63,163 nt of DNA from Balanoglossus misakiensis. Its lineage: Eukaryota; Animalia; Hemichordata. The notes below the pieces were generated by a model. That model saw nothing but the letters and a program-made list of their open reading frames with translations, was not told the origin of the DNA and did no database searches. The translations under genes and the position numbers were made by a program. Below are positions 1-63,163 of the stretch, piece after piece (positions within the stretch are counted from its first letter, which is position 1; the number at the start of each line of letters is the position of its first letter). Where the stretch lies: positions 1 to 63,163 of the forward strand of contig JBECUI020000049.1 of the NCBI GenBank assembly GCA_040954595.2, given 5' to 3'.

Positions 1-1
1 T

Positions 2-445
2 GCCAAACCGCGCATTAACCTTGGGGTACTCTATAACCTGAAGAAAGACTATGACAATGCTCTGCGCTTTCTGTCGGAAGCTCTGAAAATTGAACCCAAC
101 TCACCAGTGATATGGAATAATCTGGGTAAGACCTACCTCCATAGGGGGAGCCATGAACTGAGTCTGGAATACTTTGAGAAAGCAGTAAAAGCCCTGCCTA
201 ATGACGAGGAAATTCGTTTTAACCTGGCTTTGGCTCTCATAGAAAAAGGAGATATGGAAAGAGCAGAACGAGAACTGGTGGACGTGATCTCTACGGCCCC
301 TTTTAGAGGAGAAGTTTATGATCGGCTTATCCGTCTGCAGGTTCTTAAAGGGAGTAGGGGTGATGCCCTGAAAACCCTTGCTGCCTTGGAAAAGGTAGTC
401 CCTGCATACCCATCTCTGGAAGAATTGAGAAGGCTGGCAGAATAA
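2..445 (+). CDS. TPR-repeat protein (5' truncated by window edge)
   Basis: Frame open from base 2 (AKPRINLGVLYNLKKDYDNALRFLSEALKIEPNSPVIWNNLGKTY...), with typical TPR helix pairs. Confidence 0.85.
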   Translation, partial: AKPRINLGVLYNLKKDYDNALRFLSEALKIEPNSPVIWNNLGKTYLHRGSHELSLEYFEKAVKALPNDEEIRFNLALALIEKGDMERAERELVDVISTAPFRGEVYDRLIRLQVLKGSRGDALKTLAALEKVVPAYPSLEELRRLAE

Positions 446-448
446 AGC

Positions 449-2212
449 CTAGACCGTTCTTCCCACAAGCTTAAAAAGCTCCTGACGATTTACTTCAAAC
501 CAGAGGGGGCGGCCATGGGGGCAGTGAGGTGTTTTCAAGGCAAACACCTCGGCCAAGAGCTGTCGGGCCGTCCCATCGTCCAAGGATTCTCCATCTTTAA
601 TTGCGGCCTTACAGGCTAGATCGGCCCACAGAGCCTTACCCAGCTCTTCTGTATTGCCTATTCCCTTTTCTAGAAAGTTGGCAATCTCTGCTTCCCAGTC
701 CTTGATCCCCGAAGGCAGTCCGGTCAGGAAGCACTGTTCTCCACGACGTTCAACAGAAATTCCCAAGGTTTTCCACTGCGTAGTATTGTCTTCCAACCAA
801 CGATTCTGATCTGGGGAAACTTCCAAGAGCCGGGGAATAAGAAGAGCCTCAACGCTGGGGCTTGTGGAACGGAATCGTTCAAAGAGAATTTTTTCGTGAG
901 CGGCGTGCTGATCCACTATGTAGAGGGAGTTCTCCATCTCTGCTACCAGAAAGAGTCCCATTACCTGTCCCAGATAACGAGGAACTTGTCCAGGTTGGGG
1001 AGGAATGGCACGGCTGCGTTCCTGTCGAATCCTCTGGGAGGTCTCAGCCCACGTTAGATTTTCTTTTCTGCTTATTTGCTCATTTTTTGGAGAAAATTGG
1101 GGCTTATAGGAGGGACTTTTTTCCGTGGCCAGGCCAAGGTCTCCTGTTTTTTGGGAGGGGGTTCTCGAAGAATCTTTCTTGTCTTGCTGGCTATAGGCCA
1201 GATTCGTAAGGGTTTCCCGTACAATTTCTATAATTCTGTGACGCAGAGACGAGGGATCCTGAAAACGGGCCTCCCGTTTGGCCGGGTGAATGTTAAAATC
1301 CACCAGATGGGGGTCTATGTCCAGAAACAGAAAGGCCAGTGGGTAGGCTCCTCCGGGAATCCAGGGGTCAAAGGCCGTCACCAAGGTCTGGATCAGTGGA
1401 AAGTCGTCAATCCGCCGGTGATTAGCGTAGATATGGATATAGCGGCGATCACTTCGGGAGAATTCCGGCCGGACCAAGACAATGCGGCAGGTAAAACCAT
1501 TGCCGCTACCTTCGCAGAGTTCCATGGCTGAGGGAGGGGCCAGTCCAGGCCAGGCATCCTGAACCCTCTTTAAAGGGCTGCTTGCCGGAAGAAAACGTTT
1601 CAAAACACCGTTCGAAAAAAAACGCATCGTGATTCCTGGATGAGCTGTTGCCTTTTCCAAAAAAATACGTCGGCAGGCCACTGCCTCTCCCCGGGAACCC
1701 TTTAAAAAACGTCGTCGTGCGGGCTGGTTATAGAAAATATCGGAGACATCAACAATGCTGCCCTTCTGACCCCCTGAAGAGTTTAAGGCTATTTGTTTGC
1801 CCCCATGAACCTTTAAGCGATTGGCTTCACCATTGGAAGTGGCACTGAGGATCTCTAAACGGGAACAGGTTGTAATACTTGAAAGGGCCTCACCACGGAA
1901 GCCTAAGGTAGAAATAGAGTCAAGATCTTCTGCAACAGTAATCTTGCTGGTGGCATGAGGGAGCCAGCAGAGTTCCAGATCTTTCCGGCTCATTCCCTGA
2001 CCGTTGTCAACAACGCGTATACGCTTGAGACCCCCTTCTTCCAAATAAAGAGAGATTTCCGAAGCCTCGGCGTCTATGGCGTTATCTAGGAGTTCCCTGA
2101 CAACGGCTGAGGGATGATCAATCACTTCCCCTGCAGCAATTTTCCTGGCCACATTGTCGGTAAGAACCTGAATCCGCTGCGAGGGATTCAGGTTCTCCAG
2201 AATTTCGGCCAT
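449..2212 (-). CDS. mutL: DNA mismatch repair protein MutL
   Basis: KIAAGEVI, ELLDNAIDA, GFRGEAL GHKL motifs; DQHAAHE endonuclease motif; CPHGRP. Confidence 0.97.
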   Translation of the reverse strand: MAEILENLNPSQRIQVLTDNVARKIAAGEVIDHPSAVVRELLDNAIDAEASEISLYLEEGGLKRIRVVDNGQGMSRKDLELCWLPHATSKITVAEDLDSISTLGFRGEALSSITTCSRLEILSATSNGEANRLKVHGGKQIALNSSGGQKGSIVDVSDIFYNQPARRRFLKGSRGEAVACRRIFLEKATAHPGITMRFFSNGVLKRFLPASSPLKRVQDAWPGLAPPSAMELCEGSGNGFTCRIVLVRPEFSRSDRRYIHIYANHRRIDDFPLIQTLVTAFDPWIPGGAYPLAFLFLDIDPHLVDFNIHPAKREARFQDPSSLRHRIIEIVRETLTNLAYSQQDKKDSSRTPSQKTGDLGLATEKSPSYKPQFSPKNEQISRKENLTWAETSQRIRQERSRAIPPQPGQVPRYLGQVMGLFLVAEMENSLYIVDQHAAHEKILFERFRSTSPSVEALLIPRLLEVSPDQNRWLEDNTTQWKTLGISVERRGEQCFLTGLPSGIKDWEAEIANFLEKGIGNTEELGKALWADLACKAAIKDGESLDDGTARQLLAEVFALKTPHCPHGRPLWFEVNRQELFKLVGRTV

Positions 2213-2218
2213 TGGACT

Positions 2219-3619
2219 TTAGAATTCGAGTCCAGCTTCCAGTTTGAAGGAAACAACCCAGGGATTGGCGCCGTTTACTCCAATGGGGTTGTATTTGACA
2301 TCGGTAAGCATACTCACCTTAGCCTGACTTAAACGAAAGTTAAAAACCCCTCCGATGATGGCGGATTCAGGACTGATCAGCGAGGCTGCAGAATCAATCC
2401 CTTTTTTCTCGTACCAGAAAGCAAAATCAATGTAGGGAATAACATCCTGGTCTAGTTCCAGGGTAATCTTCAATGAGGGGTACTGCATCAGAGCCTCCTC
2501 AACCGAGAGTGTGGGCTCTGCGAAGGATCCTTCCACGGTGGCCAGGAAAATCAGGCCGTTGTTGAAAAGTTCAAAGCCTAGCTCTGCCAAATAACCCATG
2601 GACTCCGGAATGACGGTATCACCCTTGTAGATACTGTAGCGGTCGACTCGTTCAAGATCGTAGCTCCTATCAAAGTAGGAAGCTTGGAAGTTTTCTCCCA
2701 AGATGCGAACCTGAGCTGAGTAATTGATCAGGCTGATGATCTTTCCTCCAAAACCAAACATACCCCCCATTTTAGGTTCCTGAGGGTTCTGAATGACAAA
2801 ATCTCCATAAAGAGCCAAAGAAAAGATACTGCCGGACAGGATGGGCTCAATAATATCCACACCATAAACCTGGATCATTTCGGCCTTGGATTCCCAAAGA
2901 TACATGGAACTCATGGTTCCTGAACTTATATCGTAATAGAGAGGATCAGCAGTGTTTGTGGAGTACCGGAAGATATTGGTGTCCCAAGCACCAGTAAAGC
3001 CTATTTCCAATCGATTCACGAATCCTGAGGATAGTCCTGCTAGTGGACGGAAAAAAATACGGCTTCCAAAGATATCCCATTCGGAAATTGAGGATACCAT
3101 AACGTTAATACCAACATAGGGAAAATTGACCAGAGACCCATCAAACAACACCTCGGTTCCAAAAAGTTTCTGTTCAGGCATGAAGTTACCGTTAGTGTAA
3201 CCACCCATGATATAACCTGTTCCTAAGGTCACATCGCCAAGATACCCCATGGATAGATAAAAAGGATCTACGCCTTTGATTCCGAAACGGATGTAGTTGA
3301 TTTTTGATAAATAAAGGTTTAAGTAGCTGGAGACGGTTCCCCCATCAGGGAAGTACCAGTCTTTTTCATAGACGTGAAAATTTCCATTATTTACGGCAAA
3401 GCGTAGGTTTAGATCTAAACCGATACCGAATTTGCCAAAGGAAAACTCTGGGACCAGACGTACTGAGTAATAACTATCACCTTCCAAGGTAACAGAGCCT
3501 ATAGCAAGTCCCATGGCAAAGGGATCTGATGGTAACCCTTCTTGGGCAAACAGAGTGGAACTAAACCCTGCCCCCAGTAATAGTAAAACTAAAATCCCAC
3601 AGCATATCTTCTTATTCAT
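2219..3619 (-). CDS. Exported hypothetical protein, probable outer-membrane beta-barrel
   Basis: GGAGG RBS before ATG at 3619; signal peptide MNKKICCGILVLLLLGAGFSSTLFA; amphipathic beta strands; C-terminal ...LEAGLEF. Confidence 0.65.
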   Translation of the reverse strand: MNKKICCGILVLLLLGAGFSSTLFAQEGLPSDPFAMGLAIGSVTLEGDSYYSVRLVPEFSFGKFGIGLDLNLRFAVNNGNFHVYEKDWYFPDGGTVSSYLNLYLSKINYIRFGIKGVDPFYLSMGYLGDVTLGTGYIMGGYTNGNFMPEQKLFGTEVLFDGSLVNFPYVGINVMVSSISEWDIFGSRIFFRPLAGLSSGFVNRLEIGFTGAWDTNIFRYSTNTADPLYYDISSGTMSSMYLWESKAEMIQVYGVDIIEPILSGSIFSLALYGDFVIQNPQEPKMGGMFGFGGKIISLINYSAQVRILGENFQASYFDRSYDLERVDRYSIYKGDTVIPESMGYLAELGFELFNNGLIFLATVEGSFAEPTLSVEEALMQYPSLKITLELDQDVIPYIDFAFWYEKKGIDSAASLISPESAIIGGVFNFRLSQAKVSMLTDVKYNPIGVNGANPWVVSFKLEAGLEF

Positions 3620-3697
3620 ATGACTTACCTCCATAATTTGATTATTATAACTCATAAACCTCAAAAAACATAACTCCTAAACGTCAAAAAACATAAC

Positions 3698-6600
3698 TCA
3701 AGGTCGAATTTCTAATTCAATCCCCAGTTCTACACCATTGGTAAAGGCCTGCTCCAAGCTTCCCAGGCCCAAAGCCAGCCAGACCTTTAGATGGCCAAAA
3801 TTTGGAAAGACCCACCGGGTTTCATGGTAGAGAGTAAACAAGAATTTCTCTTGAATTGTCAATGTGGTATTCTGCATAGGATAGACTCCCTCTACAATAA
3901 ACTCTTCTTTGCTTTCAAAATAATGTTCCTGAGAAAGAACTTTGCGGGTAAAGGGAATGCTTAATTTTTCCAAGCTCTTTGTCCTCCATAAGAATTCCAT
4001 GCGTCCTTTATGGGTAATCTTTGATGCCTTCCATTCCCAGGCTAACTGATTGTCCAGAGAAAACTCCGTTCGGCGGTTCCCGGTAAAAATTAGATAACTT
4101 TGCCAGATAAATTCCTCAGGGAGGGCTTGGGGAGGAGCTTCGTTATTCTTCCATCCTATGGAAAAGATTTGAAAAATTTCTTCGCTGTTATAAAAATCAA
4201 ATAAATTCCATCGTCCGAAACGACCAAAAAGATTCAGGGCACTAAAGGTAAGGGAAAATGTCCAAACGTTTTCCAGTCCTACCGTATCAATCTTTCTGGT
4301 GTAGTATCGCTTGAGAGAGAAATTGCTTGAAATAGGCAGGAAAAGATCCACAAGGGAGTTTCCCAATGGACGCCGAATCGTCAGAATGAATTCTGGAGTA
4401 TAGAGAGACTCCCTCATCCCAAGGGAATTGTTTTCGAAAATTATAAGGTCTTCTTCACCAAAAAACTCTCGGAAAGGCACCGAGGTGATCAAAGGAAACT
4501 GCTGACTCAGGCCACTGCTCATTACCGACCAGGCATGACTGAAGGACTTGTTCAGTCCTGACGATTCGGTTGAAATAATCTGTTTAAGCTCTCTTTTGTA
4601 GGTGGGAGTAATCTTCCAACCATCCAAGAAGCTGATAGGAAAAGAAAGGGTACTGAACCAGCGGTTCTCCTGAATCCATTGGGGAGAAGGAGAGGCAGCA
4701 AACCACAGTATGGGATCCCACTTCATTTCCACCGGTCCCATACGAATATGAAGGTGAAGGTTGTGCTTTCCCTCACGCTTGTCCACATCCGTCGTTATGG
4801 GGAGAAACCATTGATATGCTCTTATCCAGGAGGCAAAGTAGTTCCCTTCGCTATGGTTGATGTCCTTATTCACAAGGTCGTACTTGGCGGAAAGGCTTCC
4901 TGTCAGAAAAGGAACTTGCCAGCTGACCTTGCCTTCCCAGGTCTGGTTAAGCACACCTTCGTAATAAATGGCCCCGCTAGAGAAGCTGAGGCTCTGAGCA
5001 GCCCATGTTAAGGCCAGGAAGTTCTCTCTGGAGAGGCTTAAACCCTTTTCGTTCAGGCTTTGGGAATAGCTATCTGTTATCCAGAAGCTTTGGGAACGGG
5101 CGGGTATCCTCAGGGAGTGGCTGCCTGACCAGGGGCTTCTGTCTCCTCCCCAAGAGGCCCGCCATGAAGTTTTAACTGCCATTCCCAGAACATCGGCGGT
5201 GGCAGCGGCCCAGCCCTTACCACTGGCATGGCCCCTACCCGAGGCAGAGAGAATCTTGCCGCCATTAACCATAGTTCCCCCCTCTAGGAGAATATTCCCC
5301 AGCACCGGGAACTTTCCAATGCTCAAGATGTCTTCCCGGTAGCGCCAGGCCAATTCTACTTCCGCTCCGCCGGTCAAGGTGAAGCTTGGGTCACGGAAAT
5401 GAATCTCATCCAAATAAAGACTGCCTGATCGGCTTCCTCCCTTCCCCAATTCATCGGTTCCTCGTATGAGGAACCGTGTAAGCTCTCCAGCATCCGCATC
5501 TACAGAAACTTTTGTTATGTTTCCCCCTTGAGCAGACTGGGCTGAGATATTGTCCAGACTGATACTGATTTTGTCCCAGATATTTGCCGTAGATGGGGTT
5601 GTCCAGCTCAGCCTGATACCCCGGCCTTCCTTGTCGGTTACCAGGACTGTCAGAGGTTCTCTCTCCAGAGGAGAGCGCAGGTAAAAAACAAGACTGCGGT
5701 AGTCCTGCAAAGAAGCGGGGTCAAACCAGGACACTGCTTCCCAGATGTCTTTTTCTGCCAGGTCGGTATTTCCTGGACTGTTTGTACCCCAGCTAATAAG
5801 CAGGGCTCGGTTGGTATTACCGTCGGGGTGAAAAAGTTTGGCGGTCTCTGGATAGGCGCTTGCCAGAGAGTTGTCCATCTCTTCCTTGGCTGTAATAGCT
5901 TGTAGGGCAGATGGGGCCTCCTCTGGTTCTGAAGTTCTCAGCTCTGTTTTAAAGGGACTGCCATCAAGACTGATCTGTCCGACAATGAGACGGGCTGTCT
6001 TGGTCTGTGCCCCTGAGGGATTTTCCAACAAGAAGCGAAAACCGCTTACCCGGGACAATCGAATTCTGTCTTCGCTGCTGAGGGGGATGGTTATTTTTCT
6101 CCAATTCCCAGAAGTCCAGTCTTCTTCCCAGCTCCCGTAATCCAGACTATCGACCAGGGAACCTAGATCCCATTCTCTGCTAAGGCCTGGATTGAAGGAT
6201 TCCAGAACTTCGTTCTTATCAAAATCCTCACCCTGCCCGATTTCCCCAACAATCATTCTTAGCTTTGGAGGACTTGTTCCTTCCTTGGGGGCATGAGCGG
6301 TGTCGGGTTCCAGAAAACGATAATGCAAGGTCAAGGCGGTGTAGGCCGAAAGATCCGTAGTGTCTGAGTTCCAGGGCTGATAGTCCCCGGCGGTCCATTC
6401 CCCAGAAGCTAAGTTAAAACGTAGTTCTAAAACCCGACCACTGAAGGGATCGTCGGAAAGGGCTGCTGCCAGAGAAGGCGCCCCACCTTCGTTCTGGGGG
6501 GATTTACTGGGCCAAAGGTAGTTGTTAAGGCTTGGCCGCCCTGCCCAGTCCCTGCTCAGGTAGGAATATTCTTCCAGAGCCTTGTAGTTTCCTTCTGGTT

Positions 6601-8515
6601 CCGGTAGGGCAAGGTTCTGTAAGGGAGGGGAATGCAGTGATTCAGAAGAAAAAATTAACTTTAGCCCTTCTCCTTCCATGCCGTAGAGATGATAGTTTCC
6701 TGTGGTGTTGGGAGTTGTAAGGGTTCCCGAGAAGCGCAAGCTGGCGTCCAGGTTGGGAGATCTCCAATCCAGAGTAGCGGCGGAACTGATCTCTCCTGAA
6801 TCTTGACTGGCCTCCCTGGAGACTCTTTCTTGACTAAGCTTCCACCGAACTTCTTCTGCCAGTTCCAGAGTGAGCTGGGGCAGGAGCCTGAAACGGTTAC
6901 CCTGATAGAAGTAGAGATCTCCTCCCCATAGGTCTAAAACCTCGGTGCGGTAGCTTACTTCTATCCAGTCATTTGGGAAAATGTAACGATTGAAGACTAG
7001 GGTATTTTGCTCGCTTATCTGAACGGTCTTATCTTGTATACCGTTCAGGTAGACCTTGACGGAACTTGGGATCGTTCCATTGTCGAGATAATATCCGGAT
7101 CCAAGTTCACGAATGGCCAAAACAATGGATTGGGAAATCTTCTGGGGATTGGTTTCCCTGCCGACACCATAGATTTCTGGGTCTGTTCCAGAAAAGGGAT
7201 AGCGGTTGGAAACATCTCTTAAGTCTGCACTGTTACCGTAGGCGCTAAGAATATCTTGTTCAGGATCTGCTACCCACTGGTGGTTTATCGATGACAAGGG
7301 ATAAAGAGCTCCCCTGTCTTGAAGCAGAGGGATCACTCGCCATGTTTCCAAGGGGAGTTTTCGGGGAGAGGCATAAGTGTTCTGTCTTTCAAAAGGAGAA
7401 AAGCGGCCTGGATCATAGAGAATCAGGGCATCCATACCCTGGATGTTTACCCTGGAAGTAACAAAGAAATCCCGTCCTTCGGGGTCGTAGGGATCCCTGG
7501 TTCCCCGGGAGAAATCAAAGGCCTCGTAGCTTCGCTTAGAAAGATCTGGATGTAAAGTGGCATCGGGGCTGGGAATAAAGTCCTCGACGCTCTGCAGGCC
7601 CACAGGGCTGCCAGAATCGTTGAGATAATAGCCCAGGATCCGGCCTCCATGGGGGGATGTGAGGGTGAGCAGACCAGCGGCATGATCTACAAAGTACTCT
7701 GTGGTCTCAGCTCTCCGATAGCTACGGCCATCACTGCCAAAAGTTGTGCCCCGTTTATCTTCCAGCCAGAGCACAACCTCGCTAAGCCCAGCCTCGGGGA
7801 AAATAAAGTAAGAACCCTGCACAAAGTCAGAAGGATTAATAACACTGGTTTTTACCTCATACTGACCTTGAAAGGACTTGGTTTGAGTTTCGGCGGGATC
7901 GTAGCGGAGAAGAAGCTCGTGTTGAGATAGAGCCGTAGCAAATTTTACCCCTATACCGGGGGTGTTGAATCGAGGATTAGACACCTTGACATCGGCATAG
8001 GATTCGGCACTTACTCGTGAATTACCCAGGACTACAGACTGAAGGAACTCTTCTCCCTGGCCCTTGTAGCCCAATCTGAAGGTGTTTCGTTCAAATCCCT
8101 GAAGAAAAGATATTTCTGTAAACCAACGATCTACAAACCAGAGGCTCAAAGAAAGATCGGGTTCCTGTAGAAAAACCAGCCCCTGGGTCAGGCCAGGGAA
8201 AAGAATTCTTTGGGCAGGATCTCCAAATGCCGTCCCGGCAATAAAACGAAACCGCCAATATCCCTCCCAATGAAGATCGACATCCACATCTCCTATTTTT
8301 GTGCCCCACAGGAAGGCAGATGTCTGCCCGTTGTTTGTAGAAGTCGCTAATTCAGGATTCTCTATCTCCATGTCTCTTGGAGGTTCAGAAGGGGCTTCCT
8401 CCGCTTTATCCGCGACAATCACCGGAGTTTCTTCCAAGACCTGGCCAAAGGCTGCTTGAGGGAGAGAGAATGTGAGAGAGACAAGAAATATGAAAACCCA
8501 TGAAAAAACAGCCAC
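3698..8515 (-). CDS. Very large (1605 aa) exported protein, candidate SprA-like beta-barrel with carbohydrate-binding-like domains
   Basis: Uninterrupted 1605-codon ORF, N-terminal signal peptide, beta-strand-rich C-terminal half; family assignment is inference. Confidence 0.6.
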   Translation of the reverse strand: MAVFSWVFIFLVSLTFSLPQAAFGQVLEETPVIVADKAEEAPSEPPRDMEIENPELATSTNNGQTSAFLWGTKIGDVDVDLHWEGYWRFRFIAGTAFGDPAQRILFPGLTQGLVFLQEPDLSLSLWFVDRWFTEISFLQGFERNTFRLGYKGQGEEFLQSVVLGNSRVSAESYADVKVSNPRFNTPGIGVKFATALSQHELLLRYDPAETQTKSFQGQYEVKTSVINPSDFVQGSYFIFPEAGLSEVVLWLEDKRGTTFGSDGRSYRRAETTEYFVDHAAGLLTLTSPHGGRILGYYLNDSGSPVGLQSVEDFIPSPDATLHPDLSKRSYEAFDFSRGTRDPYDPEGRDFFVTSRVNIQGMDALILYDPGRFSPFERQNTYASPRKLPLETWRVIPLLQDRGALYPLSSINHQWVADPEQDILSAYGNSADLRDVSNRYPFSGTDPEIYGVGRETNPQKISQSIVLAIRELGSGYYLDNGTIPSSVKVYLNGIQDKTVQISEQNTLVFNRYIFPNDWIEVSYRTEVLDLWGGDLYFYQGNRFRLLPQLTLELAEEVRWKLSQERVSREASQDSGEISSAATLDWRSPNLDASLRFSGTLTTPNTTGNYHLYGMEGEGLKLIFSSESLHSPPLQNLALPEPEGNYKALEEYSYLSRDWAGRPSLNNYLWPSKSPQNEGGAPSLAAALSDDPFSGRVLELRFNLASGEWTAGDYQPWNSDTTDLSAYTALTLHYRFLEPDTAHAPKEGTSPPKLRMIVGEIGQGEDFDKNEVLESFNPGLSREWDLGSLVDSLDYGSWEEDWTSGNWRKITIPLSSEDRIRLSRVSGFRFLLENPSGAQTKTARLIVGQISLDGSPFKTELRTSEPEEAPSALQAITAKEEMDNSLASAYPETAKLFHPDGNTNRALLISWGTNSPGNTDLAEKDIWEAVSWFDPASLQDYRSLVFYLRSPLEREPLTVLVTDKEGRGIRLSWTTPSTANIWDKISISLDNISAQSAQGGNITKVSVDADAGELTRFLIRGTDELGKGGSRSGSLYLDEIHFRDPSFTLTGGAEVELAWRYREDILSIGKFPVLGNILLEGGTMVNGGKILSASGRGHASGKGWAAATADVLGMAVKTSWRASWGGDRSPWSGSHSLRIPARSQSFWITDSYSQSLNEKGLSLSRENFLALTWAAQSLSFSSGAIYYEGVLNQTWEGKVSWQVPFLTGSLSAKYDLVNKDINHSEGNYFASWIRAYQWFLPITTDVDKREGKHNLHLHIRMGPVEMKWDPILWFAASPSPQWIQENRWFSTLSFPISFLDGWKITPTYKRELKQIISTESSGLNKSFSHAWSVMSSGLSQQFPLITSVPFREFFGEEDLIIFENNSLGMRESLYTPEFILTIRRPLGNSLVDLFLPISSNFSLKRYYTRKIDTVGLENVWTFSLTFSALNLFGRFGRWNLFDFYNSEEIFQIFSIGWKNNEAPPQALPEEFIWQSYLIFTGNRRTEFSLDNQLAWEWKASKITHKGRMEFLWRTKSLEKLSIPFTRKVLSQEHYFESKEEFIVEGVYPMQNTTLTIQEKFLFTLYHETRWVFPNFGHLKVWLALGLGSLEQAFTNGVELGIELEIRP

Positions 8516-8558
8516 AATGCATTATAATGCCATGGGGAGAAGTTCGAATAAATGTAAT

Positions 8559-9154
8559 ATGGTAAGAAAACTTATGACTAAGGTGACTAAAAAGAAAAAT
8601 CGCTCTTTTTTTCTGCGCAGAAAAAGCTCTCCTCACCTGGCTTCTTTGGCTAGGCTCAGAAATATTAGGCAAGGGGGAATCGTCTTTTTTTTAGGAATTC
8701 TGATCCTTTTTCCTTTATTCCCTGTTGAAAATAAGCAAGATTCCTGGATTCCTTTTCTCTCCCTTTCTCTGGAAGATCCCAAGGTACCCGATGATATGAT
8801 TCTCGGGGTCCTTATGGACCGCAGCCAACCTTCTCCTTCTTATGTTGTAAGAGTGGAAACTTTCCTCAGATCTCTGGCAGATGGCGAAATCCTTCGGGAA
8901 TTCCTTTATCCTGACTTTGCTCTTCCTATTTCAATAACCCTGGAAGAGGCCCTAAAGGGGAATCCAAAATAGTCAGCTGGCGGTTTGGTTTTCCCCAGAG
9001 AGAACAAGATGAAATAGTCCTGCCCATCCATATTTTCGGGATGCGTCCTATTGGAGAGGAGGACACTCCCCGTACTGCAGGTTTTGTTTACCTGCGTTAC
9101 GCCGAAAGCTGGTTTATCGAGGACTTTGCTGTGGACTTGAGTTTCCTTTTTTAG
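8559..9154 (+). CDS. Hypothetical membrane-anchored protein, frameshifted near 8960
   Basis: ORF to 8972 with one TM segment; another frame continues SKIVSWRFGFPQREQDEIVLPIHIF...WFIEDFAVDLSFLF to TAG 9152-9154; start uncertain. Confidence 0.5.
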
Positions 9155-9179
9155 ATGCTGGTTCTGTTAGGACTTACCC

Positions 9180-9541
9180 TTACTTGTTATGGGAATAGTA
9201 GGAAAGGAGTTCTCTGTATTTTTCCGTATCTTCTACACTTGGGAATGAGGTAATGCGAAAACCATACGTAAAATAAGTCTCTTCTGTTCTATCCCATCGT
9301 TTTTCTACCACCAGCATAAAGGGAGCAATGCCTGTGGTATTTTCAGGAAGTACTTGAATTATTGCCGTTTCCGCATAGTTATGGGAAGGGCCTTAAAAGT
9401 GATAATTTTACACCCTGTCTCGGTGAAATTGCGAATGTAACCCGATACATTGGAGATCAGGACCTTTGCATAAGCCCCCATTCTCTGTAGTAGGCGGTTT
9501 TCCGTTTGTGCCCCATTTCCTTGGATAGTCTCTTTGCCCAT
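9180..9541 (-). CDS. PilZ-domain protein (c-di-GMP receptor-like), frameshifted near 9375
   Basis: RLLQR (RxxxR) and NFTETG ((D/N)x(S/T)xxG) motifs; second frame continues ETAIIQVLPENTT...VEKRWDRTEETYFTYGFRI...YSHNK stop. Confidence 0.65.
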
Positions 9542-9755
9542 AACATCACCACGTCCTTCATCTTTGCCTCTTCAATTTTTTTTGCTTGTGAAAACATTGT
9601 ACACATGGGGGGGGGAATGCCCTCAATGTTTTTCCCTGCTTCTGTACTGTGCTTCGTTCCCCCCCTGTATCTCTGAAAGTCCGTAAAGAGAAAAAAAATA
9701 CTCCATCAATAAAATTTTCTTATCTGGTTTCTATTTTGTATTATTATTAGGATAT

Positions 9756-12735
9756 ATGTCAAATCTAGTTTATACTAGCTCAGGGTGTTCTTTCATGTTT
9801 TCGGTATATATTAACTTTTCTCACTACACATTACTAAGAAAATTGAATCCCAAAATTCTGAGTGATATCGAATCCGACCTACATGAAATTATGGCTAAAT
9901 ACGGCGGTAGTTTTCATGATAAAGGACTGTATCGCTTTCCTTCGGTTAGCAATGCCACCATCCGTAAATCTGCTGAGGTTCTCTTTGCTCTTCAGGAACG
10001 ACTTGTGCGAAATGAACAGGAGCTTTACGGTACCTCCATTCTGGTATGGGAAGAAGGCGAAGAGGAAGAAAAAGCAAAAAAATATCAGGAATATCTCCTT
10101 CTCCAGGTTCCAGAGGATGACGGAATCTGGCTTGATGCTGCCCTTATGGATACTTTTCATGCTCATTTGGAGCTGGAGCCCCAGGATGGCCTGCTTCGGG
10201 TTAGAGGAATAAAGGAAGGAGTGGGGCAGCTTGAAGAACGCCTTCACGAACTGATGGTACGTACCGATCAGGAGCGAGACATTGTGAAGGCCTTGGAAGC
10301 CATGGAAATGGAGACCGACAAAGAGCAGAACATTCACAACATGCTTGTTCTTAAAGGTGCTCTGGGAATGGGCAAACGTGCAACGTTGGCCAAGGCCCTG
10401 GCCTCACTGGATTCCCTGAATGGCGGGAAGTCCATTGTTATGCATTTTTCCCCAAACACTGGAGACTATTTGGAACCCTTTTTTTCGTGGGATTACTTCC
10501 TTCCTTGATAAAGTTGTTCATTACCTGGAAGGAGAGGAACTGTCCTGGTGGAAAATTGAAGGTTTCCCTCTGCTCCAGAAGGCCTCTCGTAACGCCGGTG
10601 TCTGGTCTCTGTCCCGGGATCAGCTCTCTGTAGATCTCATTCAAGCTTTTTCTCTTTACCTGAAAGCCGCTTTAGAGAAAAGAAAACGCATCCATCAACC
10701 ATTGTATCTTATTGCCGACGGCATTGAACCTGAGGGCGAAGTATTTGCCTATTTTAAAACCTTGGTAGAAAAGTTTTCTCGGTGGGAAAACTTCCGTCTC
10801 ATCATCATTCAGGATACAGCAGAAGAGCAGGTTTCTCCGTTTTTCAAACGCAGCGTGGCGATTGTTTTCTCATCACCCGACGTAAAGGAAATTTCGACCC
10901 TTACCAAAACCTTCCTTCCCGATCATTCCTTGTCTCCTGTGATTCTTCATTGGAAACCGGGAAGTTCCATGATTGCCCTTTTTCATCTCTTTCTGGCACT
11001 CAAAGAAGAACAGATCAGCAAGGTCAATGCCACTACTTCTCTGATAGCTGGCCTAGATAAAAAAACTCAGTCCACCCTGTTTTTGGCCAAGATTTCTCAG
11101 AATTTAGTAGACAGGAATACCCTTATAAAAAGATTCGGCCAGAATGAGAAAGAAAAATCCGAAGAGGGATGGCGCTATGATCACCTACTCACTTTGGGGC
11201 TTCTCAGAGAAGACAGCGATGGAAGAATCAATGTTCCCCTTAACCTGGAAGAAAAAAGATTGGCTACTTTGGAGAATATTAAACAGGCTGAGGAATTTGG
11301 GGAATATCTTTGGAGCCGTCTGGAAGAAAATGGCGGACTCTGTCTGTTGAGCCTTTTTCGCTATCTGGAGATCTGGGGGTCTACGCATCGTGCCTTGATG
11401 GTACTTAATCTCCTTTTGGAATCACTCCTTTCGAGTCGGCGCTTCAGGTTGGCCGGAGCTGTGTTCAACACCCATCCCCTGGCAGAGCGGGAGCTTTCTG
11501 CTCCTGAGCTGGAAGCCCTTCAAAACATTCTTGGGACGGCCCAGCTACGTTATCTCCTCTTGACCGGGGAGCGGGAGAAAATTCGAGAATTGATTAGGGA
11601 TGGTAGCATCTCGTTAATTGGATCCCGGGGGAAATATGCTGAAAATTTCCGCTTGCAGATTGCCAAATACAACTATGCTTTTGGACGGCCTGCCGATGCC
11701 CTGAAAGATGCCAAAGAGGCTTTGTTTGCCTTTCAAAGGTCAAGGAATCACCAGGGGGAAATTTATGCTCATCTGGAGTTGGCCCAGGCACTCTTGGCAG
11801 AGAGAAAAATAAGAGATGCTCTGGAACATTTTGGGATTGCCCGTCGAATCGGTTTTCAGGTCAGTAATCCCCAGGCATACATACGGGCCGGAGTTCTGGA
11901 AACTGTAACCCGTTATCTCTTTGGTAATCTTTCCCGGGCTTTCCGTGATGGCCTGGAAATGAGGAAACAAGCTCTGAAGGAAGGTCGTCGGGAAGACTGG
12001 TTTCTTTTAAGCCTCCTTGCGACCAGAATTTCCTTTGAGCTGGGAAAGTATGACGAGGCTGGAAGGTTGGCGGCGGAGGGAGTCCAAACGGCATTATTTT
12101 ACCATATAGAAGATGAAAAACGAGTCTTTTCTAACTGGTATGGTCGAGTCCTTCTGGCCAAGGGCAGGGAAGAGGAAGGCAAGGCCATGCTGGAACTTCA
12201 ATCTCCCTGCCGAGAGGCGTACTATTTTTGTGCCGAATCGGCATGGCTGAGGGGAAACAAAAAGGAGGCGCATCATTTCATTCAGCGGGCCTTGGAAGAA
12301 CGGAAGGAAAGATCCTTCACTGCTGGAGAAATGGATTGTTGGGATGATGGTTTTACTGCGGTTGAGGGCCGACTTTTTTTAAAGGGCGAAACCTTAAATG
12401 TGCTGGAAGAACACATTGTGGAGTTTTCGTTATTTCTTAACAGCCAGGATCTGCAGGGAACGAATCGTTTTTCACCAGGAGCTTTGAACTTTAGTCAGGA
12501 AACTGTCAAGGACTTTTCTGCCCGGCCCTTTAATTATCTCTACGCTTTTTGGCGATTCATGGCCATACCTGAAGAAGGACAGGTCTCTAAACGGCACAGC
12601 TATTCAACCGCCTTTAATCAATTGCAGGCTCGTATTGCACGGTTTGATGACAGCCAGCTCAAACATTCCTTTTTGACCAAGAACCTCTGGAACCAGTTGA
12701 TCATGGAAGAAGCCCAACGGCAGAAACTTCTATAA
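9756..12735 (+). CDS. Large P-loop/TPR-like (STAND-like) protein, split by a frameshift at the T-run near 10480
   Basis: Overlapping ORFs 9756-10508 and 10420-12735; GALGMGK P-loop-like motif, LIADG Walker-B-like motif, TPR-like helical C-terminus. Confidence 0.55.
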
Positions 12736-13054
12736 ACTACTTTCCAACAACTTCGGATTACCAGCCTTCCTTACCCCTTTTTTCTGATGAAGGTCTCGGG
12801 GAGATACCTTTGGGGTAAATGAGACGGTTCACAGTCCCGTGGGGCAAACTACCTCAAGGAGGATATGCTGGTCTTTAGCATTAAATTGCCTTGCTTCTAA
12901 AGACCCTTGAGAAGCCTTTCCTAGCATTGGAAGAAGTATATTCTTATTCAAGGCTGTTGTATAAACTCTGGGAAAAATACTTGAAATCAAACCATACAAG
13001 ATCATCATTGATTGAAAGTGGTTCTCTATACCTTCCTTTCAGTTTATAATCTTC

Positions 13055-13084
13055 TTGACATGTTTTCTTTAGGTTTGTTATGGT
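13055..13084 (+). promoter_or_regulatory. Sigma70-type promoter of tRNA-Met
   Basis: TTGACA at 13055-13060, TATGGT 18 bp downstream, 16 bp before the tRNA. Confidence 0.5.
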
Positions 13085-13100
13085 ACTTTTCAGTCTTCAT

Positions 13101-13173
13101 GGTGGCGTAGCTCAGTCGGTAGAGCAAGCGGCTCATATCCGCTCGGTCAGGGGTTCAAGTCCCTTCGCCACTA
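13101..13173 (+). tRNA. tRNA-Met (CAT), probably elongator; CCA not encoded
   Basis: GGTGGCG/CGCCACT acceptor stem, AGCGG-CTCATAT-CCGCT anticodon arm, GGTTCAAGTCC T-loop. Confidence 0.93.
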
Positions 13174-13372
13174 AATTCACTGGCTATTCCTCATCTGCGG
13201 CTCTTTTTTAGTACCGTGCCTGATGGTTTAAAAAAGATTATTGAAGTTAATAATCCCAAGGGCCCTACACTTTTTCCTTAGGGGAAAATAAGGAAAAAAC
13301 TGCGAGCGTCAAGAGATGGCCCTGCCCTACTATAAAAGGTTGATTTCATTCTGATTTCTTGCCCGGTCTTCT

Positions 13373-14509
13373 CTATTCCCCCCTTTTCTTTCGTACCAGA
13401 CTCACCATGGTCTCTACGTGAGGCGTTTGGGGATAGAGATCGGCAAGAGCTATGTGAGCAATGTGATATTCTCCTGCACACAAGATCTTTAAATCCCTGG
13501 CCTGGGTAACTGGGTTGCAGGAGTAATAGAGAATCTTTTTTATGGAAGTTTCCATCAACCATTTCCGTACAGAAGGAGAAAGCCCGGTTCTCGGGGGATT
13601 TACCACCACAAGGTCACATCCCTTCAGGGCTTCATCGGTCTTAATCCATTTCTCCACACTCATCGAATAAAAATGTCCCCCAAGGCCCGTATTCTGCATC
13701 CAGTATCGCCCTGCAAGCTCCTCTCTTTCCACTCCCAGGGTCTTCTCAAACTTTTCAGCGAGAAAGGCCCCCAAAAGTCCTACTCCACCATAAAGATCCA
13801 AGGCCCTATCCCCCTCTTCTCCCTCCAAACCAAGTTCCAGAAGCTTAAAGAAGGGAGGCAGATTGGCTTGAAAGAACATTGAGGGCGGAAAAACAAAGGT
13901 TTTTCCGCCAATCAAGGCCTGGGCCTCTTTGTCGCGGCCTTCCACCCAGTATCTGTCCCTATCGGCAAAGACATGGAGTTCAGAAGAAAGGCTGGAGAGC
14001 TTGGGGGGATCAGCAAGAAAGCGATTAATCCCCGGAGATGCGGTGGGGCAGTGCCGTAGGGCTATAGCCTCAGAGGAACCTCGTTTTCTGAATCCCCAGC
14101 TTCCCTGGGCAAGACCTTTGACCTTGACTCGCTGGCGGTAGTGCTGCGGCACCGAAGGGATGACGGAGATGGGAGGAGGCTCTCTCAGACCTCCCTGCCG
14201 TCTGAGGGTCTCCTGCAATAATTCTTTTTTGGCTTTTAACTGAGCTTGATAGGATAGATGCTGCCAGGAACAGCCACCGCAAATGCCATAGAGGGGACAG
14301 AATGGCTCTTGCCTATCTGGAGAAGCTTGTAGAATTTCTGCTCTGCCCAGTCTGAGCCAATCGCGGGTTTCCAGAAGGACCTCAGCCCTTACCAGTTCTC
14401 CTGGTAAAGCTCCGGGAACAAAAAGCACCTTTCCATCCAGATGCCCCAGAGCCTCTCCTCCCGGTACCAGTTTTTCTGTCTTAAGTGTTATGAATCGTCT
14501 CTTACCCAT
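13373..14509 (-). CDS. RNA (uracil-5)-methyltransferase, RlmD/TrmA family
   Basis: TRAM-like N-terminus, CxxxxxCGGC Fe-S motif, FFQAN, NPPRTG, YSCNP, YPQTPHVE. Confidence 0.92.
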   Translation of the reverse strand: MGKRRFITLKTEKLVPGGEALGHLDGKVLFVPGALPGELVRAEVLLETRDWLRLGRAEILQASPDRQEPFCPLYGICGGCSWQHLSYQAQLKAKKELLQETLRRQGGLREPPPISVIPSVPQHYRQRVKVKGLAQGSWGFRKRGSSEAIALRHCPTASPGINRFLADPPKLSSLSSELHVFADRDRYWVEGRDKEAQALIGGKTFVFPPSMFFQANLPPFFKLLELGLEGEEGDRALDLYGGVGLLGAFLAEKFEKTLGVEREELAGRYWMQNTGLGGHFYSMSVEKWIKTDEALKGCDLVVVNPPRTGLSPSVRKWLMETSIKKILYYSCNPVTQARDLKILCAGEYHIAHIALADLYPQTPHVETMVSLVRKKRGE

Positions 14510-15088
14510 TCCTCACTATAACATCTCTTCTGAAAAAACAGGCAAGAGTGGAAACAAGAAACAGAACTAAATCGGATTTTTCATGCTATCCCAGAAACCC
14601 TCTACCTTCGTTAGGCCAGGGCCTAGCTGAGTGAATAAGTTAGGGATTCATGCACAGAAAAGAGATTGGTAGACTTGAAAACTGGAAGTAGCAGAAAGGT
14701 TCCTTCAACCCCAAACGGGTCTTGAACTTTTGGGGCATATGCAATATTTTAAGCAGGAGCTTCTTCGGTTAAGGGAAACAGTTTTTTTGAAGATCGCCAT
14801 AGTTATAATATTCTGACTTTCATAGATTGTCCTTCCCCCAGGATTTAAGCTTTCTAGTTTTTTAGATGATTCACCATGTTCATGGTTTCTTGTGTAGTGG
14901 AAGAGGGTCGGCAGTTCTCTAACAGTACTGCGGGGAATCTGGGGATTCTGAAACTCCGCTCTGGGTACTGAGAAGTACTGATGAAGATAAGTCCGTTGTT
15001 TCTACTCCCAATAGCCTGAACTTTAGTTATAATAAACCGTTTTGTTGGAACGGAAAGGACTTGTAATTAAATAAGGAGATGTAAGTTT

Positions 15089-16123
15089 ATGAAAAGATTT
15101 TTGGTTTTATTCTCTGTTCTGTTGCTAATCTCGGGTGTTGCGGTTTTTGCTGGTGGTAGCAGCACTGGAAGCGGCTATACCATAGGTATCAGCAATGCAT
15201 GGGTTGGGAGTGAATGGCGAACCCAGATGGTCGACGATGTGCAGGCTGCTGCAAAGCCCTACATGGACCAGGGACTGATTAAAGAAATTCTTGTTCAGAG
15301 TTTTGATGTTTCCATCGAAGGGCAGATTGACCAGATCCGCAACCTTATTGCTAAGGGTGCCGATTTGATTCTTGTGAATCCTGCAGATGCCACGGCCCTG
15401 AATCCAGTCATTGAAGAAGCTATGGCTCAGGGCGTCATTATCATCGGCACTGATACCGAGCTTTCTTCTCCCAAAGCCATTAACGTTGCCATTGATCAGA
15501 AAGAATGGGCCAGGACTTCCGCCCGTTGGTTGGTAGAAAAGATGGGAGGAAGAGGGAACATCGTAGCCATAAACGGTTTTGCTGGTCATCCAGCCAATAC
15601 CGCAAGGGTGGAAGGTTACCAGGAAGTCTTTGCAAAAAATCCAGGAATCAGGATTCTCAACGAAGTCAACGCTGACTGGGATAACGCCAAGGGACAGGCC
15701 GTCATGGCGGATATGCTGGCCACCTATCCCGATATCAACGGCGTGTGGGTTCAAGACGGCATGGCCGCCGGGGCTCTGCGCGCCGTTAAGGCCGCTGGCA
15801 GAGATGATATCTTTGTTACTGGTGAGGCCAGGATTGACTTTCTTAAAATGTGGAAGCAGGAAGCCTTGGACACCATTGGAGTCGCTAATCCTCCAGGATG
15901 CATGACCTCGGCCTTCTTTGTCGGCATGCAGATGCTGGAAGGAAAGGAATTCAAAAACGGAATCTTCCAAGGTCCCTACGGGAACACCATTTATGTACCC
16001 ATCCCTACTGTAGTAACCAATATCAATTTCGATACGGTCTATAGTGCTTTTAAGGATTATCCAGACTACTACTCGGTGGACGGTCATCTTACCGAAGCCC
16101 AGGCCGCTGTGTATTTTCAATAA
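15089..16123 (+). CDS. Sugar ABC transporter substrate-binding protein (RbsB-like)
   Basis: AAGGAG RBS, signal peptide, periplasmic binding fold motifs (QIDQIRNLIAKGADLILVNP). Confidence 0.9.
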   Translation: MKRFLVLFSVLLLISGVAVFAGGSSTGSGYTIGISNAWVGSEWRTQMVDDVQAAAKPYMDQGLIKEILVQSFDVSIEGQIDQIRNLIAKGADLILVNPADATALNPVIEEAMAQGVIIIGTDTELSSPKAINVAIDQKEWARTSARWLVEKMGGRGNIVAINGFAGHPANTARVEGYQEVFAKNPGIRILNEVNADWDNAKGQAVMADMLATYPDINGVWVQDGMAAGALRAVKAAGRDDIFVTGEARIDFLKMWKQEALDTIGVANPPGCMTSAFFVGMQMLEGKEFKNGIFQGPYGNTIYVPIPTVVTNINFDTVYSAFKDYPDYYSVDGHLTEAQAAVYFQ

Positions 16124-16192
16124 TCGATAGGTTCTCCCCCGGGCTTTCCTCCTCTATGGTTGAAAGCCTGGTATGAGAAGATTGGAGATGCT

Positions 16193-17680
16193 GTGCCGCC
16201 TATACTGGAATTAAAGAATGTTACCAAGCGTTTCGGTGGTGTCCAGGCGCTGAGGCAAGGGGATTTTTCTCTATATAAAGGAGAGATTCACTTTCTTGTG
16301 GGGACTAACGGAAGCGGTAAGAGTACCCTGGGTAAGATTATTGTTGGCGCCCTGAAGAGGGACTCAGGTCAAATCATCTACAAAGGGATTCCCGTGAATT
16401 TTTCTAGCCCAGGGAATGCCAGAAAGGCTGGGATTGCCGCTGTCTACCAAGAATTAAGTTTGGTACCGAATCTGACTGTGTTGGAAAACATGACCCTGGG
16501 AAACGAGCCTCGCTCTCCCTGGGGTTTTGTCGACTCCAACAGGCAGGAAAGCCTGTGCCGGGAAGCCCTTGCCAGGTTTTCCGGTGTGGTTTCCAAGTCC
16601 TTAGCCCCCAGCCAGCCTGTCAGCCGTCTCTCGGCGGATGAACGGCAGATTGTTGAAATCTTAAAAGCATTGATTAGAAATCCTGATCTGATCATTTTGG
16701 ATGAAGCGACTTCTTCTCTCCATGCAGCGCAGGTTGAGGTGCTTTTCAGGATTATCAGAGAGCTTAAGGAACAGGGGCTTTCCATCATCATGATCTCTCA
16801 TAAGATGGAGGAACTCTTTCAGATTGGCGATAAGGCTACCATTATCCGGAACGGCCAGAGTGTTGCCATGGTCAAAATAGAAGAGAGTTCCCAGGAAGAA
16901 ATTGTCACCCGCATGGTAGGTGAGCAGTACCTGGCTCCGAAAAGAGGTTCTGGCACCGTTGGAGGCGAAGTTCTCCTCAATGTAGAAAAACTTACTAGCG
17001 GGATACTGAGGGACATCAGTTTTACTCTACGTAAGGGAGAGATCCTTGGGCTAGGCGGTCTGCAGGGGCAGGGTCAATCGGAACTGCTGCTCACTCTTTT
17101 TGGTACTCGTCCTGAGGCGGTAGGTTCGGTTCGGCTTAACGGAATTCCTCTGAAATTGCGCTCTTCTGCTTACAGCATCAAAAAGGGATTCGCCTACATT
17201 TCCGGCGACAGAAAGAAGGAAGGGGTCTTTCTTCTCCGCTCCATTCTTGAAAATACGGTCTTGGCATTTCTTGGAAAGATCGGGCGACAGGTCTTCCGTC
17301 GCAGCTTTCTTAAATCGCCAGTGCTTTCTGTTCTCAAACGACTCAATTTGGTGTACTCAAGCCTTGAAGAACCTGTTTCTCAATTAAGCGGGGGTAATCA
17401 GCAGAAAGTTATTATCGGCCGGTGGTTAATGACTGAGGCCAAGGTTTTCCTGATGAACGATCCTACCAAGGGAGTGGATATAAAGACAAAGGAAGAACTC
17501 TACAGGTTGATGAAAGAGCTATGCAAGGCCGGGGTTGCCATTATTTGGAATTCCTCCGAAGACCAGGAGATTCTCAAGAATACCGACAGGATTCTGGTCC
17601 TAAGCGGAGGAAGAATTGCAGATGAACTAAGCGGGAACAGGTTGAATGAATATGAACTCTATAAAGCGGCCATGGCTTAG
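16193..17680 (+). CDS. Sugar ABC transporter ATP-binding protein (RbsA/MglA-like, double NBD)
   Basis: GTNGSGKST, ILDEAT, LSGGNQQK; GGAG before GTG at 16193. Confidence 0.92.
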   Translation: MPPILELKNVTKRFGGVQALRQGDFSLYKGEIHFLVGTNGSGKSTLGKIIVGALKRDSGQIIYKGIPVNFSSPGNARKAGIAAVYQELSLVPNLTVLENMTLGNEPRSPWGFVDSNRQESLCREALARFSGVVSKSLAPSQPVSRLSADERQIVEILKALIRNPDLIILDEATSSLHAAQVEVLFRIIRELKEQGLSIIMISHKMEELFQIGDKATIIRNGQSVAMVKIEESSQEEIVTRMVGEQYLAPKRGSGTVGGEVLLNVEKLTSGILRDISFTLRKGEILGLGGLQGQGQSELLLTLFGTRPEAVGSVRLNGIPLKLRSSAYSIKKGFAYISGDRKKEGVFLLRSILENTVLAFLGKIGRQVFRRSFLKSPVLSVLKRLNLVYSSLEEPVSQLSGGNQQKVIIGRWLMTEAKVFLMNDPTKGVDIKTKEELYRLMKELCKAGVAIIWNSSEDQEILKNTDRILVLSGGRIADELSGNRLNEYELYKAAMA

Positions 17681-18647
17681 CAGAGATTGGAGAGAAAGCT
17701 TCCGGAAGACTCCCTACCTTCTGAGTATTCTTATCACTCTTGTCCTGCTAATACTGCTTGCTGTCAATGAGCCTCGCTATATCCGCATATCGGCACTCTT
17801 GATCAAGCTCAAATCCTGGCTCCCCCTGCTCTTTGCAGCTTTTGGGCAGACATTTGTGATCCTTACCGGGGGGATAGACCTATCCCAGGGTTATATGATT
17901 GCCTTGGTGAACGTGATTACCGTTAGGATTATTATGGCCCTTGACGGCAGTGTGGGGGGCATGTTGCTGGGAGTGGGCACTGGCCTAGCCGTTGGCATTA
18001 TCTGTGGCTGTCTCAACGGTCTATTTTTAACAAAATTGCGCCTGCAGCCTCTTATTACTACCTTTGCCACGGGGGTTATCTGGCGAGGACTGGCCTTGGC
18101 TGTGATGGACGAACCTGGGGGTAGGGTCCCTATGAGCTTTTATTATTTTTTTGCTGGAAAATTTCTCTTCATTCCCATGGTCCTGTGGTTTCTTCTGGCT
18201 GCCCTTGGCCTGTATATTTTCCTATTAAAAAGAGGGACGGTCACCCATCTGAAAGCGGTGGGAGGATACGCTCTGGGAGCCTTTGAATCAGGGCTTCCGG
18301 TGGAGGGAAAAAAGGTTACTGCCTACGGAATCTGCGGTTTTTTTACAGCTTTGGCAACCATGGGTATTATTGGAGAAACCATCTCCGGCAGTCCTTTGGC
18401 AGGCATGGGCTATGAACTTGAAGCCATCAGCTCTGTGGCCATTGGCGGAGCCTCACTTTCCGGTGGTTTCGGCAGTCCCATAGGGAGTCTTTTCGGTGCC
18501 ATAATTACCCGGCTAGTGAATGATGTTATCTTTTTCTATGGAGTCGATGTGAAATATCAACAGTTTATGCAGGGACTGATTATTATTGTGGCCCTATCCC
18601 TTGGGTCCTTCTTGACTAGATCCCTAAGCAAGAAGAGTACCTTGTGA
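17646..18647 (+). CDS. Sugar ABC transporter permease (RbsC-like)
   Basis: GQTFVILTGGIDLS, ELEAISSVAIGGASLSGG. Confidence 0.92.
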   Translation: MNMNSIKRPWLSRDWRESFRKTPYLLSILITLVLLILLAVNEPRYIRISALLIKLKSWLPLLFAAFGQTFVILTGGIDLSQGYMIALVNVITVRIIMALDGSVGGMLLGVGTGLAVGIICGCLNGLFLTKLRLQPLITTFATGVIWRGLALAVMDEPGGRVPMSFYYFFAGKFLFIPMVLWFLLAALGLYIFLLKRGTVTHLKAVGGYALGAFESGLPVEGKKVTAYGICGFFTALATMGIIGETISGSPLAGMGYELEAISSVAIGGASLSGGFGSPIGSLFGAIITRLVNDVIFFYGVDVKYQQFMQGLIIIVALSLGSFLTRSLSKKSTL

Positions 18648-19591
18648 CTCTCCGGACTGCTGTAAAAAACCCAACCCTGATAGCGGTGTCAATATCTCTG
18701 CTCATTCTGGCTGCGGGAGAACTTCGAACTCCGGGTTTTGCCAGTATGAGTCAGGTTATCAACATGCTCACTGTGGCGGCCTTTCTGGGCATTGTGGCCG
18801 CCGGACAAAACCTTGTAGTTTTATCGGGAGGCATCGATCTTTCGGTGGGTAAGGTTGTAACCCTGGGTGCCATTATGGGTGGGGTTATAGCTAAGGGTGC
18901 GGATTCCGGTATTGTTTTGGCTCTTGTTGCGGTCTTGAGTTCCTCTTTTGCTGTGGGTATCCTTAATGGAGTTGGTGTGACTCTTTTAGGTATTCCACCG
19001 CTTATCATGACCCTCAGCTTGGGAATCGTGGTGGAATCGGTCAGCCGTTTCCTTACTGGAGGGCTGGCGGTCAAGGGTGCCACCCCCCTTATGGCCCAAG
19101 TGGTAACCGGACGCTTCTTAGGAATACCAGGCATCCTCTTCATCTGGATGATCTTTACGGTACTGATCCTTATGCTCCAGAGGAACACCAGGTTTGGCCT
19201 GAACCTCTACGCCATGGGCTCAAACAGCCAGGCTGCAGGTCTTTCGGGGATCAATGTCAAAGGGCTTCGGATCTTTACTTATGGTCTGTGTTCCCTGTTT
19301 TCCGGCCTGGCGGGTTTTGTCTACCTGGGGTACTTGGGGTCAATTTATAATATTTCTCTTGGGAACAAGTACAACCTGGCTTCCATAGTTGCCGTTGTTG
19401 TCGGGGGAGTGTCCCTGGCAGGCGGAAAGGGCGGATACCTCGGCGTTGCCGTGGGATGTGTTCTTCTGCAGTTTCTGGGAAGTTTCCTGACAGTCCAAAA
19501 CATTCCCCCTTGGGGCCGGGAAGTGATCATGGGGGTAATGCTTCTTGTCCTGATGTCTGTTTATGCCCGGGAGGCGAAACTCAGGCAATGA
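18644..19591 (+). CDS. Sugar ABC transporter permease (RbsC-like)
   Basis: GQNLVVLSGGIDLSVG, SIVAVVVGGVSLAGGKG; GTGA overlap with previous gene. Confidence 0.92.
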   Translation: MTLRTAVKNPTLIAVSISLLILAAGELRTPGFASMSQVINMLTVAAFLGIVAAGQNLVVLSGGIDLSVGKVVTLGAIMGGVIAKGADSGIVLALVAVLSSSFAVGILNGVGVTLLGIPPLIMTLSLGIVVESVSRFLTGGLAVKGATPLMAQVVTGRFLGIPGILFIWMIFTVLILMLQRNTRFGLNLYAMGSNSQAAGLSGINVKGLRIFTYGLCSLFSGLAGFVYLGYLGSIYNISLGNKYNLASIVAVVVGGVSLAGGKGGYLGVAVGCVLLQFLGSFLTVQNIPPWGREVIMGVMLLVLMSVYAREAKLRQ

Positions 19592-19796
19592 ATGCATCCT
19601 TTCCCAGGGTTTGGGAACTGTTGGCAAATAAAGGGAACGATTTCTATCTGGGAAAACGGGAAGTGGTGGAGGAATAATGGTGGAGTTTCCCCAAGCATGT
19701 TGATGTTCTGCTGCCTTGTGACGGATCGTCGTGAGTTTGCCTTCAAAAAGAAGTGTAAGAGGGGAAGCACAAGTCAACGTTTACAGAAAAGGAGAC

Positions 19797-20717
19797 ATGA
19801 TGATTGAATTAGGCTTTGCTTCGGCGATTCTTCCAGATTTGGAACTTGCCGAAGTTTTGGATTTAGCAGCTGATTTAGGTTACTCCTGTGTGGAAGTTAT
19901 GTGCTGGCCTCGCGGAAAGGCCAATCGACGTTATGCCGGTGTTTCTCATATTGAGGTCATCGGACTGGATGACCAGAAGGTGGAGAAGATCCAGGAGATG
20001 TGCAAAGAGAAAGGGGTTTCGATTAGCGCACTGGGTTATTATTCCAACCCTCTGGATGTTTCCCCGACCGTTTCAGAGGCAGTGATTAGCCATATCAAGG
20101 CAGTTATTACCGCTTCGGCCCGCCTGAATATTGGCAAAGTGAACAGTTTTGTGGGGAGGAATCCCCTACAGTCGCTTGAGGACAACTGGCCCCGATTCCA
20201 ATCCATCTGGACCGATATTGTTCGCTATGCCGAAGAGCGGGAGGTCTTGATCGGTATTGAGAACTGTCCGATGCTTTTTTCCCGCGATGAATGGCCTGGA
20301 GGTAAAAACTTAGCGACCACTCCTGCCATTTTTGAACGAATGTTCGAGGCCATCCCTTCAAAGAACTTCGGCTTGAACTACGACCCGTCTCACTTCGTCT
20401 GGCAGCATATGGACCCCATCGCACCATTGAGAGATTTTTCTGAAAAACTTTTTCACATTCACGCCAAGGATGTCCGCATCGATAGCCACCGGTTGGACAG
20501 AGTAGGGACAATGGCCTATCCCCTGGACTACCACACTCCCAAGCTACCTGGACTTGGAGAAATTGATTGGGGCCGGTTCTTCTCGGTCCTCGGAGATGTT
20601 GGCTACAAGGGAGCAGTTTGTGTTGAAGTGGAGGATCGGGCCTTTGAGGATAATCTGGAATCCCGTAAAAACTCCTTAAGGATCAGTCATCGGTTTTTGA
20701 AAAACTTCATACCTTGA
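19797..20717 (+). CDS. Sugar phosphate isomerase/epimerase (xylose-isomerase-like TIM barrel)
   Basis: GIENCP, YDPSH, HIHAKD, PGLGEIDW, VEVE metal-binding motifs; GGAG RBS. Confidence 0.9.
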   Translation: MMIELGFASAILPDLELAEVLDLAADLGYSCVEVMCWPRGKANRRYAGVSHIEVIGLDDQKVEKIQEMCKEKGVSISALGYYSNPLDVSPTVSEAVISHIKAVITASARLNIGKVNSFVGRNPLQSLEDNWPRFQSIWTDIVRYAEEREVLIGIENCPMLFSRDEWPGGKNLATTPAIFERMFEAIPSKNFGLNYDPSHFVWQHMDPIAPLRDFSEKLFHIHAKDVRIDSHRLDRVGTMAYPLDYHTPKLPGLGEIDWGRFFSVLGDVGYKGAVCVEVEDRAFEDNLESRKNSLRISHRFLKNFIP

Positions 20718-21227
20718 GGGTCACAAGCATTGTGTATGGCTAGTCTTTGTCAAGGGAGTCTAGACCATTATGGTCTCTCGGCCTACCATGGAGAGAGGGC
20801 AGGAATGGGTTGCTGCTCAACTTTCATCTTCCAAGATCGACTTGCCTTACTCCCCCCCCCAGCTGTTTTCTGAGAAAACTTCATGCTGGAAGCGCTCGCT
20901 TAATCTTCCCGATGGCTAGGTATTGCGATTCTGTAGTTTTTGGAGTGGAAGCCGTTCGCAGAATGCACAGAACTGCCCATTGTGAATTCTCCCTTGAATA
21001 AGCTGTTCCCATTGCCCATGAAAGTAGTACGATATTGTTTTACTTGGGTAGGAGAATCCTTTGTCCAGTATTGAGGAAGCTAGATGACAAGGATTGTTTC
21101 AGACTATAGGAGAAAGAGATAGGTTGATTGTGGAGGGCTGTCTTTTGAAGAGGAGAATTCTGAGGAGAAATCCGAAAACTACGCCATAAGACGATGGTTT
21201 TTTTAGCTTCCATTGCCAAATTGCTTT

Positions 21228-21814
21228 CTATAGGGTCCAGCGGACAAAGGCATTGGCACTAAGAAGGAAATCGTCTTCATTTAAGTTTAATGCCCTACGG
21301 TACTCCAGGAGAGCATTGTCGGGAGCAAAGATGAGTAGGACACCGGCACCGATACTGAAGGTCTTACCTAACTTAAAAGCTATTGAAAATTCCGGTATAA
21401 ATACCTTCACCAAGTGAGCCTCGTTAATAATGCCAACAAGTCCAAAAGCTCCTCCGCCCACACCGGCGTGGAGAATCAAGCTTCCTACTCTGTATTCTAC
21501 AGAAACTATGGGATATAAGAGATTTTGAACTAATAATGTCCACAATTCCACTCCCACTCCAAACTGCCATTTGCCTTTCGAATTAAAATAGTAATGCCAC
21601 CTAATGTCAGGAAGAACAAAAAAGAAATTTGCAAATTCGGAACTTTGCGCACCAAGTTCCTTTCTAAAATCGATGAACTCAGAATGAGTTTTTAAACCCA
21701 TAAAGATAGGGACCTGTAAGGTTATATCCCATTGACTGGCCGAGAAAGCCTTTTCACTAAGAGAAAATAAAGGACAAAGCAAAATAAAAGACAAAATTTC
21801 CTATTCTTGGTCAT
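21228..21814 (-). CDS. Small exported, probable outer-membrane beta-barrel protein (1-bp frameshift in signal peptide)
   Basis: AGGAGG RBS and ATG at 21814, out of frame by one A with ORF 21228-21794; alternating aromatic/hydrophobic strands, ends AFVRWTL. Confidence 0.55.
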
Positions 21815-22004
21815 GCGTTACCTCCTACCAATCAACTTTTATTAGTTATTATAGATATTATACACCATCCCTGGGTATTTCAACAAGAAAGTTAATTAAG
21901 TTCAAATGCTCCTATATCCGCCTGCATCATTTCTTCCTGGCATCCAAAGGGAGATTTCCATTGAAGAGTGAAAAAATTAAAGTTAATGATTGGCTTCTTA
22001 ATGT

Positions 22005-23192
22005 TTAAGGAGGCCAGCACATTTTTCTGATAGGAGGAAAAGTTTCGAGTTCCTGGACAATTTCCAGGAAGATGGTATTGAGAAAGGAGATCCCCCGGGA
22101 AGTGGGGAGTAAAGCCTGTTTGTCTAGCAACAGCCAGCCCTTTTTTGTCCCATGTTCCAGGGTTTTGGGAATACATTCTTCCAAAGTCACTCCGAAAGTC
22201 CTGTTAAAACGTCCTCTTGAGAGGCCTTCTATGAGTCTCAAGCCCATGAGAAAATGCTCCACCATCAGATCCCGGGGGCTGAGGTTTTCAATTTCCTGTG
22301 TTTTTTGGGGCTGTTTCAGCCATTGGGTCACATTTGAGATCTCCCGGTAACGAAGAACCTTTCCCTCAATGTCTGGAAGTGTGGAAACGGCGCTGGGTCC
22401 CACACCAAGATAGGGTTCCATACGCCAGTAGGCCAGATTATGTTGGGATTCCTGGCCGGGTCTGGCAAAATGAGAAACCTCGTAGCGTCTATAACCTCTA
22501 TTCTGGAGGAGTTTAAGGGCCTGCTCCCCTTCTTGGATGCAAAATTCTTCCGAAGGAAGAGATACCTTTCCCTCTGTCACTGAAGCGGCACAGTCCCTAT
22601 CCTTCTCTAAGGTCAGATCATAGAGGGTAAGATGTCCCGGATCTCCCTTAATGGCTCTGAGAATATCTTTCTTTAGGCCCTTTTGGGGGCGGGGCAGGCC
22701 AGCCAGAATGTCCCGACTCAAGCGGCCCCTCCAGTGTCGGTTAAGGAGTTCATCGGCTCTATCGACAGTTTCGATACCTCCCGGGCGCCCCAACCAATGG
22801 AGAAGTTTTTTATGGTAGGTCTGAACCCCTAGACTGAGACGGTTGATCCCCCCGTCAGCCAAAATCAGAAGTTTCTCCTGGGTAAGGGATTCAGGATTGG
22901 CCTCTACGGTGCTTTCCTCAAGCCCTGGAAGATGAGGCATTAGACCTTCTAGAAGGATTTTTAGGGTGGATGGAGGGAGCATCGTGGGGGTTCCTCCTCC
23001 AAGAAAAAGACTGGGAACCTTGTGGGGGCGAAGGAGGTCGAGTTTTCTTTTAGATTCCTGAATCAAGTGGACAACAACCTCTTCCATAAGGCTGTCTTGG
23101 GGTGCAGGGAGGCTGTAAAAGTCACAGTACCAGCATCTTGAGGGGCAGAAGGGGACATGGATATACAGGGTAAGTCTAGGGATAGGAACCAA
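22005..23192 (-). CDS. hemW: Radical SAM heme chaperone HemW (HemN-like)
   Basis: YIHVPFCPSRCWYCDF, GGGTPT, EANPE, HNLAYW. Confidence 0.88.
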   Translation of the reverse strand: MVPIPRLTLYIHVPFCPSRCWYCDFYSLPAPQDSLMEEVVVHLIQESKRKLDLLRPHKVPSLFLGGGTPTMLPPSTLKILLEGLMPHLPGLEESTVEANPESLTQEKLLILADGGINRLSLGVQTYHKKLLHWLGRPGGIETVDRADELLNRHWRGRLSRDILAGLPRPQKGLKKDILRAIKGDPGHLTLYDLTLEKDRDCAASVTEGKVSLPSEEFCIQEGEQALKLLQNRGYRRYEVSHFARPGQESQHNLAYWRMEPYLGVGPSAVSTLPDIEGKVLRYREISNVTQWLKQPQKTQEIENLSPRDLMVEHFLMGLRLIEGLSRGRFNRTFGVTLEECIPKTLEHGTKKGWLLLDKQALLPTSRGISFLNTIFLEIVQELETFPPIRKMCWPP

Positions 23193-23901
23193 AATGATTG
23201 AAGGGCCAATAAAGAAAAAAAACCCGTCCTTTAATTTGTTCTGATTTTACCGGACCTAGGTAGCGGGAGTCGTTGGAAAAACTCCGATTATCTCCCAGTA
23301 CGTAATACTCTCCTGGTTTTAGTACGATTTCTTCTTGGCTATTGGAAAGAGGGTATTCTGGCCTCCAATCAGAGGGATTCTGTGTCTGGTTAATCTTATA
23401 GATGGTGTTGCTGGTCTCAAATTCCTTTAGGAAAAAATCCTTACCGGGAGGGAGAACATAGGCCTCCGAATCCCTGATTCGAACCCTGTCTCCTGGAAGG
23501 GCAATAATGCGCTTGAGCACAAGAGGATTGTTCCAGGATGCTAAAGTTTTCAAGCTCACTTTATGAAAGGTTACAAAACGCAGGAGGGCATCGAGATTTT
23601 CTATAATCCAGTGTTCTTCTGGATAATAAGAAGGCTGCAGAACCACCACTTCTCCACGCTGCAAGGGCCTGCGCCTCATTTGGGGGTCCTTTCTGAAGAA
23701 ATAGGGTTGGACAAGGAGCTTGGTTTTTGGAGGCAGGGTCGGATTCATGGAAACGCTGTCTACCCGGTAGGGTATGACCAACAGAAAGGCTCCCCGATAA
23801 AGAAGTATCAGCAAGACAATGATTCCTATTGTGTGGAACCGTTGCTTCTGGTAGCTTCTCCTTTCGCGATAGGAGAGCCGGAAATGGGGATTAATGTTCA
23901 C
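23176..23901 (-). CDS. lepB: Signal peptidase I
   Basis: SVSMNPTL (Ser), LKRIIALPGD (Lys), GDNRSFSNDSRY. Confidence 0.92.
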   Translation of the reverse strand: MNINPHFRLSYRERRSYQKQRFHTIGIIVLLILLYRGAFLLVIPYRVDSVSMNPTLPPKTKLLVQPYFFRKDPQMRRRPLQRGEVVVLQPSYYPEEHWIIENLDALLRFVTFHKVSLKTLASWNNPLVLKRIIALPGDRVRIRDSEAYVLPPGKDFFLKEFETSNTIYKINQTQNPSDWRPEYPLSNSQEEIVLKPGEYYVLGDNRSFSNDSRYLGPVKSEQIKGRVFFLYWPFNHFGSYP

Positions 23902-24890
23902 TCGATGTTCCGAATACGATTAAGAGGCCAATAAATAAAAAGGGCTCTACCGAGTACCTTGCTTTTAGGTAAGGGGCCAAAATATCTGCCGTCCCTGGAA
24001 TTATCCCGGTTGTCCCCCAGGGGAAGAACCCAGCCCAAGGGAACATAACGTCCTCTTTCCCGGCGGGCGTAGCTGTTACGTACCTGGAAGTCCTGGGGGA
24101 AATATCGCCAGAGAGTACGGTCCCTCCATAATTCCCATTCATAAAAATCGGGGTAACGGAGTTCTCCAACTCTTTCGGCATTCTGTAGAATGTCCTCCGG
24201 GATGGGTTGGTCTGCAATGCGCAGGGCTGAGGCAATACCGTAACTTCGGATGGATGGGTAGTCCGTATTTTGGAGGAGGCGGTTATTGTTGTATGTTATT
24301 CCTGAAAAAGGTTTGAACATTTCTTCGGGAATAAGCTGTCCCTCTCCCCGGGGCTGTATCCACAGCTCGCCCTCCCGGAATACCGCCCGGTCTCCATCCT
24401 GGGCCACCTGTCGTTTTATAAGAAAATGCGCTTTGGGCAGTCCTGTCTCCGGATCTTTATCAATGTCCACCAGGGACAGAGTCAACATATAAAGGACTCT
24501 CTGCAGAATATCAAAGACAGGGCCCCGGGAGACATAGTCGGGACTTTCAAAAATAATGACTTCCCCCCGTTTGGGTGAACGGAAACCCGGTAACTTCCCC
24601 ATACCAGGCAGCAGTTCCGGCCCATAGACCAACTTGTTCACAAAGATCCTATCCTGGATAAGCAAGGTCTCTATCATGGAGCCCGAGGGAATCTGGTAGG
24701 CCTGAATAAAGTATTGGTTGATGAGTAAAACCACCATGGCGGCCCAGAGAAAGGCGTCAAGCCAATCTACCACCTGGTTTCTCCGTCGCTGTTTTTCTTT
24801 GCGTTTAAAAATGCGGCGCTTGCGATAGGTCAGTATCGCCTCGGTAAAACTGAGCAAACGATCTATAGGATTTGACTTTTTTGTAACCAC
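23898..24890 (-). CDS. lepB: Signal peptidase I
   Basis: IPSGSMIETL, LIKRQVA, GDNRDNSRDGRYFG. Confidence 0.93.
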   Translation of the reverse strand: MVTKKSNPIDRLLSFTEAILTYRKRRIFKRKEKQRRRNQVVDWLDAFLWAAMVVLLINQYFIQAYQIPSGSMIETLLIQDRIFVNKLVYGPELLPGMGKLPGFRSPKRGEVIIFESPDYVSRGPVFDILQRVLYMLTLSLVDIDKDPETGLPKAHFLIKRQVAQDGDRAVFREGELWIQPRGEGQLIPEEMFKPFSGITYNNNRLLQNTDYPSIRSYGIASALRIADQPIPEDILQNAERVGELRYPDFYEWELWRDRTLWRYFPQDFQVRNSYARRERGRYVPLGWVLPLGDNRDNSRDGRYFGPLPKSKVLGRALFIYWPLNRIRNIE

Positions 24891-24942
24891 GACTTGTAGG
24901 GTATCATAATTAGTGTGCTGTGAACACTAACTGAAGCTCTGA

Positions 24943-24972
24943 TTGACCAGCCTTTCAAACGGGACTTATAAT
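24943..24972 (+). promoter_or_regulatory. Sigma70 promoter, probably leaderless transcript
   Basis: TTGACC-18-TATAAT ending 5 nt before ATG 24978; no SD. Confidence 0.65.
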
Positions 24973-24977
24973 CCCCC

Positions 24978-26606
24978 ATGTTCTTTAAAAAAACCAAACC
25001 CCAGGAGGAGATTTCTCTTGAGGGGGTAATTGTTAAACTTAAGCCTTTCCTGGGAATATCTCCCCGAAGTTATGTCCCTGTGTTATGGAGCTTGCTGTTC
25101 CTATTCGTTTTGTTTTTATTCCTGATTTATCCGGGAATAAGGGAGAACGGAACCAGGCTTAACGTTGTGACGGTACCCGATGGTGTCTCGGTTCTTGTCG
25201 ATGGTATACGGTTGGGGGCCAGCGAGGGGACCTTTTTTATTCCTAAGGGAAATAGGGAAATAACTTTACGCAAACCCGGTTTTGTCACAGTCCATCGTGA
25301 GATCAACGTAAAGGGTCGACTTATAGGGTCCCTGATCTTTCCCCGAAAGGAGATCCTGAGGGTTGTCCTTCCTCTGGGAGATGCACAGGAGATAAAGAAG
25401 TCGGGGCTTCAGGAGTTTGCTTATTGGGGAAGACTTGGGCGTCCTCTTTCACGTTACCCTACTCCTTCTCTGCTGACACTCACCGTAAGAGATCTCTACT
25501 CTGAAGGGGCAGAGGCCGGGGCTGCGGCCGATTTTCTTGATGCGGCACTTCCTTTGGTGATGGGAAGCCAGCATCTGGTCGATGCTTTCAGGGCCCTGGC
25601 CTTGGACGCAGGGGCTGGGGCTCCTCCAGATGCGGGCGGACTGCTTACTCTGGTAAAGGCGTGGACCGATCTTCAAATGCTCCACCCGGACATAAAGGGC
25701 TTGGCGGCTTATCTGCTGCAGGAAGAAGAAGAGTCTGCTCTGGGAGAAGAAGATTTGGGGGCGGATTACCGGGCTCGGATGGCGAAATTACTGGAAGAAC
25801 ACCCTGTTCCGGCTCCTAGGGTACCGGGGGAAACAAGGTTTTACGGCGAGCTTCCTTTTATAAAGGTTGAGGGGGGGACGGCCCTTTTAGGCGATTTGGA
25901 ATATGTGTCGGCAGGTCTGCCTCCCCGGGCAGGAGCCAGGCCCCACCTGGTGGAGGTGGGAGATTTCTGGATGATGGCCCGGGAGCTCAGTTATGGAGAC
26001 TGGGAGACTTTTATCCAGGAAGAAACTTCGTGGGCCCCCTCAAGCAGGGAGGCCCTGATCGTCGCCGGGAAGGCAACTGAAAATTATCTTGAGGATTGGA
26101 AGAAAGGAAAACCTCCTTCTTCTTCCGATATGCCCTTGACCCAGGTTTCCTGGCATGCCGCCCAGGGTTTTGCGACCTGGTTTACTCAGAAATATCTTTC
26201 TCAGTCCGGTCTGGAGGCGCGGCTTCCCGAAGAGTATCAGTGGGAATACGCAGCCCGGCTTAATGGTGCTCCCGAAACTTTACCTGTGCATGCTGGGGTT
26301 CCCGTTTCTGCCCTTGCCTCCGAGATGGGGACCATGGGAATACGGGGTTTGGTCGGGAATGTAGCGGAATGGTGTCGCAATCCCTACCGGGAACATGAGG
26401 CCTGGTTTCGGAATCCGGTTCGGGGGCCTTTAGATCCTCAAGATCCCTGGGCCCCCCCCGATAGACCGGTGAGGGGAGGGAGTTTTGTTGATAGAGAGAG
26501 CCCCTGGCCGGTCTCCTGGCGGGGTTCCCTCCCTGCGGATTGGAGTTCTCCAGTGCTGGGTTTCAGGCTGGTGCTGGTTTCATCCCAGTCCCAGGGCGAA
26601 CCTTGA
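24978..26606 (+). CDS. PEGA-domain + FGE-sulfatase (SUMF1-like) domain membrane-anchored protein
   Basis: TM helix, PEGA-like TVPDGVSVLVDG..., C-terminal PLTQVSWHAA, RLPEEYQWEYAAR, GNVAEW, RGGSF, GFRLV. Confidence 0.85.
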   Translation: MFFKKTKPQEEISLEGVIVKLKPFLGISPRSYVPVLWSLLFLFVLFLFLIYPGIRENGTRLNVVTVPDGVSVLVDGIRLGASEGTFFIPKGNREITLRKPGFVTVHREINVKGRLIGSLIFPRKEILRVVLPLGDAQEIKKSGLQEFAYWGRLGRPLSRYPTPSLLTLTVRDLYSEGAEAGAAADFLDAALPLVMGSQHLVDAFRALALDAGAGAPPDAGGLLTLVKAWTDLQMLHPDIKGLAAYLLQEEEESALGEEDLGADYRARMAKLLEEHPVPAPRVPGETRFYGELPFIKVEGGTALLGDLEYVSAGLPPRAGARPHLVEVGDFWMMARELSYGDWETFIQEETSWAPSSREALIVAGKATENYLEDWKKGKPPSSSDMPLTQVSWHAAQGFATWFTQKYLSQSGLEARLPEEYQWEYAARLNGAPETLPVHAGVPVSALASEMGTMGIRGLVGNVAEWCRNPYREHEAWFRNPVRGPLDPQDPWAPPDRPVRGGSFVDRESPWPVSWRGSLPADWSSPVLGFRLVLVSSQSQGEP

Positions 26607-26743
26607 GGGAGAGAAGGCCCTCAAAAGATGAAGCCTCCGCTGGGATTCGGAAGGCGTTCCAGGACAGTCCGAAGAGACTGAAGGCCCGGGAAGCTTATCC
26701 GATTGCAACGCAAATTGAATGAGGGCCAGAGAAGGAGTAGCTC

Positions 26744-27217
26744 ATGGGGAAGAAAAATAAGAAAATCGCTGGTTCTGGTCTTTTAGGTCTGAACCGCAAA
26801 GCTCGACATGAGTATTTCATCGAAGAGGTCCTGGAATGCGGCATGGAGTTGAAGGGAACCGAGGTGAAATCTATCAAGAATGGAACCTTTAGTTTCGCCG
26901 ACTCCTTTGTAAGCGTGGAGGGGGGGGAGCTCTGGCTGCGCAATCTGCACATCACACCCTATTCCCACGGAAACATTCATAATCATGACCCTGGAAGGCA
27001 TCGGCGGCTTCTAGCCCACAGAAAAGAAATACGTCGTCTGGAACGCCGAGTGAATGAACGGGGCTACACTCTGATCCCCACAAAATTTTATCTGAGCAGG
27101 GGAAAGGTTAAGGTGGAACTGGGATTGGGCAAAGGGAAAAAACTAGGAGATAAGAGAGAGACATTGAAGAAACGGGACCTTCAGCGGGATGTAGAGAGAG
27201 AATTGCGATCTTCTTAG
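26744..27217 (+). CDS. smpB: SsrA-binding protein
   Basis: NRKARHEY, GMELKGTEVKS, RRLLAHRKEI, GKGKK.DKRE. Confidence 0.97.
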   Translation: MGKKNKKIAGSGLLGLNRKARHEYFIEEVLECGMELKGTEVKSIKNGTFSFADSFVSVEGGELWLRNLHITPYSHGNIHNHDPGRHRRLLAHRKEIRRLERRVNERGYTLIPTKFYLSRGKVKVELGLGKGKKLGDKRETLKKRDLQRDVERELRSS

Positions 27218-27233
27218 GGACTGGGCTTATGCG

Positions 27234-28163
27234 ATGCTTGAGGGAGAATCTATGAAGTTTAACGGTACCATACTTCCACCGGGTTTCCCTCTTCCCCTGG
27301 CAGATCAGAAAGAGTTAATTGATTTTTGTGCCAGTAATATCAATCGTCGAGAATTGTTGAAGGCTTCCTTGGCTCGTCGGGGATTTCGCCATAAGGTTCT
27401 CCCCCTGGGAGAGGCCAGGCATATTATTGTACCGGCTCTGGCAACAACGGTCTTTGACAAGAAGTATTTTCGGATAACTTTTGTTGCTCATTATGATCGG
27501 CACCCCAGTTCTCCTGGGGCTAATGACAATGCGGCCGCGGTGTTTCAGATTCTGGCTTATTTAGAAGAGAGTCGGCGGCTGGGGCGCGGGCAGGGAGCTC
27601 AGGTAATTTTTACGGATAAGGAAGAGCTAAGCAGAGGAGCTCCTGTCACCGAGCAGGGGGCCTTGGGGCTGGCAAGGGAGCTAAAAAGAAGGGGGGTGGA
27701 GAACCTCCTTTTCTGTGTTCTGGACATGTGTGGAATTGGAGATGTCCCGATTTGGGGAGAGAGCCTGAAGAAGGTTGGACTTCAAGGAGCCAACACCCAA
27801 GTAGAGGCCCACAAAAAAATAGAAAGTTTCCTGAAACGCTTTACCATGGGGCAGGATTACGGTGTCAACCCTTTGTTCTCCGATGACCTGGGACTTCTGC
27901 TGGGAGGTTATCCAGCTTTTCAGGTTTCCGTGCTTCCTCAGGTAGAGGCCCAAACCTTGGTTCGGCATTTTCCCCATGCCTCCTCAATGTCTGAACTCCC
28001 TACCCCGGAGCGTGCAAGAACGCGTTTTAGAGAGGTTTTCCCCCATTCATGGAAGGTAAATCACACCCCGAGAGACGAACTTGAGTCCTTAAGTCCACAG
28101 GCATTCCTCTTGATGGCTAAATTGCTAAGAGCACTGGGGCTTCTTCGTTTGCCTTTAAAGTAG
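27234..28163 (+). CDS. M28-family metallopeptidase-like protein
   Basis: AHYD, GANDNAA, DKEE, LDMCG, HTPRD metal-ligand motifs. Confidence 0.8.
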   Translation: MLEGESMKFNGTILPPGFPLPLADQKELIDFCASNINRRELLKASLARRGFRHKVLPLGEARHIIVPALATTVFDKKYFRITFVAHYDRHPSSPGANDNAAAVFQILAYLEESRRLGRGQGAQVIFTDKEELSRGAPVTEQGALGLARELKRRGVENLLFCVLDMCGIGDVPIWGESLKKVGLQGANTQVEAHKKIESFLKRFTMGQDYGVNPLFSDDLGLLLGGYPAFQVSVLPQVEAQTLVRHFPHASSMSELPTPERARTRFREVFPHSWKVNHTPRDELESLSPQAFLLMAKLLRALGLLRLPLK

Positions 28164-28403
28164 GCTTCTTCGGATTCTGGCGCAGCGCAGGATGCCAGGA
28201 CATACCCCAGGGAGTGGGTATAGTCTTTGAAGCTGCTTTCCCCTACCTAAGCTGGACTTCACCTTGTCCCGGGCCAGGAGGAACAATCAGGAGGAACAAT
28301 AGTGAAGACTGACTGGATAGGCTGAAGAAATATAGGCTTCGCATTACTAAGTTAAATCTCCTGCCTTGACCATGGCTCTACCTTCTTACCATACTTCAGT
28401 CCA

Positions 28404-28889
28404 ATGAAGGTTTGGCTTTGGACAGCATTTTGGACACTACTCCCTATCTCGGAACTTCGCGGAGGACTCCCCTTTGCCTTGGCGAAAGATATTCCCTGGC
28501 CTGCGGCCTATCTGTACTGCGTTGCTATCAATGCCCTGGTGGGTCCTTTGGCCTATCTGTTTTTAGATACCATTCACAACCTTCTTTATCGCTGGTCCTT
28601 TTATGCCCGGCTCTTTGATCGCTTGCTAAGCCGGGCCAGGAGCAAATTGGCGGGCCCTGTGGACAAATTGGGTCTGTGGGGGGTGGCTTTATTTGTGGGT
28701 ATTCCCCTCCCTATTACTGGGGCATGGACGGGAACTCTGGGTGCCTGGGTACTGGGACTCAGTAGAAAGAAGACTATCTTGGCCATTCTTTTAGGGGTGA
28801 GTATTTCAGGACTTATTGTTTCGGCGATTGTTTTTGCAGGAGTAGAGGCCTTGGACTTTCTGCTGGAAAGTGTGGGCAGCTCTGAATAA
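28404..28889 (+). CDS. Small multidrug-export family membrane protein (COG2426)
   Basis: LPISELRGGLP and FVGIPLPITGAWTG signatures. Confidence 0.85.
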   Translation: MKVWLWTAFWTLLPISELRGGLPFALAKDIPWPAAYLYCVAINALVGPLAYLFLDTIHNLLYRWSFYARLFDRLLSRARSKLAGPVDKLGLWGVALFVGIPLPITGAWTGTLGAWVLGLSRKKTILAILLGVSISGLIVSAIVFAGVEALDFLLESVGSSE

Positions 28890-30903
28890 CCGACATTCAC
28901 AAGACAATCTCAATCCCCAGCAGAGCAAGGCCGTTGAAGCCGTTCATGGCCCTCTGCTTATTCTGGCTGGAGCTGGGAGTGGAAAAACCAAGGTCGTTAC
29001 TACACGAATCGCTGGTATGATCAAGCAGGGAATCTCTCCAGGTTCCATTCTAGCTCTGACCTTTACAAACAAGGCCGCCAGAGAGATGGAGGAGCGGGTA
29101 CAACAGCTTACCAGAAGAAAGTACTCTACGCTTACTCTTTCTACCTTTCACGCCCTGGGCCTTAGAATCCTCAAGGAAAATGCGGCAATTTTGGGATATC
29201 ACAGCAAGTTTACAATTTATGACAATCAGGACAAAACCGCCTGTCTGAAAAAAGCCGTAGAGGAACTGAATCTTACTCATGACCCCGGAGAAATCCATAA
29301 CCTGAGTTGGCTTTTCAGTGACATAAAAACCCGGCGGGTCTCCTGGGAACCGGAAATTGAAGTTCATCGCCCTCTGTATGCTGAGTATCTAGAGTTAATG
29401 AAGCTTCACAGCGCCGTCGATTTTGATGACCTGATTGTCATGCCTCTGGAGCTTTTTGAAACCAGAAATGAGATCCTTGAACATTATCAACAGCGTTATC
29501 GCTATATTCTGGTGGACGAATTTCAGGACACCTCTCTTATTCAGTACGAACTTGTTCGTCTCCTGGCCTGGGAACACCACAACCTCTGCTGCGTGGGTGA
29601 CGATGACCAATCCATTTATTCCTGGCGCGGTGCCGACTACCGCAACATTGTTTCTTTTGAAAAGGATTTTCCTGAGAGAAAAGAAATTAAACTCGAACGA
29701 AACTACCGTTCCAACGGGATTATTCTTAAGGCTGCCAATGCTGTCATTTCCAACAATGCTAACCGTAAAGAGAAGCAGCTGTGGACAGAGATAGTACGAG
29801 AGGGTCGAATCCTCCGTCATGTTGTGGTTGAGGATGATAGGACTGAGGGGGAGTTTATTGCCGACGAGATCGGGATTTTGCGGATGAAAGAGGATATTCC
29901 CTACAACCACATAGGAATTCTGGTGCGAGTAAACTCCCTGGTTAAAAACATAGAAAGAGCCCTGCTAAACAGAAACATTCCCTGCCTGATAAGTGGCGGA
30001 ACGAGTTTTTTCCAGCATCAGGAAATCAAAGATATTCTTGCTTATCTGAGGCTCTTTGATAATCCCGACGATGACGTAAGTTTGATAAGAATTATTAACA
30101 CTCCCAGGCGTGGTATAGGAAAGGCTTCTTTAACCAAAATCCTTTCCCTGGCTCGGCAAGAAGGTTGTTCCCTCTATTCCGCCATAGCAACGGCGGTTTT
30201 TGATAAGAGTCACATTGTGAGAGGGGATCTCCATTCCCGACTGGCTGAATTTATTGATCTTATAGAAAAATACCGGGAACTTTTTGGAGTTGCTAAACCC
30301 TCTCTGGCCGAGAATCTCGGTAACTTGATTGAAGATATTGAATACTGGGGACATTTGGTTCAGGAATTCAGTCACAATGAAAAGATTGCTAAATGGCGTT
30401 ATGAAAATATCAAAAACTTTCAGGATTCTTTGGAACGCTGGGAAAAAAATCCTGACAACTTAGAGCCCAACCTTACCCAATGGCTGCGAAGGATAACCCT
30501 GTTAAGTCAGGACGACATAGGCCAGGAGACTGGAGGGAAGGTTCATCTCATGACCATCCATGCTTCCAAAGGACTGGAATTCGACGTGGTATTTCTAGCA
30601 GGGGTGGAAGAGGGGGTTATTCCTCATACCAAGAGTCTGGGGACTTCTCCTCTATCTCTGGAAGAGGAGCGACGTCTTTTTTACGTGGCTCTTACGCGGG
30701 CTCGGAAAAACTTAATTTTCACCAGCTGCCGTATTCGGCGAGTCCGGCATGAGAACCTGGAATGTACCCCATCGTCTTTTCTTTCAGAAATTCCAAAAGA
30801 AATATTGGGACCGATAGAAACGATAGCCCAGTCTGAATTAGAAGAGATTGACTTCTCCTCAATGCTTCGAGTCTTGAAAAAAAAGTCTTTTTGTAAGCCA
30901 TAA
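28870..30903 (+). CDS. ATP-dependent DNA helicase, UvrD/Rep/PcrA family
   Basis: AGAGSGKT, VDEFQDT, VGDDDQSIYSWRGA, NYRS, TIHASKGLEF, EERRLFYVALTRA. Confidence 0.95.
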   Translation: MWAALNNRHSQDNLNPQQSKAVEAVHGPLLILAGAGSGKTKVVTTRIAGMIKQGISPGSILALTFTNKAAREMEERVQQLTRRKYSTLTLSTFHALGLRILKENAAILGYHSKFTIYDNQDKTACLKKAVEELNLTHDPGEIHNLSWLFSDIKTRRVSWEPEIEVHRPLYAEYLELMKLHSAVDFDDLIVMPLELFETRNEILEHYQQRYRYILVDEFQDTSLIQYELVRLLAWEHHNLCCVGDDDQSIYSWRGADYRNIVSFEKDFPERKEIKLERNYRSNGIILKAANAVISNNANRKEKQLWTEIVREGRILRHVVVEDDRTEGEFIADEIGILRMKEDIPYNHIGILVRVNSLVKNIERALLNRNIPCLISGGTSFFQHQEIKDILAYLRLFDNPDDDVSLIRIINTPRRGIGKASLTKILSLARQEGCSLYSAIATAVFDKSHIVRGDLHSRLAEFIDLIEKYRELFGVAKPSLAENLGNLIEDIEYWGHLVQEFSHNEKIAKWRYENIKNFQDSLERWEKNPDNLEPNLTQWLRRITLLSQDDIGQETGGKVHLMTIHASKGLEFDVVFLAGVEEGVIPHTKSLGTSPLSLEEERRLFYVALTRARKNLIFTSCRIRRVRHENLECTPSSFLSEIPKEILGPIETIAQSELEEIDFSSMLRVLKKKSFCKP

Positions 30904-31027
30904 AACCGATGGGTAGACCTTTGGGAGACCAAAGGAGAATTCTGCAGGGTGTCTCCGGTTTTTCTGCTTAGAAGCCGCTAAGGTTTTCCCTCATCTTTTT
31001 TTCTTGTAGGTAAGAAGTGTTCATGCT

Positions 31028-31459
31028 TCAGGGGGGGAGAGAAGCAGAAAGGAAGGCCTCTGCCTTTTCTATGAGCTTTCTGGAACTGGGGTAGCTTACC
31101 TTAGCCAGAGCCTCTTTGTATGGGAGCCAGACGATCTCGGTGATTTCTGTCTTGGGAACTCTGAACTCGGTATTACCTCGGGGCCTCCCCAAGAAGAAAC
31201 CGACAACCTTTGGTCTGCCTCCAGGCAGAGTGTAGCTCACTTCCCAATAGCAATGAGGAAACACATCCACATCCAACCCCGTCTCTTCCCGTACCTCTCG
31301 AAGGGCGGTTTGCTGAGGGTTCTCTCTGGCTTCGGAATGCCCCTTGGGATGCCCCCAATGCCCTCCCCCCAAATGGCGTACCAGCAAGTATTGCCGCTGA
31401 GGGGTAGAAGTATCCACAACAATAATACCCCAGGAGCGGTCAGGAATAGAGGTTTTCAT
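31028..31459 (-). CDS. NUDIX hydrolase (Ap4A hydrolase-like)
   Basis: Nudix box PKGHSEARENPQQTALREVREETG. Confidence 0.9.
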   Translation of the reverse strand: MKTSIPDRSWGIIVVDTSTPQRQYLLVRHLGGGHWGHPKGHSEARENPQQTALREVREETGLDVDVFPHCYWEVSYTLPGGRPKVVGFFLGRPRGNTEFRVPKTEITEIVWLPYKEALAKVSYPSSRKLIEKAEAFLSASLPP

Positions 31460-32235
31460 ACAAAACTTTCCTGATTGCCGGAAGTCTCGGTGGTCAGTGA
31501 ATTAGCGGAACGGCATTGAGCAAGGTTTTGCCGTTTTTGTCCTCCGGGAACAAAGTTCTTCCTGAAGAAAATACCATAAGGGCGGTGTATGAATAAAAGT
31601 TTCACATTTTCCATATATTCGGTAGAATACAACCAATAGCTTGTCTCCCCAAGCGTAGTCCAGTGCAATCTTGTAAAAATACACCGATAGGTCAACCTTC
31701 TATTCGCCAATGGTAGGATATCTCTCTTCAAGCAGCCCCCTCCCCCTTACTCGGTGGGGAAACTGCTTCCTATAGCTCCAGGTTCTGACCTAGGCTCCCA
31801 GACCTAGCCCCAGGGCTCGATAAAAGCCTAGCTTGGGGGGGGATCACCTTGCCTAGAGAAGGAATCTTGCCTAAATTGAATCATCATTTACATATTAGCG
31901 TTGGGGGAAAATCTCCCCTGCCATAAACGCATAAACCCAATAAAATGTCAGTGACGCAGTGCCTGTAGCAGTGTTTGGCTTCACTGTGCCATTCTCCTTC
32001 TGGTCTGAGAGTTCCAGACACTCTACTTCGGCCCGAACTTAAGCTACCTAGGGCTTCCTGTTCAAACATTTATTGTGTTGAAGCCCATAGCAATCCCCAT
32101 CAATTATGGCTTCAGGTTTGGCAATGCTTAGAACCTTAGGAACAGGAAAAACAGAACCTTCCTCATAATCCATTATGATAAGATGATGAAACGAATACGA
32201 TAAACCTTTAATCGAGTAACTACTTGAAGTTAGGG

Positions 32236-32910
32236 TAGGGTGTCAAAAACTTTGAGGTGGTTCACACAAACATAGCTCATGCTTAGGCAGAACGATGAGA
32301 AGCAATTTGTCCGATTGAATTGGTTCTTAATGAGGTTATGAAGCTCGAAGGAACTAAAACTTGGCCAATGGGAATGTACCTCTGAAAATTCCCCAGGTAC
32401 GAGGCAGACTTGGTTTTACCCATCCAATATCGAGAAGGGAATGCGCAGTGAACGGTTTTGAAACTCGCTCTTGCCGAGATGGAGGTGAAGGGTCTGAGTA
32501 CCCGCAAGGTTTCTGACTGTGCCGCAATCCTCTGTGCCACAGCAATGTCAACGGTTCAAGTCAGCCGGGCCTCAAAGGAAGCAGAAGAAGTAATCGCATC
32601 CTGGAAGGCTGAAGAGCTCGGCAAGCTTCAATATCTTATGCTCGATACTACCCATGAAACGCTACGAATCAGCAATAAGAGGACCAGGTGTTCCGTTAGT
32701 GGCCTTTGGCGTGGATTATGGAGCCTGCGGATCTTAGCTGAAACAAGCTTGTTATCAACAGGTGGCGACTACTGGAATGACTGGCCAGATGAGGCCTTCA
32801 TGTGAATGATCAGTTCTGACGAGAACAGGGGTTTATGAGCTATTCACGGTAGTGTTCCTGGGACTCCGCTGGAAGCTGCCAGATCCATTGACAGCAGAAT
32901 GACCTTCGGG
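32236..32910 (+). mobile_element. Degraded IS256-family element remnant
   Basis: LKLALAEMEVKGLSTRKVS...VQVSRASK...YLMLD and later FPGTP...CQIH..QN fragments with stops and shifts; terminus-like TAGGGTGTCAAAAACTTT. Confidence 0.75.
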
Positions 32911-33303
32911 AGTCCTCCCCATAAGAAACTCGATCGTTAATAATCTTTTTGCTATAGAAACCACAGAAAATTTCTTCTTCAGGCCTGTATTTCTCCGTGT
33001 AAGTTTTAGTTTCCCAATTTCTCTCTGCTCCAGGCTCTAGCCGGGAGCAGTCTCTTGGTTCTTGAGGTTTACTCTCTTTAACGGTGCGCTATTTTCAATG
33101 TAATAGGAAATTTTACCTGGAAATTTAAACTTTTGAGCAGGGGCCATTGTGTATTTCCTGTACAAAATGAAGTAAGATTAAAGAGAAAGATTTAAAGATT
33201 AAAAATTTATTCTTTCTCTTAACATGCTCTTTTTAGTAATCTGTATAGAGAATTGCAGACTTTACGATTATCTAAACTATCGTTGCGATTAAAAAGGATT
33301 GAG

Positions 33304-34286
33304 ATGAAACTAGCTATTTACAGCACCAAAACATGGGTCCAACAAGTTTTCTCCAAAGAAAAACCACCCTTTATTGAACTGACCTTTCTGGAGGCTAGGC
33401 TGAACAAGGAAACCGCTTCGCTGTCAGTAGGATTTGACGCTGTGAGTGTTTTTGTGAATGACTCTGTAGACTCCACCGTCATAGAAATCCTTGCCGCAGG
33501 AGGAGTCAAGGTTATTGCTCTGCACTGTGCGGGTTTTAACAATGTGGATATTGCTGCTGCTAAGGAGCATGGCATACTAGTATGCCGGGTACCAGCATAC
33601 TCACCCTATGCCGTGGCCGAACATACCTTAGGGCTTATGTTAAGTCTTAACAGGAAGTATCACCGGGCATACACCCGGATCAGAGAAGGGAACTTTACTC
33701 TGGATGGCCTTCTGGGCTTTGATTTTCATGGTAAGACTGCTGGAATAATAGGGACTGGAAAAATCGGAGAGGCTGTCATGAAGACAATCTCGGGACTGGG
33801 GCTAAGAATTCTAGCCTACGACAAGTATCCCCGAGAGGAAATACTGTCCTTGGGGGGTGTTTATGTCGGTTTGGAGCAGCTCTATAAAGAAAGTGATGTG
33901 ATCACTCTTCATTGTCCCCTCAACCCGGGAACCTACCATCTGATCAACGCTGCTGCCCTGGACTCCATGAAGCGGGGAGTTATGCTCATCAATACGAGTC
34001 GGGGGGCATTAATCGAAACTCCAGTAATTATAGAAGGACTTAAAACAGGAAAAATCGGTTATTTGGGATTGGATGTCTATGAAGAAGAGGGAGATCTCTT
34101 TTTTGAGGATCTTTCGGGGAGATTATCCAGGATGATACCTTTGTGAGATTGCAATCGTTTCCCAATGTTCTCATCACCGGTCATCAAGCTTTCTTTACCA
34201 TTGAGGCTATTGAAAACATTCGTGACTGCACCTATGACAATCTTCAGAGCATTCAAGCAACCGGTACCTGTGATAATTTGGTATAA
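33304..34286 (+). CDS. ldhA: D-lactate/2-hydroxyacid dehydrogenase, frameshifted at a G-run near 34119
   Basis: CAGFNNVD, VPAYSPYAVAEH, GTGKIG, INTSRG, LDVYEEE; next frame gives FPNVLITGHQAFFT to stop at 34286. Confidence 0.85.
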
Positions 34287-34364
34287 ATCAAGCAGGGTTC
34301 ATCTTGCCACAGTTGGGGCTCACGGCTTTTATTGGTAGGAATTTCAGACTTCTTGGAGAAAATA

Positions 34365-35468
34365 ATGAAAGAACGGATAACTGTTGGTCTTGTAGGTTGT
34401 GGGAAAATCAGCACAACGTATCTGAATTTTATAAGGAACTTTCCTTTTCTGCACCTTACTGCCTGTGCAGATCTAGACATAGAGCGCGCCAAGGCTACGG
34501 CAAAGCAATATGGTATCGCCAAGGCTTGTAGTCTCCAGGAACTTCTAGCGGACTCCGAGATCCGTGTGATTCTGAATCTGACAATTCCCAAAGCTCATTT
34601 TGATGTTAACCGTAGAGTCTTGGAGGCGGGGAAGCATGTCTATTCGGAAAAACCCTTGGCCGGTACCAGAGAGGAGGGGATGGCGCTTTTGGAACTGGCA
34701 GAAAAGAAGAATCTCCTTATTTGCTGCGCCCCGGATACTTTTCTGGGAGCAGGGCTCCAAACTTGCCGAAAAATTCTGGATAGGGGAGAGATAGGCCGCC
34801 CCCTTGGCTACAACGCCTTTATGTTGAATGCCGGTCCTGAGAGTTGGCATCCGGACCCGGAATTCTATTACCAAAAATATGGGGGACCTCTCTTTGATAT
34901 GGGGCCTTACTACCTTACCACGCTGATCTTTTTGTTGGGACCAATAAAGAGGGTCACCGGTTCGGGAATCATTGGTTTCTCTGAGCGCCGGATTACCAGC
35001 AAAAAAAAGTACGGAAAGCTCATCCCCGTGGAGACTGACACTCATATCTGTAGTGTCATGGACTTTGCCTCCGGGGCCATAGGTACCCTTGTTACCTCCT
35101 TTGATGTAAAAGATACGACCCTGCCCCAAATGGAAATCTATGGATCTCGGGGTAGTCTTCTTCTTCCCGATCCTAATACCTTTGATGGCCCTGTGAAAGT
35201 AAAATGCCATGCTGATTCCAAGTGGCGGGAAATACCTCTGGTTCCCGGTTATACCGACGAAGTTCGAAGCCTGGGATTGGTGGACATGGTTCATGCCCTT
35301 CTAACGGGGCAGAAGGCTCGGGCCAATGGTCCTATGGCCTATCACGTGCTGGATAGCATCCATGCTATTCTCGAGGCATCCGAACAGGGACAACACAGAG
35401 AAATATCTAGTTCCTGCGAGCGTCCCGACCCCCTGCCTGAAGTTTTGCCCTTTGAACATCTTGGGTAA
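34365..35468 (+). CDS. Gfo/Idh/MocA family oxidoreductase
   Basis: GCGKIS Rossmann motif, HVYSEKP, GPLFDMGPYY. Confidence 0.92.
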   Translation: MKERITVGLVGCGKISTTYLNFIRNFPFLHLTACADLDIERAKATAKQYGIAKACSLQELLADSEIRVILNLTIPKAHFDVNRRVLEAGKHVYSEKPLAGTREEGMALLELAEKKNLLICCAPDTFLGAGLQTCRKILDRGEIGRPLGYNAFMLNAGPESWHPDPEFYYQKYGGPLFDMGPYYLTTLIFLLGPIKRVTGSGIIGFSERRITSKKKYGKLIPVETDTHICSVMDFASGAIGTLVTSFDVKDTTLPQMEIYGSRGSLLLPDPNTFDGPVKVKCHADSKWREIPLVPGYTDEVRSLGLVDMVHALLTGQKARANGPMAYHVLDSIHAILEASEQGQHREISSSCERPDPLPEVLPFEHLG

Positions 35469-36181
35469 GCTAGAGGTCTGGGGAATGCTAGGAATATTCC
35501 TTGCAGAAATCAGCCTGGCTGTCTCGTTTTTATCCTCATCTTAGAAAGAGTTTTCTACCAGGGCACAAGGGCCTTGAGATAATACTGGGTCTCGGGATGC
35601 AGGGGGAGTACAGTGGGTAGCAATCAGGTCTGGGCTAGGTTCCCCAAACTCCGTATGTTTTTCCCCGATACCCTAAAAGGAAACATTTTCTATGGCCGTT
35701 TTATGCCAACGAGACCGATCTGGTAGAAGCTGAAAAACCGCTGGAGTCCATGTTTTTATTTAAAAATTGGGGAAAAGTCATCACACCGGGCTGGACATAT
35801 TCCTTCTGGAGGAGGCCACTGGCAAGGTGTTCAGGGAAACGGAAAAGCGTATTCCTCCGGCCATCCTTCAGGTAGTTCCTGGGCCTAGGGGCTTGTCATG
35901 GCCCCAACTGTTCAGCATCGGTAAGTCTGATCCAATAGTCATGCTATCTCCAGGTATTGTTTATTGATGTTGGAAGGGGCTAGTCCTGGTATTCCTTATT
36001 GGGAAGTGTCAGGAAAACGCCAATCCTACAATAAGTCTTAAGACTTCTGAGCTCTAGGCAATTCTCTCGGGTTCTGTTTCTTCCTACTCGACTTCGGGAC
36101 TCACAAGACAGGGAAAACTTGGGAATTGATTCTTAACTTTGTTGTTTTAATCATATCAAATAAAATTTTCAAAAGTTTTTC

Positions 36182-36210
36182 TTGACTTCCAGCACAGTAA
36201 ATGGTACATA
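36182..36210 (+). promoter_or_regulatory. Sigma70 promoter of sulfur-relay operon
   Basis: TTGACT-17-TACATA upstream of the GGAG RBS of the thiS-like gene. Confidence 0.55.
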
Positions 36211-36241
36211 GTTACCCTGGCTTAACAACTTGGAGAAAAAA

Positions 36242-36466
36242 GTGAAGATTGAACTCAATGGGAAAACATTAGAATTGATTAATCCACTGTTGGTAAGAGA
36301 ACTGCTTGAGGTAGAAAAAGTACTCAATCCAGCTATGGTTTCAGTACAAGTTAATGGCGATATCATTTCAACAGAAGACTTTGACAAATTTATTGTCCAG
36401 GAAGGTGACAAAGTGGAGTTCCTCTATTTTATGGGTGGGGGCAACTACACTTTAATGTGTACCTAG
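36242..36466 (+). CDS. thiS: ThiS-like ubiquitin-fold sulfur carrier with C-terminal extension after GG
   Basis: KIELNG...VSVQVNG...EGDKVEFLYFMGGG followed by NYTLMCT. Confidence 0.85.
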   Translation: MKIELNGKTLELINPLLVRELLEVEKVLNPAMVSVQVNGDIISTEDFDKFIVQEGDKVEFLYFMGGGNYTLMCT

Positions 36467-36560
36467 CCTGGATTCTTATCCGAATCCTAACAATCAAACA
36501 AACTAAAACACTCAAGAAGCTTTTAAAACGAATTTTTCTTTGTTTTGGAGGGCAGAGACT

Positions 36561-37370
36561 ATGATGACAGAAGAGCAGATAAAAAGATATTCCAGGCATA
36601 TCCTTCTTAAGGGCGTTGGAGGGAAAGGACAGGAGAAGCTTCTTACTTCCAAGGTCCTGGTAATTGGTGCTGGTGGGCTGGGTTCTCCCATTGCGCTCTA
36701 CCTGGCGGCGGCGGGAGTGGGTACCATAGGGCTCGTTGATATGGACGTTGTGGAGGTATCCAATCTCCAGAGGCAGGTCTTGCATTTTACGCCGGACATC
36801 GGAAAGCAAAAAACCGTCTCTGCCAAGGAGAAACTGGAATCATTGAACCCCGATGTAAAAATAATAAGCCACACGGAGCGTCTTGGGACTGATAACGTGG
36901 AAACTATCCTTAGTGAATACGATTTTATTGTTGAAGGAACAGATAATTTCCCTACGAAATTTTTGGTAAACGATGCCTGTGTATTTTTAGATAAACCCTT
37001 TAACCAGGGTGGAATCTTGAGATTCCATGGACAGACCCTAACCCATCTTCCTGGTCGAGCGTGCTACCGCTGTGTCTATAGGGAGGCCCCTCCCTTGGAT
37101 GCCGTACCTACCTGTAGTCAGGCTGGCGTCTTTGGAGCTATAGCTGGCATGCTTGGTACCATACAGGCTGCCGAAACCATAAAGTACCTTACTGGTGTAG
37201 GCAGCGTTCTGAGCGACAAGGTACTTTTCTTTGACTCCCTTGATATGGAATTCCGCAAAGTTTCCATTAAAAAAGATCCCCAATGCCCTGTTTGTGGAGA
37301 AAATCCAACAATCACCGAGTTGGTGGAATACGAGCAGGCCATATGCTCCGTTCCCGGAGGAGTCAAATGA
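36561..37370 (+). CDS. ThiF/MoeB/HesA E1-like adenylyltransferase
   Basis: RYSRHI, GAGGLG, SNLQRQ, CYRC and CPVC zinc motifs, PTCSQAG catalytic loop. Confidence 0.93.
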   Translation: MMTEEQIKRYSRHILLKGVGGKGQEKLLTSKVLVIGAGGLGSPIALYLAAAGVGTIGLVDMDVVEVSNLQRQVLHFTPDIGKQKTVSAKEKLESLNPDVKIISHTERLGTDNVETILSEYDFIVEGTDNFPTKFLVNDACVFLDKPFNQGGILRFHGQTLTHLPGRACYRCVYREAPPLDAVPTCSQAGVFGAIAGMLGTIQAAETIKYLTGVGSVLSDKVLFFDSLDMEFRKVSIKKDPQCPVCGENPTITELVEYEQAICSVPGGVK

Positions 37371-37786
37371 TTCAGATACCTAGGGCCCTGGTTCGACAGA
37401 TCCATGAGCAGGCAATTGTGGAACTACCCAACGAGGCTTGCGGCTGCTTACTGGGAAAGGGAGGAAAACTCGCTGAAGTTTACCCCATGACCAATGCCGA
37501 CAAAAGTCCAGAGCATTTTACTCTTATTCCTGAGGAGCAATTTGCAGCCGTAGGCTATGCCAGGAGTAAGGGACTGAAACTTGAAGCGGTGTATCACAGC
37601 CATCCTGAAACACCTGCCCGGATGAGTGAAGAAGATATCAAGCTCGCCTACGATCCTGAGGTTCTGTATCTTATTTACTCCGTTAAGTTTGAAGAGTTAA
37701 AAGGCTTTCAGGTGAAGATAGAAGATGGAAGCAAAAAAGTCATTCCCCGCCCCTTAATTATCCTTGAAGAGGAGGAAGAAGGGTAA
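37367..37786 (+). CDS. JAB/MPN (Mov34, Mec-like) metalloprotease
   Basis: PNEACG and YHSHPETPARMSEED (E...HxHx7SxxD); ATGA overlap with upstream gene. Confidence 0.92.
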   Translation: MIQIPRALVRQIHEQAIVELPNEACGCLLGKGGKLAEVYPMTNADKSPEHFTLIPEEQFAAVGYARSKGLKLEAVYHSHPETPARMSEEDIKLAYDPEVLYLIYSVKFEELKGFQVKIEDGSKKVIPRPLIILEEEEEG

Positions 37787-38716
37787 ATGAAAAAAAATAT
37801 TTTAATTCTTAATTTGATCTTCCTGGCCATTGCAGGTAATGCACAAGAGCAGTGGCTGTACCTGCTTTACCCCGACTATGTTGCGGTTATTGATCCCATC
37901 AATCTGTCCATCGTCAGAGAAATCAGCCTGGAAGGAAGAAAATCCCCCCAAGGGGTATTTCCAACCCCGGGTGGGAAATACGCCTTTGTTGCTTACCAGA
38001 ATAGCCTCGAAATTGATGTTATTGATACAGAACTTCTCAGCATAGAAAGAGTAGAGCGACTCCCCTTGGTTCCCCAGAGTCTCCTGTTCTCTCCCAAGGG
38101 CGAATATGCCTATATAGGAAGTTCAACGGGGGAGATGCTAATCACCGACCACAGGAGGGGTAGCTTTGTTGAAACACAACGAATGACTTCTCTCACGGGA
38201 CCGATTGGGGTCAATAGATTGGGAACAAGGCTGTACCATGGCTCGGGGAAAGAACTTCTCACTCTCTATGTAAAGGATGGAACCATCCTTAAAAAAGCTC
38301 CCTTAAAGTCTTCGGCACTCCACATAAGTGTTGGACCTGATTTTACCACACTATGGGTCGTTACCGAATTTGGACTTAGAATTGTGGACGGGGAGAGGGG
38401 GAAGGTACTCAAGAAATTTGATTTCCCGAAACTAAAGCAGCCTGTACTGATAGGAGAAGACTCGGCCTTTGTGCTCAATGGTTCGGAAGTCAATGTTTAT
38501 TCTCTTAGAAATTTTAAAAAAGGCAAAAACTTCTTTTTGCCCTCGGTGCCCCAATTATGGTTTCTTGATTCCGAGGAAAACATACTGTCTCTTAACTCTA
38601 CAGAAATCACTCTTACCGACAAAACAGGAAACAGTCGTGGTGTCGCCATTGAAAAAGGCTGGTTAGACGCCACTTTTCTGGTACCGAAAAACGACCAGGG
38701 CTTCGCCTGTTATTAA
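37787..38716 (+). CDS. Secreted YncE-like beta-propeller protein
   Basis: Signal peptide; repeats such as PQGVFPTPGGKYAFVA and PQSLLFSPKGEYAYIG; ends GFACY. Confidence 0.75.
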   Translation: MKKNILILNLIFLAIAGNAQEQWLYLLYPDYVAVIDPINLSIVREISLEGRKSPQGVFPTPGGKYAFVAYQNSLEIDVIDTELLSIERVERLPLVPQSLLFSPKGEYAYIGSSTGEMLITDHRRGSFVETQRMTSLTGPIGVNRLGTRLYHGSGKELLTLYVKDGTILKKAPLKSSALHISVGPDFTTLWVVTEFGLRIVDGERGKVLKKFDFPKLKQPVLIGEDSAFVLNGSEVNVYSLRNFKKGKNFFLPSVPQLWFLDSEENILSLNSTEITLTDKTGNSRGVAIEKGWLDATFLVPKNDQGFACY

Positions 38717-38731
38717 AGGAAGAATATTCTC

Positions 38732-39760
38732 ATGATTTCTATATTGAGTGGTGGGGGGCTAGGTCTCTGCCTGGGTTACGTTTTGCAACGGGGTGGTTTT
38801 TGTATGAATACTGCCTTTAGAAGCATCCTTTTTGAGAAGGATCGAAGTTTGCTCAAGGCATGGTTCCTGGTCCTTTTAATAAGCATTCCTGCTCTTGCCT
38901 TATTGGAGGAGTTGCGCATTGTGCATCCAGAGACAGCACCATTTTTCTGGTTAGCGGCCCTGATCGGAGGGCTGGTCTTTGGAATCGGAATGGTGATTGC
39001 CGGTGGTTGTACCAGCGGAACCTGGTACAGGTCTGGCAAAGGCATGCTGGGTTCGGCTGCGGCGCTGGTCGGTTTTGCCCTAGCGGCAACAGCGGCTCGT
39101 TCCGGGGTGCTCTCCGGGCTTACTAGCCTTCTTCGAGGTCCGGTTATTGATGTTTACGGTGAGAACCTCACCCTGGACAATTTCCATCTCCTTCTGGGCC
39201 TGACCTCCTGGGATCCCTTTCTTGTCAAATGGATTTGGACGGGGGTGATTGTTCTAGTTCTTATCTTGGCAATAAGAAGAACACCCAAGCAGAAATTTGT
39301 TATCGGCTGGGGCTGGAGGCGAACCGGTCTGATAGTCGGACTTCTCAGTGTGATGGCCTGGGTATTCTCCGGTTTTACGGGACGGGATTTTGGACTCTCT
39401 TTTACACAGCCAACAATATCCTTAATGGATTGGCTGATCACAGGAGAGAAAGATGCCATAAATTGGTCCACTTATATGCTTGTCGGGGTTCCTCTCGGAG
39501 CCATGCTTGCCGCTTTGAAGCAGGGAGATCTGTCCCTCAGACTTCCTCCACCCAGGCGATTCCTTGCACAATTTTTTGGAGGGGTTCTCATGGGCTTGGG
39601 GGCTGCTATTGCCGGAGGCTGTAATATTGGCCATGGAATAACAGGTATTTCTGTTTTATCCATGACAAGCATTTTGTCCACCATCGCCACCATTGGCGGT
39701 TGTTGGTTGGCAACATGGTTGGTAATGAGAAACGTCCGTAGAAATACGGTACGGGTCTAA
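38732..39760 (+). CDS. YeeE/YedE family (thiosulfate-type) membrane transporter
   Basis: LQRGGFC, GMVIAGGC, GAAIAGGCNIGH: three conserved Cys motifs. Confidence 0.92.
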   Translation: MISILSGGGLGLCLGYVLQRGGFCMNTAFRSILFEKDRSLLKAWFLVLLISIPALALLEELRIVHPETAPFFWLAALIGGLVFGIGMVIAGGCTSGTWYRSGKGMLGSAAALVGFALAATAARSGVLSGLTSLLRGPVIDVYGENLTLDNFHLLLGLTSWDPFLVKWIWTGVIVLVLILAIRRTPKQKFVIGWGWRRTGLIVGLLSVMAWVFSGFTGRDFGLSFTQPTISLMDWLITGEKDAINWSTYMLVGVPLGAMLAALKQGDLSLRLPPPRRFLAQFFGGVLMGLGAAIAGGCNIGHGITGISVLSMTSILSTIATIGGCWLATWLVMRNVRRNTVRV

Positions 39761-39790
39761 AGAAATTTCTCTAAAATTTAGGAGGAGATA

Positions 39791-40666
39791 ATGAATCTAA
39801 AGTTTTTTTATGTTCTACTGTTCTTTATGTTGTTTGGATTTGGGGCTTATGCAAAAGGCCAAACCGAAAGTCTCATCGTCAGTACTTCTTGGTTAAATAA
39901 GAATGCTTCTGACTTGCTTATTCTCGATACAGGCCGTAGTTTCAATGATTTTCTTGAAGGGCACATACCCGGAGCGGTTTTTGCTGACAGATCCTTAGTA
40001 TGGACTACCGTCAATGGCGCGGAGGGGATGTTCCCTCCCGTGGAAACACTTGTCTCTCAGTTTGAGGAACTGGGCGTAGAAACCGATAGGAAAATTCTCA
40101 TTTATGACGGTACTGGGGGACTTTGGGCTTCCAGGATGTTTTTTGCCCTTGAATACCTTGGGCACAACAAAGTCTATGTTTTAGATGGCGGCATTCAGGC
40201 ATGGGAATCTGGTGGATTTGCCTTAAGTACGGAAGAGATAATTCCTGAGAAAACGGTCTTTAACTACAAAGTTAGGGCTGAGTTGCTTGCTGATACGCAA
40301 TACGTGTTGGACAACCTTGAGAATGAAACTGTCCAGATAGTTGACGCGCGGTCTCGTGCTGAATATGAAGGCTCTGATATCAGAACAAAACGTGGTGGAC
40401 ACATCCCCGGAGCTATCAATCTGGATTGGGCGAACAATCTGGATGAAGAACGGAAATTCCTGCCAGTAAGAGAACTAATGGAGTTATACGATTCCCGGGG
40501 CCTTAAAAAAGACAAGACCCAAGTAACCCTTTGTCAGACCGGCGTCCGCGGTGCCCATAACTATCTGGTTCTGAGAAATCTTGGCTATAAAGATGTCAAG
40601 CTTTACGACGAGTCTTGGTTGATATGGGCTAACAGAGACGATACGCCTGTTGATGAAGGAACGTGA
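39791..40666 (+). CDS. Tandem-domain rhodanese/sulfurtransferase with signal peptide
   Basis: AGGAGG RBS; signal peptide ...AYAKGQTE; GHIPGA twice, LDGG, active loop CQTGVR, YDESW. Confidence 0.92.
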   Translation: MNLKFFYVLLFFMLFGFGAYAKGQTESLIVSTSWLNKNASDLLILDTGRSFNDFLEGHIPGAVFADRSLVWTTVNGAEGMFPPVETLVSQFEELGVETDRKILIYDGTGGLWASRMFFALEYLGHNKVYVLDGGIQAWESGGFALSTEEIIPEKTVFNYKVRAELLADTQYVLDNLENETVQIVDARSRAEYEGSDIRTKRGGHIPGAINLDWANNLDEERKFLPVRELMELYDSRGLKKDKTQVTLCQTGVRGAHNYLVLRNLGYKDVKLYDESWLIWANRDDTPVDEGT

Positions 40667-40667
40667 T

Positions 40668-40901
40668 ATGCCCAAACTTCTTGATTTACAAGGGGAGGTC
40701 TGTCCCTACACCTTTGTGAAGAGCAAACTGGAACTAGAATCCATGGCCATTGGGGAAGATTTAGATATCCTGGTGGACAACAGCGAATCGGCTTCCAACG
40801 TTCCCCGAAGCCTGGAAGCGGAAGGGCATAAGGTTCACAGTGTGGAACAGGAAAAAGGAAGTTCCACCTGGCGTATAAAGGTTACCAAAGCGGTAGATTG
40901 A
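40668..40901 (+). CDS. TusA/YeeD family sulfur carrier
   Basis: LDLQGEVCPY motif, ~77 aa. Confidence 0.9.
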   Translation: MPKLLDLQGEVCPYTFVKSKLELESMAIGEDLDILVDNSESASNVPRSLEAEGHKVHSVEQEKGSSTWRIKVTKAVD

Positions 40902-41301
40902 TTTTCTCGGCACTTGCCTTTGTCTTGGTAGGGCAGGAATAGTTCCAAGGCTGAGGCTTGAGTGCCTGGTCCTTAAGCACGGAGTTGCCGGGGGAAATAG
41001 CTATGATTGTCGGGAGAATTTCCGCCTATCTCGCTATTTCCTGTGCTCCACTAACACTACAGCGAAACTTCAACGTATTCAATTTTGGGAGGGGATCTCG
41101 CCTTTATTTCTGAAATAAAGGACAAGCCCTTTATAAGTAAGATAACTGTTAACTCTCTCACTCGCCTTGCTTATTAGATGAATTTCTCTATTGTATTGAA
41201 ACTTCTTTTCATTTAAAGTGATATGTTCGTTATTTCTTAGAGAAAGTAATGAAATTCTCGGTAACGAAAACAATGGCAAAATCATTGATGAGGAGGACAA
41301 T

Positions 41302-43104
41302 ATGAAACAATTTCGTTATGTTATTTTTTCCCTAACCATGAGCATTCTTTTCCTTGTTGGAGGAATGAATGCCATGGCGGGAGGTAGCTCAGAAGAAAGT
41401 GGGGGCACACAACTAAACAACCCAGAGACCTTTGTCTACGGTACCATTGGTGAACCGGCAACCTTGGATCCTGCTGTGGCCTACGACAATGCCTCGGGGG
41501 ACATCATGCTGAATACCCACGAGATGCTTGTGGAATGGTATCGAGATACAGGCAAGCTTATACCTGTTCTCGCTGAAGAACTCCCCACCATGGAAAATGG
41601 TGGCATTAGTGCTGATGGGAAAACCTATCGATTCAAAATCCGTAAAGGCGTCAAGTTCCACAATGGCAACGCTCTGACACCTGAGGATGTGGAATACTCC
41701 TTTGAGAGAAACTTGGTCCTGGACGTAGACCATGGACCTGTATGGATGCATTGGATGGTATTCTTTGAAGATTCCATTGGTCGGAACGACGATGGCAGTT
41801 ACAAGTATTCTGTGGAAGAAATTGATTCCAAGATAGAAGTGGATGGAGATTACGTTGTTTTCAACCTTCCCAAACCTTCTCCCTTTTTCATGGCCATTCT
41901 TTCAGGTTACTGGTCTGCCATTATCGATAAGGAATGGACTATTGCTCAAGGCGGTTGGGATGGTACAGCTGCTGACCGGGATCGAGTGAGCAACCCTCCC
42001 ACGGGAGAGGAATTACTCTTAGACATTGTCAACGGCACAGGCCCTTACAAGTTGAATCGTTGGGTAAAGGGAGATGAAGTTGTTCTGGTACGTAATGACG
42101 AATACTGGGGAGAACTTCCTTCTATTCCCAACGCCATCTACAAGAAAGTGGATGAATGGTCTACCCGAAAACTGATGTTTCTGCAAGGCGATTTGGACTA
42201 TGCCTATATTGAGCCTGTCTACTGGCCTGAGATGGAGCAGGAAGCTAGTTTGGTCTATTACGACAAGCTACCCAGTCTTGCTATTACAGGGCTTATGTTC
42301 CAGTTTGCTATCAATACCCAAGATAACCCCTACGTTTTCTCTGGTAAGCTAGATGGTCAAGGTATTCCTTCCGACTTCTTTGCTGATAAGCATGTACGAC
42401 TTGGCTTCATGTATGCCTGGGACGAAGAAACTTTCCTGAGAGATGTGGGATCGGGAGCGTATATTGACCCTGTGGGTCCCATTCCTTCCGGTCTCCCCTT
42501 CGATAATAAGGATGTTAAACGTCTTCCTTTTGATCTTGCTGAGGCAGAAAAGCATTTCAAACAGGCTTTCAATGGCGAAGCTTGGGAAAAGGGCTTTGTT
42601 ATTGAGTTCCTTTATAATGAAGGCAACAACGTTCGTGGTGGTGCTTTAAGAATACTGGCAGAAAACATCATGTCCCTCAATGATAAGTTCAAAATCACCA
42701 CGCGCTCTATTCCCTGGCCCGAGTTCTTGGCCCTCTCCAAAGATAGACGTGCCCCGATTTTCAGCATTGGTTGGCAGCCGGATTATCCTGATGCGGACAA
42801 CTATGTCGATCCCTTTATGTACTCCAAAGGCTATTTTGCAGAACGAGGTAGTTATAGCAACCCCGAGGTTGATGAGCTTGTTCTTCGAGGACGTTATGCC
42901 CTTGAAACGGAAGTCAGAGCCCAGGCCTACAAACGTCTTGAAGAAATTTATGTAGAAGATGCCATCGGTATGGTTTATGGCCAAACCATTGGACGTCAAT
43001 GGACGCGGGATTGGATTACTTGGGATGATGGATTTTATTATCAACCTGAAAATACGGATTTATTCAAAAGACTTCGTCATTTGAATAAAGGTCAGGGGAA
43101 CTAA
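41302..43104 (+). CDS. Peptide/nickel ABC transporter substrate-binding protein (family 5)
   Basis: GAGGAGG RBS; TLDPA, KIRKGVKFHNG..LTPEDV, NGTGPYKL, GWQPDYPD. Confidence 0.92.
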   Translation: MKQFRYVIFSLTMSILFLVGGMNAMAGGSSEESGGTQLNNPETFVYGTIGEPATLDPAVAYDNASGDIMLNTHEMLVEWYRDTGKLIPVLAEELPTMENGGISADGKTYRFKIRKGVKFHNGNALTPEDVEYSFERNLVLDVDHGPVWMHWMVFFEDSIGRNDDGSYKYSVEEIDSKIEVDGDYVVFNLPKPSPFFMAILSGYWSAIIDKEWTIAQGGWDGTAADRDRVSNPPTGEELLLDIVNGTGPYKLNRWVKGDEVVLVRNDEYWGELPSIPNAIYKKVDEWSTRKLMFLQGDLDYAYIEPVYWPEMEQEASLVYYDKLPSLAITGLMFQFAINTQDNPYVFSGKLDGQGIPSDFFADKHVRLGFMYAWDEETFLRDVGSGAYIDPVGPIPSGLPFDNKDVKRLPFDLAEAEKHFKQAFNGEAWEKGFVIEFLYNEGNNVRGGALRILAENIMSLNDKFKITTRSIPWPEFLALSKDRRAPIFSIGWQPDYPDADNYVDPFMYSKGYFAERGSYSNPEVDELVLRGRYALETEVRAQAYKRLEEIYVEDAIGMVYGQTIGRQWTRDWITWDDGFYYQPENTDLFKRLRHLNKGQGN

Positions 43105-43115
43105 TTATTATTTAC

Positions 43116-43143
43116 TAGGGCTGTGATTTTGATCACAGCCCTA
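43116..43143 (+). terminator. Intercistronic hairpin after the SBP gene (mRNA stabiliser or attenuator)
   Basis: TAGGGCTGTGAT-TTTG-ATCACAGCCCTA 12-bp perfect stem, no strong U-tract. Confidence 0.65.
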
Positions 43144-43226
43144 AGTCCACTGATTTAAGAGAAACTGTTCCTGTGAGAGGGGGAGTTCTTCTTAAACTTT
43201 ATACATAATTCAGATGGAGCAAGACC

Positions 43227-44261
43227 TTGGTTCTCTTTAATTTCATCATACGAAGATTATTAATGACAGTCCTCATCTTAATAGGCGTGACGCTCATTGT
43301 CTTTTCTGTCCTTATGATGCTCCCACCGGGGCAGCGGGTCAGTGTCTATGTTAACAGCGAACGGGTAAATGCCCAGCAGATGGACGATTTAATAGAAAAA
43401 TACGGATTGAACGATCCAGCTTCCGTACAGTACTTTCGTTGGCTAAAGGGTATTTTAAAGGGTGATTTAGGATATTCTGTGGTGGCTTCTGATCCTGTAA
43501 TTACTGCTTTTAAACGATATTTTCCCGTCACCATGGAATTGGTACTGTTTGCAACACCCCTCATTATTATTGTGGGAATCTGGCTGGGAACCTTAGCGGC
43601 TGTTCACCGGGATAGCATGATAGACCATAGTTTGCGTATTTTTGCCATTGTCGGCTATTCTCTCCCGACCTTCTGGCTGGGTCTCATGCTCCTTATGATT
43701 TTTTATGGAAGCCTGGGAATCTTTCCGCCAGGGATTCTCTCTAATGCAGGAAAAAATATTTTTTATAGTGAAGAATTTAAACACTATACCTACCTTATTA
43801 CCATAGATGCCATACTCAATGGAGAGTGGAAACTGTTTTGGGATGCTCTTTATCATTTAGCCCTTCCTGCTTTGAATCTGGTTATTTTAAGCAGCGCCAT
43901 GATCCTGCGCATTACTCGCTCCAGCATGCTGGAAGTTCTTGGACAAGACTACATCCGTACAGCCTTGGCCAAAGGGGCGGATAAAAAGCTTATTTATCGG
44001 AAACATGCTCGGAGGAATGCCATGATTCCTATCATTACCATATCAGGACTTCTCTTTGCTGGTCTTATGGCCGGCATGGTCATTACGGAAACCATATTTT
44101 CCCGTCATGGAATTGGTCGTTGGATGGCAGAAGCTGCCTTAAGGTTGGATATTGCCGCTATCATGTTCAACGTGCTTTTCCTCTCAGCTGTGTATGTCTC
44201 AATGAATCTTCTTGTTGATATCATTTATGCCTATGTAGATCCTAGAATCCGGTTATCTTAA
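43227..44261 (+). CDS. Peptide ABC transporter permease (DppB/OppB-like)
   Basis: RSSMLEVLGQDYIRTALAKG EAA-like loop, DPRIR end. Confidence 0.92.
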   Translation: MVLFNFIIRRLLMTVLILIGVTLIVFSVLMMLPPGQRVSVYVNSERVNAQQMDDLIEKYGLNDPASVQYFRWLKGILKGDLGYSVVASDPVITAFKRYFPVTMELVLFATPLIIIVGIWLGTLAAVHRDSMIDHSLRIFAIVGYSLPTFWLGLMLLMIFYGSLGIFPPGILSNAGKNIFYSEEFKHYTYLITIDAILNGEWKLFWDALYHLALPALNLVILSSAMILRITRSSMLEVLGQDYIRTALAKGADKKLIYRKHARRNAMIPIITISGLLFAGLMAGMVITETIFSRHGIGRWMAEAALRLDIAAIMFNVLFLSAVYVSMNLLVDIIYAYVDPRIRLS

Positions 44262-44286
44262 TCCTTAGAGAAGGAGAATACAGATC

Positions 44287-45231
44287 ATGAGTGTTACAAG
44301 TATAGCGCCGACTGATTCAAAAGAAAAAATAGTTCAACATCCGTTTCTTCAGGAATTTTTGTTTTCGGCCAAGCGATTCTTAAAGAATCCTTTAACCATT
44401 ATAGGTTTAGTAATTATTTTAGGTTTTGCTATCGTAGCTCTTCTAGCCCCCGTAATTGCTCCCCCTGAGAAAGCTGATACTCCCTATTTGATACCCCACG
44501 ATGGATGGAAAATGGAACCATCGCCTCCCTCAAAGGAGCATCCTTTTGGAACCCTTCCCCAGCAATTTGATATTTTTTACGGTCTGGTCTGGGGGACGCG
44601 GAATGCCTTTAAAATAGGTTTCCTTATTGTTCTGGCTAATATGATTATTGGGGTGACTCTGGGGGCCATTGCCGGGTATTTTGGAGGGGTAATTGACGAG
44701 GTGATCATGCGAATCACCGATATGTTTTATGCCATGCCCTTTCTCGTTGTATCCATGGCCATTGTGGTAGTCATAGGTAAGGGGCTTACTTCCATTATAC
44801 TTGTCTTGATACTTTTGGGCTGGAGAATCTATACGCGGGTTATTCGGGCCGAGATATTGATTATTCGAGGGCATGATTATATACAGGCTGCCAAGGCCTC
44901 TGGTGCCGGACATTTCAATATTATTTTCCGACATATCCTCCCCAACACCATCTACTCCGTCATCATAGTGGCTTCCATGAATATTGGTACCACGGTGTTA
45001 TTGGCGGCGGCCCTTTCCTTTCTCGGTCTGGGAGCCGATATTGGCTATGCTGACTGGGGTGCCATGGTATCCTTGGCACGGGAGTGGATTGTTGGCCCGC
45101 CATCTGCCAGGCTTCATTATTGGTTTGTCGTATTTATCCCTGGATTTACCATAGCCTTGTTTGTTCTTGGTTGGAATCTTCTGGGAGATGCTGCACGTGA
45201 TGTGTTTGATCCTAAGCAGCGGAGGCGATAG
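44287..45231 (+). CDS. Peptide ABC transporter permease (DppC/OppC-like)
   Basis: HPFGT, YIQAAKASGA, RHILPN, NLLGDAARDVFDP. Confidence 0.92.
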   Translation: MSVTSIAPTDSKEKIVQHPFLQEFLFSAKRFLKNPLTIIGLVIILGFAIVALLAPVIAPPEKADTPYLIPHDGWKMEPSPPSKEHPFGTLPQQFDIFYGLVWGTRNAFKIGFLIVLANMIIGVTLGAIAGYFGGVIDEVIMRITDMFYAMPFLVVSMAIVVVIGKGLTSIILVLILLGWRIYTRVIRAEILIIRGHDYIQAAKASGAGHFNIIFRHILPNTIYSVIIVASMNIGTTVLLAAALSFLGLGADIGYADWGAMVSLAREWIVGPPSARLHYWFVVFIPGFTIALFVLGWNLLGDAARDVFDPKQRRR

Positions 45232-46532
45232 TGGCTGTTCTTCTTAAAACAAGAGATCTTAAAACAAATTTTCATACCTTTGAAGGCGTTGTTAGGGCAC
45301 TTAACAGTGTTGCGGTGGAAGTTCATCAAGGGGAGACCTACGGTTTAGTAGGGGAATCCGGATGTGGAAAAAGTGTCACGGTCCGCAGCATGATGCGTAT
45401 TGTTCAGGCTCCCGGTAGAATTGAAGAAGGCAAAATCTTCATATTCTTTGATGAAAAAGATAAAGAGCGAGGTATCGATATCCTCCAGCAATCTGAAGCC
45501 TATATGCAGCAGGTTCGCGGGAATGAGATCTCCATGATATTCCAAGAAGCCGGAACGGCGCTGAATCCGGTTTTTTCTGTAGAAAACCAGGTAGGAGAAA
45601 GCTTTGAATTTCATAGAATGGAGGCCATGCTTGAAGAAGTCATTAACGATCTGGAGAAAAGCATAGCTGATGGAAAGACTGGTTTTCTGGGACTCAATCG
45701 ATTTAAACACTATCTTTTTAAGCAAGAGCTTCAGAGTCACAAGTGCTATCAAGAAATTGCAGACAAACTTGATGCCAGAATTCTTGATTTAAAAAACCTC
45801 AACCCAGAAGACAACTCTTCCCGCATTAAGACATTGACCCGAAAGCGGGAGAATCTTCGGTCCAGAGCCCTGCTTGTGCAGATAGCCCGGAGTATTCCTT
45901 TAGTAAAACGATATAGAAAAGCCCTGAAGCAGGTTATCCGTCGGCATATTATTGATTTACTCCGTAGTCTTGGCCTACCGAATCCCGAAAATGTGGTGGA
46001 CCGTTACCCCCACGAACTTTCGGGAGGAATGCAGCAACGCATCGTTATTGCCATTGCCCTGGCTTGTCATCCCAAACTACTCATAGCTGATGAGCCTACG
46101 AGCAATCTGGATGTTACTATTCAGGCGCAGATTGTTGATCTTATGAAGCATTTGAAGAAGACCAAAATCAGTTCAGTCATTTTTATTACCCATGACTTGG
46201 GTCTTGTGGCAGAACTTTGTGATCGTGTGTCTGTCATGTATGCTGGAGATCTTGTCGAAACAGCCTCGGTTACGAATCTTTTTAAGGAGCAGTACCACCC
46301 CTACACCAAGGGCCTAATTGCCTCCATACCTAAAAGGGAACAAACTGAAAATTTGCAACCCATTCCCGGTACAGTACCGAATCTGGTACACCCCCCAACG
46401 GGTTGCCGCTTCCATCCTCGTTGTCCGAAGGCCATGGAATTATGTTCGCGCATAAAACCCCAAACCATAGAAAAAACTCCAGGTCATTTTGTAGCCTGCC
46501 ACCTGTACTACCAGCATAATGAAACTAAATAA
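45231..46532 (+). CDS. Peptide ABC transporter ATP-binding protein (DppD-like) with a long helical insertion
   Basis: GESGCGKS, LSGGMQQR, IADEPT, C-terminal CRFHPRC..C..C. Confidence 0.92.
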   Translation: MAVLLKTRDLKTNFHTFEGVVRALNSVAVEVHQGETYGLVGESGCGKSVTVRSMMRIVQAPGRIEEGKIFIFFDEKDKERGIDILQQSEAYMQQVRGNEISMIFQEAGTALNPVFSVENQVGESFEFHRMEAMLEEVINDLEKSIADGKTGFLGLNRFKHYLFKQELQSHKCYQEIADKLDARILDLKNLNPEDNSSRIKTLTRKRENLRSRALLVQIARSIPLVKRYRKALKQVIRRHIIDLLRSLGLPNPENVVDRYPHELSGGMQQRIVIAIALACHPKLLIADEPTSNLDVTIQAQIVDLMKHLKKTKISSVIFITHDLGLVAELCDRVSVMYAGDLVETASVTNLFKEQYHPYTKGLIASIPKREQTENLQPIPGTVPNLVHPPTGCRFHPRCPKAMELCSRIKPQTIEKTPGHFVACHLYYQHNETK

Positions 46533-46546
46533 TAGAGGAAAATCTG

Positions 46547-47617
46547 ATGTCTAGTCCTTCTCCCTATAATCTCCTTGATATACGACAATTAAAAAAATAT
46601 TATCCCATACGCAGCGGCGTATTCCGCCGTCTTAAAGATAACGTCAAGGCTGTAGATTCCGTTGACCTTGCTATTCCCCGGGCTAGTTGTCTGGGACTTG
46701 TTGGAGAGTCGGGCTGTGGTAAAACCACCTTAGGAAAGACAGTGTTACGACTCCATGAGCCTACCGAAGGGCGTATCTATTTTGACCGACCCGCAGAGAA
46801 AATAAATCAACTGGAAGCCCAGCTGGCCTCCGGCGACACAAGCAAAGAATTTCAACTCGAACTGGCCCAAAACGATATTTCCCATCTCAAGGGACAAAAA
46901 CTGAAAAAACTTCGCAGGAATATCCAGATTGTCTTTCAGGATCCCTCTAATTCTTTAAATCCCCGGATGCCGGTAAAGCATATTGTTGCCGAACCTCTTG
47001 TCATTCAGGGTTTGGCCAAAGGCTCAGCCCTGAATGAGCGAATCCTTGAGCTTTTTTCTATTGTAGGACTTTCCCGGCATCACCTGATGCGCTATCCTCA
47101 CGAATTCTCAGGTGGACAGCGTCAACGCATAGCCATAGCTCGGGCCTTGGCCACCAATCCTAAGTTTGTGCTGATGGATGAGCCCACCAGCGCCTTGGAT
47201 GTCTCAGTGCAGGCCCAGATTCTGAATCTTTTAAAAGAACTTCAAAGTCAACTGAAACTCACCTATTTGTTTGTTACTCATCATCTACTTGTAATCAAAT
47301 ATATTAGCCAGCAGGTGGCCGTCATGTACTTAGGGAAAATCATGGAAATTTCTGAAACTCAGGAACTCTTTACCAGCTCTCTCCATCCCTACACGAAGGC
47401 CCTTCTTTCGGCTATCCCCACAATAGATTCAGAGACAAAAACAGAGAAAATCATTCTATCCGGCGATGTACCCAACCCCATAAACCCGCCCTCCGGCTGT
47501 CGATTTCATCCCCGTTGTCCTTTTGTAAAAAATATCTGCAAAGAACAGGAGCCGGCTTTAGAAGACATTGGTGGTGGACATAAAGTTGCCTGCCATCGGT
47601 GGAATGAAATCAATTAG
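46547..47617 (+). CDS. Peptide ABC transporter ATP-binding protein (DppF-like)
   Basis: GESGCGKT, FSGGQRQR, MDEPT, CRFHPRC. Confidence 0.92.
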   Translation: MSSPSPYNLLDIRQLKKYYPIRSGVFRRLKDNVKAVDSVDLAIPRASCLGLVGESGCGKTTLGKTVLRLHEPTEGRIYFDRPAEKINQLEAQLASGDTSKEFQLELAQNDISHLKGQKLKKLRRNIQIVFQDPSNSLNPRMPVKHIVAEPLVIQGLAKGSALNERILELFSIVGLSRHHLMRYPHEFSGGQRQRIAIARALATNPKFVLMDEPTSALDVSVQAQILNLLKELQSQLKLTYLFVTHHLLVIKYISQQVAVMYLGKIMEISETQELFTSSLHPYTKALLSAIPTIDSETKTEKIILSGDVPNPINPPSGCRFHPRCPFVKNICKEQEPALEDIGGGHKVACHRWNEIN

Positions 47618-47821
47618 CCTTTTTACCAGGTGATGTCAGAAATCTTGCTTAGGTGCAGATCTTCAATGGTGAAAGATCCTGACCTTGCTGCATCGCTTTG
47701 AGTAAGTCCCTATCCCGAGACTCTCTTGTACTCCATGTTGTTCCCCTATCTGCCTGTGCCTGGCAGCTGATAGCATAAGGGCCGAATCCCCATCGGGGAA
47801 ATGTTCTGCTATTTGGTTCTG

Positions 47822-47910
47822 CGAACCAGGGTTCTTCGAACCAGGGTTCTTCGAACCAGGGTTCTTCGAACCAGGGTCTTCGAACCAGGGTTCTTCGAAC
47901 CAGGGTTCTG
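47822..47910. repeat. Tandem repeat, 6 x 15 bp (CGAACCAGGGTTCTT)
   Basis: Directly visible; 4th copy 14 bp, 6th copy ends in G. Confidence 0.95.
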
Positions 47911-48328
47911 CGTTTGATTTCTTTCATGATTCTTTCAAGAGGATTATTAGTCCTGATCCGAATCCAATGTTCCTGAGGGAAATACCTATGCTCAAGAGTT
48001 TCGTGGATATGGTTTTTCACCATGTTAGCAGCCTTGGGAAGTTTCATATTGCGGAGTTTCGCTTCAATCAGTTGAGCCTTCTCAAGAGCAGCATCACGAT
48101 CTTCTTGCGCATTGAACCTTCAGGCATTGCTGCAACTTCACGGACCTTCTCACGGGGAATCACCTGAGAATACATTCCGGTAATAGTGAACAACGCATCG
48201 TTGCCATCGTGCTTTAGGGAAAAACTCTTCGATGGATTCAGGCCAATCCGATGCATTTGTCGCTTATGAAGAGCTTTAGTATCCTTGCCTTTTTAGAATG
48301 TGCGCAATTTTTTAAACACTACCGCCGA

Positions 48329-48358
48329 AGTAGGGACAGGTCGCGACCTGTCCCTACT
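48329..48358. repeat. Perfect 30-bp palindrome, GTAG-type REP-like, copy 1
   Basis: AGTAGGGACAGGTCGCGACCTGTCCCTACT equals its own reverse complement. Confidence 0.9.
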
Positions 48359-48581
48359 CATTGATGGGTTGATTCCGCCAAGTATTGATTCTCTACTAAG
48401 AGATCCTGGTTCAAATTGCTCATTGTCCCAGGGCTTTACCTTGCTTCCCCAAAGGGCCTCGGTAATATCTTTAACTCGGCGCACTGAAACAGCAGCTAAA
48501 TACATTTCAACTAAGGCTTCTTCAACGGATGTTTCCCGGCGTTTATAACGCTCAATAATTGCTGTTTCGAATGGAAGCCGA

Positions 48582-48611
48582 AGTAGGGACAGGTCGCGAC
48601 CTGTCCCTACT
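48582..48611. repeat. Perfect 30-bp palindrome, REP-like, copy 2
   Basis: Identical to copy 1. Confidence 0.9.
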
Positions 48612-48939
48612 CTTGAAAGCAGTGATATCCAACTTCCTGGTGTAATGTCCAGCACGAGTATCTTTTCGTGCATCCGTAGGTTCGTATTTTTCAGCCTGAA
48701 GTAAAAGATCTGCCTCTGCATTGAGCATGGCATTCAAGGTTCCCTCATACGGTTTTTTTAAGCATTTGGCTGCTCTGTAGGAGACCTTCATCGATCTGTA
48801 TGATCTTTCCCGTGGGGTCTTTTTCTGACCTCATTTTGTCCTCCGTGTGAATGGTTTTACATTCGATTCCATTTCAACATTGGAGGACATTTTTTTTCAA
48901 TGCCTTTTTAGAATGTGCGCAATTTTTTAAACACCACCA

Positions 48940-49026
48940 ATTAAACACTTCGCAAAACTAGTATACAACAAGGAAATTGCAGAAAACGAATACAGCATTT
49001 CCGTATCCAACTATGTCGCTGCCGAA
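48940..49026 (+). pseudogene. Fragment resembling the C-terminus of type I R-M methyltransferase HsdM
   Basis: IKHFAKLVYNKEIAENEYSISVSNYVAAE resembles the HsdM ...EIAENDYNLSVSSYV motif. Confidence 0.6.
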
Positions 49027-49055
49027 GTAGGGACAGGTCGCGACCTGTCCCTACT
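49026..49055. repeat. Perfect 30-bp palindrome, REP-like, copy 3
   Basis: Identical to copy 1. Confidence 0.9.
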
Positions 49056-49278
49056 CATTGATGGGTTGATTCCGCCAAGTATTGATTCTCTACTAAGAGA
49101 TCCTGGTTCAAATTGCTCATTGTCCCAGGGCTTTACCTTGCTTCCCCAAAGGGCCTCGGTAATATCTTTAACTCGGCGCACTGAAACACCAGCTAAATAC
49201 ATTTCAACTAAGGCTTCTTCAACGGATGTTTCCCGGCGTTTATAACGCTCAATAATTGCTGTTTCGAATGGAAGCCGA

Positions 49279-49308
49279 AGTAGGGACAGGTCGCGACCTG
49301 TCCCTACT
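49279..49308. repeat. Perfect 30-bp palindrome, REP-like, copy 4
   Basis: Identical to copy 1. Confidence 0.9.
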
Positions 49309-49744
49309 CTTGAAAGCAGTGATATCCAACTTCCTGGTGTAATGTCCAGCACGAGTATCTTTTCGTGCATCCGTAGGTTCGTATTTTTCAGCCTGAAGTA
49401 AAAAATCTGCCTCTGCATTGAGCATGGCATTCAAGGTTCCCTCTACGGTTTTTTTAAGCATTTGGCTGCTCTGTAGGAGACCTTCATCGATCTGTATGAT
49501 CTTTCCCGTGGGGTCTTTTTCTGACCTCATTTTGTCCTCCGTGTGAATGGTTTTACATTCGATTCCATTTCAACATTGGAGGACATTATTTTTGCAATGC
49601 ATTGTAAAATGTGCGCAATTTTTTAATGATATCTTTTACTTTCTATCCAATTCCAGGTTTTTTCCTGGATTGACTGCACCTTTCTATCCTGTTGCAGCCA
49701 GGCATCGTCGAACCCTTCTCCCTGGGAAATTTAGGAGTTGTTTG

Positions 49745-49795
49745 TTGACTTTAAAGTCATAATTACCTAGATTACTAGTAACCTAGGTAATTATG
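49745..49795 (+). promoter_or_regulatory. Promoter overlapped by a 38-bp palindromic GntR/YtrA-type operator
   Basis: TTGACT-17-TAGATT; CATAATTACCTAGATTACTAGTAACCTAGGTAATTATG (49758-49795) has one mismatched pair. Confidence 0.8.
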
Positions 49796-49804
49796 TGGAG
49801 ATTG

Positions 49805-50665
49805 ATGAATATGATTCAAATTAAAAACCTTAACTTTGCCTATCCCAAGGAAAGGCTTTTTCATGGCCTGAATCTCAACCTGGAACCCGGGAATATCTAT
49901 GGACTTTTAGGTCTTAATGGTGCAGGAAAAACCTCTCTGCTCAGGCTTCTAACAGGACTGCTCTTTCCTGACTCTGGAGAAATTTCTGTTTTTGGTTATA
50001 GGCCAGGAAAACGAGAACCTTCGTTTCTTTCCAAGGTTTTTTTCCTTCCAGAAGAGCTGCATCTTCAAACGGTCAGAGCTAGTCAATACGAGAAGATGAT
50101 GGCCCCCTTTTATCCTGGTTTTGATCATCAACTTTTTAACAACTATCTTCAGAGATTTGACCTCCTCAAAGATAAGAAGTTGAACCATTTCTCCTACGGT
50201 CAAAAGAAAAAGTTCCTTCTTTCCTTTGGACTGGCCTGTAATGCCGACCTATTGATTCTTGACGAACCGACGAATGGCCTGGATATTCCCTCCAAAGGGC
50301 AATTCCGTCGTTTAATGGCTGAATCTTTAAACGATAAGAGAATTGTTATAATCTCGACCCATTTGGTAAAAGACGTAGAAGCACTTATTGACCCTCTGAC
50401 CATACTCCATCAAGGAGAAGTTCTTTTCTCCAGAAAACTGGAAGAAGTGAATAGCATCATGAGAATGGTCCATACATCCACCCATCCCGATCCTCAGGAG
50501 AAAGATTTTCTCTATAGCGAACCCAGCATCGGAGGCTTCTGGACAGTCTGGAAAGGGGCCAGTGAGGAAGACGATGGAATTTTAGATCTTGAAGTCCTCT
50601 TTAATGCCATGATTTCCAGGCCAGAATTCTACGCAGAATTGTTCCATGCGAAAGGAGCTATGTAA
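49805..50665 (+). CDS. ABC-2 type transporter ATP-binding protein
   Basis: GLNGAGKT, FSYGQKKK, ILDEPTNGLD, ISTH. Confidence 0.92.
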   Translation: MNMIQIKNLNFAYPKERLFHGLNLNLEPGNIYGLLGLNGAGKTSLLRLLTGLLFPDSGEISVFGYRPGKREPSFLSKVFFLPEELHLQTVRASQYEKMMAPFYPGFDHQLFNNYLQRFDLLKDKKLNHFSYGQKKKFLLSFGLACNADLLILDEPTNGLDIPSKGQFRRLMAESLNDKRIVIISTHLVKDVEALIDPLTILHQGEVLFSRKLEEVNSIMRMVHTSTHPDPQEKDFLYSEPSIGGFWTVWKGASEEDDGILDLEVLFNAMISRPEFYAELFHAKGAM

Positions 50666-51465
50666 TGAACAATATTTTTTCCTGGCGTCGCTTTTTCTTT
50701 CTTCTCCGCAAAGATCTCTCTCTGGAATATCGTACCATCATTAACACAGCCTTAGTCCTGGTGGGGATAGGACTTGTTTTTGGGCGAATGAGGCTAGGGG
50801 GCAACTTTGGAGTAGGAAACCCCTTCACTGGATATTTTTTTGTATTCATGGGAATAGGTGCCCCCATCGTTGCTAGCCGAGCTTTCCGGGAGCTTCATAA
50901 CCGAGATCTGAATGAGGGCTATCTACTCTTGCCGGCCTCTGCTCTAGAAAAGTTCCTTACCCGATTGCTTATTGTCAGTGTTGCCTATGTTCTTCTTTTA
51001 CTTATACTTTCCATGTTGCTATCCGTACTGACGGCACTTACCACAAACACTCCCGTCAGACAGATTTTTTTTAATCCCTTCAGAATAGAAGTATGGAACA
51101 GAATTTTGTCGGTTTTGATTCTCCAATCCATATTTTTTCTAGGATCGGCCTGTTCAAAAGGCATCCTTTTTTTAAAACCAGCCTTGTTATCATCGTGTTC
51201 CTTTTTGTTGCCAGTTTAAATTTGGGGAGTACTGAATATGAGAGTGTTTACACAGTTTTCCGGAGGGCAACTATTCCTTGGAGGAGGTATGCTAGGCCCC
51301 TATTCAACTTCTGAATTTGGCCTGAATCCTAACTCCAGATTCCATCAGATTTATCAGGTGATTTTTGAAATCTTGAAATGGCTTTATCTCGTAGTCTTAG
51401 CTCCTGTCTGCTGGTTTGCATCCTGGCAAAGATTAAAACAAACCCAGGTAAGCCATGGAGTTTGA
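50665..51465 (+). CDS. ABC-2 type permease-like membrane protein, frameshifted near 51150
   Basis: YLLLPASALEKF motif, multiple TM segments across overlapping ORFs. Confidence 0.7.
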
Positions 51466-51826
51466 TCAACCCAAGGGAATCTATCAGCAAATCGCTGATC
51501 AACTCCGGGACCGTATTCTCCAAGAAGAGTGGCCCGAAGGGGGGCGTTTTCCATCGGTTCGTGAAACAGCTGCCGCCCTGGGAGTCAACCCAAACACCGT
51601 AACAAGAAGTTATCGATATCTGGTAGAAAGAAATTTTCTCGAAAATCGTCGTGGTATAGGTTATTTCGTCAAAGCTGAGGCCCTCCCCCTGATCCTTAAG
51701 GAACTCAGAAAAGAATTCATAACCCAAAAGCTTCCCAGAGTTTTTGAAGTCATGAGACTTCTGAGCATGGGCATAGATGAATTCTCAAGAGAGTTCCTCG
51801 AATACCAAAAAAAGAGAAGTAGTTAA
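51455..51826 (+). CDS. GntR family regulator (YtrA subfamily)
   Basis: IYQQIADQLR, PSVRETAAALGVNPNTVTRSY, RRGIGYFV; 123 aa. Confidence 0.93.
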   Translation: MEFDQPKGIYQQIADQLRDRILQEEWPEGGRFPSVRETAAALGVNPNTVTRSYRYLVERNFLENRRGIGYFVKAEALPLILKELRKEFITQKLPRVFEVMRLLSMGIDEFSREFLEYQKKRSS

Positions 51827-51960
51827 AAAATTATGCCTCCCCTCGTGACTGCTATGTCTCTTAGCAGGGCTAGTCTTTTTGGTGCGGAGTTTGGCAAAGG
51901 ACCTTCGAGTAGTCCATAGAGTAGTTCCTCTTGTTCAACCTGATATCATTGCACCCTTCT

Positions 51961-52003
51961 GCTCTGGGGGGATGCTATGGGATATCAAAAATCCCCCCAG
52001 AGC
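51961..52003. other. 13-bp-stem hairpin
   Basis: GCTCTGGGGGGAT-17nt-ATCCCCCCAGAGC. Confidence 0.55.
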
Positions 52004-52790
52004 TCTATAAAAACTTACCTACCTCTCGGTCCCTTTTTGTCTCGATACGGCCTAGATTTTTTCTCACCTGAAATTTCCTGCTCTATACAGGAATTGCGCT
52101 CCTGACCTAGAGAAGATCTTCCTGGATTCTCTCCCCTTGCCATGCACTCGACCGATCTTCTGGGCGACTCACTTGGCCCCGCCGTCATACTTGTTACTGC
52201 ACTGAGTAAGCTGACGAACCTCCCGCAGCGACGTTTTCTTCGTATCGACTCTGCTTTCCCTTTTCGTTTGCTAATGCTGCTTGCTCTTTCTCCCTGACAG
52301 CAGACTTTGTGACGGATTGCTTTTTCTACTATTATGGCTCATACCGACCCTCCAATACATGTAATTTTACTTGTTAGATAAATCAAACCGGGGGCCATTG
52401 CCCCATCAAGGAATCTGCTGAAAATATTCTAAGCTATCCATGGAGAATGGAACCGGTCATAAAATACTCCTGGTATTTTTATTGGTCGAATGAACATTTT
52501 CCTTATGTTTAAAATGATGACAACATGCCTAAGTATTGAAGGCCTGATTTATAAAGGAGAAAGGAGCCTCATATCTTGTTAGAGATAGCACTTATTACCT
52601 TCCCTTTATGAGGATGCTTCCTCCCAGAACAGGGAGTCGGTGTTTGTATTGACAAGAAAGGGGTAAAAGCCCACAGATGGTGGCTTTACTAAACACAATC
52701 GCTCTAGGAAACCCCTTATTATAGTTTCTTCCTGCCTTAGAAAAGGAAGTGTTTATTGATTCTATTGATGTCAAAGTCTAACATTGTTTT

Positions 52791-53376
52791 ATGATCTTTC
52801 GAACAAGCTTTCTCTTTCTCGTCTCTATATGGCCCCGCTCTTTTTTTTTACTTGGTATTTTTTACTCTACAAAAATTTAGCTCCTAATCCAGGCATAATT
52901 ATCCTTTGGGTTTTCTTCCTTTGCGGCGAGCTCAGCGATCTACTGGACGGCTACTTTGCTCGTCGCAAAAAAAACATTACTGACTTTGGTAAGCTGCTGG
53001 ATCCCTTCAAGCGATGTATTTCTCCGCATCACCTATTTTCTCTGTTTTAGTTTGGTTCAGATAATGCCGGTCTGGACCTTTGCCTTATTTTATGGAGAGA
53101 ATTGGGCATGCTTTTTATCCGCATACTTTTTGTTCGGCAAGGAACAACCTTGGCCGCTAGCATGGGGGGAAAGATTAAGTCCTTTCTTTATTTTTTTAGC
53201 AGTTTTCTAGGTTTGGCACTTTTAAGTCTTCGTGTTTGGCCCTCGAAATCGAGACCTTTTTGAGCCTGATTATTCCAACGTTTTTCTCTCTAGCTGCCCT
53301 GGTTTCCGTTTTAACCTGTATCCATTACTTTCGGGGCTACTTAAAGTTCATGATTGACAGAGATCATACAGATTAA
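52791..53376 (+). CDS. pgsA: CDP-diacylglycerol--glycerol-3-phosphate 3-phosphatidyltransferase, several frameshifts
   Basis: (N)LSNKLSLSR, SDLLDGYFARR..ITDFGKLLDP..D CDP-alcohol phosphotransferase motif; TTGATT-17-TAACAT promoter 6 nt before ATG 52791. Confidence 0.85.
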
Positions 53377-53411
53377 AAGTAATCACGTGCAAAAGAAATT
53401 ATCAAAAAGAC

Positions 53412-53440
53412 TTGACAGTTGTTCTCCTTTTCAGTAACTT
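53412..53440 (+). promoter_or_regulatory. rRNA operon promoter
   Basis: TTGACA-17-TAACTT with A-rich upstream element; boxA-like GATCTTTGA near 53487. Confidence 0.75.
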
Positions 53441-53633
53441 CACCAAGTGTTTCAGAGAATCTTTGTTGTTCAAAAATTTTCTGCAGATCTTTGATAGAGA
53501 AGGAAGTAGAGAAGGGAAGAGAGAGGCCCCCAGTAAATAGGGTGAGGACAAACGAGAGTTCTTAGGTACGTGAGTATTTGAGGGCGAAGATGAGAGAAAA
53601 TAAGAACGTCCCTACGGGGATGTTTAAGATATA

Positions 53634-54535
53634 TATGGAGAGTTTGATCCTGGCTCAGAACGAACGCTGGCGGCGCGTTTTAAGCATGCAAGTCGAGCGG
53701 TAAGACGGTGTTTACATCGTCCTAGAGCGGCGAACGGGTGAGTAACGCGTAGGAATCTACCTTTTGGTTGGGGACAGCCCATGGAAACATGGGGTAATAC
53801 CGAATAAGTTTTTGCAGTTGAGAAGCTGTGAAAGGAAAGGGGCTTCGCCCTGCCGAGAGATGAGCCTGCGTCTGATTAGCTAGTTGGTAGGGTAATGGCC
53901 TACCAAGGCGACGATCAGTAGCCGGCCTGAGAGGGTGACCGGCCACATTGGGACTGAGACACGGCCCAGACTCCCTACGGGAGGCAGCAGCTAAGAATCT
54001 TCCGCAATGGGCGCAAGCCTGACGGATCGACGCCGCGTGGGTGAAGAAGGCCGAGAGGTTGTAAAGCCCTTTTCAGTTGAAGAATAAGCCTGGCAGGTAA
54101 TGGCCAGGTGATGACGTTAGACGGAGAATAAGCTCCGGCCAATTACGTGCCAGCAGCCGCGGTAACACGTAAGGAGCGAGCGTTGTTCGGAATTATTGGG
54201 CGTAAAGGGCTCGTAGGCGGTTTTATAAGTCTGGTGTGAAATATCGGGGCTCAACCTCGAATATGCACCGGAAACTGTAGGACTAGAATCTTGGAGGGGG
54301 TACTGGAATTCCTGGTGTAGGGGTGGAATCTGTTGATATCAGGAAGAACACCAGAGGCGAAGGCGGGTACCTGGCCAAAGATTGACGCTGAAGAGCGAAA
54401 GCGTAGGTAGCGAACAGGATTAGATACCCTGGTAGTCTACGCTGTAAACGATGTGCACTTGGTGGTGGTATCGCACGATATCACTGCCGTAGCTAACGCG
54501 TTAAGTGCACCGCCTGGGGAGTATGCCGGCAACGG

Positions 54536-54605
<70 letters not shown>

Positions 54606-54674
54606 GGAACCTTACCAGGGTTTGACATAAGTGTGTCGTCTGTGGAGACACAGATTTCCCTTCGGGACGCATTT

Positions 54675-54748
<74 letters not shown>

Positions 54749-54800
54749 CCGTCTGTTACCATCAAGTAAAGTTGGGGACTCAGGCGGGACTGCCGGTGAC

Positions 54801-54841
<41 letters not shown>

Positions 54842-54999
54842 CTTATGTCCTGGGCTACACACGTGCTACAATGGCCGGTACAGAGCGAAGCGAGACCGCA
54901 AGGTGGAGCTAAGCGCAGAAAGCCGGTCTTAAGTCCGGATCGGAGTCTGAAACTCGACTCCGTGAAGTTGGAATCGCTAGTAATCGCGCATCAGCATGG

Positions 55000-55046
<47 letters not shown>

Positions 55047-55179
55047 CCCGAGTTGGGGGTACCCGAAGTCGTTAGCCTAACCCTGTAAAGGGATGGCGGC
55101 GCCGAAGGTACGCTTGGTAAGGGGGGTGAAGTCGTAACAAGGTAGCCGTACTGGAAAGTGTGGCTGGATCACCTCCTTT
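53634..55179 (+). rRNA. rrs: 16S rRNA
   Basis: AGAGTTTGATCCTGGCTCAG, GTGCCAGCAGCCGCGGTAA, GGATCACCTCCTTT; ends approximate. Confidence 0.98.
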
Positions 55180-55310
55180 CAAAGTGAAAGGAAAGCAGCA
55201 GGTAAGTACAGCCTGCCCACCAGAGTATTCTGGTGGAGATAGTTTTCATCCGGGGGCCTCTCTTCTTCCCTTCTTTTCTTCATAGTTTTGATATGGGTCA
55301 AAAGGAAACT

Positions 55311-55360
<50 letters not shown>

Positions 55361-55384
55361 CTAGTTCAAATCTAGTCAGGCCCA
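55311..55384 (+). tRNA. tRNA-Ile (GAT) in 16S-23S spacer
   Basis: GGGCCTG/CAGGCCC stem, CACGC-CTGATAA-GCGTG anticodon arm. Confidence 0.96.
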
Positions 55385-55471
55385 TTAGAGAGTCTTTTGG
55401 TACAATAAACAGTCCCTTATAAAGGCTCATGGTTCTTTGATAAAAGAGAGAGAAGGGATAGAGAAAGATAT

Positions 55472-56569
55472 GGTCAAGCGACCAAGGGTCTATGGAGGAT
55501 GCCTTGGAGCTGTCCGGCGAAGAAGGGCGTGGTAAGCTGCGAAAAGCCTCGGTTAGGAGCAAACATCCTGAGACCCGGGGATATCCGAATGGGGTAACCC
55601 GACCGCATAGACTGCGGTCATTGTCAGGTGAATATATAGCCTGTCAAAGCGAGACCCGGGGAACTGAACCATCTAAGTACCCGGAGGAAAAGAAATCAAA
55701 AGAGATACCCTTAGTAGTGGCGAACGAAAGGGGTAGAGCCCAAACCCATGAGATTAAGGTTTGATGGGTGTTGTAGGGCGCATGGAATAGGGAACTGAGG
55801 AAAACAGTTGAACGGAACTGGAAAGTCCGGCCACAGGAGGTGATAGCCCTGTGACGAAGTTTTTCAGGCAGTTTTCTCATGCGTACCTGAGTACGGCGGG
55901 ACACGTGGAACCCTGCCGGAAACTGGGGGGCCCACCCTCCAAGGCTAAATACGAGACAGCTACCGATAGTGAACGAGTACCGTGAGGGAAATGGTGAAAA
56001 GCACCCCGGGAGGGGAGTGAAAGAGAACCTGAAACCGTAGACCTACAAGCAGTCGGAGTTGGCCTTAGGGCTAATGACGGCGTGCCTTTTGTAGAATGAG
56101 CCTGCGAGTTGTCATGTTATGCAAGGTTAAGGTTTAGAAGAACCGGAGCCCGGAGGGAAACCGAGTCTGAATAGGGCGCAAGAGTATGACGTGGCAGACC
56201 CGAAGCCGGGTGATCTACCTATGGCCAGGCTGAAGCTTTGGTAACACAAAGTGGAGGGCCGAACTCCAGTCCGTTGAAAAGGGCGGAGATGAGCTGTGGG
56301 TAGGAGTGAAAGGCTAAACAAACCCGGAGATAGCTGGTACTCCCCGAAATGGCTTTAGGGTCAGCCTCGGGTGGTTAATAGCGGAGGTAGAGCACTGATT
56401 AGGCTAGGGCCTGTCACAGGGTACCAAACTTAGTTAAACTCCGAATGCCGTTATTCAAAGCTCGGGAGTGAGACTGGGGGCGATAAGGTTCTCAGTCGAG
56501 AGGGAAACAGCCCAGACCGTCAGCTAAGGTCCCTAAACTGTCTTAAGTGGAAAAGGAAGTGTTATTGCC

Positions 56570-56603
<34 letters not shown>

Positions 56604-56604
56604 T

Positions 56605-56639
<35 letters not shown>

Positions 56640-57136
56640 AGTGGTGCACCGATAATGTAACGGGGCTAAAGACAGTACCGAAGCTACGGCTTAAAAGACG
56701 CTAAGTTTTTTGAGGGTAGGGGAGCATTCCGTAAGCTGTAGAAGGAGTTCCGAGAGGAGCTTTGGAGGTATCGGAAGAGAGAATGCAGGCATGAGTAACG
56801 AAAAGCAGGGTGAGATTCCCTGCCGCCGAAAGCCCGAGGTTTCCTGGGTAAAGTCAATCTTCCCAGGGTTAGTCGGTCCCTAAGGCGAGGCCGAAAGGCG
56901 TAGTCGATGGGAAACGGGTTAATATTCCCGTACTTGTGGTAATTTCGAAGGGGTGACGCATAGGGGGATTCCCAGCCAGGCGATGGTTGTCCTGGTCCAA
57001 GGAGTAAGGCCGATTGCAGAAGTGTTGGGAAATCCGCACTTTGAGGCTGAGCTTTGATGGGTAGTGAGCCTACGGGTGAGCGAAGAGGGAGTACTCGTCG
57101 TGCCAGGAAATAGCCTCTAAGGTAAGGTTATCACAA

Positions 57137-57167
<31 letters not shown>

Positions 57168-57412
57168 CAGAGAATGCTAAGGCGCACGGATGAACTCACG
57201 TTAAGGAACTCGGCAAAATACACACGTAACTTAGGGAGAAGTGTGGCCTACCCCGGGAGGGGAGGTTTCAGAAACCAGGCCCGAGCGACTGTTTACCAAA
57301 AACACAGGTCACTGCCAACCCGTAAGGGGAAGTATAGTGACTGACACCTGCCCGGTGCCGGAAGGTTAAGAGGAGTTGTTAGCTTTTTTTTTAAGAAGTG
57401 AAGCAGTGAATT

Positions 57413-57495
<83 letters not shown>

Positions 57496-57577
57496 TGGTG
57501 TAACGACTTGGGCACTGTCTCAACGTGAGGTCCGGTGAAATTGAAGTCCCGGTAAAGATGCCGGGTACCCATGGTTA

Positions 57578-57609
<32 letters not shown>

Positions 57610-57753
57610 CTGATATTGTTGTATGGGGTAGAATGTGTAGAATAGGTGGGAGACGTTAGAAGCGTGGTCGTCAGGCTACGTGGAGTCACCTGTGAAATAC
57701 CACCCTTTGTTCTTCATACAACTAACAAAATGCGTGAATCCGCATTTTGGACC

Positions 57754-57784
<31 letters not shown>

Positions 57785-58005
57785 ACCTCCCAAAGAGTAA
57801 CGGAGGTGCGCGAAGGTTCCCTTATTACGGTTGGAAATCGTAATGGACGTGTAAAGGCAAAAGGGAGCTTGACTGTGAGACAGACATGTCGAGCAGGTAC
57901 GAAAGTAGGTCTTAGTGATCTGGCGGTTTCCTTGTGGAAGGGCCGTCATTAACGGACAAAAGGTACTCCGGGGATAACAGGCTGATCCTGCCCAAGAGTT
58001 CACAT

Positions 58006-58100
<95 letters not shown>

Positions 58101-58261
58101 TGAGCTGGGTTCAGAACGTCGCGAGACAGTTCGGTCCCTATCTGCCATGGGCGTTGGATGTTTGAAAGGGTCTATTTTTAGTACGAGAGGACCGAAATGG
58201 ACGAACCTCTGGTGTACCAGTTGTTCCGCCAGGAGCAAGTGCTGGGTAGCTAAGTTCGGAT

Positions 58262-58299
<38 letters not shown>

Positions 58300-58430
58300 T
58301 TAAGATGAGACATCCCTCTACCTTTAAGGTAGCTGAAGGAATCTGGGAGAATACCAGGTTGATAGGCCGGCGGTGTAAGTATGGAAACATATTCAGCCGA
58401 CCGGTACTAATTTTTCCGTGAGGCTTGACC
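55472..58430 (+). rRNA. rrl: 23S rRNA
   Basis: GGTCAAG...CTTGACC terminal helix, conserved peptidyl-transferase and sarcin-ricin (AGTACGAGAGGACC) sequences. Confidence 0.98.
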
Positions 58431-58478
58431 ATATCTTTCTTTATCTCTTCTTTCACTTAGTTAAATAGAGAAAATAAT

Positions 58479-58592
58479 ACCCGGTGATTATGGCGGTGGG
58501 GAAACACCCGTTCCCATACCGAACACGGCAGTTAAGCCCACTTGCGCCGATGGTACTGCATACTTATGTGGGAGAGTAGGTCGTTGCCGGGT
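58479..58592 (+). rRNA. rrf: 5S rRNA
   Basis: CCCGG...CCGGG ends, CCCATACCGAACAC, GGGAGAGTAGG. Confidence 0.96.
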
Positions 58593-58754
58593 TCTTTTTT
58601 CCCCTGGAAGATGAGTTGTTTCTTGCTACTTAGCTCTACTTTTTTTGATCTCTTCTTCCGGGGGGAACTTTCACCAACAAGAATAATTCCTTACATACTT
58701 CACTTCTTATCGATTTAATTCCTACATAAAGTTTGCCATACCCTTCTTTACTAC

Positions 58755-58925
58755 GATGACATTGAAGTGGTCCTGGGTTATGACTTAGTCATTGGTATTG
58801 CTGGGCTTCAGGGGCATGTTCTGTGAACGGTATGAAGCCGCAATGCTGGATGGGGCTTCTTATGCAGTTCTGCGGCATATCACCATCTCAGGGATTAAGG
58901 GAACAGTTGCCCTGCTAAGTCTTAT
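58755..58925 (+). pseudogene. Remnant of a carbohydrate ABC permease (MalF-like)
   Basis: Fragments AGLQG...YEAAMLDGAS...LRHITI (EAA loop) with shifts and stops. Confidence 0.6.
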
Positions 58926-59157
58926 AGAGTTTATACTTCATTTTTAGGTCCTTGAGGAATCTTCTCTTATTAGGCAGGGGACTTCGGAGATTAAACGCAG
59001 CTTGGGGGCATATTAATGGCAAGAGACGAACTTATATCCCTGGAAACTTCACCGACATACCGACCTTCCAGAGCTTGCCAGAACATGGTATCACGACTTC
59101 TTTTATGCTGATGCTCGTAATCCCTTACAAAGTAGAAAAAATGCATTGATACGGAGT

Positions 59158-59186
59158 ATGACAGTATAGAAGGATACCTTTATACT
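59158..59186 (+). promoter_or_regulatory. Promoter with overlapping imperfect palindrome (probable auto-operator)
   Basis: ATGACA-17-TATACT, 6 nt before ATG 59193; AGTATAGAAGGATACCTTTATACT dyad. Confidence 0.55.
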
Positions 59187-59192
59187 CTTGCT

Positions 59193-60133
59193 ATGAATCA
59201 TAACAAATGTCTGCACACCTTGTCCCTAAATATAGCAGATGATAGAATCGTACCAATTTGCGTTCCTTGGCGAGTGAACCCCGCGTCAAGATACTGAAGG
59301 TACTCGGTAGTGGGGTGTTAATGAACGTGTCCGAAATTGCCAGGGAATTGCAGATGCCCATGTCGACAACAATATTGCATATAAAGAAATTGGAACAAGC
59401 TGGAATTATTAGTACCGTATTGAAGCCAAGCACTGGGGGTATGCAAAAATTATGCAGCAAGGTCTATTCACGGTTGGAAGTTCAGATTCCCGATAAAGAA
59501 GAAGCGAGTGACACCAATGACATAGAAATAGAAATGCCCATTGGTGCATTTTCTAATTGTGTCGTAGCACCAACCTGTGGGCTAGCCAGTGAATACGGAA
59601 TTATTGGTTGGCAGGACGATCCCCTTTCTTTTTACGAACCCAAGCATATGGAAGCTCAGCTGCTATGGTTTAAAAAAGGTTTTATTGAGTATATTTTTCC
59701 CAATAGAATGCCGCCAATGGCCCGCTGTTATTCACTATCTTTCAGTATGGAAATATGTTCTGAAGCACCTATGCACCATAATGATTGGCTATCTGATATT
59801 ACTCTGTGGATAAATAATAAAGAAATCGGTACATGGACAAGCCCTGCTGATTTTGGAGGAGAGCGTGGCATATTGACTCCCCAATGGTGGAGCACCAGAA
59901 ATACCAATATGGTTTGCTAAAGAATGGAAAACTATGAATAGCGGTAGTCGTATTGATGGGTATGAAAGTCTCTGGAGTCACAATAAGTAATCTGGACTTA
60001 CAGCCGAGTAAGCCCATTGCCATGCGCCTGGGGGTCAAGGATGATGCCCAACACATTGGTGGACTAAACCTTTTTGGAAACAATTTGGTAACTATCGGCA
60101 AGCCATTGTCATGCACATGCTCTATACCATATA
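59193..60133 (+). CDS. ArsR-HTH transcriptional regulator (COG4189-like), frameshifted
   Basis: LASEPRVKIL..MNVSEIARELQMPMSTT..HIKKLEQAGII; PTCGLAS; WTSPADFG..RG.LTPQWW; FGNY. Confidence 0.8.
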
Positions 60134-60556
60134 GAACTTGAGTGTTCCTGGCTGTGTGAGTCCCTTGCCGTTTGCCCTCTGGGATTACCCTAAGATGCAT
60201 GCCCATGTTGAATGCAGATCTCTAAGCCGATTATTTGTGAGAGTTGTTTGAGTTCTGCTAGGTTAAGATCTTTAAAAACACGGGCTTATGGTGAAGATCA
60301 AGGAGATCAGAAGCACGGGAAATGAATAATAAAGGTCCAATCAGTTTATCTTCGCTGTGAAATAGCAAAACTGAAAGCTCCATTGTGTGTGACGCAGATG
60401 CGGAGGCCTCAGCCAACTTTTAAAGGGTAGCCTTGCAGGAGCTGGCTTGTCCTGTAAAATGGGAAGTTTCAGTAGCGAATCGCATGGTGTACCATGCAAG
60501 AAGAAGTCAGCTGAATATCTTTACTAAAGAGACTTGAAAGGTTTAGGCTCCAGTTT

Positions 60557-62354
60557 ATGAACAATCCAGAGAAGTCTTCAGCAATATACGATGAAAGCAA
60601 GATCAAAACTCTTTCTTCCCTGGAGCATATCCGGCTTCGGACGGGCATGTATATCGGTCGTTTGGGAAATGGTTCCAATCCCGAGGATGGTATTTACATC
60701 TTGATAAAAGAAATTGTCGATAATGCCATCGATGAATACATTATGGGCTTTGGGAAAAAAATTGAGTTAAAACATAAAAATAATCTGATCACCTGTCGAG
60801 ACTATGGTCGGGGCATTCCTCATGGCAAACTGGTGGAATGTGTCAGTGTGATCAATACGGGAGCAAAATACAACAGCGAAGTTTTTCAATTTTCAGTTGG
60901 TCTCAATGGAGTGGGCACCAAGGCCGTAAATGCTCTTTCTTCTCATTTCCTGGTTCGTTCTTACCGGAATGGTCGTTATAAAGAAGCACGTTTTCAACGA
61001 GGTAAACTGATCCAGGAGTCTCAGGGAGTTTGCAAAGGACAGCCTGACGGCACCAGCATAGAATTTCAGCCCGATGAGGAATCTTTGCGGAATATTCTTT
61101 ACCGATGAATATATAGAAACAGCGTATGTGGAACTACGCATGCCTTAACAGGAATCTTCGGCTTTATCATATGGCAAGAAATTTGAATCTAAACGGGGCT
61201 TACATGACCTGTTGGAATCTGAGATCGGAGATTCCTTTCTCTATCCCATTGTTTATTGTAGTGCTGACAAGTTGGAATTTGCCTTTACCCACACGCACAA
61301 CTATGGAGAAAACCATTTCTCCTTTGTTAATGGTCAGCATACCTCCAATGGTGGTACCCACCAGAGCGCTTTTCGAGAAGGCTTATTAAAAGGATAAATG
61401 AGTACACTAAAAAAAAATTATTCAGGAGCCGATGTTCGAGAAGGTATCGCCGGAGCCATTGCTATTAAGGTTGAAGTTCCCATATTTGAAAGTCAAACCA
61501 AAATAAATTGGGAATACAGAATCCGTTCTTGGGTTATTTCTGAGGTAAAGGCGGGTGTTGTGGATTTCCTCCACAAAAATCCCTCATCGGCCAGGATACT
61601 GGAAAACAAGATTCTCAATAACGAAAAATTCCGCAAAGAACTTAACTCCGTCAAAAAAGAAGCTAGGGCGGCGGCCAAGAAAATTTCCTTGAACATTCCT
61701 AAACTCAAAGATTGTAAAATTCATCGCAGCGAAAAGCGTGGGGAAGAATCCTGTATTTTTATTACCGAAGGCCCATCGGCTGCTGGGAGCATGGTGAGCT
61801 GTCGGGATGTTCAGACCCAGGCCATTTATTCTCTGCGAGGCAAACCCTGGAATTCCTATGGCAAGGGCCAAGCAGCCATTTACAAGAACGAAGAACTCTT
61901 CAATCTTATGATGGCCTTGGGAATCGAAAATAGTATTGACGGTCTACGCTATGAAAAAATTGTCTTGGCTACCGATGCCGATACCGATGGCTACCACATC
62001 CGTAACCTTATCCTGACTTTTTTTCTGAATCATTTTGAAGAACTTGTGACAGCAGGGCATGTGTATATTTTGGAAACCCCTTTATTTCGGGTAAGGAACA
62101 AAAAGGAAGTGGTCTACTGTTACAACGAACGGGAAAGAGATGGAGCTGTTCGGCGAATCCGAGGGGCAGAGCTTACCCGATTTAAGGGCTTGGGAGAAAT
62201 CAATCCTAAGGAATTTGGCCAGTTCATCGGAGCTGATATACGCATTGTCCCGGTACATATTGGCACCATAAAGAACGTCTCAGAAACTCTGGAATTTTAT
62301 ATGGGAAAAAATACTCCCCAACGTCGGGATTATATCGTGGAAAATCTTCTCTAA
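60557..62354 (+). CDS. parE: DNA topoisomerase IV subunit B (GyrB family), several frameshifts
   Basis: EHIRLRTGMYIG, KEIVDNAIDE, GLNGVG, ITEG.SA, LRGKP, ATDADTDG, RFKGLGE. Confidence 0.9.
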
Positions 62355-63163
62355 TGGCCTACGTTAGCAAGCTTTTTAAAGAAAATTTTTTGGAATACGC
62401 CTCTTATGTCATTAAGGAACGGGCCATTCCCCATCTGGACGATGGATTGAAACCGGTGCAGCGGCGCATTCTTCAAGCACTTTTTGATATGGACGACGGC
62501 AAGTTTCATAAAGTGGCTAATGTGGTGGGGCATACCATGCAGTACCATCCTCATGGTGATGCCTCCATTTACGAAGCTCTGGTAAATCTTGCCAATAAAG
62601 AGCTTTTTATAGACAAGCAGGGAAACTTTGGTAACACCCTGACCGGTGATCCCTCTTCGGCAGCCAGATACATTGAATGTCGTCTCCTACCTCTAGGCAG
62701 GCAAGTACTTTTTAAACCAGAAATCACTGCCTTTGTGGATTCCTATGATGGGCGCCGAAAAGAGCCAGTAACATTTCCTGCAAAACTCCCTCTGGGAATT
62801 ATTCTGGGGGCCGAGGGCATAGCTGTGGGCATGTCTACCCACATCCTTCCTCACAATTTTATAGAAGTTCTTGAGGCCGAAAAGGCATGCCTCCAAGAGA
62901 AGCCTTTTACCTTGTACCCCGACATTCCTTCGGGAGGCCTATTGGATGTCTCAGCCTATGCTGATGGAAACGGCAAGGTTCTCAGCAGAGCCCGACTGGA
63001 TACAACGGATTCTAAAAGAATCATTGTGCGGGAGTTACCCCATGGTACTACTACCGAAGACCTTATCTCTTCTATTGAGACGGCTGCCCGAAGGAACAAA
63101 ATCAAAATCGGCAGCATGACCGATTACACCACCGAAAAAGTCGAAATCGAAATCAAACTGCCC
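62354..63163 (+). CDS. parC: DNA topoisomerase IV subunit A (3' truncated by window edge)
   Basis: FLEYASYVIKERAIPHLDDGLKPVQRRIL, YHPHGDASI, AARYIE; TAATG overlap with parE. Confidence 0.92.
   Translation, partial: MAYVSKLFKENFLEYASYVIKERAIPHLDDGLKPVQRRILQALFDMDDGKFHKVANVVGHTMQYHPHGDASIYEALVNLANKELFIDKQGNFGNTLTGDPSSAARYIECRLLPLGRQVLFKPEITAFVDSYDGRRKEPVTFPAKLPLGIILGAEGIAVGMSTHILPHNFIEVLEAEKACLQEKPFTLYPDIPSGGLLDVSAYADGNGKVLSRARLDTTDSKRIIVRELPHGTTTEDLISSIETAARRNKIKIGSMTDYTTEKVEIEIKLP

Follow-up and report, generated by a model that had tools for sequence, protein, structure and literature searches.

A spirochaete operon that may link import of sulfane sulfur to a Wolinella-type sulfur-carrier module

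Family scans of the window, by which we mean the whole 63,163-nucleotide stretch of DNA analysed, revealed seven intact open reading frames (ORFs), all on the + strand, in the order thiS-E1-JAB-propeller-yeeE-rhodanese-tusA. The host of this operon is a spirochaete. The intergenic distances along the operon are 94, -4, 0, 15, 30, and 1 bp, and the genes, order, and tight coupling described in the original prediction were thus borne out by the ORFs and family scans, as was its statement that the operon contains no thiG, moaE, cysM, metY, or sulfite reductase gene. To judge from spacing alone, the seven genes would be co-transcribed. The single promoter proposed earlier fared less uniformly: the candidate at 36182..36210 (+ strand), read from the sequence as TTGACT, a 17 bp spacer, and TACATA preceded by TG, has a good -35 box at 36182, whereas its -10 box is weak and the element was absent from the output of consensus promoter scans. 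A public contig covers the operon with 0 differences within it; as this contig possibly derives from the source sample, it is not independent support.

The first gene (36242..36466, + strand) encodes a 74-residue HcyS-type ThiS sulfur carrier with a GTG start, which matched PF02597 and, above its cut-off, TIGR01683 in scans that began at 36245, one codon past that start. The gene names HcyS, HcyF, and HcyD, and the biochemistry attached to them, reportedly come from Wolinella succinogenes. The carrier ends in FLYFMGGG followed by a seven-residue extension (GGG-NYTLMCT), and FLYFMGGG, with residues after it, is invariant in 12 of 12 aligned carriers. Because of this extension the carrier should require trimming before use, and the JAB/JAMM metallopeptidase (37367..37786, + strand; PF14464), whose E...HSH...S..D motif is intact, would have to cut it off. 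The intervening E1/ThiF-MoeB adenylyltransferase (36561..37370, + strand; PF00899) is without a rhodanese domain, carries two CxxC motifs, C185, and a C-terminal EQxxC cysteine (C262) common to most cluster E1s, and clears one MoeB subfamily cut-off. A plasmid search with the carrier gave no match. The last gene (40668..40901, + strand; PF01206) encodes a TusA/SirA-family carrier with a single cysteine, C12, in CPYT. It scored 35.8 bits against NF041048 (YeeD/TsuB; cut-off 147.5) and has CPYT, not CPxP, as its motif; its best NCBIfam score was to YedF (46.6 bits, below cut-off), and it resembles carrier-module TusAs more than it does YeeD. The extended carrier, rhodanese-less E1, JAB, and SirA/TusA are all members of the neighbourhood type that defines the Wolinella-type module in Table 1, row 4e, of Iyer et al. 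2006 (PMC1779556), and the cytoplasmic part of the operon, ThiS with a cleavable tail included, is by its sequence features this known sulfur-carrier module.

The fourth gene (37787..38716, + strand) encodes a YVTN/YncE-like beta-propeller with an export signal that matched no family above cut-off; its AlphaFold model has a pLDDT of 92, and the best solved-structure match is a YVTN propeller. It has a single cysteine, C308, located in the C-terminal QGFACY tail, a low-confidence part of the model that is probably flexible. In an alignment of 57 propellers (~25% identity) that omitted five short or chimeric tail-less family matches (P0001, P0021, P0022, P0036, and P0065) and loci cut by contig ends, all 57 have a penultimate Cys, within a conserved C-terminal [FY]AC[FY] motif, and mature chains otherwise free of Cys. 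Among 44 loci, yeeE is the next gene after the propeller in 40 of the 40 with the 3' end present, and the tail position reads Cys in all 40 complete propeller genes. The original prediction had overlooked two features, the extension after the glycines of the carrier and the lone conserved terminal cysteine of the propeller. Outside these loci, genome contigs scanned with the propeller contained no relative, the ESM Atlas returned generic YncE-like clusters only, and a search for longer forms, which is weak evidence, gave a single distant repeat protein and otherwise no fusion of the propeller. A prediction of the YeeE-propeller complex in which alignments were not used scored 0.06. The open-licence literature searched contained no description of this propeller or of the cassette.

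Downstream of the propeller lie a YeeE/TsuA-family membrane protein (38732..39760, + strand; PF04143) and a two-domain rhodanese with an export signal (39791..40666, + strand; PF00581), whose single cysteine, C248, is in a CQTGVR loop; a rhodanese scan of metagenome contigs found distant rhodaneses only. The export signals predicted for two components are supported by N-terminal hydrophobic segments, defined by a best 12-residue Kyte-Doolittle mean of at least 2.0, which occur in 54 of the 56 aligned propellers (57 in total) with enough N-terminal sequence and in 29 of 29 rhodaneses, versus 0 of 66 E1, JAB, TusA, and MetY controls. In YeeE, residues C24, C93, C297, and R218 align with C22, C91, C293, and R215 of S. 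thermophila YeeE and are present in 34 of 34 aligned sequences, and K/R stands in the position of E101 of that protein. The window protein scored 223.2 and 181.3 bits against the TsuA models NF052577 and NF041049, below both cut-offs (400 and 645), and 89 and 33 bits against selenium YedE models. In the solved structure, free thiosulfate is bound by the arginine and the cysteines; because YeeE has kept them, intact thiosulfate is still a possible substrate. The relay suggested in the original prediction agrees with the presence of conserved cysteines at every step (propeller C308, rhodanese C248, YeeE C297/C93/C24, and TusA C12).

A neighbourhood search showed that the families are conserved together, as had been anticipated: all seven occur in one locus in 13 other spirochaete genomes (L041, L104, L108-L110, L115, L116, L124, L133, L136, L240, L242, and L246), with YeeE and the rhodanese in one ORF in L104. 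The order thiS-metY-E1-JAB-propeller-yeeE-rhodanese is found in L104, L124, L133, L241, L242, and L246, and in L040 as far as the contig end. In a quick tree, the window E1 is nearest to that of L040 and belongs to a clade of 24 rows (SH-aLRT 95), most of whose genomes have the carrier-type MetY paralogue described below. No such carrier was found in 27 of the 42 propeller-positive genomes of the 99-genome taxonomic order described below, so the front end (propeller-YeeE-rhodanese-TusA) does not need it.

The sole loose junction of the operon, the 94-bp gap at 36467..36560 (no strand assigned), is the slot of the carrier-type metY in relatives. Of 23 relatives that have the carrier as well as the propeller, 18 encode a distinct MetY paralogue, 16 of them directly 3' of thiS; judged from these relatives, the usual consumer of the carrier is a dedicated O-acetylhomoserine sulfhydrylase (MetY) paralogue. 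The original prediction had left the target as a choice between sulfur assimilation and protein conjugation, and the position of the sulfhydrylase gene directly behind thiS speaks against so open a choice. The gap contains no detectable metY remnant, and the carrier-type MetY profile had no match anywhere in the 63 kb window. Since the slot in relatives coincides with this junction, the window operon is, on gene order, a metY-deleted derivative from whose cluster the gene was lost. The paralogue forms a separate clade in a quick tree (SH-aLRT 100), and its profile ranks the Wolinella MetY structure 3RI6 first among structures, narrowly (465.9 vs 464.4 bits, a difference of 1.5 bits); the housekeeping MetY profile did not list 3RI6 at the same threshold. 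Across 99 genomes of one order, 13 of 18 carrier-positive genomes have the paralogue versus 2 of 81 carrier-negative ones (Fisher p 1e-10, with kinship ignored and a profile built largely from the same genomes). Housekeeping MetY-like genes occur in 89 of the 99, several of them adjoining cysK, and Rrf2 and cysK genes recur next to carrier clusters. One guessed Rrf2-type palindrome pattern matched in 1 of 40 upstream regions. Weak cysK-like matches upstream of thiS were rejected, as 181 of 300 shuffles scored as high.

What the carrier serves where metY does not adjoin thiS is less settled, in keeping with the original prediction. The paralogue was found elsewhere in only two of seven such relatives and not found in the other five (G407, G418, G468, G486, and G556); the long contigs of G556 make some of these losses look real. 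In G556, ThiS is fused to E1 with JAB retained alongside (a single-sequence fold of the fusion gave a pLDDT of 30). For the window operon, a MetY paralogue encoded elsewhere in the genome may be the consumer, at somewhat below an even chance, or, slightly less probably, the housekeeping MetY/CysK pair; the remaining probability goes to a relic or another consumer.

The genomes also differ in sulfite reductase. Among 48 carrier-positive genomes, its domain was detected in 2 of the 23 that have the propeller versus 15 of the 25 that lack it (Fisher p 2e-4), a split driven mostly by a single order; within the class sample of 28 genomes by itself, the figures are 1 of 5 versus 15 of 23 (p 0.13). 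Two genomes, G002 and G525, have both, and G594 encodes a sulfite-reductase-like fragment that the domain search missed. From this distribution, the propeller-YeeE-rhodanese-TusA cassette, as judged by gene content, largely replaces sulfite reductase. Where a sulfite reductase gene lies next to such a carrier, its product frequently terminates in a TusA domain fused to it; this domain has CPxN as its motif and shares 38-53% identity with the window TusA. CysD- or CysH-like proteins are encoded in four of five propeller genomes tested, and two of these genes adjoin a cysteate synthase or serine-palmitoyltransferase-like gene.

Taken together, we consider it probable that the operon brings sulfane sulfur into the cell, drawing it from thiosulfate or polysulfide, and would use it to load the carrier, so that homocysteine or cysteine could be made without a sulfite reductase. 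From the observed gene content, order, intact motifs, N-terminal hydrophobic segments, and co-occurrence, we infer the following sulfur transfers. The exported rhodanese would take a sulfane atom onto C248, leaving sulfite outside, and the sulfur would move to C308 on the propeller tail, which would present it at the outer YeeE cysteine, C297. YeeE would pass it through C93 and C24 to C12 of TusA. In the cytoplasm, JAB would trim the ThiS extension, E1 would adenylate the new terminus, and the thiocarboxylate would form from TusA-borne sulfur, perhaps through the E1 tail cysteine. An O-acetylhomoserine sulfhydrylase would then consume it as in Wolinella, in most relatives through the dedicated MetY paralogue encoded after thiS.

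SoxY offers an analogy for the propeller step. SoxY has an Ig-like fold and a GGCGG motif; the putative carrier here differs in being a beta-propeller with an [FY]AC[FY] tail in an assimilatory context, the family scans found no SoxY family match in the window, and the loci showed no Sox genes. For Hyphomicrobium, PMC11582611 proposes a hand-over of sulfur from SoxY(Z) to the YeeE-like SoxT; there too a periplasmic protein with a near-C-terminal cysteine is proposed to deliver sulfane sulfur to a YeeE-family channel. The propeller likely carries sulfane sulfur to YeeE in a comparable way. A more far-reaching version, which we advance tentatively and at clearly less than even confidence, is that the propeller represents a new class of periplasmic sulfur carrier whose swinging cysteine tail moves sulfur from rhodanese to YeeE, that YeeE is a cysteine-to-cysteine relay and not a thiosulfate pore, that sulfur would stay protein-bound from outside the membrane until the thiocarboxylate, and that in metY-less operons (those of the window and of the G556 fusion) the thiocarboxylate would pass to a consumer for which use of such a group is not known so far.

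Among the alternatives, the one that survives best, though we regard it as unlikely, has YeeE import intact thiosulfate and TusA yield sulfide for the housekeeping CysK/MetY, as in YeeE/YeeD, with the propeller and rhodanese as binding or conditioning helpers and ThiS/E1/JAB left over after loss of the carrier-type MetY. It would account for the front end occurring without a detected carrier in 27 of 42 propeller-positive genomes, the paralogue not found in five of seven metY-less relatives, the retained R218 and three cysteines of YeeE, and the housekeeping MetY-like genes in 89 of 99 genomes, several beside cysK. A plain thiosulfate channel, however, does not account for an exported protein whose lone cysteine is invariant, and the TusA, with CPYT for CPxP, is nearer to carrier-module TusAs than to YeeD. 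Against left-overs stands that thiS, E1, and JAB are all intact in the window with all motifs present; in G556, moreover, the retention of JAB next to a fused ThiS-E1 can be understood only if cleavage is still required.

Conjugation of the carrier to proteins in the manner of SAMP or TtuB, with JAB as deconjugase, or service of an unknown sulfur-inserting enzyme, strikes us as improbable. The E1 resembles archaeal UbaA and the JAB desampylase models, both below cut-off, and no dedicated consumer was found in metY-less genomes; yet the extension on every aligned carrier already explains JAB, the carrier co-occurs with a sulfhydrylase paralogue, Rrf2 and cysK recur beside it, and the TtuA-like TIGR00269 was absent from five of five relatives tested. 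Still less credible is that the cassette works outward or on selenium, exporting surplus sulfane sulfur or handling selenite in a YedE/YedF-like way. YedF is the best NCBIfam score of TusA, though at 46.6 bits below cut-off, and spirochaetes of this class tolerate or reduce sulfur; against this, the linked genes are biosynthetic, YeeE scores 223 and 181 bits to TsuA models versus 89 and 33 to YedE models, and the propeller tail is Cys in all 40 complete genes.

The last possibility is that the carrier is an ordinary ThiS or MoaD. The searches for thiG and ttuA that had been proposed were run in relatives, and those searched contained no full-length ThiG and no TIGR00269; for ThiG, this covers 99 genomes of one order (best 31.7 bits, partial) and 5 further genome entries. 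Pfam ThiG matches were partial TIM-barrels and were rejected, since a genuine ThiG gave a full-length match of 344 bits. A MoaE search detected the protein in 8 of 20 carrier-positive genomes, five of the six metY-less operon genomes in that search among them, and did not find it in the other 12; it is present in four of six carrier-negative genomes. In three of three genomes inspected (G418, G470, and G486), a separate MoaD and/or E1 adjoins MoaE. Thus the clearance by the carrier of the TIGR01683 cut-off and by the E1 of a MoeB subfamily cut-off, the MoaE co-occurrence, and the mobAB and moaA genes adjoining the L041 cluster leave a role in thiamine or molybdopterin synthesis a very remote prospect in the face of the missing full-length ThiG, the carrier genomes in which MoaE was not found, and the separate MoaE partners, and the carrier is not, in the relatives searched, the ThiS of a thiG elsewhere.

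The preferred reading, import of sulfane sulfur to load the carrier, can be set against known systems. The mycobacterial CysO/Mec/MoeZ/CysM system is a cysteine pathway and likewise joins a carrier, JAB, and E1 for a sulfur amino acid, whereas here no rhodanese domain is fused to the E1, and relatives link the carrier to a MetY-type enzyme. Types 4c-4d of PMC1779556 are the mycobacterial-type neighbourhoods. In relatives, the likeness to type 4e extends to the dedicated O-acetylhomoserine sulfhydrylase (the Wolinella MetY uses a thiocarboxylated carrier, according to PMC8191291), whereas the window cluster lacks the sulfate transporter, ATP sulfurylase, APS reductase, and sulfite reductase genes, has propeller-YeeE-rhodanese-TusA in place of the sulfate/sulfite genes, and has lost metY. 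With YeeE(TsuA)/YeeD(TsuB) (PDB 6LEO and 8J4C; PMC7449682 and PMC11073785) the operon shares a full-length YeeE that has the three pathway cysteines and an outer arginine, and a nearby TusA-family partner; it differs in a YeeE below the TsuA cut-offs, CPYT for CPxP, K/R for E101, and two extra partners with export signals that the available portions of those two papers do not mention. What is new here is the front end, the carrier module being already known.

PMC11073785 describes the acceptors of YeeD sulfur as unidentified, and PMC11582611 leaves open whether a cysteine of a periplasmic protein can load YeeE-family channels. The operon offers candidate partners on both sides of the membrane in one 4.7-kb unit of small proteins. 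It gives the unnamed propeller family a testable function, and it suggests how spirochaetes without sulfite reductase get sulfur for methionine and cysteine.

The window DNA is spirochaete, with a 16S identity of 86-87% to four genomes of the order that was studied most and of 77% to the genome G002. Genome-wide statements below concern these and other relatives, which are mostly metagenome-assembled genomes of unstated completeness. The operon occupies 36242-40901 of the + strand; all seven ORFs were found uninterrupted and in the predicted order, with junctions of 94, -4, 0, 15, 30, and 1 bp that uphold the tight coupling. Family scans assigned genes 1-3 and 5-7 to ThiS, ThiF/MoeB, Prok-JAB, Sulf_transp, Rhodanese, and TusA, respectively; gene 4 was assigned to no family. 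The single promoter of the original prediction stands in part, as the -35 box is good but the -10 box is poor and the scans called no promoter. Export signals on two components are supported by a hydrophobicity test (not SignalP), in which 54 of 56 propellers and all 29 rhodaneses, but none of 66 cytoplasmic controls, showed an N-terminal hydrophobic segment.

The operon is unchanged across a public contig, possibly from the same sample. An oligopeptide-type ABC transporter operon (41218-47617) begins about 400 bp past tusA in the same orientation; no terminator was called between the two, and the transporter operon is not conserved beside related clusters. A D-2-hydroxyacid dehydrogenase gene at 33253-34146 appears shortened, and because the public contig has one additional base near 34115, the break is probably a sequence error in the window. 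A Mutator-family transposase fragment lies at 32458-32805, and by eye duplicated transposase pieces near 48-49 kb (47649-49430) resemble it. Also by eye, a gyrase/topoisomerase B-like gene (60557-62354) appears in split pieces, possibly reflecting more sequence errors.

A neighborhood search supported conservation of the cluster, with the seven families together at one locus in 13 other genomes. At E 1e-20, the propeller profile found members in 42 of the 99 genomes of one order. Strong matches also came from 1 of 4 further genomes, 5 of 28 carrier-positive genomes of a class sample, and 2 of 401 phylum-sample genomes, with five candidates scored per genome in the phylum sample; a third genome of that sample, G333, scored weakly yet encodes a true family member. 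NCBI assigns two members to Alkalispirochaeta assemblies. Genes flanking the cluster are not conserved. The commonest arrangement in relatives is thiS-metY-E1-JAB-propeller-yeeE-rhodanese-tusA, which the window matches minus metY, its sole loose junction falling at metY's place. The window's arrangement recurs in G556, where thiS is joined in frame to the E1 gene, and apparently in G486, spread over two contig ends.

The original prediction described an orphan module that lacks a consumer enzyme. In 12 of 12 aligned carriers, the C-terminal FLYFMGGG is followed by an extension, which accounts for the JAB protein. Iyer et al. (PMC1779556) describe a neighborhood, 4e, that includes Wolinella and comprises ThiS, a rhodanese-less E1, JAB, SirA, O-acetylhomoserine sulfhydrylase (MetY), and sulfate-reduction genes, and according to PMC8191291 the sulfur donor of Wolinella MetY is the thiocarboxylated carrier. 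The cytoplasmic carrier module of the window matches this known system. MetY proteins of the relatives fall into two groups: housekeeping enzymes, whose genes often lie behind cysK, and a carrier-linked clade on a long branch. The carrier-type profile ranked the Wolinella MetY structure 3RI6 first, by a margin of 1.5 bits, while 3RI6 was absent from the matches of the housekeeping profile at 1e-120. Within the 99-genome order, this carrier-type paralogue was present in 13 of 18 carrier-positive versus 2 of 81 carrier-negative genomes. Among 23 genomes with carrier and propeller, it lies directly behind thiS in 16 and elsewhere in two (G470 and G472), and it was not found in five (G407, G418, G468, G486, and G556; G407 was counted propeller-positive from a propeller tail at a contig start). 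All five encode a housekeeping MetY, and in G407 rrf2-cysK directly follows thiS. The operons without metY are dispersed across the E1 tree, which suggests repeated loss. The downstream half represents an already known pathway, its consumer displaced or lost, and not a categorically new system.

The fused ThiS-E1 of G556 is a single ORF (locus L240:9754-10764) in which E1 begins directly after the carrier GGG. JAB and then the import cassette come next, and JAB would need to cleave the carrier off its own activating enzyme. Carrier-type MetY, sulfite reductase, a PAPS-reductase domain, and ThiG were not found in that genome. A dsrE-like gene and a CPMT-type tusA recur in other carrier operons (L244, L249, L255, L256, L258-L260, L262, and L041). 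In G468, a second tusA-thiS-JAB copy (L187, contig C380) has tusA and thiS ends that agree with those in G470 and is possibly a binning contaminant.

Other possible consumers fared badly in the relatives. Full-length ThiG was not found in those searched, nor a TtuA-like gene in the five tested, and MoaE, present in 8 of 20 carrier genomes, has its own MoaD and/or E1 in all three cases inspected. Judged from these relatives, the operon's pathway is therefore of the class that makes sulfur amino acids.

The gene 4 model is a beta-propeller (pLDDT 92, with low confidence for the final nine residues), its closest solved match being a YVTN propeller. Fifty-seven members, 16-29% identical to the window's protein, were aligned after five tail-less hits, short or chimeric, had been set aside; in all 57 the penultimate residue is Cys, and the mature chain contains no further Cys. 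Of 123 other proteins retrieved alongside them, 7 have a Cys among the last four residues, one of these being a family member misfiled by the filter. The 3' end is present at 40 of 44 propeller loci, and all 40 end in [FY]ACF, followed by yeeE; this adjacency persists where no rhodanese follows yeeE. The single Cys of the rhodanese lies in a CQTGVR loop; among solved structures, the protein is closest to 1E0C (Azotobacter RhdA). In YeeE, C24, C93, C297, and R218 are kept in 34 of 34 sequences and correspond to pathway residues of the solved protein, as given in PMC7449682 and PMC11073785. As far as the open literature was searched, the propeller family, and with it a cysteine-tailed propeller tied to YeeE, is undescribed.

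At L104:7441-9474 (G425), YeeE and rhodanese form a single 677-aa ORF that retains a signal-like hydrophobic segment between them, either a natural fusion or a lost stop codon. The database protein P0065, with a propeller N-terminal and a rhodanese C-terminal part, probably arose by deletion or misassembly spanning the operon. Beside many carrier-less cassettes lies a second rhodanese without export signal and with a CRSGAR or CRTASR loop (L102, L103, L105, L127, L128, L130, L131, L135, L137, and L138); L102, L103, and L105 add an exported CGAGYA-type rhodanese, and L105 also a redoxin and a DsbD-like membrane protein.

We favor, as fairly probable, a protein-bound sulfur relay from rhodanese to sulfhydrylase, each chemical step of which we infer. 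Sulfur would pass from rhodanese C248 to propeller C308, on to YeeE and then TusA C12, from there to the trimmed, adenylated carrier, and finally to the sulfhydrylase. SoxY has been proposed to deliver sulfur to a YeeE-like channel in Hyphomicrobium (PMC11582611), and periplasmic rhodaneses of cable bacteria are proposed to form thiosulfate for YeeE (PMC13047784), an alternative role. In the main rival, which we regard as rather unlikely, thiosulfate is simply imported and sulfide released, and the carrier module is vestigial; no carrier was found in 27 of 42 propeller genomes, so the front end is able to work alone.

Of the 48 carrier-positive genomes compared, 23 have the propeller and 25 lack it; a sulfite reductase domain was found in 2 and 15 of these, respectively. 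One order dominates this contrast, which loses significance when only the class sample is considered (p 0.13), and the propeller-less group includes a few genomes with an ordinary or lone ThiS (as in G757, beside thiG). In such clusters a TusA domain akin to the TusA of the window is often fused to the sulfite reductase, so TusA looks like the shared entry point for both sulfur sources. Four of five propeller genomes tested have CysD/CysH-like genes, which in two of them adjoin sulfonolipid-type genes: cysD-cysN beside cysteate synthase at L284 (G679), and APS reductase beside a serine-palmitoyltransferase-like gene at L283 (G486). These pairs suggest sulfonolipid synthesis in these spirochaetes. 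As far as the open literature was searched, the front end and the replacement of sulfite reductase by the cassette are new here. Splitting thiosulfate outside would save cells that lack sulfite reductase from importing sulfite.
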